From Lytechinus pictus (lineage: Eukaryota), in NCBI RefSeq assembly GCF_037042905.1, contig NC_087245.1, positions 30,258,001-30,322,000 of the forward strand: DNA of 64,000 nucleotides. The letters are read 5' to 3'. Below are positions 1 to 64,000 of this stretch, piece after piece. A model generated the notes under the pieces. The model saw only the letters and a program-made list of their open reading frames with translations. It did not search any database and had not been told where the DNA came from. The translations under genes and the position numbers were made by a program. The stretch's first letter is position 1, and each line of letters starts with the position of its first letter.

Positions 1-189
1 TTAAGGGGGGGGCAATAATGCCCCCCCCCCCCGGAATGACAAGAATCAAAACACCCCGGGAGATTTAGGGTTGAAGAAAAAAGAAGGGGTCTGTGACATT
101 TGCTACGGCAATATTCGCTTCGATGAAAAATATGCAAGTTGAGCCAAACATTAAATATAACCTCAAAACTGAATAAACCCAAATCACTA

Positions 190-780
190 TATTTCAATTC
201 GATTCAATCTATTTTTTTTTTTCATTTTCAATAGAACAAAGTAAGGTGGTCGAAATAATTACCTTGAATTTATAGAGACAAAATAAATTGAGGCATGTAC
301 AATATATGATATTTATCTATAAGTAAAAGTAAAACAAAACAGAGTATTATATATAATCAAAATATCATAAACATTATAAAATAAAATTTTGAGAAAATGG
401 AGGGATACACTAAAAAGCAGTGCTTGTATTGTATGGACCCCTCTAAATAATTTCAGATTTGCCTACGAAGGTGACAAAACAGAGAACACCAGAACAAAAA
501 AAAACAAAGAACAAGGAACAAGAAAAATGGAAACACAAGGGGTACGAAGATAAAAGGGAAAATAGATAAAAGAAGATAATAGAGCAGGACTTCGACGCGC
601 GGATGATAAAAAAAAGAAAATAAGTTATGGAGGCATGAAATGGTGAATTTAATGATATGATTATTCAAAATTAAGGAAATGATGACCTGTATGATTTCAG
701 ACAATTATTTTTGAGTTTCATTTTAAAAGAACAGAGGGATTGACTTTTAATTATATCTTCACTAAGGGAGTTATAGAATC
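190..780 (-). mobile_element. 3' end and 3' UTR of an L2/Crack-like LINE
   Basis: Minus frame ...YNSLSEDIIKSQSLCSFKMKLK resembles a LINE ORF2 C-terminus. The 3' UTR motif GGAGGGATACACTAAAAAGCAGTGCTTGTA resembles the LINE 3' UTR near 53050. TTCAA-type tail near 192-208. Confidence 0.6.
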
Positions 781-785
781 CACAC

Positions 786-1042
786 GGGTCGTGTGGTCCA
801 GTGGTTAGAGCATTGGACTCATAATCGCAAGGTTGTGAGTTCGAATCCCATCTCTGCCATTGTCTCCACTTTGATAAAAAGGCCCGAGAGTGATATCTGT
901 CGTCTATAACGTCAGCCACTATGACTGATTTACCTAGACGTCAAATGTTTCATAGGTAATTGGTTATATACCAGCTTGGCGTTTCCCAGCAAAATGCTGT
1001 CCTGCCGAGTTCCAACGGGAGTTACCACAAACAGAAACAGAA
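786..1042 (+). mobile_element. tRNA-derived SINE (Met-like head)
   Basis: A-box TGGTCCAGTGGTTAGAGCA, anticodon loop CTCATAA, B-box GTTCGAATCC, then a non-tRNA body and an (ACAGAA)n-like tail. The acceptor stem does not pair well. Confidence 0.75.
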
Positions 1043-1529
1043 TCTCCGGGCCATCGTATATAAATGTGTTTTTTTAGCTAACAGTGTTCTTAAAAGACGT
1101 AAATGAAAGTCGTTAGACTGTCTCGTAGGGTACTATACGTGTACATTTCTCAAAAACTCTAACACTATGCTCTCTGAGATATTAAGACCAGACTTGAGAA
1201 GCGAGGGTTCTAGGGGTGAACCACCGCCAACATTTTCCATGGGGGGTACTGCGTGATAGGCAGCACCCCCTGGAATTCTGGTAGAATGAAGGTCATTTTG
1301 GTCAAGAGTAATATGAAATGCAATAAAAAAGGTGAGTTCTATAAAAAAAAATGTAGGTCAGTTTGGTTACATTTCTCCATTTTGTCATACCTACCAGATT
1401 TCCAGGACCAAAATGACCTTCATTTTGTAGTGAAACCCGTTTTTGTCCTTTCAAATTTACATCAGCACCCCCTGAAAAGAAGTCGTTCCCTAGGTCCTTA
1501 GCAAATGTCGCAGGACCCCCCCCCCCCCC

Positions 1530-1567
<38 letters not shown>

Positions 1568-2807
1568 CAGATATTTGGCGTACATCGACTTCCTTTAAGA
1601 GACTTATAGCCTATAGGGCCGTCTGCACCATCCCGAGTTTTCAAATTAGCGCGCTATTTCTGATCCGGCAAATTATCCCGATCTGAAAAATCTCGAGATA
1701 GTTGGCGGTGCAGACGCAATTATCGCGCTAGTTCGTAGGATTAATCTTGAGATTGCAATCCCAAGTCAACTCGGGTTTATTTGCAAAATAGCGCGCTATT
1801 TTACGAATTATCCCGCTAATTCGTCGGTGCAGACGCACTCGAGATTGGACTCGGGGTAATTTATTCATGACGTCAGTCCATAATGCAATTCGCGTTCCAC
1901 TTCCGCCTTGGTCAAAACATAAACACGTGCGAAAGTCAACTTTATACATGCGAATAGCGTTCATAAGCAACGATGGTGTCCCACCAGTGAATGGATTTTG
2001 GGAGAGACCAGACCGAAGGGCTAGGGGGAGGCGCTCATCGACGATGGTCATATTCAATAACAACACTGACAGCAGTGTTGTCTTATTCCTTCGCAAAATG
2101 TGAGCAAATAACATTTCTTTCCTCCTTCTCTCCCTCTCTCTCTCTCTCTGTCGTTGCCTCCTACTCCGCCATCATATTTAACGAAGAATACATCACTTCT
2201 TCACTCGCTGAGCTGAGAGGATTGTTGCATAACACCGGTTGAATTCGGCGAAAGTAATCAGGGTACTAATGGATAATTCGTTTTTCATTCCTGATTTTCG
2301 TAGAGCAAAAACGGAAGTCAACCTCATGGATTGGTCTTTGAAAACACAAAAACGAAATCACAACGAGAAAAACCCCGTTGTGATTTCATTTTTGGAGATC
2401 AAAAACAGAAGAATGAAATCAGAAATACTTTTGGTCCTCTCTGATACCTCATTCTATACCTGTGTTTGTTATATATTAAAAACAAAATCAGAACACGCTT
2501 TCTACCCCCTGATTCTGTTTGGAAAAACGCAGACAGCGAAAACGAAATCGGGTAGTTCGCTTTCCACTTCCTGCTCTCTGATTTCGTCTTTCGCACAGCC
2601 AACAGCCAACACACGTGCACGCAGTGCAGTGCATGCATGATACGACCACGTGCAACAAAAATTCACTTTAACATGGCTTTTTCCAGCGTTTTCGGACCTT
2701 CGCAGACAGTGGCGTAGCTAGGATTTTTTTCCCGGGGGGGGGGGGGACTGGGGGGTCCTTGCTTTTTCAGGGGGGGGGGCACCGGCCATTTTTTGCGGTG
2801 TGTGTGT

Positions 2808-3327
2808 AATAAAGTAATTTTTCAAGGGGCCCCCAGGGATATCCCGACGGCCTAGCCAGGGTAACCACGTATCCTAACTTGTAGAACTCGACTCGGGCAA
2901 CCAGATAAACACTAGCATGGCCCGGCGCATGCACATTTAGGGGGCTTAAATTAACAAAATTAAAGGGAATAAAGGGCTATTTATCGCATTTTAAAAATTA
3001 AAATAAAGTATTTTTCAAGGGGCCCCCAGGGATATCCCGACGGCCTAGCCAGGGTAACCACGTATCCTAACTTGTAGAACTCGACTCGGGCAACCAGGTA
3101 AACACTAGCTTGACCCGGTGCATGCACATTTAGGGGGCTCAAATTAACAAAAGTAAAGGGAATAAAGGGATATTTATCGCATTTTTAAAATTAATTTTTT
3201 TTTTCAAGGGGCCCCCAGGGATATCCCGACGGCCTAGCCAGGGTAACCACGTACCCTAACTTGGAGAACTCGACTCGGGCAACCAGATAAACACTAGCTT
3301 GACCCGGCGCATGCACATTTAGGGGGC
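2808..3327 (-). repeat. Left-arm array of the 194-bp repeat (about 2.7 copies, inverted)
   Basis: Reverse complement of the monomer at 7000-11712 (CAAGGGGCCCCCAGGGATATCCCGACGGCCTAGCCAGGGTAACCACG). Confidence 0.95.
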
Positions 3328-3845
3328 AACTGGTTAAAGCATCTCATGAGCAGATCTTATTCATATATTATACTCAGTCCTAAATCCTCCGCCAATAAAA
3401 TATTTCCGAAAGCTGAGTGACACCTGTATTTTTCTTTTATTTGCACAAAATATGTTCAATGGTTGCCCATTCTCTGTTTCTAGAATCAGTCTAATCATTA
3501 TACATATTCTTTTTTGTAATCAACTTACAAATTAAAAAAATGAGAATGGGTTGGGTCGAATGAATATCTTCAGCCTTCTGTTGTAGATCGTCATCTCTTG
3601 GAGAAAAGATGGGGGCGTATATCGATAGAAAACGTATTGTCAAAATATAAAATATGAGTATAAAGCTCCTCTAATCTTCGAATAATTCTCATGAGACATT
3701 TTCTTTTGCACGTGTAGCCTTCAATTCAATTAATTAGCAACTTAATATAATATGTGATGTATGTACCCGCGATTTGATTTAAAAAAAAAATGGCCATCTG
3801 CAATGTTAAAAAATATCACGAGGTTCTGGGGGCTCCGCCCCAGAC

Positions 3846-4521
3846 CAGTGGCGCCACCGAATGGGGAGGCCCCAGTGAGTTGCCCCCCCCCCCCCCCGAA
3901 ATTTGAAGAAACAAAATGTATAGTAAACGTTGTCATAATACTCCAAAAATGTTTTTTGTTCTTTAAATTTTAAAAATATTCTCATCCATTCACCGTTAGC
4001 ATTTAGGTCCCAACAATTTTGGTCACTAACATAAATCTTTCAGGCCATTATATAAAATTCAAAATGTAGCTCGCGATACGCGCTCGCAGTTATTAATGAT
4101 TATCTGTTCACATGGGGCTTAAAAATCAAATGTTATTAGAGTTTTCATTATTTGTTTTAGCGAGATACATATCCTGCGTATTCATAATTTCCATAGAGGA
4201 TTTATTTTCAGCGAATTAGATAGCCATTCATTTTATAATTAAAAAAAGGCTTAGAACGGCCAGGTATCATCCCGGATATAAAAAATTTTCAGCTCACGCT
4301 TCGCGCTCGCATTATTCATTTGGTGAGATATCATCTTCATGACCCAATTAATGCAAACAGCTGATTCTTAACAGTTCCCTTTTTAAATCAGTAGGGACTG
4401 CATTTGCAATAAAATTAGCTCGCGCTTCTCGCTCGATTTTTTTTTTAAATGTGTGCCATCCCCCCGGCCCCAAAATGTTTGTTTGCCTCCTCCTAGGTTA
4501 AAAACCCTAGTACCGTCATTG
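3846..4521. mobile_element. hAT-like non-autonomous element
   Basis: Ends CAGTGGCG...CGTCATTG. 8-bp TSD CCCCAGAC/CCCCGGAC (1 mismatch). An uninterrupted homologous site is visible at about 6732-6800. Internal CGCTTCGCGCTCGC motifs. Confidence 0.7.
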
Positions 4522-5084
4522 CCCCGGACCCGAACCGCATAGCACTGCCCCCCCCAAAAAAAAAAAAAAAAAAAAAAAAAGTTCTACAACCGAGAAAAAA
4601 AAATGATAAAAGGAAAGAAAGAAAAGGAAGAGGAAAGATATGTCATTTTCTGCATACCATGTCAAAATCAATCTCAAAATTGAAGGTGATTTTTATTCTC
4701 GCTCGCTTCGCTCGCTGGAGACTTATTATTAAGCAAATTTTTGCTGCGTGCGCCATGGTGTGCCCCCTCTATTTTGTTCTTATCTCGCATTGAGCTTCGC
4801 ACTAATGCTCGGGGCATAATCATAAAATATCCTGTTCATACAATGATATGACCCCTCCGTTCTCCCTTCTCTTTCTCTCCCTTTCCCCCTCCTTTTCTTT
4901 CCTATCTCTCCCTTTCGCTTCTCTCTCTTCTATTTTGTCTTCTCTCTTTCCTTGTTGTTTTTTACTCTACCCATCGGCAGCACTAAGGGATGGGGGGAAA
5001 AGTCAGGACCGTGGTTCCCCATGCTTGAAAAAGCCCGTATTCCTTTACTTTTGTTAATTTTAGCCCCCATAATGAGCATGCAAC

Positions 5085-6999
5085 CAGTTGCGTAACAGGC
5101 GGGGGGGGGGGCAAGCTGCCCCCCTTCCCCCTGGCGGAGTTCACCGTGAAAATGTTAAGAAAAAAAAACCGGGAAAAGGAAAAAATAAGGGGAGAAAGAA
5201 AGAAAGGGAAAGGAAAAGGAAAGGAAAAAAGATGAAAGGGGGAAAAGGGAGGGGAATAGAAAAGGGTAAGGGAAAATAAAACTAAGAGAAAAAAAAGGGA
5301 AAACGGAAAGAATTTGGAAAAAGGAAGGAAAGAAGAACATGTGAGGAAGAACAATTTTCCCAGATATACACATACATTAGCATGATTAGTAAGACAGGGA
5401 AATGAATTAAAGATGACAAAAAGGCAAACAAAAGCGGGAAATTAAGGTAGAATGGAATGAGGCAAAATCTAAATTGGAAAATAAAAAAAAGGGACAAGAT
5501 GGGCTGCTGAGGATTGAAGATAACGAGAGGGAAAAAAAGATGGATGGTATATAGCATAATTTCGTATGAAAGTCTATTATAAACTTGCTAAATATCCAAA
5601 GCTACCGGGGGCTCTGTCCAAGAGTCAAGACCCCGTCAGTGGAGGCTCTTAACCTGTAACCTTTAAAGGGCTCTATAACGGCCCCCTATATGGATCCTTC
5701 CGTTGAAGCACTGGCGTACGGGGGGGGGGGTTCCACAGCCAAGGGGAAATAAAAGAAAATGAAGGAGGCAGCGTAATGAGATGAATAAAATATTTTTAAA
5801 AATATATAAGACATGACATTTGCTATGATGTAAAAATCTATCACATAATTATAATTTTATTTCAAAATGCCATTTTTCTTCTGGCTCGCTTCGCTCGCTG
5901 GCGACTTTTTTTTAAAACAAATTTTCCCACATTTGCTATGGTGTGCCCCCTTAAAATATTTGGATGATTACGGTACACAACTACATTGATTGATTGATTG
6001 ATTGATCGACTAAATTTCCAAAGCGACTATCACATAATTAGAATTTAATTTCAAAATAATTTTAAAAGACAGGGAAATAAATTAAAGATGATAAAGGCAA
6101 ACAAAAGCGAGTGAAGGTTGAATGGAATGAGGCAAAATCTAAATTGGAAAATTAAAAAAAGGGACAAGATATTACTACCGGGCTGCTGAGGATTGAAGAT
6201 AACGAGCGGGAAAAAAAGATGGATGGTATATAGCATAATTTCGTATGAAAGTCTATTATAAACTTGTTAAATATCCAAAGCTACCGGGGGCTCTGTCCAA
6301 GAGTCAAGACCCCGTGCAGTGGAGGCTCTTAACTTGTAACTTTTAAAGGGCTCTATAACGGGCCCCTATATGGACCCTTCCTGCATTAACCTTTGCGTTG
6401 AAGCACTGGCGTACGGGGGGGGGATTGGTTCCACAGCCAAGGGGAAATAAAAGAATATGAAGGAGGCAGCGAAATGAGATGAATGAAATAAAAAAAATAT
6501 AAGACATGATATTTGCTGTGATGTAAAAGTCTATCACACAATTCAATTTTATTTCAAAAGGCCATTTTTCTTCTGGCTCGTTTCGCTCGCTGCCGACTTT
6601 TTACAAATTTTCCCACATTTGCTATGGTAGACCCCCTCAAAATATTTAGATGATTACGGTACACAACTGCAGCACTGAATTTATGTGTAGTGTGAAAGCT
6701 ATATAAATATACACGCAATTTGATTAAAATTAGTGGCCATCTGTAAGGTTTAAAATGGCTTTAATATCAAGAGGTTCCGGGGCTCTACCCCGGACCCCAC
6801 TCATTTTTGCCATTAAAATGTCAAAAATTTTGCTCGAACGCTCCGCTCGCTCGCATAAATATATATTTTTGTCCGATACTCCATAATATCGCCCCCTCAA
6901 AATTTTTGCCTTATGACTCCATTGCCTGCTTTATGATGTGACCGGGAAATTCTTGGTTCTTGCCCCCCCCCCCAGCCACCGACCCCTGTTACGCCACTG
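5085..6999. mobile_element. hAT-like non-autonomous element inserted in the innermost satellite monomer
   Basis: TIR CAGTTGCGTAACAGG / CCTGTTACGCCACTG. Exact 8-bp TSD CATGCAAC (5077-5084, 7000-7007). Internal ~0.6-kb direct duplication (about 5391-5982 vs 6066-6668). Confidence 0.9.
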
Positions 7000-9900
7000 C
7001 ATGCAACGGGTCAAGCAAATGTGTATCTGGTTGCCCGAGTCGAGTTCTACAAGTTAGGATACTAGGTTACCCTGGCTAGGCCGTTGGAATATCCCTGGGG
7101 GCCCCTTGAAAAAATACTTTATTTTAATTTTAAAAATGCGATAAATAGCCCTTTATTCCCTTTAATTTTGCTAACTTTAGCCCCCTAAATGTGCATGCGC
7201 CGGGTCAAATCAGTGTTTATCTGATCGCCCGAGTCAAGTTCTACAAGTTAGGATACGTGGTTACCCTGGCTAGGCCGTCAGGATATCACTGGGGGCCCCT
7301 TGAAAAAATACTTTATTTTAATTCTAAAAATGCGATAAATATCCCTTTATTCCCTTTAATTTTGTTAATTTGAGCCCCCTAAATGTGCATGCGCCGGGTC
7401 AAATCAGTGTTTATCTCTGGGGGCCCCTTGAAAAAATACTTTATTTTAATTTTAAAAATGCGATAAATAGCCCTTTATTCCCTTTAATTTTGTTAATTTA
7501 AGCCCCCTAAATGTGCATGCGCCGGGCCATGCTAGTGTTTATCTGGTTGCCCGAGTCGAGTTCTCCAAGTTAGGATACGTGGTTACCCTGGCTAGGCCGT
7601 CGGGATATCCCTGGTGGCCCCTTGAAAAATTACTTTATTTTAATTTAAAAAATGTGATAAATAGCCCTTTATTCCCTTTAATTTTGTTAATTTTAGCCCC
7701 CTAAATGTGCATGCGCCGGGTCAAGTCAGTTTTTATCTGATCGCCCGAGTCAAGTTCTACAAGTTAGGATACGTGGTTACCCTGGCTAGGCCGTCGGGAT
7801 ATCCCTGGGGGCCCCTTGAAAAAATACTTTATTTTAATTTAAAAAATGCGATAAATAGCCCTTTATTCCCTTTAATTTTGTTAATTTTAGCCCCCTAAAT
7901 GTGCATGCGCCGGGTCAAATAAGTTTTTATCGGATCGCCCGAGTCAAGTTCTACAAGTTAGGATACGTGGTTACCCTGGCTAGGCCGTCAGGATATCCCT
8001 GGGGGCCCCTTGAAAAAATACTTTATTTTAATTCTAAAAATGCGATAAATATCCCTTTATTCCCTTTAATTTTGTTAATTTGAGCCCTCTAAATGTGCAT
8101 ACGCCGGGTCAAATCAGTGTTTATCTGGTTGCCCGAGTCGAGTTCTCCAATTTAGGGTACGTGGTTACCCTGGCTAGGCCGTCGGGATATCCCTGGTGGC
8201 CCCTTGAAAAATTACTTTATTTTAATTTAAAAAATGCGATAAATAGCCCTTTATTCCCTTTAATTTTGTTAAATTTAGCCCTCTAAATGTGCATGCGCCG
8301 GGTCAAGTCAGTGTTTACCTGGTTGCCCGAGTCAAGTTCTACAAGTTAGGATACGTGGTTGCCCTGGCTAGGCCGTCGGGATATCCCTGGGGGCCCCTTG
8401 AAAATTTACTTTATTTTAATTAAAAAAATGCGATAAATAGCCCTTTATTCCCTTTAATTTTGTTAATTTTAGCCCCCTAAATGTGCATGCGCCGGGTCAA
8501 GTCAGTTTTTATCTGATCGCCCGAGTCAAGTTCTACAAGTTAGGATACGTGGTTACCCTGGCTAGGCCGTCGGGATATCCCTGGGGGCCCCTTGAAAAAA
8601 TACTTTATTTTAATTTAAAAAATGCGATAAATAGCCCTTTATTCCCTTTAATTTTGTTAATTTTAGCCCCCTAAATGTGCATGCGCCGGGTCAAATAAGT
8701 TTTTATCTGATCGCCCGAGTCAAGTTCTACAAGTTAGGATACGTGGTTACCCTGGCTAGGCCGTCAGGATATCCCTGGGGGCCCCTTGAAAAAATGCTTT
8801 ATTTTAATTTTAAAAATGCGATAAATAGCCCTTTATTCCCTTTAATTTTGTTAATTTTAGCCCCCTAAATGTGCATGCGCCGGATCAAATCAGTGTTTAT
8901 CTGGTTGCCCGAGTCGAGTTCTACAAGTTAGGGTACGTGGTTGCCCTGGCTAGGCCGTCGGGATATCCCTGGGGGCCCCTTGAAAATTTACTTTATTTTA
9001 ATTTAAAAAATGCGATAAATAGCCCTTTATTCCCTTTAATTTTGTTAATTTTAGCCCCCTAAATGTGCATGCGCCGGGTCAAGTCAGTTTTTATCTGATC
9101 GCCCGAGTCAAGTTCTACAAGTTAGGATACGTGGTTACCCTGGCTAGGCCGTCGGGATATCCCTGGGGGCCCCTTGAAAAAATACTTTATTTTAATTTAA
9201 AAAATGCGATAAATAGCCCTTTATTCCCTTTAATTTTGTTAATTTTAGCCCCCTAAATGTGCATGCGCCGGGTCAAATAAGTTTTTATCGGATCGCCCGA
9301 GTCAAGTTCTACAAGTTAGGATACGTGGTTACCCTGGCTAGGCCGTCAGGATATCCCTGGGGGCCCCTTGAAAAAATACTTTATTTTAATTTTAAAAATG
9401 CGATAAATAGCCCTTTATTCCCTTTAATTTTGTTAATTTTAGCCCCCTAAATGTGCATGCGCCGGATCAAATCAGTGTTTATCTGGTTGCCCGAGTCGAG
9501 TTCTACAAGTTAGGGTACGTGGTTGCCCTGGCTAGGCCGTCGGGATATCCCTGGGGGCCCCTTGAAAATTTACTTTATTTTAATTTAAAAAATGCGATAA
9601 ATAGCCCTTTATTCCCTTTAATTTTGTTAATTTTAGCCCCCTAAATGTGCATGCGCCGGATCAAGTCAGTGTTTACCTGGTTGCCCGAGTCAAGTTCTAC
9701 AAGTTAGGATACGTGGTTGCCCTGGCTAGGCCGTCGGGATATCCCTGGGGGCCCCTTGAAAATTTACTTTATTTTAATTAAAAAAATGCGATAAATAGCC
9801 CTTTATTCCCTTTAATTTTGTTAATTTTAGCCCCCTAAATGTGCATGCGCCGGGTCAAGTCAGTTTTTATCTGATCGCCCGAGTCAAGTTCTACAAGTTA

Positions 9901-11712
9901 GGATACGTGGTTACCCTGGCTAGGCCGTCGGGATATCCCTGGGGGCCCCTTGAAAAAATACTTTATTTTAATTTAAAAAATGCGATAAATAGCCCTTTAT
10001 TCCCTTTAATTTTGTTAATTTTAGCCCCCTAAATGTGCATGCGCCGGGTCAAATAAGTTTTTATCTGATCGCCCGAGTCAAGTTCTACAAGTTAGGATAC
10101 GTGGTTACCCTGGCTAGGCCGTCAGGATATCCCTGGGGGCCCCTTGAAAAAATACTTTATTTTAATTTTAAAAATGCGATAAATAGCCCTTTATTCCCTT
10201 TAATTTTGTTAATTTTAGCCCCCTAAATGTGCATGCGCCGGATCAAATCAGTGTTTATCTGGTTGCCCGAGTCGAGTTCTACAAGTTAGGGTACGTGGTT
10301 GCCCTGGCTAGGCCGTCGGGATATCCCTGGGGGCCCCTTGAAAATTTACTTTATTTTAATTTAAAAAATGCGATAAATAGCCCTTTATTCCCTTTAATTT
10401 TGTTAATTTTAGCCCCCTAAATGTGCATGCGCCGGGTCAAGTCAGTTTTTATCTGATCGCCCGAGTCAAGTTCTACAAGTTAGGATACGTGGTTACCCTG
10501 GCTAGGCCGTCGGGATATCCCTGGGGGCCCCTTGAAAAAATACTTTATTTTAATTTAAAAAATGCGATAAATAGCCCTTTATTCCCTTTAATTTTGTTAA
10601 TTTTAGCCCCCTAAATGTGCATGCGCCGGGTCAAATAAGTTTTTATCGGATCGCCCGAGTCAAGTTCTACAAGTTAGGATACGTGGTTACCCTGGCTAGG
10701 CCGTCAGGATATCCCTGGGGGCCCCTTGAAAAAATACTTTATTTTAATTTTAAAAATGCGATAAATAGCCCTTTATTCCCTTTAATTTTGTTAATTTTAG
10801 CCCCCTAAATGTGCATGCGCCGGATCAAATCAGTGTTTATCTGGTTGCCCGAGTCGAGTTCTACAAGTTAGGGTACGTAGTTGCCCTGGCTAGGCCGTCG
10901 GGATATCCCTAGGGGCCCCTTGAAAATTTACTTTATTTTAATTTAAAAAATGCGATAAATAGCCCTTTATTCCCTTTAATTTTGTTAATTTTAGCCCCCT
11001 AAATGTGCATGCGCCGGGTCAAGTCAGTTTTTATCTGATCGCCCGAGTCAAGTTCTACAAGTTAGGATACGTGGTTACCCTGGCTAGGCCGTCGGGATAT
11101 CCCTGGGGGCCCCTTGAAAAAATACTTTATTTTAATTAAAAAATGCGATAAATAGCCCTTTATTCCCTTTAATTTTGTTAATTTTAGCCCCCTAAATGTG
11201 CATGCGCCGGGTCAAATCAGTTTTTATCTGATCGCCCGAGTCAAGTTCTATAAGTTAGGATACGTGGTTACGCTGGCTAGGCCGTCAGGATATCCCTGGG
11301 GGCCCCTTGAAAAAATACTTTATTTTAATCATCTAAAAATGCGATAAATATCCCTTTATTCCCTTTAATTTTGTTAATTTGAGCCCCCTAAATGTGCATG
11401 CGCCGGGTCAAATCAGTGTTTATCTGGTTGCCCGAGTCGAGTTCTCCAAGTTAGGATACGTGGTTACCCTGGCTAGGCTATCGGGATACCCCTGGGGCCC
11501 CTTGAAAATTTACTTTATTTTAATTTTAAAAATGCGATAAATAGCCCTTTATTCCCTTTAATTTTGTTAATTTGAGCCCCCTTAATGTGCATGCGCCGGG
11601 TCAAGTCAGTGTTTATCTGGCTGCCCGTGTCGAGCTGTACAAGTTAGGGTACGTGGTTACCCTGGCTAGGCCGTCGGGATATCCCTGGGGCGCCCCTTGA
11701 AAAATTACTTTA
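7000..11712 (+). repeat. 194-bp tandem satellite array, about 24-25 monomers, in the right arm of the foldback
   Basis: 194-bp period (starts 7513, 7707, 7901 ... 8483, 8677, 8871 ...). One internally deleted monomer near 7385-7512. A diverged partial monomer lies at about 5030-5084, before the hAT insertion. Confidence 0.98.
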
Positions 11713-13236
11713 TTACACACACACCGCCAAAAATGGCCGGTGCCCCCCCCTGAAAAAGCAAGGACCCCCATTGCCCCCCCCGGGGGGGGGGGGGGAATCC
11801 TAGCTACGCCACTGTCTGTGAAGGTCCGAAAACGCTGGAAATTAAAAGCCATGTTAACGTGAATTTTTGTTGCACGTGGTCGTAACATAAAGCTATTACG
11901 TAATAGCTTCATGGTCGTATCATGCATGCACTGTACTGCGTGCCCGTGTGTATAACGTATTTCGATATGGCTGTTGGTTGTGCGAAAGACGAAATCAGAG
12001 AGCAGGAAGTGGAAAGCGAACTACCCGATTTCGTTTTCGCTGTCTGCGTTTTTCCAAACAGAATCAGGGGGTAGAAAGCGTGTTCTGATTTTGTTTTTAA
12101 TATATAACAAACACAGGTATAGAATGAGGTATCAGAGAGGACCAAAAGTATTTCTGATTTCATTCTTCTGTTTTTGATCTCCAAAAATGAAATCACAACG
12201 GGGTTTTTCTCGTTGTGATTTCGTTTTTGTGTTTTCAAAGACCAATCCATGAGGTTGACTTCCGTTTTTGCTCTACGAAAATCAGGAATGAAAAACGAAT
12301 TATCCATTAGTACCCTGATTGAAAGTGCTAGTGAAAGGAGTACATTGCTTGCATATATATCGCGGGAAGTTATTCAAAAGCGCGGGCCGTTGAAACTCCA
12401 AGATCCAAAAGTGCGCATGCTCGTAATATCGGGCTTGTTGCCTCGCTCGAGCAGGAATCGCTCTTCTTGCGATGGTGCAGACGGGGTTTCTTGAATCTCG
12501 AGATTAATCGCGAAGTGGGCCGATCGGGCTAGAATCTCGAGATTGAGCAAACTCGGGATGGTGCAGCACCGAATAATGTGGTCACTTTGGTAGATCGCAA
12601 GGAAAACAGTGGGGCAGGACGGGACATTGGGCTTCAGAAACAACATGACATTTAAATATTCAAGAAGCTTCAAATGGTATTTTGTTATTATATGTTACTT
12701 CAAGCGTGAAATGAGTACCTACTGGGTGAAATTAGTACCCTTCCTAGCAAATATCAAACTTAGAAAAATCAAATTCGTTACTTCTGTAGTGCGATTTATA
12801 AATTGTATTGACGAAATTGTCGGCTACATTTTTATTTTCAATCATTTTATTCATCACTAGTCAGTAGGCCAATAGCAAAAAAGGTCATGTTTATTAAGAA
12901 AGATACAAAAGGCTCAATCGCTTTGGAATTCAACACGAAATCTAATTTCTGAGCTATTTTTCAAATCTATATGTATCAAAACCCCTTGAAATGCTGGTTT
13001 TCTTATTTATCTTTCTGCCTACACACGATAACAAAATTTGTCGACCACTTGTCAAAATTTCAAGACTTCGTTACCTAAAAAATGCGCTATACCAGAAAAA
13101 ACATTGAGTCGTGAATCGGGTGCTTTAAAAGCGAAAATAACTCATTTCTTTCGGCGGCGGGGGAAGGGGAATGGAGGAGTGATAAGCTCCCAATTTAGTT
13201 TAGGATTACATAACAATTATAAGAGTACATACTCAC

Positions 13237-13464
13237 CGTTTGTCTCCCACACTGCTATGACCTCTATTTGAAAAGCTGAATGATCCGGGTTCTCACCGCG
13301 TCCAGGTGTGTCAATGTCAAGATAAGTAATGTTGGGTCTAAACTGATTCTCACAATAGATCGTCCTGGGGAGGCAATACCACGCTAACCATGCACTGGAT
13401 GCATCCACTACTACGGACACCATGGACCGATGTTCAAAGAGTACTGACGTTTCTGGGTCGAGGT
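13237..13464 (-). CDS. Coding exon 3 of a secreted CUB-like protein (C-terminal half of the domain)
   Basis: Acceptor TTCTTTATTCCAAAG and donor G|GTGAGT. 228 nt, phase 1-1, open: (D)LDPETSVLFEHRSMVSVVVDASSAWLAWYCLPRTIYCENQFRPNITYLDIDTPGRGENPDHSAFQIEVIAVWETN. Confidence 0.75.
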
Positions 13465-13559
13465 CTTTGGAATAAAGAATGATTGAGTGATTGATTGATC
13501 GATTTCATTCGTCAAGAATATTACAGGATATAAGATATAAACAGAGGGGGGATACCATG

Positions 13560-14432
13560 ACATTTTTTATTCCATGTATACTAAAAATGTCGATATTCAT
13601 CATTGTCCTACTAGGTCAGTCGGGCTCTTTCATCCACCAAGTGCTAGAACCATCCTTTTGAATAAAACATTTATTTTTACAGGTATCAAACTTTGGAACT
13701 CCATTATAGAATCATTACGTAACAAACCAACACATTTAAGTTTCAGTCGGGGGTTAAAGAAAATCCTTGGGAATAAACCCCAGAACTAAAACATTTCTGT
13801 GTAAGCAGCTACCACCTCTTTTGTTCTTCTTCCCTTATTTTCTTCCTTCCCTTCCCCCCTCTCCTCTCACATATCTTTTCTCTCTCACTCTCTTCCTATC
13901 ATCTTAATGTCTAGTTCTATTTCTTTTCTAATCTTCCTGTTTGTCTATGTTTTGTAGTGTGTTTTGTTTTGTTTCTTTTCCTTTTTGATGTCTTGTCCTG
14001 TTCTGTACTGTTTTGTTTTTGTTTGTGTGTGTGTGTCCTTTTTGTTTTTGTCTTCGTTTTGTTTTTAGTATTCGTCTTGTCTTGTCTAAGTGATTGTCCG
14101 TTCACATACTCCTGAACTCAGGGGGGGGGGTTTATACAGCAGGAGTATGATATATTTTTTTGTTAATTGTAACATAGTGAGTAGGCATAAAAAGCTTGAC
14201 CAGTATTCTTTTTCATTGTACAAGCCTCTTTAATTTACGAATTGAATTTCATTGATCAAATATATACTTTAATTAACTATTTATTGCATGTAACCCATAC
14301 CAGCAAGCGTTGCTTTCCAGTGGTTTTCCTTTTTTCATTTCTGTATATTATATTTTTTCGTATTTTGCTATATATTGAAACTTTTGTTAAATTTTGGAAT
14401 GAAAAAGAATAAATGCAATCAATCAATCAAGC
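13560..14432 (+). mobile_element. 3' fragment of an L2/Crack-like LINE
   Basis: Peptide ...HHCPTRS...ARTILLNKTFIFTGIKLWNSI...SFSRGLKKIL parallels the C-terminus of ORF 53919..54308. Pyrimidine-rich 3' UTR, AATAAA and (CAAT)n tail. Confidence 0.7.
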
Positions 14433-14810
14433 AGATTAATCAATGATTACCGATTGACTTATTTCCAATGCGGTCCTATGGTAGGATAAAAACAATATTG
14501 TAACAACAAAAGAATAAAAAAAATGATAAATAAAAGAATATGGTAGAAAATAACAATTCCATCAATCATATAATTTTAAAAAACGTGAAGCAAACATCCA
14601 TTATCTATTCTATATATTAACGTACCCTACAATATCAAGAATACTGCGAACCAACTGTACAAAATGTGTGCTTTTTATTGGTAATACTGTTCTCGAGTAC
14701 ATTCCAGGAGGGGTATTCTGAAAAGTATCATAAGTATCATAACCCATTTAATGGAGCGCTAATAGACCTCCAAATTCATATTCTTGAAACTCTAGTAGCG
14801 CTCAACTTAA

Positions 14811-15066
14811 GAGGACAAGTCCACCCAAACAAAACATTGATTTGAATAAAAAAAATCCAACAAGAATAACACTAGAAATTTCATCAAAATCGGAGGTAAA
14901 ATAAGAAAGTTATGATATTTTAAATTTTCGCTTAATTTCACAAAACACTTATATGGACATCCTTGTCTTAATGCAAATGAGGGGACTGATGACGTCATCC
15001 ACTAACTATTTTGTTTGTATTTTCGTGTATGAAATAGGAAATATTATATTTTTTCTCCTCATTGTC
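14811..15066 (+). mobile_element. Fragment of a TTAA-specific (Kolobok-like) MITE
   Basis: Begins TTAA|GAGGACAAGTCCACCC. Shares AATAAGAAAGTTATG and layout with the MITE at 24186. The second end is missing. Confidence 0.55.
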
Positions 15067-15239
15067 ACGAACGCCACGAACGCAATGGAGACGGGTGTGT
15101 AATTCAATATCCGGTAATATTGCACTGCCTTATTTTTTTTACTTTCCTTTCGAATATACCTCGTATCATGATTTTGCAGCTTATAACTTTCAATTAACGT
15201 CATCTTGAAATATTATAGTCCACATTGGTAATAGTTATA

Positions 15240-18200
15240 TTGGATTAACTCATAAACATGTATTTTCCCGGAAAATGGTATTCGGAGGAAAGAAGATTTC
15301 TATAAGACATGTCATACATGTCAGATTATTGGTAAGCTAGGCACAGCCTTCTATCAAGCCTGCTGCATTTAATTAACCTTTTACTAGGGTTCTTGTTAAT
15401 TGTGTTGGACCCTTACCCAGAACGAGGTCGGGTCACAGATTTCTCCTGACGATCATGGACTTGTCTACACGTTTTCAGGAGGCGATACCATTGATGAGTA
15501 TCATTGCAAAGACAGTGGTACAGGCGTTAGTGCAGTCTTTCACTCGGTATGGTCTGCCTAAGGAAATACAGTTTGACTAAGGGTCAAGTTTCATGTCAGG
15601 AATTTTTCAGCAAGTTATGAGGGAGTTGGGAATAAAGCAGACCAAAATCTCTGTTTATCACTCACAGTCCCCAGGAGTGTTAGAACGCTATCATCAGACC
15701 CTGAAGACCATGACTGGGGCTTCTTGTGAAGACTATCCCGATGTCTGGGATAAAGGAATCCCACTCCTACTGTTTGCAACTAGGGATTCCCCTAATGAGT
15801 CCACAGGTTTCAGTCCATTTGAATTGGTCTATGGTCATGAGGTTAGCGGCCCCTAAAGCTTATCAAAGAGATGTTTACGGTTGAGGATGATGATGTAAAC
15901 CTTATAGATAAGACTATGTGTCAAAGTTTAGAGAAAGGCTCTCAAAAGCTTGTGATGTAGCTAAGGAACAGTTGAAAGTGTTGCAGGGAAAAATGAAAGC
16001 TCAAGCTGACAAAAATGCAAGAAAGCGAAGTTTCAGGCCTGGAGACAAAGTGTTAGTGTTGTTGCCTTTGCAAGGTGAGCCCTTGAAAGCTAGGTTTAGT
16101 GGTCCATAGTCAACAAGAAATTGAATGATGTCAACTATGCGATCAGTACCCCTGATCGAAGAAAGTCTCAAAGAGTTTGTTATGTAAACATGTTGAAAGA
16201 ATACTTTGAGTGAGAGGCTAGTCAGTCAATAGGTACAACATAGGTCAAAGAAGACAAGAAACATGTAGATGTACATGAAAATGGATGCTATGGAAAGACA
16301 GATAATAAATTGTCTCATCAGGTGTATCTAAGAACGAACCATGTGGTGTAAAGTTGTCTAACTCTGAAATGTTAGGAAATATGGATTAGGCATTAAAACA
16401 CCTGCCTGAAGATCAGATAAATGATATATATGGCATGTTAAAAGACTATGAGAATGTGTGTAAAGACAAACCAGGGCGTACACCTTTAACTGTTGTTAAA
16501 TATAAGAAGAATTGTAAGAGCAATTACATTCATTTATTTAGTTATTTCCTCTTTAAGGATATTTTGGAATGATAAAGAATATTCCAGAACATGTTTGTAA
16601 AAGCTTTTGGCTATTTAAAAGCCAAAGAATTTTATTTTTGAATAGGGAAAAGCAAACAATAGATTCCTCAGGCAGTGGAAGAGAGACAATACAGACTGCT
16701 AAACAATAGGGATTGCTTTATAATAGTATTGTATTGGTAGTGGAAATACATAATAGGATTAGCTATGTGTTGATTTCACTGAGGTCATTTAAGAATGTTT
16801 TAGAAATGTAGAATTTTCCAGAAAGAAAGGAGAATGTTTTGTAAAGACAATACTATAATAATCTAGAATAGCTGAAATGTGCATATATAACTGGAGTTTT
16901 CTTCAAGGATATCATCACATCATATCAGATTACTTCATCAGATCAGATCACAACAGAACTCAGAGTTTCACGCCAGACTTTATGTCAGAGCGGAGTTTAT
17001 TTCCACCTGGAATATTTATATTCTGTGGAATTATTTGCCCGTCATCAGTGAACTGTTTGCAGTAATTTTGAGAGAGGAATTCTCAGTTCTCATCGAGATC
17101 ATCAACATCATCAACCTGATTAATGAACGCTTTTCAACTCTGAATTTGACCGTTAATCATCATCATCGTCTTCACGGACATTTCAACTCGTTACAGTGAC
17201 TCTCATTATTCATCGTGCTTCAACATCAGTTTCATCGTCGTCGCCATCTTTGTAAACAGAGTTTTCGCCAGCCAACTGGGATACTATCATTTGGAATAAC
17301 ACCAGAACTGACCTCAAGAGATTGTTGTAAGATATTTTGTTTTAATTTTGTTTAAGTACATGATTTGTAAATGTATAAATAATTTCCTGTAATAAAAAAA
17401 GGAAATTCAACTTCAATATATTTCATTGTTATTTGTTGCAGTATCGTAACACTGTACATGATGTAGACGTAGGTGATGTAAGACCTATCAAACAGAATCA
17501 TTATAGGCTCAATCCAAGCAAGAAATGGTGAATAAGGAAATACAGTAACTTAGACTGACTCGTTTCCAATTCCTAGGTTAGAAGATTGTATTGATAGGGT
17601 TGGAAATTCGGCCTATATCACAAAGTTAGACTTGCTTAAATGATATTGGCAAGTGCCACTGACTGACCGAGCCAAAGAGATATCAGCCTTTGTTACACCT
17701 GAATGTTTATTTTAATGCAAAGTGATACCTTTTGGAATGGAAAATGCGCCAGCAACCTTCCAAAGGTTAACAAATCAAGTGATTGCTGGGCTTGACAATT
17801 GTGTCGTATGCATTGAAGACACCCCTGTGTACAGTGATACTTGGAATGATCATCTGGATCATTTGAGAGCACTGTTTGACAGGCTGGATAAAGCCAAGCT
17901 AATAGTGAATCTGATGAAGAGTGAATTTGCCAAGGCAAAGATCACATATCTTGGTCATGTGGTTGGTCAAGGGCAAGTGCTATCAAGAGAAGCCAAGATA
18001 TATAATCTTAGACTTCCCAATCCCCACAACTAAGAAACAATTGCTCAGATTCTTAGGTATGAGTGGGTTTTACAGGAAATTTGTTCCAAATTACAGAACA
18101 GTGGTTAGTCCTCTGACAAACCTGCTGAAGGCACAAAATGAAGTATGTTTGGTCCCCCAGGTTCGGTCTGACGAATGTCAGAGATCATTTGAGAAATTAA

Positions 18201-18606
18201 AGGCCATTTTGGTAAATGAGCCTGTTTTGGCAGCTCCAAGTTTCACAAAGCCATTCAAAGTAGCTATTGATGCATGTGATGTTGGAGTATTGCTCCAAGA
18301 AGATGAAGAAAGCATAAAAAACAGTGTGCTACTTACCAAAGAAACTTAGTCGGTTTCAGAATAAGTACTCAACTATTGAAAAGGGAGCCCTGAGAATCGT
18401 ATTTGCCCTTCAGCAGTTTGAGGTCTATCTAACCAATGGAGAGATTACAGTCTATACAGACCATAATCCTCTTGTGTTTTTGGAGAAATTCAAAACAAAG
18501 AATCAACGACTCTATAGATGGAGCCTTATGCTCGAACCATTCCCATTGAAAATTGTACACATAAAAGGAAATAATAATGTAATTGCTGATTCTCTTTCAA
18601 GAGTAT
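15240..18606 (+). pseudogene. pol: Decayed Ty3/gypsy pol, Gmr1-type order integrase > RT > RNase H
   Basis: INT: CHTCQ, VGPLPRT, ERYHQTLK, FSPFELVYG, FRPGDKVLVLLP...FSGP (15300-16110). RT: FPIPRLEDCID, LDLLK*YWQVPL, PFGMENAPATFQRL, degenerate CIED in place of YxDD. RNase H: F.VAIDACD.G, YSTIEK, VYTDHNPL, ADSLSR. Many stops and frameshifts. Confidence 0.92.
16494..17451 (+). mobile_element. Solo LTR (958 bp) inserted into pol
   Basis: TGTTA...TAACA termini. 4-bp TSD CTGT (16490-16493, 17452-17455). TATATAA near 16884 and AATAAA near 17391. Removing it restores PGRTPLTVHDVDVGDVRPIKQ. Confidence 0.92.
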
Positions 18607-20019
18607 AAAAAGTAAAATTATTCATGCTTTTCACCAAGTGTGCCATTTGAAGAAAATGTCTTTGATGTTCATTGATATAAACATGTTTGTTTGTACTATA
18701 CCTTTGTACATGATAATGTAAATGATTTATCAAGATGACTTTGAAAAGTTAAAGGAAAAAAGTCATCTTAAAGAAACCATTACTACGGTGAAGCTTTCTT
18801 TTCCACGGTAGAATTGTAAGAGCAATTACATTTATTTAGTTAGTTATTTCCTCTTTAAGGATATTCATAGCATATAATGATTAAAAATATTCCACAATGT
18901 CTCAGTAAAGCTTTGTTAGGCATGCATATTTAATGAGGCTGTGTAATTTTTGTTTCTGAATAGAGATTGCTACACGATAGATTCCTAGTGGCAGTGAAAA
19001 AAAACAATAGGATTGGCTATATTGTTTACATTGTTAATTCACTGATAGTATCCCATAATTAGTAACCATCTGGAATAAAATTATTGGAAATGGTTTTTTG
19101 ACTGATTTGAGGAGGTATGGGTGTCAACATTTACCAAAAAAAAAAGTTAGGAGGAATACCGGTTGGGGAAAGTGCTTTTTTTCAAGGTCAAAGGTCAATG
19201 ACCTTTTTAAATATACTGTATCATGGTATCTCCCAGATAAAATATTACAGGTTGGTGATCATGATGTCAAAATGCACAGATTCTTACAAGAAGATCAAAT
19301 AAAATCAAACCAAGCACCTACAATGCTCATTCACCCATGAAATTCAAGGTCAAAGCCTTTCAAAGGTCAATGACCTTTTTTACATTATATACAATATACG
19401 GTATAACGGTATCTCTGAGATGAAAAGGCATAGGTTGGTGATCTTGGTGTCAAAATGCAGAAGTTCTTACAGGAAGATTAAATAAGATAAAATTAAGTAC
19501 CCAGAATGCACATTAAACAAAAACATTCAAGGTCAAAGCCTTTCAAAGGTCATTGACCTTTTTTACATTATATACCATATACGGTATAATGGTATCTCTG
19601 AGATGAAAAGGCGCAGGATGGTGATCTTGGTGTCAAAATGCACAGATTCTTACAAGAAGATCAAATAAAATAAAATCAAGTACCTACAATGCTCATTCAC
19701 CAATGAAATTCAAGGTCAAAGCCTTTCAAAGTTCAATTACCTTTTTTACATTATATACCATATACGGTATAATGACATCTCTGAGATGAAAAAGCGCAGG
19801 TTGGTGATCTTGGTGTCAAAATGCAGAGGCTCTTTTATACAGGAAGATCAAATAAATAAAATTAAGTACCCAGAAAACATATTAATCCATAAAGTTCAAG
19901 GTCAAAGGTCAATGACCTTTTTACATCAATATATCATATAATGTATTTTAAAGACGACTCGGCGATTTAAAATGATTTATTAGTCGGTGAACAATGCCAG
20001 GTCATGAAGGTATTTGTAA

Positions 20020-20190
20020 TTTAGAATGGCGCGGTTGACGAGGTGATACGTCACAATGATATGGCGCGCCAGCCTGTTTGGTTTATGCGCACAATGACAA
20101 TAATTTGTACTGGGCGCAAGGAGCGCGCATGTTTTGGCGCGCGCGCCTAGGTGTGAAGGCGCGAAAAATCCTTCATTTTAGTCTTGGCTT
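20020..20190 (+). promoter_or_regulatory. CpG-rich promoter-like segment with E2F-type sites
   Basis: TTTGGCGC (20133-20140), GGCGCGAAAA (20158-20167) and TACGTCA. Initiator-like TCATT/TTAGT at about 20173-20182. Strong donor CCG|GTGAGT at 20997. Confidence 0.5.
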
Positions 20191-23100
20191 TCAACGGAGA
20201 TGAACGTCCAAAGTATTCGCTTGTAATTTTTCTTACGACCTTGCATTTTTGAAGACGTCGTAATCTACAAAGAACAACGAGATCTACAAGAATTTTTTGT
20301 TGAAACCATCATCGATCGGGACTCATCACAATTTCGCTTATGAAGCTGTAAATGCAGTCCGAATTACTTGATGATGCTCTATTTCTTGCCTGGCCTAATA
20401 ATTATAACTCGTCTGCTTTGACTTTGAACCAAGTTTAATACGACGGGGAGCTACCGTATCGATTAGGCCTATATGTTAACAGCAGTCAGCAGATCGGCTG
20501 GGCCCTAACTTTGAGCTGTTTGGTTTCAGCAACGATGGGAACGAATGATGAGAATGTGACTCAAGCTGCTGGATGGAATTCAGTTCATTCGGCTTTTCAT
20601 AAGTCTGGACTTTTTATTGAGACTGAGAGTCTTGTTAACGACCAGGATTTGGGACTGGCAACAAAACAATTTAGCACGGGCCCTGCCCTAGGCTAGAGAC
20701 TAGGCCTAGGACTACATTGGCAACGAAATCATCCATAAGTTAGACATTGTCGGCGACGCCATGATACAGTCGACTATGATTCATCATGATCACCCAATGA
20801 TATGACTACGAGTATTGAATGTTTTTTCGGAAGTCAGAGGTCCTACTCCCGAGTCTTAGCTCCCGAGTCTGCCTGTGACTGGAGGTGAGGCGACGGTCTG
20901 GTTTGGCAGCGGAACGGGGACCGGGGTACTCGTCGTGGTCGGTACCACTACCAGACAATTCACAAGTTCCAGTCTCTACAAGACCTAGCCTATCCGGTGA
21001 GTACGGAAGCAGGAATAGGCTTAGATCTAGGCTAGACTCAGTTTAGATTTAGGTCTAGGCCTACGGTTTAGTGTTAAATAGTACCGTAGGTCTATGCCTA
21101 ACGTTAAGCCTATTGCTGTAGTGCTAACTTAGAGTTAGATTAAAAGTTAGGGCCTTAGGCTTAAATGAATCGTAGAAGAGACCTGCTTTGTATTAACGAG
21201 CAGGTAGGCCTGTCTAGGCCTGGCTTTAGATTTCGAACAACATCATGTTCTTATTGGTCAGGAGTTGTTAACTTTAGTTGGGCTCTGAATCCTTTTCATT
21301 CCAATTTCATGGCCCGTCAATCCCCCCCTCCCCCGGTTTTCACGTTACTTAGAACGCGAAGATCCTAGGCTATTGCCATAGGCTAGGCATAAGACTAGTT
21401 AAGGTAGTCAGGCCAACATGGTTCGATGGGGGGGGGGGGGGGTTATTTGGCTTGTCAACACAGTTGGGGCTTAGATTTGCATATATAGGTCAAATGTCAA
21501 GCCATAACTTGGACTTGGCCTGGAATTAATTTTAAACTTGGTCCAAGCGGTTTATACGATCATGATTGAAAAGGGAGTGGTTATCGTCATAATTCAATCA
21601 CGGGCCTAGGCCTGGTCCTATTTTACTACCGGTACTTGTTTTAGTGTCTGAACTAGGTCACTAGGTGTGTCATGGTGATTTTTAAAATGAGTTCAACAAT
21701 TTTAACGTTAATTACCGTATCGTACTAGGTGTAGGCCCTAGTTCATGGCTGTGGTTAATATGGATGTAAATACATTTTCACAGCCGGTGGTTTGGAAATT
21801 GAGGTTAGTCTACCTCAGTAAATACCTACATTGAGGTTCTAAAACTTCGGCCAGTATCGATGTATATTTACGATGGAAAATTAAAGAAAAATGAAGTCTA
21901 TAGAGGCCGATATAAAATTGGTTCTAACATTACAGCTTATTCTAGGCCTAGTGATGGGCTAGGCTAAGATCTATTTAAGACCATGATTAATTTTAAGCCG
22001 CCGTTTTTGCAAAATGGTGAGAATAACAGAGGGCTACTAGTGATTGGCGAAAAGTTCGAACTTTTTCGGTATTGATAAATAACTGAGTGAGAAATGTCAC
22101 TTTGTTATAAATTTACAAGTAGTCTACTACAGGTACTCGGGCTACATTTTAATGGTGACACCACAGAGGAAATTAGGCTAGGTCCAACGTTAGATCTACT
22201 TACAGTAGACGCGGTTTTACATGTCTGTTTTGGGGATAGATCAGCTGGTTCAGTTAGGCCTATAAAAGTAGTATTTGACCTCTGTGACTTTTTCTGGATA
22301 TATGGGCCAGCGAGAGCTGTGTTCTCGGTCTAAAAGTTATGTGGATAGACCGGTAGTGGAAGAGCTTATACTAGATATGTATACGTCTACCGGTACTCAG
22401 TTTTCAAATGAACATCCACAGACTGCGACGGGCATGATATTATTGTTGAATCAGTCACTTGAAAAGTAGCGGATGTGGCTTAGCATTATGACATGTGATT
22501 GTATGGATTTCTTACAGTCTTTTAAAGGAAAATAACTAGAGTTTATATTATTGAAAATAATACTATTTATTGCTGATGTATATGATACAGTGTGATAATG
22601 ATTATACATAAAATATAAATACCTACACCTTGCACCAAGCAGTTCTGTTTATACATTTACGCCTTGGAAGGGGGTTGGTTTTTGGAATTCACTTTGCATG
22701 AATTGAATGCCGATGCTTGGTGGAAATGTGAGCTTCAGGTTTCGAGGAAACATGATACACGTAAAAGTAGACTTACCATGCACATAATAATCGGATGTAT
22801 TATTGTAATTTCGAACTAGCTTGGAATCCCCAAATTGGTTTAGATTGAAGTCAAGGGGTTCAACGAGCAGTTTGTTATAATATTATAGCCATATAGGCCT
22901 CCTAATAAGAAACCTTTATGTAATAGGAGTCGTTTGTGTGCGATGATTTGGTGTTGATTTTATTTTGTGAAAAAGAAATAGAAATGCTTAGGCCCTATTG
23001 GAATTGAATTGAATAACTGGTTTTTATATAGCGCTTTATATCAACCTCGAAGTCGAACTGCTCAAAGCACTTCACAATTGAACCTAGTGACACCTCATGG

Positions 23101-23757
23101 TTCAAGGTATATATCAAATAGGCCTATTTGGCTGGTCAATGATTGGAACTGAGATAATATCGATAATATCATTTTAAAAAGAATGATAATAATTATAGAT
23201 TTGGTATAAATGATCAAGGCGGCAAATAAAATAATAAATAATGATGAGGAGCTAATTCCTGGAAGGCACTGAGTGTAAATGGGCCTGTGTGGGAAGGTCT
23301 GAAATCTTGTAGATGCACCATGCTGTCATTTCCCCCCTTTGCTTTCGGGGGACACAATACGGATGCCTTTAATGCAATAAGCCATGTAGGTAAACTGGCC
23401 AATCAAACGAAATTTACCGATTGCACAATCAGAAACCAGGTTACAAAAGTACCGGTACATCTTTTTTTTTGGAATTGTACAGCGTGTGAAATATTTTGTT
23501 GGTGGCCCGTTGATTATGAAAATGTTTCCGATGGGCTGGATGCAATAATTTGGCTCCATTATTTCTGCAGTGATATAGAGGTAAACTGAATACTGAAAAG
23601 TCTGAAATAATAATGATAATATATAATCAAAATGATAAAAGTTATAGTCATTTGTAACAGATAATTTGAAGCTTAATCTGGTTTTGAAATATTGTCTAAG
23701 TTGCGACACGCACATGTATGCAGATGATATTGCATCGCTGGTTGGGGTTGTACTGTA

Positions 23758-23987
23758 CACTCTTAAAAAAAAAAAAAAAAAGGTTTACCCAATATTGGGT
23801 AGAATGGGATCATGCATGTTAGTTGGGTAGAAAGATACCCAATATGTTGTAAATTTTACGCAATGTTGCTTTGAAATAGCCCAATTTGGGGTAAAAAAAA
23901 AAAAAAAAAAAAAAAAAATACCCAGCAAACATGTATGTTCCCTTTCTGCCCAATTTGGGTAGAATTTTGCTGAGTATTTTTAGAGTG
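23758..23987. mobile_element. Tc1/mariner-type MITE
   Basis: TA|CACTCT...AGAGTG|TA with internal TACCCAA/TTGGGTA repeats. Second copy at 45956-46155. Confidence 0.85.
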
Positions 23988-24185
23988 TAAGGAATTAGAA
24001 AATTAAAGTTCAAAAATGTTTCTTTAAAAAATGAAACATAAGGAGCAGGACTACTGATTATTCCGTGAAGGCGGTTTGCAGATGTTTCGGGAAGCTGCTC
24101 CTTTCGTGTTAAGCTCATAATCGAGTGATAAATTGAAAGGGAAGGCAGAGGGACAAACCCATTTTGGTACTAGATACAGACTTAA

Positions 24186-24769
24186 AGGAGAATGAAACCC
24201 TTGAAACTAGCTGAATCCATATCAAAGAGAAAAATCAAAGAAACATATTGTTGAAAGTTTGAGGAAGATTGAATGAATAATAAGAAAGTTATGAGCATTT
24301 GAATATTGAGATCACTAGTGCCATGTAGATCCTCCCATCGGCATTGCGACCAAGATCTGTGATATCACACACGTACAACTCCCTCATTACTTTAGTACTT
24401 ATTTCACTTATATTCTCACTTTTATAGAGTCTATCACAAGGTTAGGTGTTTTTCTTTATGAGATGACAAGTACAGAGGTTTCACAACATTATATCATTGA
24501 TGAATCGTTTGTCATATGATTAGAATGAGCAAAACGAGATGTTTTGGGGTATATTTTCAGTGTCCGAATGGGAGAGTTGTACGTGTGTGACATCACAGAT
24601 CTTGGTCGCATTGCCAATGGGAGGATCTCCATAGCATTAGTGATCTCGACATTCAAATGCTCATAACTCTTTTATTGCTAGTCCTATTTTACTCAAAGTT
24701 TTGTTGATCTTATTCTTTGATTTTTCTGCTTTCACAAAAGCTAACTTGCTCCAAGAGTTTCATTCTCCT
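24186..24769. mobile_element. Palindromic TTAA-specific MITE (Kolobok-like)
   Basis: TTAA|AGGAGAATGAAAC...GTTTCATTCTCCT|TTAA. The arms pair over about 200 bp. Confidence 0.88.
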
Positions 24770-25736
24770 TTAAGTGTTCTGCCCAGGCTTTTTTCTTGTT
24801 TTCTTTTGCAGAGTCGGCTCTTTGGATAAAATGGATTCAAGTGGACTACTGCGAGGCAAGGTAGGCTGGCAGGAAGGTTTGATGGCAATTGGACCTACTA
24901 TAGTATGACCTAGAACGCTCCAAGTCTGGCTGCCAAAGAGTTTCCCTTTGGTTGGATCTAGTTCCTGACCAGATAGCCTAGAGTCCATGGTAATGGATGC
25001 CATTTTTGGCGTTAATACGCTCTTGTAATAGAACTGAACTGGGTATAGCCTGAGAACTATGCTGCCGGAAATTACCCTAATTGGAGCAGTGGTCAACGTC
25101 TTCATCTTCATGTAAATAATTTACCGACAGGCGTGGTTTTATAATACGTAGTCCAAGGAATAGAGGTTTTCTTCAGTCAAAAAACTGGTGAACAAACATC
25201 TTAGCCTTCAAGGAACAGTTTTGCAGCAGGGAAAAATCAATTTCATGTTGAAACACCATGATACAGTGGGCTATCTTGAATGATGAGTCCATGATATGAG
25301 GATGAATTCATTATGATTTCATTTTCAGACTTTTTATGAGGTCCTCCATATTGTTTACTTGGAAAGGATTGGAACTTGAACATATGAAGAAAGCCCTTTG
25401 CCTCTTTGTGCTTTTGCCAACAAGAGTGTAACATATTGTTCAGGATAAATATATATATGCCTGTATAAATGTATAAGGCTCTTCAAATTTTATTCATTAT
25501 CCTTTGAAGGACTACTCGTCGGATGTTATTTGATTTGTGAAATAAACAATTATTTCATGGATGTGGTAAAAATGATAAGACAAAAAGTCAGTCATGTTTT
25601 ACGTTGATATGTGAATACATAATCGAAAAATGAAACATCCCGGGTAAAATTCCAGTCTATGTTAACTGGTTCTTAGTTTAGCAGCATGAGGAGTGCAGCT
25701 CTCACGGAGTAGCCTGATCGGAAGGTTTCATGTTCA

Positions 25737-27105
25737 AATTGGTTTTAGTGCCTTCAATTATCATGGTTATACTCCATGGGTTATATGGGGTTATTCGGTG
25801 GACGTTACGCTAGTTTTCAGTTTTTATTTTATCTCATTTCCAACAGAACAATTTACGAAATCCATTATAACTCAGGAATGGTATGATATGTGTTTGTTGA
25901 CATTAAGAGTGAGGTGGCTATCTAATGCTGTGGTTGGATTTTAATTGATCGATTGTCCACAATTGAATCTACCCTTTTTACACACGCTAAAATTTCCTTA
26001 ACCCCGTACTATAGGTGGGGCTAAATTGCCATTTAGCCCCACCTATAGTACGGGGTTAAGCTTAGCCCACTTTCTTTTTACACAGCATTTTTGCAAAGTG
26101 GGCTAACCCCACCTATAGTACGGGATTATTTGGCCCTGCAAAAAAGCAGGGTTATCCCAGCAATTGCGGTGCTAAGAGGGATAGTACGGGGTTAAGATCG
26201 CTAGTGTAAAACGAAAGTGGGCTAAGCTTAACCCCGTACTATAGGTGGGGCTAATTAGCCCCATCTATAGTACGGGGTTAAGGACATTTTAGCGTGTGTA
26301 AAATGGAATGAACCCTCAGTGCGCTCGTGAATATTCGTGAGCTACCACTAGTCCGGGGTTAGCGAGTTTCGTGTGTGAAAAGCAAGCATTCCTTATCCGG
26401 GGATAGCAATAACGATTTGGCATGTGTGAAAAGGAAAAAAGATAGTACGGGGTTAAGGATAGTACGGGGTTAGCGATAGTCCGGGGTTAAGAAAATCCTG
26501 TGTAAAAAGGGTAATATGGGTGCATGGAGTTAAGTCATGCACTGTTATGGTAAATGGGACAACACGAAAGTGGCAGTACCTCAGTGCGGCATGCATTGTT
26601 GGTTTATATGTTGGGATGCTAGTATGTGTTAACTATATGGTCAAACTAATGGCTTTCTGCCACCAAATTGGTTTTAGTGCCTTCAGTTATCATGGTTATA
26701 CTCCATTGGTTATATGGGGTTATTCTGTGGATGTTACTCAAGTTTTCAGTTACAGAATTTTATCTTCTCATTTCCAACAGAACAGTATATAAAATCCATA
26801 ACAATACTAATAATAAATAAATGAATTAAATAAAATTATAACTCAGAATGGTATGATATGTACCCTATTTGTTGGAATTAAGTGTGAAGTGACTAGCTAA
26901 ATGCCGTGGTTGGATTTTATTGATCGATTGTCCACAATTAAATTATTTGTGTGCATAGGGTTAAATTATGCACTGTTATACATGTATGGCAATTGGGGCA
27001 ACAAGAAAGGGGCAGTACCTCAGTGCTGCATGCATCGCTAGTTTAGCAATGTTGGGATGCCAGTATTTGTTAATTATATGGTCAAGCTGAAGGCGTTCAG
27101 CCACC
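25737..27105 (+). repeat. Diverged ~0.4-kb direct duplication, first copy interrupted by a MITE
   Basis: AAATTGGTTTTAGTGCCTTCA...GATTGTCCACAATT at about 25737-25965 and 26665-26940. GGCAGTACCTCAGTGC at about 26572 and 27011. Confidence 0.8.
25972..26511. mobile_element. MITE with subterminal TTAACCCCGTACTA repeats (PIF/Harbinger- or mariner-like)
   Basis: TA|CCCTTTTTACACA...TGTGTAAAAAGGG|TA. Absent from the duplicate copy at about 26940. Confidence 0.85.
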
Positions 27106-30100
27106 ATTGATAACTTATCAAAATTAGTGATGCAATGAATTTTAATTTTGAAGCTTGCAATAGGTTTGTATCAAAATCATGATACTTAGAATGGCATATT
27201 ATCTTGTCTTCCTTCATATGTTTTGTTTAGTTTTGCGCATGTAATCAGATTTTAATTGTGAATGAAGTTCTGACACGGTTATGTTTTAATGTATTTCTAT
27301 CGGGAGATTGTTTCCAACAGCTGAATACATTGAAGTGTTTTCCATGCTCTCATTATACTTGAGATGGATATTTGTTCATATACTTGAATTTTTCTATCTG
27401 GTTTTGGAATGCAATAAGTGAAATATTCAGGTGCGAAGTATTTGTTATTTCATGCTGGTTTAAAAAGGGCTGGTATGTTGGTCAAGAATAGAAAACAGGT
27501 ATATTGCATAGAAAATGATCACTCTTATATCAGCCAGAATAGCTAGAGGCAAAGAATACCAGCCTTCAGGTAACTGTGTCATGTAAGACAGCGACGTCAA
27601 GGCTGTACACAGATTTTATATAAAGATGATACATTTTAAATTCATTTAAAGTTATTGGAGGGCTTATGGAGGCCTACTTGACTACATAAGCATGATAACT
27701 GATTTAGCTTGGCCACCTAATGCAAAACTAGACTAAATTATGAACGAAGGCTTAAAAAACGAATGAAGTGTTTGGCGGCCGATCATATATATAAAATATA
27801 TTCTCGTTTGGCGGTAATTTGTCAAATTATGCCGCCTAAACACCGTTGTCATAATATACATTGGCATGGCATATGTTCTTTAATCCACAATGGTCACTTT
27901 TGCAAGGTGTTTAAAGCAGTGAATTATATTTTCGCCTCTAGTTATTAGATTTTCCACTTTGATGCCATGTACGTTGATTAATATTTCATATTGAATCGGG
28001 TCCTCATTCGGTACCTAGACGAAGGGGATTTATTTATAACTTTACATAGTACTTTAAGAACGCAATTGTAGATTTGAATGTAAGGGTGTCACGCTCGAAC
28101 TTTCAGTTTAGGCCTCACCTGATCTCATAGGCGGGAAGGCTGGTATTCTGTATTCATTTATATTTTTCGTGAAATTTAGGCCTCACCCAAGTTCTCATGC
28201 GGGAAGGCTGGTATATATATATATATATATATGTATATTATATGATATAAGTATGACATCTGTAATCCACCGATTTGCCGGTAGCTCATAAATGTAGTTA
28301 ATAGCTGTGCTGGTATTCCTGTCCGGCTAGCAGAGAACCAGTTGGAAAGCAGCCGCGAAATTTAACGTTGAATTTTCTGGGAGGGGGCCTTCTAGCCGGG
28401 GGTTTAACCCCCCTTCGGGGAGCTAAACCAAGGCTATCGGTTGGTTCCAGATATACATGAATGTAAGTCTCTAATCAGAGGTATTAATATCCATGTTTTA
28501 TACTTATGTGATTGTGACACCAATTTCGGAAAGCGTTCATCTCTATTGAATAAAGCCACGACATAATCGCATATTATTTTGTTTTGTCATTTTGTTTGCC
28601 GAGAATAATGGTATCTCTGAGAAAAAACGCTGTTGCAGGTGATTATGCTGTCAAAAAGCAATTTTTGCAAGAAGATAAAAAGGCACAAAATAATCATAAA
28701 GAATTATCCTTCACCTTTGACATCCAAAGTCAAAGATCAAAAGTTAATAAATATTTATATATACATGGATGATTCCCCCAAAAGAAATTAATCCATTATA
28801 TTCACATTTTATTTGTGAATGATAGAAAGAAAGATAACTATTTGTCATGAAAACTTGGATGTTTAATTTCACTCTGAAATTAGGATAAATAATGGCCATG
28901 AAAAATATATTTAGGGGTTAGAGGTCAATCAACTATATCAATAACGTCAGGGAATTTAAGTAAATAGGTCGCTAACTTGATTGTGGCATGTAGGTATATA
29001 GTGATTCTGATGGGAAAAAGACTGACCTACGTGGAAAATGAACACAAATTTGATAGTTGATTCCTTGACTAATGATGATGTAAAAATACTAGTTCGAGGT
29101 GAAATCGAGATCAAATAGCACTTTTTAATATATGTTGTAGTAATGCATTGCCAAAAGTGTAAAAAAAAATCATGCATGATATAATTTGAAATGGTGAAGT
29201 TGTATAAAGTAGCAGCATTTAGAAATGCATTTTATAAATCTAAATTAAGGCACTAATTTCTCTGTGGCAATAGGTCACTAGCCTCAAATGCTGCAATCAA
29301 TATTATACACTATAACTTAATATGTAAATGGAAAGGATAGGCCTAACTCTTATGGCAAGCATCATCCAAGAACATTTTCATATAGCCAGGGACAATGATG
29401 AAGAATTAAAATAAGGAAATCATTAGAGCTGCAGCGTTTGTCATAGTAAATGAAGTTAAGTGTTTCAACTTCAGTAAAGAGTAATTAAACTTTTGAAAAC
29501 CTTCTGACATTTTCAGGACTTTGATCTGGACCATTCAATGAATGCCTAACGTTCTACCAAGGGATATCAGACCATGATCTATATTATTACTGATATGTTG
29601 TACAACTTGATTCTCAAGAACTGGAAGTGGTGCTGTAGAAGTTTTGTTAGGTCGATGGATGTGTACTTGTAAACTATTATCTCCTTTTGAATTTCATTAT
29701 TATATGCCTAATTTGTGCATGATAACAATCAGTTGTTCTGGACCAAATATATGATCCTTGTACAAACTGATACCTAGTAGAAAGAGCATCATGGGTGACG
29801 TAGGGCAGAGAGCAGATATGAAGTTTTGCCATGTAGTATTAGCATCTCGAGAGATTCTGACAGCTCGCAATGAGAGGTAATTGATAATAATACAGGAATT
29901 CATCTTTGTTGAAGTTGAGATACATGCCATTTACTATGACAGAAGCTGCAACTCTAATAATGGCCTTTATTTCATCTTCATCATCATCCCTCTGCTGTTC
30001 GGAAATGCTCTCAGATGATGCTAGCTGTGACATGAGAGTTAGACCTATCCTATGCATTTTCAGAAGATTAGGCTAATAGTTTATAATATTTATTATAGCA

Positions 30101-32294
30101 TTGAGGTGAGTGGCCTATCGCTGCGGCGGCTGGAGAGAAAAAGACATGACAACCTTGATTTAGATATTATGATGCATTAAATGCTGCTACTTAAGATAAA
30201 ACTTATTTCAAATTATATACTTGATTTTTTTTTTTCATTGCTTTTGGCATTGCATCGAAGTATATAAAGAAGTGCTATTCGGTTATCAACTTTTTTTTTA
30301 AACTTAATTTCCACTGATATTTTGGAAATAGTTCATAGACCTCTGACCACTAAATACATTCTCCATGACCTTCATTATTTCAGACTGAAATTATGAAATT
30401 ATGAATTATTTCATCTGATCGTAGATTTCAAGGGTGAAAGTTTATTCTTTATACTGATTTTGGTGTTGTTTAATCTTCTTGTACAAATCTTTGCATTTTG
30501 GCACCAAGATCACCAACCTGCTATGTTTTATCTCAGTGATAACATTATCATTATCTTATGTAGAATGACATTGACCTTTGTCCTTGAATTTTAAGGGTGA
30601 ATGTGCATTCTCGATGCTTAATTTTATTTAATCTTCCTGTAAGAATCTGTGCATTTTGACACCAAGAAAACCAACCTGCGCCGTTTTTTCTTAGAGATAC
30701 CATTATATTATATGGTATACAATGTATAAAAGGTCATAGACCTTTGGCCTTAAATTTTATGGGTGAATGTGCATTCTAGGTACTTTATTTTATTTTATTT
30801 GATCTTCTGGTCAGAATCTGTGAATTTTGACACCATGATCACCAACCTGTGCCTTTTCATCTCAGAGATACCATTATACAGTATAGTATATATAATGTGA
30901 AAAGGTCATTGACCTTTTGAAAGCTTTGACCTTGAATTTTATTGGTGAAAGTCCATTCTAGGTACTTAAATTTATTCTATTTTATCTTCTTGTAAGAATC
31001 TGTACATTTTGACATCATGATCACCAGCCTGCGCCTTTCCATCTCAGAGATACCATTTTACAGTATGGAATATAATGTAAAAAAAAAAGGTCATTGACCT
31101 TTGAAAGGCTTTGACCTTATATTTTATCGGTGAATGTGCATTCTAGGTACTTAATTTTATTTCATTTGATATTCTGGTAAGAATTTGGGCATTTTGACAC
31201 AATTATCACCAACCTGCGTCTTTCAATCTCAGATAAACCATTATACAGTATATATGAAAAGGTCATTGACATTTGACCTTGAAAAAAAAAATACTTTCCC
31301 CAACCCGTATTCCTCCTAACTTTTTTTTTGGTAAATGTTGACACCCATACCTACTCAAATCAGTTGAAAAACCATTTCCAATAATTTTATTCCAGATTGG
31401 CTATTTTGGGGTCCAATTTAGGGATACTATAAGGTCACTCAAGAGTCTTCTAAAATTAGACTGCTCTAGAAATTGGCAGAATGTTCTTTTTGTAGACATT
31501 ACTAGAAGCTTCCAGAATAGTTTCTTCAAGGACACTATCATATATCAGATCAGAACTTAGAGTTTCACACCAGACTTTATTTTTTTCTAACTGGAATATA
31601 AGATTTATCTTCTGTGGAATTATTTGCACACCATCAATGAATTATTTGCAGTTACTTTGAGAGAGGAATTTTCAGTTCTCATCGAGATCATCAACCTGTT
31701 TTAATGAACGCTTTTCAACCTATGGATTGCTGAAATTGACTGTTAATCATCATCAACATAGTCTTCACAGACATTTCAACTCGTTACAGTAACTCTTGTT
31801 ATTCATTGTGCTTCAACATCAATTTCATCATCGCCATCATTGTGAACTTTAATTTAAGGAATCTTCGCCAACCAACTTGGATTTTATCCGGATTTAATTC
31901 AGGACTACCTTAACTTTGGATTGCACATGTAGTCGCGACCGGAGTACATTATTGACCAGTTTAGTTTGCAGAAATACAATAAATCATTCCTAAAATCGTC
32001 GACGGATTATCAGACATCTCATTTACTAATTACTATGCTACAATGATATTCAGCCACGGTGGGTCCAAGAATTTCATAAATACGGAGACACCAGACGCCT
32101 AATTTTTTTCGGAAATGGGATTCTCTTTGAAGAAAAATAAGTTCATTATCACGATAATAAAAAAAATCTTCACAATTAAGGAAAGAACGGGGCCTGGTGC
32201 TTTTTTAGCGGGTCCGCCCCCACCCCGAATTCGGCACTGATGTTCAGCCTCCCTGATTAAGAATTCGTTGAATATGTTGTAAATCCATACGTAC

Positions 32295-32549
32295 CGACCA
32301 AGATTCGTCCATTAGGGTCACCATCATATTCTGTATTCCACGAGAGTTTCAGACCTCTGCGACTTGTAATAAACGGCATGAATGGGTACAATGTAGAAAA
32401 CCCAAGCCCGTATCCATCTTGAACATTTGTGATTCGCCATATCACTGGTCGATCTTTAAAAATAACGACAAACGACGCAGGGTAGCAAGGCGATTGGATT
32501 ATTCCCGGCTCATTGGCCGAAACATTCACTTTAAAGCTCAAATGTTGGT
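32295..32549 (-). CDS. Coding exon 2 of a secreted CUB-like protein
   Basis: Long polypyrimidine acceptor ...TTTTATTTCAG and donor G|GTACGT. 255 nt, phase 1-1. GIIQSPCYP...VIWRI resembles the CUB GxIxSPxYP...CxWxI pattern. Confidence 0.8.
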
Positions 32550-32971
32550 CTGAAATAAAAAAAAAAATAAAGAGAAAAATCATCCAATATACTCAATACA
32601 TTTACACCATTACATTTAAGATTTGTCGACGTATTTTACTTTTTAAAAAACATTAGACATTTTCTTCCTACTGTCCGATTTTGCTAATATAATAAATAGT
32701 TTCCTGCTTTTAAATAGGTGTTCCAATTTAATTTTAATGCATTAATATCGATTGGAGGAAATTGCAAAAATCTCCGATACCATTTTCCCCAAAACTTGAT
32801 AAACTTATTAACTACCTCTTTCAAATATCTCATATGAATATTGATTCAATCGATTGGTAATCTTCCAAATTTTCTTAACTGAAATCGATAGGTCGTTCCA
32901 GTAAAGAGAGGGGGAATGTGAAACTATTACTATATACAAATAAATATTCCACTTGCGCTTTGCGCTATATA

Positions 32972-34989
32972 CAGTGCGTCCCAAAAAAACTATACACTTT
33001 TGAAATGGCTGCCAAATAAAAAATGTAGCACTTTGGGGGAAAATACTTATAGATATGGAAAGCCAATAAAGTCAACTTTCAAATGACACCAACAAGTTGG
33101 AAAACTATTCATGCGTGAGCGAGCACTGCCCTTTGAAACAAAGGGTATGAAAATTAGGGTGGGCCGGAATTAGCCTTCCAATTTCTTTCAGGTTTTTTTT
33201 GTTTGGTACTTGCAAAGTTGAGGGTTATTTGGTGAATTAAAGATCAGTTGTGATCAGTTTGCTGTTTGTGAAAATTTAATGCGTTATTAAATTGAAATTT
33301 AATGCATGAGTGATCATGAATTGCAATTTTTAGTGCAGCATTTTGTCTTTATCATGTGGATCTCAACAATGTGTTCATGAGAGTCAAGAGAAGAGGGTGT
33401 AATATGACTTGGGTAGGTGAAGTACGTTGATGGGATAAAGGTCCACAGAACATTTAACAACCCCTCTCTCCATCTCAACCCCCCCCCCTTCACTCCTCCT
33501 GAGAGACTAAGCTCGGCTAGGCTGGGAAGGAATTAGCATTACAGTTTTTTTTTTTTTTTTGTGGTTAGTCCTTTGGATCTTGCAAGGCTAAGGGTGTTAG
33601 GCTAAATAAATGAGTGAGATAAGTTTTGGTGTCTTAGGCAAATTTCACGAGTTACTAAATTGAAATTTAATGCATGAGTTAACAGGAATTATAATTTAAG
33701 TGTAGCATATTCATCTTGTGGACCTCAGAAGTGTGTTCGTGAGAGTCATAGTAATTTGATGGTACATGTTACAAGCAAGAGTGCGAGATATGCTAAGATT
33801 TGGTTAAAATGGCATTCCTCTACTTTTTGTCCTTTTACAAATTAAAAGTCATATGTACCCTTCCCTCTCCGCCTCCATTTCCCAGTCCCCCCCCCCTCTC
33901 TCTCTATCTATCTCACTTCATGGAGTGTAGCCTATTCAAAACTAAACTGCCAAGTGACCGGTGGCTGATGGTCAGTTTTTTTATTGAATCATTACCAAGA
34001 AATTTAACGATTATGATGATTAATGAAATAATTTATTGAAAAAACTGAATGTTTGATTGATCACATTGCACATTGAATGAGTTAATTTACTAATAAATTG
34101 TTGATGAAATGATTGATAGGAAAAAGTTGATGCCCCAATTCAGAATCTATCATTAAATCAACATTCTGCTCTGGACTTCACGCGTACATGACAATATCCA
34201 TCAGTTCTCAACAGGAGGGGAGGGCGGGAAAGAGGAGGGGCGGGGGCGGGGGCTCAATGTTCTGTTGACCCTTATTTCATCAACCTGCTTCTCCCTCTTG
34301 AGTCCTATCTCACCCCCTATTCTCCCGACTCCCATGAACACGTTGCCGAGATCCACATGATAAAGTTGAAATGCTGCCCCAAAAGAGATCCAAATGATAA
34401 AGTTGAAATGCTGCCCAAAAAGTGTAATTTGTGTTCATTCATGCATTAAAGTTCAATTTAATGATTTATAAAATTTGCTTCAACATCCAAAACTGGTCAC
34501 GGTTGATCATTTATTTATCACTACGCCCTTTACTTTGCAAGTTCAAAAAGATTTGCCTCTCAAAAACTGACAAAAGAGATCCAAAAGAGATCCAAATGAT
34601 AAAGTTGAAATGCTGCCCAAAAAGTGTAATTTGTGTTCATTCATGCATTAAAGTTCAATTTAATGATTTATAAAATGTGCTTCAACATCCAAAACTGGTC
34701 ACGGTTGATCATTTATTCATCACTACGCCCTTTACTTTGCAAGTTCAAAAGCATTTGCCTCTCAAAAACTGACATAAATTGGAATGCTAATTCCAGCCCA
34801 CCCTAATTTTCATACCCTTTGTTTCATTGGACAATAATTGCTCAAGCATGAATAGATTTCCAACTTTTTTGTGTCATTTGAAAGTTGACTTTATTGGCTT
34901 TCCATATATGTAAGTCTTTTTCCCTAAAGTGCTACATTTTTTATTTGGCAGCCATTTCAAAAGTGTATAGTTTTTATTGGGACGCACTG
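32972..34989. mobile_element. Tc1/mariner-type non-autonomous element with long TIRs
   Basis: TA|CAGTGCGTCCCA...TGGGACGCACTG|TA. Arms are complementary for several hundred bp. ~200-bp duplication in the right arm (34381 vs 34583). No transposase ORF. Confidence 0.9.
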
Positions 34990-35064
34990 TACATTGCCTG
35001 TCTATTGGGATACATTATCCTTTATTTCAAGAGGATTAAATCGCATTCTAGATATCCCGTTGTG

Positions 35065-35995
35065 AAGTATAGTATAGTAGTATAGTATAGTATTTATTTT
35101 CCGTATACCCCCCCCCCCCAAAAAAAAAAAAAAAAAAAAATGCAAAACGGATGGATAGCCCATTTTCAGTTTAGTCGACAAGACTATACTGTTCTTCCAT
35201 TGGGTCCATGTACAATATAAAGTAAAAAAAGTAAGCACACATGAAAGAAGCATAACATATACAGTAAATCAAACAGAATAACAAAAGTGACATGATATAT
35301 GTTGTTATAAGAAAAGATCATAAAATTAAATAGTTTGGCTAGAATTTACACTAAATATTCTATAAAATGAATGAATTGAATGAATTAGGCTGCTATCACG
35401 TTACTGAAAAAGATTTTCACAAGGGGCAAGGAATAATAAAATGAATAATATGAATGTACAATGAATAAAAATGAATATGTAATGATTGTAAACTGTCATT
35501 ATAACACAAAATTCTGGTTCACGCATACAATCTTAAGAGGACAACAATAAGAGCGTAAAGATATTGAAAGGAATTCAGGATAAATGTACAGATTGCATTG
35601 AGACAACATCAAAATAAATATATAAAAACGTGTTTATGCACTGATTGGATTCATATGAGAAGTAAGAAATAAGACCAAAAGGGAGAGTGCACTTTGTGGA
35701 ACTATTTAGTCGAATAAGCTCAAAATCAGTTAGAAATTTAAAGTTTGTTAAATGGGGAAATGGGGAAGAAAAAAAAACAATGGGGAGAAGGGAAGAAAGA
35801 AAAAAAAAATCATACAATATTGACTTCAGGTCACCGAAGTGAGATGATAATTTATTTTTGAAATTGTTTGCAGTAGGAGACAATTTTAAGTCCAAAGGTA
35901 GGGCATTATATACCTTGGCATCTCTATATTTAAAGGATTTCTTAAGAAATTCTGTCCGTGATTTAGGTAGAAGAGTAATATGAAGGTGCGAACCC
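35065..35995 (-). mobile_element. 3' fragment of a CR1/L2-group LINE
   Basis: Peptide LPKSRTEFLKKSFKYRDAKVYNALP...FKNKL, followed by a long 3' UTR and a (CTATA)n-like tail. Confidence 0.65.
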
Positions 35996-36289
35996 AAAAT
36001 GCCAAAAAAAAAATCACAATATGATCTTTCATTATTTGTTAATTGCGAGGTTCATAATTTTTTAATAAATGGTTTTTGGAAAATTCAAAAAAATATTAGA
36101 AAATTGTGCTTAAAACATTCATTTTTTTTAACTTACGAAAGCAACTTTTGGCTCGTATTGCACGCTCACATTGTTTGATTATTGAGTTACTTAACCTCGT
36201 ATATTTCTACTACCACCTCTACATTCTGGTACTGATAGACAAACTCACACTTTTTGAAGAACATGATATAACTTTGCCACCTCTTTATT

Positions 36290-37244
36290 TGTCAGGAAAG
36301 AAATTTTATTAAAGAATGTTGCAGTGAAAGCTTAAACATGTGTTAAACATATTTAATTGGTCCAGGTAAGGGTAAGCTTATATAGACAAGCATGTACATA
36401 TGTTTTAAATATTTCAAAAGCAAGCGTTGGAAACGTTTGATACCCCCCCCCCCTCCCCTTAGAGTACAAGTGTACCAGGTTTATGTCGTATTTTATTAGA
36501 TGAAGCATTTTAATACAGGTGTCATAATTAGCCAATACAATGCTCTAGCATTGATGAATGTAGATGTTATCAGATACACAGGAAGTGTCTTGTATTGATA
36601 AGAATGTGTTGCTTTATGCACTCATCTGTTATTGAAATTCTTTGCATTACTTTATAGAAATTTTACAGTTAGTCCTAGTAACGGTATGGTATTTTAGGAG
36701 GTTAGTTTCAGTAATTCAGGGAAAAGCACCTAAGCTAGAATAGACTGCAGATGTTAGTATAGGCAATCGAAGTTAAAACTGAGGGACGACGTCGGTGACG
36801 AGATAACTACCCCAGCTGCCGCCGGTTCTCCACCAACATGATTGGTCAAAATTCATGTCATCATTGGGGCTCGATCTCGTCCACTAATTCGTTGAAGTCA
36901 CATCTCTCTGATCTGGGGGCTACTCATCAAGGGGCAACACAGTCTGCGGAGGCCGAGGCCGAGTAGAAGAGACATCGCAAGCTGCGGAGGCCAGGAACTG
37001 GGCCGACCACCAGGGCCGAGTGGGGCATGTCAGGCCAGATGAGATGATGGGGGCTCAAGTCAACAATTATTGTAAAGTTAAGTTTATCTTTCGTTACCAC
37101 TGTTCATGTATATTATCATGTACAAGAATGATTTAAGAGATTTGATTAAATCTTTTAATAACCGTATTCATCAGTTTTACGTATTTCTTGTTTGATGTCA
37201 AGCAACAGTAGGTAAATAATTTGAAAAGTCACTCCTACGTGACA
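36290..37244 (+). mobile_element. Probable solo LTR
   Basis: TGTCA...TGACA termini. Flanks TTATT/ATATT (5 bp, 1 mismatch). AT-rich U3-like start, GC-rich middle, ATTAAA near 37145. Confidence 0.45.
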
Positions 37245-37276
37245 ATATTATATACATAATTAATGAATAACTTTAC

Positions 37277-37367
37277 CTTTTTGTATGTATTCACACTCGG
37301 CTAATACTTCATGTTCCAGAGAAAAATAGACGCAGAAAAGCACGAGGTATATCTTCGCGGGGGGCAT
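37277..37367 (-). CDS. Coding exon 1 (signal peptide) of a secreted CUB-like protein
   Basis: ACG ATG then MPPAKIYLVLFCVYFSLEHEVLAECEYIQK, donor AAG|GTAAAG in phase 1. Upstream acceptor CTATTTAG puts the exon start at 37396. G+AC gives an in-frame Asp into the next exon. Confidence 0.72.
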
Positions 37368-38042
37368 CGTCAGCCCTGCGTATAGGCCGTTCTTTTCTAA
37401 ATAGTGATAATGATAATAAGAAACCTTATTTATCTAGCCGTGGTAGCCACTTCAGCTCTTATAAACTGTTTTACCAGCGAATAACATATGATGTTGATGA
37501 TGATGATATCCTAATAATGATAATAACAATGATAATAATATAATCATGATTATGATTATGATTATATTAATGATAATGATAATGATAATATGTGACTTAT
37601 AAAGCGCCAAATCCACCATGTAGAGTGCTCAGGGCGCTAAAAGAAATTAAAAAAAGTATAAAAAATTTTCAAGAACATTTTTTAAGGGCTCAACAGATAC
37701 AATTATTATTAACACCTTTCTCATATATCGAGTGCATGACAAGAAGGCAGAATGCCACATTTTTCACAGTCTTTGATATGACTCAACTTGGGATTGAACC
37801 CATGATTTCGTCAGTATGGATAGACAGTTTCCCGCGTTGACGCATTTTATCATCCAAGAGTAAAAATTTGATCGTTTCACTTTGTGAGCAGCTGATTTAA
37901 AATATTCTCAATCTAAGATGGAACATATGCATTAGTGCCTGTATTTTTCTTTAAAAAACCTGAAACAGACCGCAATGTAGGATGAAAAACTCTAATTTAG
38001 ACACAAGTAGCAATTTATTAGCGGGATTTTGAGAACCGTCTG

Positions 38043-40575
38043 CACAGCAAAAACTGTGGTGTTAACCGGTGTACATATAGGACCACACCAGTTGTTTTAC
38101 ACCGGTGTTAAATTGGTGGTGCTCGTTTTACACCCATAGGTGTTATTACAACACCTTTGGTTGTTACATTTACACTCTTTGGTGTTATGTTCAATCTCTA
38201 GGGTGTAATTTTAACACCTCAGGGTGTAGTCCTCTATTAACATCAACTGGTGTCAGTTTTAACACCACAGTTTTTACAGTGTGTAAGACACAGCTTGTGC
38301 TCATTTTTCCCAAATTCAAAAGGTCTGTTCCAAGCTGTCTTGCGTCTCTTCTGCTTTGTGTATCTCATATGCACACACTATTATTAGCTGCACTGTGCAT
38401 TCACTGTTACCTTGTATAAACTGTATGTACATGTAGGTCATGTTGGTTTCATGAAGATTTTGTGTGTTGTGGTGCACAGATTCGCTTTATACGCATATAG
38501 TCCTTAAAACCAACCCCCAATTTTTTTCAAACTTTGGTTTACATCTCCAAAGTTTTAAAAATAGATATGATACTTTGAAACTTTTGGGATTGTATTTTCA
38601 ACTGTAAGCCTAAAGTTTAGCCCATATTTAAGAATCAAAATGAGAACCTTTCAAATCATAACAAAGTGAAATTATCACTTTAAGGTTTGAAATTGATCAA
38701 TTGGATGGATTTGAAATAGGATTTAAATTGATTAATTCATTTAATAATATTTCTAAGTGTCCATAAATGGTCCCTTGTAAATGTTCTTTTTTATTTTTAT
38801 TAAGTAGTAAATGATAAAACTAAAAATTATGAACCTGATCGTGACAAAACTCAAATTATTAAACACTTAAGTATTAAACCTATTATCCTGAGATTATCAA
38901 AGATTACCCCATCCCCCTAAACACACAAAATCTCCCACCTTTTTACACAAATTCCTATTATTGATTTTCACAGGCTGACACAACTTACTGGTTCGGTTTT
39001 CTGAAAAAGAAATTTATAAAAACTATTTCCTTGAAAAAAAAAAATCATTTTTTTTTGTCTACCTATTATTATTATTATTATTATAAATATCATCATCACT
39101 ATTATCATTATCATCATCGTTATTATCATAATCATTATTATACAATGTTATTTTTACTGTTTAGGTCCACAATAAAAAAATGCATCATACTCAGCAAAAA
39201 GTGTGGTGTTAACCGGTGTACATAGAGGACCACAACAGTTATTTTACACCGGTGTTAAATTGGTGGTGTTAGTTTTACACGTTTAGGTGTTATTACAACA
39301 TCATGGTTGTTACATTTACACTCTTTGGTGTTATGTTCAATCTCTAGGGTGTAATTTTAACACCTCAGGGTGTAGTCCTCTATTAACATCAACTGGTGTC
39401 AGTTTTAACACCACAGTTTTTACAGTGTGTAAGACACAGCTTGTGCTCATTTTTTCCAAATTCAAAAGGTCTGTTCCAAGCTGTCTTGCGTCTCTTCTGC
39501 TTTGTGTATATCATATGCACACACTATTATTAGCTGCACTGTGCATTCACTGTTACCTTGCATAAACTGTATGTACATGTAGGTCATGTTGGTTTCATGA
39601 AGATTTTGTGTGTTGTGGTGCACAGATTCGCTTTATACGCATATAGTCCTTAAAACCAACCCCCAATTATTTTCAAACTTTGGTTTACATCTCCAAAGTT
39701 TTAAAAATAGATATGATACTTTGAAACTTTTGGGATTGTATTTTCAACTGTAAGCCTAAAGTTAAGCCCATATTTAAGAATCAAAATGAGAACCTTTCAA
39801 ATCATAACAAAGTGAAATTATCACTTTAAGGTTTGAAATTGATCAATTGGATGGATTTGAAATAGGATTTAAATTGATTAATTCATTTAATAATATTTCT
39901 AAGTGTCCATAAATGGTCCCTTGTAAATGTTCTTTTTTATTTTTATTAAGTAGTAAATGATAAAACAAAAAATTATGAACCTGATCGTGACAAAACTCAA
40001 ATTAATAAACACTTAAGTATTAAACCTATTATCCTGAGATTAACAAAGATTACCCCATCCCCCTAAACACACACAATCTCCCACCTTTTTACACAAATTC
40101 CTATTATTGATTTTCACAGGCTGACACAACTTACTGGTTCGGTTTTCTGAAAAAGAAATTTATAAAAACTATTTCCTTGAAAAAAAAAAATCATTTTTTT
40201 TTGGTCTACTTATTATTATTATTATTATTATAAATATCATCATCACTATTATCATTATCATCATCGTTATTATCATAATCATTATTATACAATGTTATTT
40301 TTACTGTTTAGGTCCACAATAAAAAAAATGCATCATACTCAGCAAAAAGTGTGGTGTTAACCGGTGTACATAGAGGACCACAACAGTTATTTTACACCGG
40401 TGTTAAATTGGTGGTGTTAGTTTTACACCTTTAGGTGTTATTACAACATCATGGTTGTTACATTTACACTCTTTGGTGTTATGTTCAATCTCTAGGGTGC
40501 TATTTTAACACCTCAGGGTGTGGTCCTCTATTAACACCAATTTGTGTCAGTTTTAACACCACAGTTTTTACAGTG
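38043..40575 (+). repeat. Recent ~1.15-kb tandem duplication bounded by three copies of a ~240-bp MITE
   Basis: TAAGACACAGCTTGTGCTC at about 38284 and 39430. MITE CAGCAAAAAnTGTGGTGTTAA...CACCACAGTTTTTACAGTG at about 38043, 39190 and 40338. Confidence 0.92.
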
Positions 40576-40689
40576 TATAAATAAACATTGATGCAAGGTC
40601 TTTGAACACAATAATGAACATAAACAGAAAATAGAATGTGCAACAGGAGGATGCTGACAAAAAAAATAAAAACAGGTACGAGAATTTGC

Positions 40690-41078
40690 ATACATTCGTA
40701 ATTCCGAAGGTTCGTATTTTCGAAGGTTCGTTAGTCCGAAAACGAAATGATTAACGAACCTTATTTCGTTTTCGGACTAACAACCTTCGGAACAACGAAG
40801 CTTATTTCGTTTTCGGATTAATGAACCTTCGGAACAACGAAGCTTATTTCGTTTTCGGATTAACGAACCTTCGGAACAACGAAGCTTATTTCGTTTTCGG
40901 ATTAACGAACCTTCGAAACTTCGAACCTTATTTTGTTTTTGGATTATCGAACCTTCGGAATAACGCCACAAATGTTCGGATTAACAAACCCTTTTGCGCT
41001 TTCGGATTAACGAACATCGAGGTATAGGTAATTTACATGTTTCGGAATTACGAACCTTCGGAATTACGAAGTGTAACC
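40690..41078. repeat. MITE-like palindrome with a 39-bp internal minisatellite
   Basis: Ends TTCGTAATTCCGAAGGTTCGTA and its reverse complement. Unit TTCGGATTAACGAACCTTCGGAACAACGAAGCTTATTTCGTT-like, about 5 copies. Confidence 0.85.
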
Positions 41079-41397
41079 CGAGAATTAAGTATGAGGAAAA
41101 CGTTATTGAACAAAATATAAGATAGCATGCTTGATACAAGTTTTTGCATAGTTTACGATTTTTTTTTGCCTGTGACCTTTGATAAAATAACGCAGGCTTC
41201 AAGAGTGAGAATTTGAAAACTGTAAAATTTTCTCACTTCAAGGAAAATTCAAAACTAAGAAATGATACAGTGATGCAATTATAAATAAACGAATGAACGA
41301 ATTAATGTCAGTAAATGAACCATTGATGAATTAATCGATTAGGCCTACTTAATGTGTAGATGAATGAAAAAATACATGAAAATAATCATAAGTTTAC

Positions 41398-41630
41398 CTC
41401 GATGAATTTGAAATGGATGTCTTCTCTGTGAGCGGGCCCGTGGATCTCAAATATACGACGAGCCTTATGAAATGATAGGAGACATCACAGTATGAGTTGT
41501 TATTAATGGTGTTTTTTAATCAAAATGATAGTATTTATAAGATGAAGAAGCTGTCATCCTCTTTGAAAAGCGTCACGTGATGGTGAGATAATTTATACGC
41601 ATGCGCTTTATTTCCCTTTCCCAATCGTTC
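41398..41630 (-). promoter_or_regulatory. Putative 5' UTR exon and core promoter of the CUB-like gene
   Basis: Donor GAG|GTAAAC at 41397. Minus-strand TATAAAT at about 41591-41597. TCACGTGA E-box at 41573-41580, NRF1-like CGCATGCGC at about 41598-41606, CCAAT at about 41621. Unique sequence. Confidence 0.45.
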
Positions 41631-41864
41631 TCTTAAACATACGCACCCCGCTGTGTCTTTATTGTTCTACAGGTCAGTTTAATACAAGCCTTTTAGAATT
41701 ATATTTTTCCTTAATCGTCTTCATACCTATTCTTTATATGTATCCCCATCTTATCTTGGCTCCCCATTCTCTCTCTTCAATTATTTTAATTTGACTGTTG
41801 TATTTCAAATAACACATCTTAACCCATGCGCCAACTAATTCTGTTTCAATCTCTTGATTTATCA

Positions 41865-41867
<3 letters not shown>

Positions 41868-41942
<75 letters not shown>
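41868..41942. repeat. (TA)n microsatellite
   Basis: Pure TA run. Others at about 45488-45517 and 60092-60152. Confidence 0.98.
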
Positions 41943-41945
<3 letters not shown>

Positions 41946-42631
41946 GCAATGGGGATACACACATGAAAGTCGACCCTGAGTCAACCGACTTGAAGTCATT
42001 GACTCAGGGTCATGTTCAGAACTTTTTTTTAGCTCGGAGAGTGTACTGCGGGCGGCAACGGAGTGCTATATCACGATTGCAGTTTCTTTCAGTTGATTTT
42101 TCTTACATGTTGTCTGTTTTCTTGATAACTGTTCAAATGGTTTGAGTTATTGCTTGGTTATTCATCTCTATTTGCGTTTCCTGTATTAATTATAATGCCT
42201 TAATAACAAAATAATGAGTCTAGATTTGTCATTGTAATGTTCCACGCAGAGCGATTAATGTGGGGTTGTGGTCGCTTATTAGAACAGCCACTATACGTAC
42301 GTGCATAGACCTACTGCGTACTCTGCGGAGCGAGAGCTGATTTTGAGTAATTGTGTAGTCTTATTCCAGGAATGAATAAATAAGTAAAATAATAATTATG
42401 ACAATGCTCTAAAATTGTTTTGTTTTGTTTTTGTTGTTCAAACTGTGGTGTGATATTATGGTTCGACGCTTATATTCCAAGATTCGTCAATTTTGACATC
42501 CAATAAAGTGTACTGACAGTGGCGTAGGCCTACTTCTGGTAGGGTTTGTGTCTTTGTGGGGCGCGCTGTTGTTCCCCCATCCCCCCCCCCGCCCATCCCC
42601 CATATTTTCTTCAAAAGGTTTGTGTGTGTAT

Positions 42632-42665
<34 letters not shown>

Positions 42666-45484
42666 CAACCACTGGGCGTACTCCCCCTGTTCGGCGGCCA
42701 AAAAAAGAAAAGAAAAGAAAATTAACTCAATCGTATAAAGTATAGATATCAAAGTAGACAATCAATAGACAAAATAAATATCAAAATAGACAAATTCGAA
42801 TTAGACGATGAAGGTCCTTATACTTTTTCGTAAAGGGTGTATATTTGTCTCCCAATTGTTATTAGGTAATCTTTATTATCCAACAAGAGATAGAATACGG
42901 AAACAACAATAATTCTTGGGAAAAAAAGTCACATCTTTACTCTTGTAATTATTCTGTAATTTTAGGAAGGGATTTCAATATAATTCTAAATGAGTCTTTT
43001 GATTACATGGGACCTAAAACTCATTCACAGACTAGGTTTTCAAGTAGCTTGGACCTGTTTCTTAAGAAATGTGATTTGTCAGATATATGGAGGAAAAGAA
43101 ACCCAAGCAGGAAACAATAACACTTTTAGGCAAAAGAGCCCACCGGTACAAACACACTTAGATTATAGGTTTGAATCTCCTCATCAAACAAAAACAAAAT
43201 GGCATGAGGTAGTATGATACATGTCAGGCTAAATTAAATGTCCCTAGACGTAATGTACTTAAATGAAAACTCATTTAGTTAGCCATAACTTCAAATTAAG
43301 TTAATACTACCCAAATAAACCTCAAGTCATCTTACAAAACCATGTCATCACTCTCAGTCGATTATAAGTCGATTATAAGAGGTTGTTTTATTTTCAGTTT
43401 TATGCAAAACATAATATGAACTGCCTCCCCCCACCAAAAAAAAAAATACCTAGACAGGATATGGAATATGGTAATGTTTACTAGACATGAAAATCCATTA
43501 AGGGAGCCTTAACAACTTCAAGTAAAGTAAGTACTACAAGGTACTAAAAAAAATACATACAAAAATGTATACATTAAGACATGGGCAGGATATTGGAATA
43601 AAGTAATGTTATCTAGTCCTGAAAATCCAACAAGTGAGCCATAATAACTTCAGGTAAGGTAAATACCACCTTTATTGACCTCAGGTAAGCAACATAAAAC
43701 ATATCATTATTTTGATTCGATTTTAATAAGGTATATAGTCACACGGCAGAGGTTGTATTATTTTCAGCTTCCTGCTAGAGTAAGATACCAACTGCTCTAC
43801 CCCCCCCCCAAAAAAAAGAAGATTATATTAAGATATTGACAGGATATTGGAATAAGGTAATCTTATCTAGTCCTGAAAATCCACAAAGTGAGCCATGATA
43901 ACTTGAGGTAAGATGAACACCACCATTATTGACCTCAAGTCAGCAAACTAAAACATATCATCACTTTGAGTCGATTTCAATGAGGGATATATTACTTTAG
44001 ATACTTTATATATTTTAGGTCAGTTTCACGCTAAAGTAAGATACCAACTGCTCCCCCCCCCCCCCAAAAAAAAAAAAAAAAAAAAAAAAAATAGATAAAT
44101 AAATAAATAAATAAATAAAAAAGAAAAAGAAAAGAAAAAACTATTATGGGAATAACGTAATGTTATCTATTCCTGAAAATCCACAAAGAGAGTCATAACA
44201 ACTTGAGGTAAGATGAACACCACCATTATTGACCTCAAGACAGCTAAGTAAAACATATCACTTTGAGTCGATTATATTAAGGGATATAAGGTAATGTAAT
44301 CTATTCCTGAAAATCCACAAAGAGAGTCATAACAACACACAGTCCCATTCGCACGAAATCGCGTGGGCATTGCTGCGTTAAGTCTCCATGCTGCAGAACT
44401 ACTGGCGAGGAATGTGCGTCTTTAAATATCAACTCCCCCCCCCCAAAAAAAAAAAATAAATAAATAAAATAAATAAATAAATAAATGAATAAATGGGAAA
44501 AAATAGTGTGATTATGCCGGGATAAATTAAATGTCTCTAAACAATGTACACACATGAAAACCATAAAGTGACCCAAAACTTCAAGTAAAGTTAATACTAC
44601 CCACAAAACCCTCAAGTCATCTAATAAAAAAAACATGTCATCACTTTTAGTCAGTTACATGAAGGAATATAATCACACGACTGAGGTTGTTTTATTAAGT
44701 TTTATGCAAAATCATGATATCAATCCCCCCGCTGGAAAGAAAAGTCATAGACAGGGTATGGGATGAGGTAACGATATCTAAACATGAAAATCCATCAAGC
44801 TAGCATTAAAAGCATGAAAATATAAAGTACATCTCATTTTAACACACGTGTTTATAATACAAACAGAAGAACAAACACCCCCCACACACACACACACACA
44901 TACACACACAAACTCAATGATGGCACACACACAGATGTATACACAAACACATACACACACAGACACAAACACATACACATAGACAGACACACAGGCACAT
45001 GCACACACACAAACTTTAAGTTTACGTTTTGGAGAAAATATGGGGTAACTGCAGCCCTGGAAACCCTACTAATCTAGGCCTCAGTACACTTAATTGGATG
45101 TATTCCAAATTGAATTGAATGAACAAATATTTTGGTGATTAATCTTAGAACCATGATATTCAACTAGAAAAAAAAATCCAAATTTTACTCTTTTTTTTCT
45201 TAGTTATTTATTCGTTCCTGGAATAAGACTACACTATTTCACAAAATCACCTCTCGCTCCGCAGAACACACAGCAGTTCTATGAATGTACGTAGTGGCTG
45301 TTCTAATAAGCGATCACACCCCCAACTGTGTTTCCCATCGTGAAAGCACTCCATTGCCGCCCGTAGTACACTCTCCGAGCTCAAAAAAATTCTAAGTTCT
45401 GAACATGAATGACCCTAAGTCAATGACTTCGAGTCCGTTGACTCAGGGTCTACTTTCAGGTGTGTATCTCCATTGCTCCATTGC

Positions 45485-45488
<4 letters not shown>
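41942..45488. mobile_element. Long-TIR non-autonomous element flanked by (TA)n on both sides (copy 1)
   Basis: TGCAGCAATGG...GAAAGTCGACCCTGAGTCAAC... at the left and a diverged reverse complement at about 44880-45488, including (TG)n/(CA)n. Internal LINE endonuclease fragment and ~250-300-bp subrepeats (43250-44800). Confidence 0.82.
42850..43190 (+). pseudogene. L1/Tx1-like AP-endonuclease fragment (frameshifted)
   Basis: GNLYYP, ILGRDFN, L.DIWR..NP...TF, LDY motifs. Same fragment as 63145-63552. Confidence 0.7.
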
Positions 45489-45529
<41 letters not shown>

Positions 45530-45955
45530 GTATGTATATATACTTGTATGTTCGAGTTCCATCATATTCAATCCTTTTAGTTGTAATTATTTCCATCGTT
45601 TTGTTAAGCTTTTGAATAGATCTAGATATATTTATTCTATTTTTTAATATAAAAATGAAATGGTTTTCAAATCAAATAACATCTTATATTAGAGAGAAAA
45701 AATCCCTTTACTATAATTGTGTTTTAACTGCATTTAAATTTGTTAGCGAAGGCTGCAATTGAAAAGTGTTGAATTATAAATGATTTCAAATAATTTCTTT
45801 ATTGGTGTATATGAAAGAGTAAAATTGTTAAAATTATTCACCGTAAATGTCAAAAATGCTCAGTTGCAAAATCTAGTTCTAGTCTTATCTAATTGCGCTA
45901 CTAAAGTATTACAAATGTATTTGGCATGTTTGGTGTGCATTTTTTTAAATAGCTA

Positions 45956-46155
45956 CACTCTAAAAAAAGTTTACCCAATATTGGGTAAAATGGGAACATG
46001 CATGTTGGTTGGGTAAAAAGTTACCCAGTATGGTGTCAATTTAACGCAATGTTGCGTTGAAATTGCCCAATATGGGGTAAAAAGATACCCAGCAAACATG
46101 CATGTTCCTTTTCTACCCAATATTGGGTTAAGTTTTACTCAGTGTTTTTAGAGTG
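45956..46155. mobile_element. Tc1/mariner-type MITE, same family as 23758-23987
   Basis: TA|CACTCTAAAAA...TTTTTAGAGTG|TA. Confidence 0.85.
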
Positions 46156-46419
46156 TAGTGTATAACATACTAGGGCCTAACGGTAAATTAGTCTTGCCCC
46201 CAGTCTGATAAAAAAAAAACAATCAGAACAGAGCAAGCGTGCGCACAAACTCCCTTTTGGGATGTTAATTCCATACACTTTTTTGTGTTCAACACATTTT
46301 GTCACAGCATTTGTCACATTTGTATTCTTTTTTTAATATTTATTTTGTTTTATCAAGTAGACCTCCTGATTTGTTTGTAGGTTTGTGTTAATAGTATCAA
46401 TTGAGTGTTTTTTTAAACA

Positions 46420-47055
46420 ATACATTTCCAGACCCATAAGAAAGTTAATAATTATATGAATTAAGAACTATATTAATAAAAGATTTATCATTGTAATCAT
46501 AAAGACTGACGTATGAAAAAATATAAAGACTGACGTATGAAAGTGTTTTTTCTCGCATCGCTTTTATGCTGAATATCCTCCTCTCTAAAAGGTGATTGTC
46601 TTATACTTTGATTGACGAATGAAGAATAAGAATATTATAAAGTAAATGTTTTTATAATATATTTCCAGACCCATAAGAAATTTAAAGTTAATATAAATCG
46701 AGAACTTTGTTAATAAAATATTTATCATTATAATTGTATAGACTGACGTGTGAAAGTGTTTTATTGCATCGTTTTTATGCTGAACATCTTCCTCCACTTT
46801 GAAGAGTAATTGTCTTATACTTTGATTGACGAATGAAGAATAAGATTATTATAAAGTAAATACTTTTATAATATATTGCCAGACCCATAAGAAATTCAAA
46901 GTTAATATAAATCGAGAACTTTGTTAATAAAAGATTTATCATTATAATTGTATAGACTGACGTGTAAAAGTGTTTTATTGCATCGTTTTTATGCTGAACA
47001 TCTTCCTCCACTTTGAAGAGTAATTGTCTTATACTTTGATTGACGAATGAAGAAT
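46420..47055 (+). repeat. ~214-bp tandem repeat, 3 copies
   Basis: CCAGACCCATAAGAAA at about 46428, 46665 and 46879. Confidence 0.88.
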
Positions 47056-48091
47056 ATTTTAATGAAAACACGTTTGATCGTCAGCTTTTTGAGTAATTTG
47101 GTTTAATTTGAATTTACATTCATCCATATCCAATAATGGACATCAGTCAGGATTTTATCTCCATTTAATGTATTTTTCTTCATTGCTATTTTCAGGAGCG
47201 AGGAAAAGGATATTACAATTTAATCAGGCGTTATCATTAACTCGGTATATACAAGTCAAATCGGAAATGTTTTTTTTTTTTATTTATCATCATTTTGCCG
47301 ACAAAAAGCCCTTTGACGCATCAACCGTAATCGTCATTCTTTTGAATTTAAAAAGCAAATAAGATTCTTTTTCTCTCAATTTGCCATAGATGATGCTAAT
47401 TTCATGCTTGATTGTCCATCCATCACTTCCCGAGCACTAAGGTAGGTGAAAATCAATTTCATGGATCGACTGATGATTTTTATGATTTCAAAGGATAAGT
47501 TGATCATTTTTGTATTTGACGATTGTTCTTGAATGTTGAATACCTTTCAAGTGAGGAAAATCCAAGGCAAAATGTTTGGGTGGCATTATTAATAAGTTAT
47601 TATTAGTATTATTTAACAAAAGACACTGAGTCAACGGAGATATTCACTTGGTCTCCTAATTTTGCCAAAATTCTCTATGGTCTCTCATTATATCAAATAA
47701 CTTTAAAAATGTAGGACCACATCTCTTCCCAACAAAAATCGCATACATTGTTTTATGTAAATCATAAGTAATTTTCGATATGATTTACATAAAACAACAA
47801 CTAAAATAGTTAAAACATAATTGTATCGTATCTGATATCAATAGAATGTTGGTACATTTCATGTATGAATTACTTAAAATAATTATGAACGAAAACTAAT
47901 CGTAGAACAAAGCTATTTCATACTGGGAGAAAAGAAAGTGCTACTAGCGAAAGTCGTTCTTTCTATTCATTGATGCATTCCTGCAAATGATTTCGCAACA
48001 AATCATTAATAGTAGAAGTTGCGGGACAGCCCCGCGACCGTCGCGGTGTTCCTTCAGTGTAAAGGCACACCGCTACAACACCGGGATAAAC

Positions 48092-49376
48092 CCCCGGGGG
48101 TGGGAGGGGGCACTCGACCAAAAAGTGGTAGGGGTGTGCCGCGGGCGAGACAAAAAACGGGGGCCTTGGAGCGAGCTCATTGTAAAAAGGAGAGTCCTCG
48201 GAACGGGCTTCGGAACTACAAATGTTTGTGAAAACGGGGGTCCTTGGAACGGGTCGCCTGCGTGCGAGTGCGTATGCATCTGTAGTGATTTGCAGACTTG
48301 TCTATTTTTATGCATAACCGTGTAGTTCTTCTTTGTCGTATATTAACCAATCACGATCAACAACTGTCAGGCGAACTTTTCACTCGATCGACCAATCAGA
48401 GACGTTCTACCAAAAAACTTTGTTTTTCCACGCTCTCTGATTTGGGATTCGCAGAACTCTTACAAAAACTGCTACTGATATTCTTTTTGGAACGAAGGAA
48501 GCATTTTTATCGACTGTTTTGCATCTTCGTTTAGTATTCAATGTTTTGTACTGAACACTGGTTCTTTCCTTCACCGAAGCTTTGGCGTTCGGAGCCTCAG
48601 TCACCCGTTCACCGCTACTGATTTCTTGATAGCTGATGATTGAGTTTCTTCTTCTTCGCCCCGAGCACTAACTTTACTTTAGCACTGCCGCTGCACAGTT
48701 CCTTATTTATTTTTGGACGGAAATTTTCAAAGTTTTCAACGATAGTCAGAAAATCGTTGATTTAGCTCGTTTCCAGCTTTCGACATTGTTTTCAATGATA
48801 ATTTGAGAATCATTGATTTAGCTCGCCCTGAACTTTCAACGTTACCTTCTGTAATCGTTTGAGCACTGTTTAATTTTGCTCATATTCTGAACTTCGCAGT
48901 TGTGATTCTACAGTTACTCAACTTTGTCTTCAACTTCAAGCAACAGCTCATTTATCGAACTTAACTTGATATCCGGATATATCCTAATTCTTCTGCTGAT
49001 ATTTGCTATATATTTCTTTTGTTGATTATTGTTAACGATTTTGGCTGATTGTGATAATTTATCGTGTGAATACTGGTTGTAAAGTATGTCTAGATATTAT
49101 AGACCAGAATCATTTTAAATCATATCCACTTTCTCTTGCGTGTGTTCATTCGTCTGTATGGGCAGAGTCAAAAATAGGTGGTCTCACGTGACAACCTCAC
49201 CGTCAACGTGATCCCCCCCCCCCCACTAAACTTCCCTATGGAACGTACATGTTTGTTTTTCTCAATAAGACAAAAATGCTATGCCTAATTGGAAGGGAAA
49301 TTTAAGTGTGAAAATGGGGGTCCCCTCCGCGGCACATATACCCACTATGCATACTGAGTGCCCCCCCCCCCCGGGG
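48092..49376. mobile_element. Mutator-like non-autonomous element
   Basis: CCCCGGGGG..GGGGGCACTC / GAGTGCCCCC..CCGGGG ends. 9-bp TSD GGGATAAAC (48083-48091, 49377-49385). Confidence 0.75.
48281..49193 (+). mobile_element. LTR-like insertion inside the Mutator-like element
   Basis: TGTAG...GTGACA, two CCAATCA boxes, and an end motif ACGTGACA shared with 37237-37244. No TSD found. Confidence 0.4.
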
Positions 49377-49406
49377 GGGATAAACCACTTGTGATATGTG
49401 TACTGT

Positions 49407-49482
49407 GGGGGCGTCGTGGTCTAGTGGTTATGATCGACTCTCGTCTTTCAATCTGAAGGACGTGGGTTCGATTCACCGCCAT
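49407..49482 (+). mobile_element. Degenerate tRNA-derived SINE head
   Basis: GGGGCGTCGTGGTCTAGTGGTTA (A-box) ... GGGTTCGATTC (B-box). Cloverleaf is broken. Confidence 0.65.
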
Positions 49483-49617
49483 CAAGTATTTCCGGTGTAT
49501 CAGAGTCGTGTCACTCACGGAGTCACAAGCCTACACGTGTTTTGTGACGGAAGTCATAAGTCACCTGCTGCCGTGTGAATGGATACATGAACTGCCTACT
49601 TTTTAATCTACTGTGAG

Positions 49618-49852
49618 CACTATAGCGTACCTACGGGAGGGGGGCAGTCTGCCCCCCTGACGAGTCACAACCCATGCAAGGGTCGTATCCCCACTGACGA
49701 GGTTGAAGACTAGACCTTTTTTCTTTTTCTTTTTTTTTTGCTTGTCAATTTTTTTTCTTGTACGAAATCCGATATTTTTTTTTTTTTTTGCTTTTCAAAT
49801 TTTTGGGCGGACGAATTTGCCCCTCCTGTGAATGATCCTAGGTACGCCACTG
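49618..49852. mobile_element. hAT-like MITE
   Basis: 8-bp TSD ACTGTGAG (49610-49617, 49853-49860). Right end TAGGTACGCCACTG. Confidence 0.8.
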
Positions 49853-50138
49853 ACTGTGAGTGTATATATAATGGGGTTAAAGCGGTGTCGCCGTCACGCT
49901 ACAGTACCAGGATAAATTTGAAAACTAGCGTGAAGACGGTAGGCCTATTAAATGGGATATTTATCTCCCATATATATGGCAAATCTTGTTATTGCAATAT
50001 GCAGCTCACGGACGGTTTTTTTTTTCTTCACACACGTCGTCTGCGATAAAATTTTGTTGGTGACAGAATTTATGTAAAATTTGAATCGGAGATATAAGTA
50101 CTTTTCAATTATCGTATTCATTCACTTATTACATCATT

Positions 50139-51247
50139 CAGTGGCGTAACTACGGGGGGGCATGGGGGCACGTGCCCCCCCCCCCCCCATCGGCTGGCAA
50201 AAAAAAAAAAAAAACGGGGGAAAAGGAGAAAAAGAGGGAAAAAGGAAGAGAAACTAGTGAGGAAAGGAGGAAAGAAAATATTATTGTTCATTATAGTGTA
50301 ATATATATGTTTCATAACTTTATGAAACATTATTTGCTTCATTGTGTCTTCATTGTTCCTGGTGCTCGCATACACTGTTTAACGAGATATATAATCCTGT
50401 TGTACTAATACCTCCCGTTTTCAAATCAAAATACAACAAATATATTTCCTCGCAATTCGAGTTATTATTGTTTTATGTAGTGACATATTCTTCTTTTTCA
50501 TGACTACTTAAAGTGATTGCCCTATTTTAAGGTCTTAATATAAAACATTTCCTGTCCGTGCTAACGTTCGCATTAGTGGATTGATGAGATTTGTGCTCTT
50601 CATGAACTCCTAAAATCAGTACTTAAAATGTCATTTTTTCGGATCTGAATATCAAAGTCATTTGGTTAGTGAAATACGTAGGTTCTTAGTGAATTCCTAC
50701 AAACAAGCCTTAGAATGCCCCTCTTCAGGTCTGAATTTCCTAATTTTTTAGCTCGCGCTTCGCGCTTGCAGTATTTCATTAGTGAGATGCGTGTGATAAT
50801 CATGATTACAATGACTACAAAAGGTGCTTCATGACTGTGTTTAGATGTAATTCTAACAAAATCAGCAAATGATGGCACTAGTACTCTTAATGGATTCTAA
50901 AATATAGTCCTTAAAATTTCCCTGTTTAGGGTCAATATATACAAAATTTTTAGCTTGCGCTTCGCGCTCGCATTGTTTGTTCAGCGAGACAGTTATTATC
51001 ATGATTACAAAAAAATTGCTTATAATGTCCCTTTTTAACTCTGAATATCAAAAATTTTCGGCTCGCGCTTCGCGCTCGCACTATTTAATCAGTGAAATAC
51101 ATATCCGTTTAATGGCACAGCATGTCCTTAACATATCTCTATTAGGTCAGTATACCTGACAACTGAGCGCGCTTCGCGCGCTCCCTAAGTGACTTGAAAT
51201 TTTTGCTGGTGCCCCCCCCCAATGCCGTGACCCACGGTACGCCACTG
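50139..51247. mobile_element. hAT-like non-autonomous element
   Basis: CAGTGGCGTA...TACGCCACTG with exact 8-bp TSD ACATCATT. Repeated GCTCGCGCTTCGCGCTCGCA motifs. Confidence 0.92.
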
Positions 51248-53553
51248 ACATCATTTGATATGGTAATAAAACCAATCACTTCGGAAAGTATGAGATTGAT
51301 AGTAAATGTCATATTTCCATCATTTTCTACGAGTTAAACTTGCATTCTGCCCGGGGATATCGTGGAGGCATCATCGAGATGCTGAGTGGTCGCTATCCCG
51401 GAGCTTCGGCGTTTTACACGGCAGTGTAGTACCTTGTGTTGGACTGTATGGGGTGGAACTCGGCTGAGCGGCGTTCCGAGTTTCAGCTGTCTTTCTTCTG
51501 ACTTTCGGACCGTAGTCTTTAATTACCGAATTAAGTCAGTGTGATATGTGAACAGTTGTGTAAGAGTGTGTCTTAATTTTTGTGGCTTGGGTTGGTATGG
51601 GTGACAAAAATACAGTCTTGAGTCTTGAGAAGCATTGCATTGGAATGGGTGTCGGCTGTCATCAGTCGTCTGTCGTCTGTCGATGGGTGTTCACGCTCAT
51701 GTTTGACCTTGCCTTGGCTTGGGCATGTTTTTTTTTTCTTGGGGGGGGGGATGACAAAACCAATATTGTTCTCTCTAACTGTGAGGGGGGTGGCTTGCGA
51801 GTCTCAAAAGTTTTTTTTTTAAAGCTGTGCCTGTGAGTGAGCCAAAATTTTTGGCCTTTTTTAGAGGATTTAATTTAGTTCTAGACTCTATACAAAATCT
51901 GATTTGTGTTAGATTTTGACCAACCCAGGCAACTGCGGCCATCCGTGTAATAGTTGGCAGACAAATGGGGTAGAATTGTGGTCGCCATAGCTGCACCCAA
52001 TTTAAAGGGAAAAAATGAATTATGCACTTAACCCGATTATATGGATGAAGATTGTTAAATGTTATGGTGCACATTTATATAATTGACACACACTGTGAAT
52101 GTACATGTGCATGCACGTATTAATCCGCACCGATACGGACATGATTGAATAAAAATCAAAGAACAATAAAAAAAAATATTGCTCCAACTATCCATGTTTG
52201 ATAACAAAGACCTATATGTTAAGAAATAATTGGTCAACATAATCTGTAGGGGGTATTTTACAGACCGATTGATCAACCAATGAAAAGAGTTGTATTCTGA
52301 CATTTAAATCCATGTACATCTTTGACCGTTGTCAAATAAAAACTTTGCTCTGAGCATAACATCCTCAAAGTGGTCTAAAATTCTATTAGATGAAGGTACA
52401 TGTACTCTTCTGTGCGAGTTCATTTACGCTTTGACTGCTATATCTACCAGTTTTATAATCAATATACTGGTGTTCTGAAGTTGATGTGTTTATAATCAAA
52501 TGTTTTTATGTTTTTTCTCCTTAAAACATAATAGACGGAGACCAGCTGCGTGGCAGCAGGAGCAAATGTTTGTTGTGATGAGGCGTATACCACCATCACC
52601 ACTGCTGCAATTGCAGTCACCACCACCACTGATGGTCCACCACTTCTGCCACCACCATCAGTTCTGCGAATGCCACCACCACCACCAAGTCTGCTTCTGC
52701 CATCGCCATTGCCACCGCCACTACTAAGATCATTCCTGACACAAAGCCTCCAAGTCCTCAACTAACCAGCTATTGCAGCTGGAGAAGGATAGACCCGCAA
52801 CTTCAAAGCCAGGGCTTGCTGGTCTCCTACAATAAGAAAATTGCCTGGGGCCAATCTGATGAACGTGTACTTGTAGCACAATATTTGGCCACAGTTCAAT
52901 TCAATTCTTTTATTTTTTCATTTCCATTCAAAACATAATACAAAGTAATATAAAGTAATACAAATCAAGTACAATTTTACAGAAGGGCATTCTTACTTCG
53001 TAAAAAAACCCCAGAAAAAACAGTATAATATATAGCATAGATGGAAATTAGGGGGATCCACTAAAAAGCAAAGCTTGTAAATTGTGGATCCCCCTTGGAA
53101 AGGAAGACAGTATAGTAGACTTATTCTCATATGCGTACATATATGTATTACAGGAAAGAAAAGGAGAACAAAAGAAATCATACGGATGCAAATACAATTA
53201 CTGAACAAATGCAAAGCTTTTCACACAAAGAGGTCTTCGTAGTAAAGGATGTGTTGCACAAGACAGAAGAAAGAAAAAAAAAACAGAAAGAGAGAGGGGA
53301 TGACAAGACATAGAAGACAAGGCAAAACAAAAGACAGGACAGTACAAGACACGATAACTACTTTATAAAAGGAGGAAAACTAAGAATGGGGAAAGGGCTG
53401 ACCACGAACCAGCTTGATCTGGTGAAATAACAAAAGATGATATAACTGGACATTATCAGATGAAAAAAGATAAAACAATCAAAGTGAAAAATGTAATGAA
53501 TAAAATCAAGATAATGAAGTGTTAGTTCCGTTGCGAAGAATTATAGGAATTAA

Positions 53554-53931
53554 AGGTATTGTTTAACTTTGTGAGCGACCGATTTAAAAAATTCTTAAAC
53601 CAAGATGAAACATGTGTACAAGTGCATGTATTAGAACTAATAAACCCTGAAAACAACCATTATTGAGAAAAAAAAGCTAAAACTACAAGGCAAACCCCGA
53701 TTTTGTAAATAGGCGTCTACTAGACGCCTAAATAGTACACATAAGTGTATGGGATGAAATTAAGGTGGTGTTTCCGGTCACTTTATATTTCAATTTTTGA
53801 AGCACTAAATAATTATTTTCGAACGCAATTTTTTCTGGGCTTCATTTTTGTAACATATCACAGACACTGGTGACATGTGTGACCTTCTAGCTCAGATTTT
53901 TTAAAAGTCAAACCAATGTTAAACAATCACT
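53554..53931. mobile_element. TTAA-specific MITE (Kolobok-like)
   Basis: TTAA|AGGTATTGTTTAAC...GTTAAACAATCACT|TTAA. A related fragment lies at about 37878-38040. Confidence 0.8.
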
Positions 53932-54317
53932 TTAAGCAGGATACGTTTGAGTTTACGTTTGAATGAATTTAAGGAGACACTGTCTTTAATATTATTAGCT
54001 AGTGAGTTCCAGAATTTAGGACCGTTGAATAGGAATGTATTTTTGGCCAGTAAAGTTCTGTAAAGTGGAATGTGAAGTTCGTCAGAGTGCCTCGTGGGGT
54101 AGTTATGATAAAATTGATTTTTAGGGAACATGGCATCAAAAATATGGGGAAGTGCATTATTATTATAACTATACATGAAGTGCCCGAACTGTAGTAAATA
54201 CAGGTCTTTGACTTTCAACAGTTTACTTTCTAGAAAAAGTGGGTCCATATGAGAACGGAAACATGTACTATAAATAATACGAAGTGCTTTCTTTTGCAAA
54301 AGCAACAATTCATCTAA

Positions 54318-57300
54318 GATTCAGATTTCAGATATTTTTTTATTGTCCAATTGCAATCAAGTACAAATGGAAATTCAATTTGTTCGCACAAAATGATATA
54401 GAATATTACATGATACACACAGAAGATTACACGATACATATATTAGACATTATACAAATCAACAAGCAAAGATAAGAGAAAGTAAGATAAAGGCAGTGGG
54501 GTAACATAATTTCAAGTATGGCTATTAAATGCACGAATTGAAACTGGAACAAATGAATTTACGAAGCGTGAGGTTCTGCCGGGAAGGGATCTCAGACGTT
54601 TGCCTGACCTCATCAAATTATAATATTTATGAAGGGCATGGTTCTCATTGGTCGGGATCTCTTTGGCTTTTTCAAGGACTCTACCTTCATTCTCGTCTAC
54701 AAAGCACCCTTTTTCTTTTGTTATTTTAGAGGCTTGCTTTTCAACTCTTTCTAGTTTCTGTATGTCCTCTTTCCTACTTGCATGTATCCAAACAATTGAA
54801 TTAAAAAGAAGTGCACTTTCCACCATTGCTTTATAAAAGACCTGCAATATCCTCTCTTGAACATGCGCGGTCCTAAGCTTTCGAAGGAAAAACATTCTAC
54901 TTCGAGCTTTTGAAAGTGTGATCTTGGCTTGGGGTATCCAATTAAGTTTATTGTCAATGGTTGTCCCTAGATACTTAAAACTTAAAACAATACAATTAAA
55001 TCTGGTTGTGGGGAGCAATTCTGAAATCAAAGATAAGTTCTTTACACTTAGATGGGTTTATGAAGAGGTGGTTGTTTTTACACCACCTTGAGAAGCGTTC
55101 AATACTTCTGTGATAACTATCATCATCAGTTTCACTTTTCATCAGGCCTAGAATTACTGTGTCATCAGCGTATTTTAGTGTTTTTACATTTCCGTCATTT
55201 GGGTTACAATCATTAGTATACAAGATATACATGAGTGCTGATAGGACGCATCCTTGGGGGCACCTGTATTTACTATAATCTCATCAGACATAGTATTCTG
55301 AACTCGAACACGTTGGGTTCTAAATGTTCAAAATTCTACTAGCCAAAGTACAATCTTAGGATGAAGGTTAAATTCATTCAGTTTATCACCAAGAATGTGT
55401 GTCTGTATCGTATTGAAAGCCGAGGAAAAATCTACGAAAAGGGCCCTAGAATAACACCTCAGTTTGTCTGTATGTTGAGCTATTTCATGTACTAATGTCA
55501 GCACAGCGTCCGTAACTGATTTCTTCGGTTGGTAGGCAAACTGATGTAAATCTATAACAGGGGAAACTACTTGGAGGATGAGTTTCATTATGATCCTCTC
55601 AAAGCATTTCATCACTATCGATGTCAGGGCAACAGGTCGGTAGTCATTTAATTCAGACGCTTTGTTTGTTTTGGGGACTGGTATAACTGTTGCTTTCTTC
55701 CAACAACTAGGTAAGTCACCTTGTAGAAGCGAGTGTTCAAAGAGGTTCGCGTGGGGGATGGCTAATTGGTGAGCACAATATTTAATAATCTTTCCCGGGA
55801 TATGATCTGGCCCCATTGCCTTGCGGGGATTAACACGGCGAAAAACGTTAATGACCTGTTGAATGCTTATTTCATGAATGTGCGGTAAGGCAGGACTGTT
55901 ACTGACAACTCTAAGTTCGTCGCATTTTTCAGCAATCTCTTTTGTAAAGTCGGCAGTATCAAAGCGTGCGTAGAAGTTATTAAACTCATTCGCGGTACCG
56001 GTAGCAGATACAATAGTCGGCATTTCTTTGCGTTGCTTTTTCGTTCCTGCTCAGGCGCGTAGCCAGGGGGGGCGGTGGGGGCGGTCGCCCCCCCCCCCAA
56101 AACGTCCCCAAAAAGAAAAAAAAGGGGGGAAAAGAGAGGAGAAAAGGAAAAGCGAAGAGAGGAAAGGGAAGAAAGGTAGCTTTGTGGGTTTTTCTTTTTA
56201 TTCTTTTTTTTTCTCAAAAAAGAAACTCCGTAACTCTTGCTCTAAATTTATATATATGAATTTTGCTTCCGCGCTGCGCGCGGTTAAATAAAAATATTGC
56301 AGTTCTCTTTTGTTTCCCTCACCCTTTCTCTAACCCTGTTTTTCCACCTCAGCTATATGTGTTTCTTGCCCGTTAAAGTTCAAACGTATACATTAGGGCA
56401 TGGAATTAGAGTAAGGTTAGCCCGAAGTATATGAATTTATCTTTTTTTTTTTAATTGATCGCGCAACTTCTGGTCGGGTCGGCTCCTGGCGGGTAAAATC
56501 TTTATCTCAATTTCTGCCGTCACCTTCATATAGGCAACTTCTCCCGCTTTTCAGCTCATTACTAAACAACCATAATTTGGGGGCAAACAGGTTTCTAATT
56601 TAAAAAGAGGAAGGTATAAAATTCGTGTCGTATTAAATAAAAAAAGTGCAATATTTTTTTATCAAATTCTATTCAACTTCATATCATTTCCCTGCACATT
56701 CATCTCCTGTCCTGTTTTGCGCCCTTTCAATAATCACAGAAGTTTCAACTTTTTGCGCACTATTTTCCTTGTAATGAAGTTCAATAATCTTAGAAAATTA
56801 ACTGAATTAGAGATATCTGCATTTGATGAAACGTCCGCCCGTTTGAAATTTCAGAGTTTCATTGCTCTGAGCGGGGAGGAATATCTTCCTCCCGGCATAT
56901 ATCCTTCTTCTCCTTTGTTTTGCGAGTTAAGATATGCACTGTCGCTAATTTTTTTGTAATCAAATCTGATCTTTCCAAGGGAAGTACTAGCAATATAACT
57001 TTAAAAATAACCTTTTCTCGGGACCATTTTCTTTGCAAAAAAAATTAAAAACGCTTAAGCTTCCGCGCTTCGCGCGGGGTTAATATTATTTTAATTTCCT
57101 CCATTTTATCCCTTTTTTGTTCGTTTTAAAATCACTTTTGAAAACAAGGTTCAAAATCACAATATAGTCAAATGAATTGGAGCTGATATAGGTACTAGAG
57201 ACAAGGGAGGCGGCTCCTTTTTATTTCAATTTATGAAACACCGAAAGCTTCGCGCTTCGCGCAGGAGGGGGAAACTCCCCCTCCCTGCACCCACCCCCTA

Positions 57301-58179
57301 GGGATCGCGCTTCGCGCGCTCTGTAAGTGTTGGCACGCTTCGCGTGCATTTACCGCCCCCTCCAAAATGAAATCCTGGCTACGCGGTTGTTCCTGCTAAG
57401 ATATGCATGCAATTCCACGCTGCTCTGGAGTCATTAGACCGAAAGTAGTTCTCAAGTTTTTTTTATATTTTCTTTTGGCACATGCGATTTCTTTTGTAAC
57501 TGCCCTAGATATTTCTTTTTCTTTACTAATGTCCCGCTGCTGAAACGCAAGATTCCTTTCACGAAAGAGAGTTCTAAGTTATTTCCTCACCCATGGTTTT
57601 TGATTTGGGTAAATCTTAATTTCTCGACATCTCACATGTTTTTCTTTACAGAAATTAATGTAAGAGTTGATTATGTCCGTAGCCTCTTCCAAATTATCTG
57701 CGCTGTCTAACAAGACATCCCAGTTAGTTATATCAAAACATGTTTGCAACGTTTCGATTGTTTCAGTGTCCCAAATCTTTACGCATTTTTATTTAACTTT
57801 CTCCGATTTCAGTTTAGAACGATATTTGGACATGATATGAACGGTTGAGTGATCCGAGTTCCCGATAGGCGATCGAACAATTGATTTGTATGATTGCTTA
57901 ATAGAGCAATAGCACTTATCCAGAATTCGGTCCCCGCGAGTCGGAATTCGGACGCACTGTTCATAGTTCGGCAAGACGTCATGAAGTGAACAACGGTTAA
58001 AGTCCCCTAGTATTATTTTCGGCGAGTCCGGTGACGCGGATTTCATGGTTTGAACTACGTCTGCAAGTTCACGCGCTGCTGCGGGTGCGTTTCCATCAGG
58101 CGGAATGTAGACCAAGAAAATTTCCACACGATTAAATTCCCGAGGAAGATAAAATGGTCTACATGAAATGCAATCAATA
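54318..58179 (-). mobile_element. 5'-truncated Rex1/Babar-clade LINE (inner), frameshifted APE-RT ORF
   Basis: CRPFYLPREF, ILGDFN, PTRGDRILDKCY, SDH, KAMGPD, LNDYRPVALTSIVMKCFER, FVDFSSAFNTI, KYADD. (TCTGAA)n-like tail. Flanked by CTAA (54314-54317, 58180-58183). Confidence 0.9.
56052..57389. mobile_element. hAT-like non-autonomous element inside the Rex1 ORF
   Basis: CAGGCGCGTAGCCAGG / CCTGGCTACGCGGTTG. Exact 8-bp TSD TTCCTGCT (56044-56051, 57390-57397). Confidence 0.92.
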
Positions 58180-60087
58180 CTAATAAGTATTGATGGGTAT
58201 AACCATAAAAATAAGAATCCCGTAGTTTAAATAAGGCAAGATTAAGGATGAGTAGAGCATGATCAGTGATGTGGAGGGAATGCAAAATTTTAGCCTATTA
58301 ATAACACCTATATTTCGTGAAATAATTTTGGATATATTTTCAATATGATTTTTCCAAGAAAGTTTACTGTCAACTGTTATACCAAGAAATTTGGTGTAAG
58401 GTACCTTTTGTAATGGGGTATTATCAAACATAATGTTCATCGGTAACTTGTCTATGGAATTACTAAATAACATGTATTTTGTTTTGTTAAGGTTCATAGA
58501 TAATCGATTGGCTCTTATCCATTTAGTAACATTAATAAGTTCGGAATTGATAACATCAACTAAAGTTTGTGGATTCTGATGAGAAAAAAATAAGGTCGAA
58601 TCATCTGCAAACAAGATAAGGGACAATATTTTGGATGATCTACAGAAATCATTTATATAAATTGAGAAAAGAAGTGGGCCTAATAAGCTACCCTGGGGGA
58701 CTCCACAGTTAACATATTTCAAATTGGAGTTATGATCTTTAACAAACACGTATTGTTGTCTGTTTAATAAGTAGCTCCTGAACCACTACAAGGCCTTCCC
58801 TCGCACACCATAGTGAGACATTTTTTTAAAGTAGGATTTCATGATTGATGGTATCGAAGGCCTTGGAGTAGTCCAGGAAAATACCCACAAGGTGACTAGA
58901 TTTATCTAGAGCATTGACTACTTTGTTGACAAAATTCATCAGGGCATGAGTGGTGTTGTGCTTTTCGCGAAACCCAAATTGAACATCAGATAAGATATTA
59001 TGCATTGACCAAAATTTTTCGGTTCTTACGTATACTATTCTTTCAAGGATCTTAGAAAATGTGGACAAAAGAGAGATAGGTCGGTAATTACCGACATCCA
59101 ACTTATCACCTTTTTTAAATAAAGGGATTACCTTGGCTATCTTCATTTGATTTGGAACTGTACCATTTTCTAAGGAAAGGTTGAATATGTGCACCAGTGG
59201 GGAAACAATAGAATTTATTACGGATTTCAAAATAAAATTATTAATTTCATCAAAGCCAGGGCTTTTTTATTTTTTAAACCAGATACGATATCAATAACTT
59301 CTTGATTATATGTTGGAGCAAAAAATATTGAACTTGGGTTAGGCGGGCCGAGATAGTCCGAAAAACTTTTCGTCGCGGGAGGAATATCTTTAGCCAGATT
59401 TGCGACAATGGAAGAGAAATGGTTATTAAAAATATTTGAAAGGTTGTCACCATATCATCAACAATAACATTATTAAATGTAATTTTGGAGATACTTGATT
59501 TATTATTGGATAAATTCATGGTCTGTTTTAGAACTTTGAACAGTTGTAGAAATACAGAGACTAACATGCAGCCACAGGTAAACATCAATGTCATATATAT
59601 AATGATTAAAAAATGATGGATAGTCTTTAAAATATGGGTTGCAGAATGAATATCAGTAAAACCCATCATGATGTGAAGTCTGAATAAACCCTAAAAGAGC
59701 GGTGGGCGCAGCATTTTTTCGCGATAAATCCACAATGTGAAACGTGGTGCCGCGTCATGACTTTTTTTTCAAGTTTCATGAGTTTTCAGACAAATTTGTG
59801 ACACCGGGGTACCCGGTTGTGAAATTATGCAACGTTATGTAAGTACATGTCAGAATTGCTTTAAAATGTGATTTCATGAACAAATCCAATGCAAATTCTA
59901 TTTCTAGCCAAAATTCATAATTGTATCATACCGGTTAATATTTATTTTTACTGATTGAAATCAATAAATTTCATGTTGCTTATGATCGGAAAATTTTGTC
60001 AACAATATAAAAAAAAGTATTAAAAAAAACCAAAATCTACAGATGAAAGGGATTTGATATTTACACTCTCCGAGCTCCGATGTATAA

Positions 60088-60156
<69 letters not shown>

Positions 60157-60570
60157 GCAATGGAGATACACACCTGAAAGTCGACCCTCAGTCAACCGAC
60201 TTGAAGCCATTGACTCAAGGTCATGTTCAGAACTTAGAAATTTTTTTGAGCTCGGAGAGTGTACTGCGGGCGGCAACGGAGTGCTATATCACGATTGCAG
60301 TTTCTTTCAGTTGATTTTTTTAACATGTTGTCTGTTTTCTTGATAACTGTTCAACTGGTTTGAGTTATTGCTTGTTTATTCATCTCTATTTGCGTTTCCT
60401 GTATTAATTATAATTCCTTAATAACAAAATAATGAGTCTAGATTTGTCATTGTAATGTTTCACGCAGAGCGATTAATGTGGGGTTGTGGTCGCTTATTAG
60501 AACAGCCACTAAACGTACGTGCATAGACCTACTGCGTACTCTGCGGAGCGAGAGCCGATTTTGAGTAATT

Positions 60571-62694
60571 AGGTGATTCCATACGTGTCGAACGGGACAT
60601 TTAGAGAACATTTGACAGTTTTTTGACAAGAAAAACAAAAAATATTCCAGTCACTAAAGGTGATCATCAAGTACTACCAGAGTGTTAGAAAAACCAAGAC
60701 TTAACATGACTTAAATTCACATCCTGTATAATACAAATTTAAAATAGTAATGTGTCGTACGTACGGACGCAGAAAAAGTGGCTTTTCTAGAAACCTCAAG
60801 TTTGTACTCTAAAGTCTGTGAGTTGGACAGATAATTTTCATAGAAACTGAACTCAAATTGATATTCAATTACCCAAGAACAAACACATCTATGAAAGAAA
60901 GCAAAATAAACATTCAAGAATACATAAAGCAATTGCAATTTTCGAGAACATTGTGGCGTACGGGACATCTCTAAATTGAAGCCAAACTTTCTTACTTTAT
61001 GTCTCTTTGACTTCTTCAATCACTTTATTTGGCTGATGATAATGACAATCCTATCAAACTAAAGGCATTCATTATGTTAGAAACCGCTATTGGCTGAATA
61101 TTTATGTCAATTATCATAAACAAAGTAATGTGTCGTACGGGACACTTTCGTGTCGTACAGGACACTTTCGTGTCGTACGGGACACTTGTGTGTCGTACGG
61201 GACACTTGTGTGTCGTACGGGACACTTGTGTGTTGTACAGACACTTGCGGGTTGTACTCGGCAGCCTGAATAAAACAATGAACTTTTTATCAATCAGAAG
61301 GGGAGCATTGCCCCTAAATTCTTCCTTTTTCATGAAACGTCTTTTAATAAGTAGTCATTCAGGACAATATAATTAAGTAACCTCAATATATACAACTGAG
61401 CAATATGTTATCATTTTTTCATGATGGGAAATGGACAAGAGTTCACAGCATTTTTACGAGCTGAAAAACTTGAGGTTTTATGTGAAGTTATATTTAGTGA
61501 ATTAATTGATGATTTCCAATACACTAGCTATTTAAACAATGAATGAATGAAACTGTTTGTGTAAATTATGGGGCTAAAATGTTATAATTTTTCATATAAA
61601 ATGTATATATACATGATATATATCACAACTGTCACTTGTAATTCCACAAAATATTTGTTTTCTAAAGAAATGCGGTTCTACTTTTCAAACCTTTCTGCAT
61701 TTCATGAAACCATATGGTTTGTCTTATTTTCCAGATTTTTTTTACAATTTGAAAAAAGTAAGGAGTTTCAATACTGTATATAAAAAAGTAAGTTTTTTTT
61801 TACATCTTATAATAATTCCATATTAGCATGCAAGAGGAAGTCATCTTCCAGGCTAGGGTGAATCAGTTATATAGGTTTTCTTTTCATGCTCAATGACAAA
61901 GAAATTAATCTGCTCTGACCAGTGAAAATCACCAGTTTAGCTGGAGGGATTCACAAAAGCATACGCCTACTTGAAATCAATTAAAATGGTTAGAATCACC
62001 TATTTCATGTTCTATGGAGATAAAAAAAAAGTACTTTTTCAGTTCACTTTATGTCAAATCAATTACTTGAATTAAGATAAGTCTACTATTCATAGTTTCT
62101 GAATCCAAATCCTGTAATTAAATGAATTATATATTGTGTGTCGTACGGGACAACTATTAATAGGACAATTATTGAAAAATGAAGGGCAGTAATTAGATCC
62201 TTATGGGATAAATCGATCACCCATGGGTCAAAGATAGAGAAACTGATTTTGTGAAATTGCATCATCAAAAATAAAATTGTAGGAAAAACTTTTGCACTTT
62301 CATGTGTCGTACGGGACATTGCCAAAAATAGATTCGCAAAAATCAGAGCTGCCCCTATTATGGATCATGAAAATGTTGTAGATATTATTTGGAACATTCA
62401 GTGATACATTATTCCATTGACCTGCAATATTTTCAATCTTCTCGTGCTTTGCCAATAATTGTTTCAGGCAGTGTTTGTACTTGACTATTTAATTAGCAAA
62501 ATTATTGAAAATTGAAAATTCAATTGTTCCCCCCCCCCCCAAAAAAAAAAAAAACTATATCTGACTTCACTTTTGGTTAAAACTCATTATTTTCATAAAA
62601 TTTAGGTATCATAGTAAAATATTACACCACTTATGACTTATTGAAAGCATGATGAAATTTATGATATTTTTGAAGTTCTAGTGTGGAATCGCCC
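60571..62694. mobile_element. Sola-like non-autonomous DNA transposon
   Basis: AATT|AGGTGATTCCATAC...GTGTGGAATCGCCC|AATT. The empty site GAGTAATTGTGTAG is present in copy 1 (about 42345-42358). Repeated TGTCGTACGGGACA motifs. Confidence 0.8.
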
Positions 62695-63144
62695 AATTGT
62701 GTAGTCTTTGAGCAGGAATAAATAAATAAGTAAAATAATAATTATAACAATGCTCTAAAATTGTTTGGTTTTGTTTTTGTTGTTCAAACTGTGGTGTTAT
62801 ATTATGGTTCGACGCTTATTTTCCAAGATTCGTCAATTTAACATCCAATAAGGTGTACTGACAGTGGCGTAGGCCTACTTCTGGTAGGGTTTGTGTCTTT
62901 GTGGGGCGCGCTGCTGTTCCCCCATCCCCCCCCCCCCGCCCATCCCCCATATTTTCTTCAAAATGTTTGTGTGTGTATATGTGTGTGTGTATGTGTGTGT
63001 GTGTGTGCCAACCACTGGGCGTACTCCCCCTGTTCGGCGGCCCAAAAAAAAAAAAAAATTAACTCAATCGTATAAAGTATAGATATCAAAGTAGACAATC
63101 AATAGACAAAATAAATATCAAAATAGACAAATTCGAATTAGACG

Positions 63145-63552
63145 ATGAAGGTCCTTATACTTTTTCGTAAAGGGTGTATATTTGTCTCCCAAATGTTATT
63201 AGGTAATCTTTATTATCCAACAAGAGATAGAATACGGAAGCAAATAGAATTCTTGGGGAAAAAATCACATCTTTACTCTTGTAATTATTCTGTAATTTTA
63301 GGAAGGGATTTCAATATAATTTTAAATGAGTCTTTTGGTTACATGGGACCTAAAACTCACTCACAGACTAGGTTTTCAAGTAGCTTGGACCTGTTTCTTA
63401 AGAAATGTGATTTGTCAGATATATGGAGGAAAAGAAACCCAAGCAGGAAACAATGCACTTTTAGGCAAAAGAGCCCACCAGTACAATCACACTTAGATTA
63501 TAGGTTTGAATCTCATCATCAAACAAAAACAAAATGGCATGAGGTAGTATGA
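63145..63552 (+). pseudogene. L1/Tx1-like AP-endonuclease fragment, open frame of 135 aa
   Basis: GNLYYP...ILGRDFNIILN...CDLSDIWRKRNPSRKQCTF...HLDYRF. Lacks both domain ends and RT. Confidence 0.7.
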
Positions 63553-64000
63553 TACATGTCAGGCTAAATTAAATGTCCCTAGAAGTAATGTACTTAAATG
63601 AAAACTCATTTAGTTAGCCATAACTTCAAATTAAGTTAATACTACCCAAATAAACCTCAAGTCATCTTACAAAACCATGTCATCACTCTCAGTCGATTAT
63701 AAGTCGATTATAAGAGGTTGTTTTATTTTCAGTTTTATGCAAAACATAATATGAACTGCTTTCCCCCCACCAAAAAAAATACCTAGACAGGATATGGAAT
63801 AAAGTAATGTTATCTAGTCCTGAAAATCCACAAAGTGAGCCATAATAACTTCAGGTAAGGTAAATACCACCTTTATTGACCTCAGGTAAGCAACATAAAA
63901 CATATCATTACTTTGATTCGATTTTAATAAGGTATACAGTCACACGGCAGAGGTTGTTTTATTTTCAGCTTTCTGCTAAAGTAAGATACCAACTGCTCTA

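Follow-up and report, generated by a model that had tools for sequence, protein, structure and literature searches.

A recently inserted, gene-less foldback-shaped transposon with a 6-bp target-site duplication and a probably captured 194-bp repeat in Lytechinus pictus

Structure of the locus

The analysed stretch of 64 kb (the window) contains a real, recently inserted transposon of ~10 kb without genes. Sequence comparison within the window places its inverted ends at 2256 and 12320, both starting AATCAGGG, and the agreement of the 6-bp target-site duplication (TSD) on the two sides has a chance probability of ~4e-4. The empty site with one GAAAGT is present in public contigs of two of the four runs compared (X1 and X15), and the unit was therefore genuinely inserted into an older repeat, whose ends we take to be Harbinger-like. 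Furthermore, a unitig of X1 begins exactly at 2256 and shows no difference over 111 bp; the termini are AA..TT in the window as well as in this unitig. Alternative ends at CAGGG or ATCAGG, combined with a TSD of 8 bp, were rejected: at the empty site, the two positions whose duplication they imply carry C and G. The inverted termini and the clean 6-bp TSD of the preliminary description are thereby confirmed, now with exact coordinates and with GAAAGT on both sides and single at the empty site. The same holds for its young, foldback-shaped, non-coding transposon inserted as a unit, which is borne out by the TSD, the empty site and the unitig starting at 2256.

Table 1 Features of the element and its surroundings (positions in the window; TIR terminal inverted repeat)
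Feature	Position	Strand	Remarks
Host repeat, left part	1617..2249	.	older multi-copy repeat receiving the insertion; boundary approximate
Left TSD GAAAGT	2250..2255	.	GAAAGT once in contigs of the empty site
Left core TIR, 353 bp, starts AATCAGGG	2256..2608	+	from arm comparison; edges 2256 and ~2608 in public contigs
Left spacer	2609..2706	+	extended arm, low-copy; depth 0 / 10-27 / 1-7 in X1 / X15 / X5
Left CAGTGGCG-type mini-element end	2707..about 2815-2821	+	inside left arm; without direct 8-bp TSD
Left 194-bp array, 2.7 monomers	2807..3327	+	TRF gives 193-bp x 2.7
Interior, non-coding degenerate repeats	3328..5027	.	
Nested CAGTGGCG-type mini-element	3846..4521	.	8-bp TSD CCCCRGAC, 7/8 match
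Orphan piece of innermost right monomer	5028..5084	-	severed by the 5085-6999 insertion
Nested CAGTKGCGTAAC element	5085..6999	.	perfect 8-bp TSD CATGCAAC
Right 194-bp array, 24.3 monomers as assembled	7000..11714	-	TRF
Right CAGTGGCG-type end	11701..11814	-	mirrors left-arm copy
Right spacer	11815..11967	-	55 bp longer than left (16, 35, 4 bp extra)
Right core TIR, 353 bp	11968..12320	-	from arm comparison
Right TSD GAAAGT	12321..12326	.	from inverted-end comparison
Host repeat, right part	12327..12572	.	directly after 2255 in empty-site contigs; boundary approximate

Its TIRs, and a TSD present once at the empty site, mark the element as a non-autonomous cut-and-paste DNA transposon, and by its long inverted arms, internal repeats and variable non-coding middle it belongs to the foldback structural class. 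No transposase-like open reading frame was found; the longest ATG frame has 132 aa and gave no Pfam, homologue or atlas match. ORFs for the Polinton genes (pPolB, integrase, ATPase, capsid) are likewise absent from the element, as they would also be in non-autonomous Polinton derivatives. The TIR has a frame of 123-132 aa free of stops, which was rejected as a gene: no Pfam match, none of 9 homologue candidates scored, an atlas best of 0.78, frameshifting gaps, and 16 listed variant sites falling 6/8/2 on codon positions 1/2/3. The sole Rfam match is tRNA-like and lies outside the element. In a search for host genes, none of 19 candidates scored.

The core terminal inverted repeat

The outer 353 bp of the two arms differ by one substitution and no gap, in accordance with the near-identical outer arms described before. 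This near-identity ends at TIR position 353; the following 98 bp differ by four substitutions and by three indels (16, 35 and 4 bp), and the inverted match runs on to about 3327/11187 at 89%. The break at position 353 is seen three times, namely between the arms of the window, in an X1 contig which diverges at 2608 and continues with 348 bases unaligned to the window, and in an X15 contig departing at the same place. Judged from these comparisons, the TIR of the family is only the outer 353 bp, and the sequence inward of position 353 would be cargo.

A 13-bp AAAACGAAATCAG-like motif recurs 8-9 times within the TIR, in either orientation. The motif family has 9 members versus a maximum of 5 in shuffled sequence (0 of 200 shuffles reach 9), and its copies are putative transposase binding sites. 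A terminal hairpin was not significant (z -1.54). The terminal pattern had no match in viral contigs or prokaryote genomes; eight metagenome matches, none longer than an 18-mer, were judged to be chance.

Mini-elements within the arms

Inward of the spacer each arm carries the end of a CAGTGGCG-type mini-element, presumably hAT-like. The arms diverge within this end mostly in one G/C tract. In one X1 contig the end is flanked by different sequence before 2707, and after 2775 the contig again departs from the window. An 8-bp TSD accompanies three other CAGTGGCG-type pairs of the window, out of 153 pairs tested, against an expectation of 0.09. For the pair 2707/11814 the flanks are mirrored, and a partner TSD looked for inside was not found; the opposite end of the presumably captured mini-element was not found either. 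Further inward, the nested CAGTKGCGTAAC element contains an 88% direct duplication (5391-5985 / 6066-6671).

This layout could be read as simple nesting, a satellite-bearing hAT-like foldback (2707-11814) having landed centrally in a short palindromic AATCAGG element whose arms were never copied into each other. Inner and outer unit indeed have inverted ends of their own, CAGTGGCG and the TIR, respectively. However, elements of this kind are accompanied by a direct 8-bp TSD in the three other cases of the window, whereas here the flanks are reverse complements without a duplication, and the insertion would have had to be blunt and exactly central, or its TSD erased by conversion. The reading is very unlikely; with a TSD erased by conversion it merges into the explanation by capture given below.

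Growth of the right array

The 194-bp unit is present in both arms in opposite orientation, as already stated in the preliminary description (2.7 copies left, 24.3 right). The right array truly begins near 5028, its first monomer being split by the 1.9-kb nested element. Read from the outside inward, its order is ??BACBACBADCBACBADEBAFE??, and nine identical pairs exist among the monomers R4-R21. A 7-mer duplication (8208-9565 / 9566-10923) shows 7 differences in 1358 bp (0.5%). The right array grew in place, by trimers and then by this 1358-bp 7-mer duplication, and the asymmetric expansion proposed earlier is thus substantiated. The left monomer L1 matches R22 (2/125), but the outermost right monomers find no match on the left (13-14/125).

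Assembly easily collapses or over-expands higher-order repeats that are nearly identical, and the inversion or the array length could on this account be unreal. Such an artefact is extremely improbable in view of the TSD and the empty site; moreover, the arms differ in indels and monomer types, unlike a mirror chimera, and the two 7-mer copies differ at the 7 sites mentioned.

Origin of the 194-bp repeat

Between the monomer and the TIR, the spacer or the mini-element end there is no BLAST match at E<5, and the 13-bp TIR motif has no match in 4710 bp of the right array. Folding of the monomer was not significant (z 0.0). Its patterns had no match in viral contigs, and one bacterial match, confined to a 21-mer, was judged to be chance.

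Depth in public runs was compared for the segments 2560-2606 / 2654-2700 / 2701-2747 / 2842-2888, summed over the listed contigs. The values are 7.8 / 0 / 20 / 399 in X1, 57 / 27 / 557 / 481 in X15 and 183 / 1.1 / 31960 / 853657 in X5, where summed contig depth is not copy number, four of 22 runs are covered and the species of a run may differ from that of the window. The fourth run, X12, has nearly no cover (7 of 30 bins) and is uninformative. In the three others the monomer is much deeper than the TIR or the spacer. Monomer-like pieces sit within longer public contigs with other flanks. The X15 spacer has roughly half the inner TIR's depth and is therefore not unique in that run to the copy in the window. 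A contig of X15, with a depth of 26 and 33 letters on its shorter side, leads from TIR position 353 through 33 other letters to the monomer at 2884; other family members may therefore also adjoin monomer-related DNA.

The 194-mer was probably captured as a pre-existing repeat and not born in the element, because it shows no resemblance to the TIR and greatly exceeds both TIR and spacer in depth. The opposite reading makes it a native inner module of the arms, as in Tetris, with the family as source and vehicle of the satellite. It would agree with the presence of monomers in either arm, with their local expansion on one side and with the X15 contig joining TIR position 353 to monomer sequence, and the high depth could stem from long arrays inside elements, as in Tetris (excerpts of PMC4079207). 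Nevertheless it is rather unlikely, since monomer and TIR share no sequence, in contrast to a 37-bp stretch in Tetris (same excerpts), and the end of a different family lies between TIR and array. In addition, X1 lacks the spacer and X5 has almost none of it, yet the monomer is deep and monomer-like pieces have other flanks. The earlier proposal of a module of the family TIR in the style of Tetris, FB or TU is accordingly not supported in that form: the TIR stops at 353, similarity and motif are lacking, and the array stands behind another family's end, with abundant monomer where the spacer is absent or nearly so.

Relation to known families

Sea-urchin TU and Drosophila FB are foldbacks with modular, tandemly repeated arms around a variable middle; their TSDs measure 8-9 bp, and their outer domain contains short tandem repeats. 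The element resembles them in its modular arms with tandem repeats and its variable middle, but its outer domain is non-tandem and the repeat is the 194-mer further inward. Tetris of Drosophila virilis is similar in being an ORF-less foldback with a ~200-bp unit behind a flanking domain and expansion in place (excerpts of PMC4079207). It differs in its TSD of 8-10 bp and in its unit sharing 37 bp with the outer domain, and fibre-FISH saw no free arrays (excerpts of PMC4079207). Here the TSD has 6 bp, outside the 8-10 bp of Tetris- or Mutator-type foldbacks, the tandem unit is not derived from the outer domain of the TIR, and the 194-mer seems independent.

In Galileo the TIRs are extended by recruited internal sequence, and repeat numbers are unequal between the two TIRs; the 2RT copies of Drosophila mojavensis are, like the present element, non-autonomous with lengthened TIRs, unequal tandem repeats and ~1.2-kb arms (excerpts of PMC3573991). 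However, Galileo belongs to the P superfamily and has a 7-bp TSD and native tandem repeats with transposase sites (excerpts of PMC3573991), in contrast to the 6-bp TSD found here and recruited DNA that consists of another element's end and a repeat without the TIR motif.

IS3EU/GingerRoot elements, present in aquatic animals, have a 6-bp TSD, TIRs >100 bp, a length of 4-13 kb and captured DNA; their ends are published as TA..TA, with TAYGG..CCRTA in fungi and TG..CA as a rare form (excerpts of PMC10045372, PMC6839031 and PMC12730594). The 6-bp TSD (seen at one insertion only), the long TIRs and the probably captured DNA agree with this group, whereas AA..TT differs from TA..TA. The TG..CA termini of Ginger2/TDD are also not found here, and hAT6 shares the 6-bp TSD. 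Since AA..TT fails for IS3EU/GingerRoot (TA), Polinton (AG) and Ginger (TG), the element fits none of them by its termini. An IS3EU/GingerRoot-type transposase with atypical ends is quite possible, the best guess for the mobiliser, resting on TSD length. A transposase group that is not recognised is less probable, a Polinton integrase unlikely and hAT6 very doubtful.

Panhandle-type repair gives outer identity with a sharp fall-off, and a terminal microsatellite is a feature of Polintons. The element shows the former pattern, with near-perfect outer identity, and has no terminal microsatellite. It could be imagined as a gutted Polinton/Maverick whose arms were extended and homogenised by strand-displacement replication and which was mobilised by a Polinton integrase. 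A 6-bp TSD and long TIRs, here near-perfect, are indeed Polinton/Maverick features (excerpts of PMC3014272 and PMC10045372). This derivation is nevertheless quite unlikely, as Polinton ends are 5'-AG (excerpts of PMC6839031) and not AA..TT, and neither a remnant of the viral-type Polinton genes nor a match in viral contigs was found. The preliminary description was right in separating the ends from those of Polinton, and those of IS3EU are not matched either.

Among the papers listed in the literature searches, no description of this AATCAGG family or of this 194-bp satellite was seen. The process is of a known kind; only the end sequence is unusual, as it fits none of the described families compared.

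Proposed history of the element

It is fairly probable, taking the explanation as a whole, that a non-autonomous element with a 353-bp TIR was moved in trans with a 6-bp duplication, captured a satellite and underwent copying between its arms. The element inserted as a unit into the older repeat, and its conserved TIR stops at 353 and carries the repeated 13-bp motif, which may be bound by a transposase. A CAGTGGCG-type mini-element with 194-bp monomers would have landed just inside one TIR, and arm-templated break repair would then have copied the spacer, the mini-element end and some monomers to the opposite arm. Extension of TIRs is described for Galileo (excerpts of PMC3573991). Capture and arm copying would account for mirrored flanks without an 8-bp TSD. 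Further mini-elements inserted into the interior. The trimer and 7-mer duplications of the right array may have arisen by unequal exchange or slippage, some monomers probably being imported from other arrays, and later conversion may have kept the outer 353 bp identical.

Significance

The process has precedents in Galileo and Tetris (excerpts of PMC3573991 and PMC4079207), and a single copy is of moderate interest. Its layers can be ordered, from the family TIR to the probably captured element end, the probably captured repeat and the local higher-order expansion. On this reading a Tetris-like layout can come from capture and arm copying, not from birth of a satellite out of the TIR. The AA..TT ends together with the confirmed 6-bp duplication are a handle for tracing the transposase. 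More doubtful is the wider idea that AATCAGG elements are an undescribed 6-bp-TSD group, active in several related genomes, in which repair routinely copies the interior into both arms and which may serve as a vehicle for the 194-bp repeat. If this were true, captured repeats would become mobile, expanding satellite arrays, and the 194-bp repeat would be one that has become very abundant in organism C.

Insertion site and ends of the element

The gene-less foldback element is a true and well-resolved insertion. GAAAGT occurs at 2250–2255 and again at 12321–12326, enclosing inverted ends beginning with AATCAGGG. The comparison outside the window comprises Logan contigs of 4 out of 22 sequencing runs over 1620–3000, and these runs may be from other species. 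A 592-bp contig of run X1 tracks 1794–2255 and then continues with the sequence beginning at 12327, and run X15 contains a loose end identical to this joint. Since both pass from 2255 to 12327, the empty site carries a single GAAAGT, so that the inverted ends and the 6-bp target site duplication (TSD) of the preliminary description are borne out by coordinates as well as by empty-site contigs. An 8-bp TSD with an element start at CAGGG or ATCAGG is contradicted by the empty-site sequence. The insertion target is an older multi-copy repeat; therefore, the empty sites are probably paralogous and no demonstration of polymorphism. The family terminus at 2256 is marked independently by an X1 unitig whose first base is exactly this position (0 differences over 111 bp).

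Layers of the arms

The outermost layer, 353 bp in each arm, is the terminal inverted repeat (TIR) of the family. Its two copies differ by one substitution, which confirms the near-identical outer arms noticed before, and the inverted match extends inward at about 89 % to 3327/11187. The first indel between the two arms lies immediately past TIR position 353. In the public contigs, one of X1 and one of X15 depart at 2608, and the summed contig depth in run X5 falls from 183 to 7 and to 1 at the inner edge. The core TIR comprises a 13-bp motif family in 8–9 copies; a family of 9 arose in none of 200 shuffles. As the terminal AATCAG is identical to the 3′ part of this motif, one might guess from the sequence that the element end is derived. 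Within 2256–2297 an inverted copy of the terminal AATCAGG occupies TIR positions 36–42; the corresponding hairpin is no stronger than in shuffled sequences.

The second layer is a spacer of 98–153 bp with four substitutions and three indels between the arms. At its substitution rate the probability of at most one substitution in 353 bp is about 7e-6, which argues that the core TIR was either homogenised or held separate from the inner part.

The third layer is the CAGTGGCG end of a mini-element, paired at 2707/11814. Three other pairs of CAGTGGCG-type ends with 8-bp TSDs exist in the window (153 pairs tested, 0.09 expected), two of them nested inside the foldback element. The flanks of the 2707/11814 pair are mirrored rather than directly duplicated, and a search inside the element revealed no matching TSD partner. 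In X1 the layer-3 end is present with a different flank and a different continuation.

Origin and growth of the 194-bp repeat

The fourth layer is the 194-mer, with 2.7 monomers in the left and 24.3 in the right arm, in opposite orientations and unequal number as originally reported. Monomers occur in both arms, but a reading of the 194-mer as a module of the family TIR is not supported: sequence comparison revealed no similarity to layers 1–3, the 13-bp motif has 0 copies in the monomer, and a foreign end lies between TIR and array. We read the 194-mer as a pre-existing sequence which was then captured. The summed contig depth of the monomer relative to the inner TIR is about 50-fold in X1, 8-fold in X15 and >1000-fold in X5; such summed depths do not give copy numbers, and other species may be the source of the runs. 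Tandem joints of monomer length are found in X5 contigs, and monomer-like pieces are embedded in longer contigs of X15 and X5. Over 2818–2990 the summed depth in X5 (from organism C) amounts to 250,000–850,000, again with tandem joints, and equals or exceeds that of the host repeat's end; the 194-mer is possibly a major satellite of organism C.

There is also a real chance that the AATCAGG family is a regular carrier of the 194-mer. An X15 contig running from 2608 to 2884 joins TIR position 353 to the monomer across 33 intervening letters. In this run the spacer also reaches a fair depth, but it is absent from X1 and near zero in X5 while the monomer is deep. The 33-letter linker includes a short hairpin.

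The expansion of the right array is recent and local. From outside to inside its monomer classes read ??BACBACBADCBACBADEBAFE??, with minimal differences at lags 3 and 7, nine identical monomer pairs, and 7 differing sites between adjacent 1358-bp blocks; between classes, 5–17 of 194 positions differ. There is no match between the left monomers and those at the outer right end (13–14 of 125 positions differ), but the first left monomer matches right monomer 22 (2 of 125). Classes A, B and C are missing in the left arm. Identical pairs, near-identical blocks and right-only classes indicate that the right array expanded after separation of the arms, and the proposed asymmetric satellite expansion is upheld by the lag-3/7 order, the 7-site block divergence and these classes. 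Imported monomers may perhaps have contributed. A 1.9-kb element flanked by a perfect 8-bp TSD has split the innermost right monomer, which marks the array's inner end as old.

No transposase was found within the element, which must therefore move in trans. The longest ATG frame (132 aa), located in the TIR, was rejected as a gene for lack of support. The best account would combine capture of foreign DNA near one TIR, break repair copying from one arm to the other, later nesting of further elements and later local growth of the array.

Other features of the window

The tRNA-like match probably represents a SINE head of tRNA origin, and the LINE fragments apparently stem from two nested elements. 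Each 880-bp unit contains about 3.8 copies of a 183–185 bp repeat; no convincing TSD was found at the outer ends of the pair, which is either a foldback of greater age or a single repeat-bearing element present twice. The element with the TA duplication is presumably Tc1/mariner-like, and that with the TTAA duplication we take to be Kolobok-like.

Repeats and gene-like matches in the window
Feature	Position	Strand	Remarks
tRNA-like match	787–859	+	Rfam 36.1 bits; no ARAGORN call
LTR-retrotransposon pol, broken fragments	15581–18608	+	RT_RNaseH_2 match 17918–18346
880-bp units	19068–19944 and 30542–31397		82% identical, opposite orientation
Short element with AGGAGAATGAAAC ends	24186–24769		TTAA duplication
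Element with CAGTGCGTCCCA ends	32972–34989		TA duplication, long inverted arms, internal 202-bp repeat
Recent direct duplication	38045–40580		1147-bp tandem unit, 97.7%
Recent direct duplication, 1.7-kb block	41869–43537		repeated in two pieces, 60080–60570 and 62695–63870, 94–95%
CAGTGGCGTA-ended element	50139–51247		perfect 8-bp TSD ACATCATT; control for inner ends
LINE-type reverse transcriptase, several broken fragments	53919–59690	-	RVT_1 match 55331–56050

Relation to known elements

Galileo shows TIR extension and unequal repeat numbers in its two TIRs (PMC3573991), a precedent for both features of the present element. Arrays growing inside a foldback, as in our case, are described for Tetris, but there the unit is derived from the TIR and the TSD is 8–10 bp (PMC4079207), whereas here the unit is unlike the TIR and the TSD is 6 bp. 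A 6-bp TSD is shared with IS3EU/GingerRoot with TA..TA ends (PMC10045372, PMC6839031, PMC12730594), Polinton with AG ends (PMC3014272, PMC6839031), Ginger2 with TG..CA ends (6 bp in one paper, 4–5 in another) and hAT6. The AA..TT ends contradict membership in the first three, in line with the earlier remark that they were not recognised as Polinton ends, and we do not file the element in any of the four families. As a lead, its behaviour may, by analogy, be that of an IS3EU-type element with long TIRs and no transposase of its own. None of the papers listed in the literature searches describes the family. What sets the element apart is its unassigned end signature, while the process itself has precedents.
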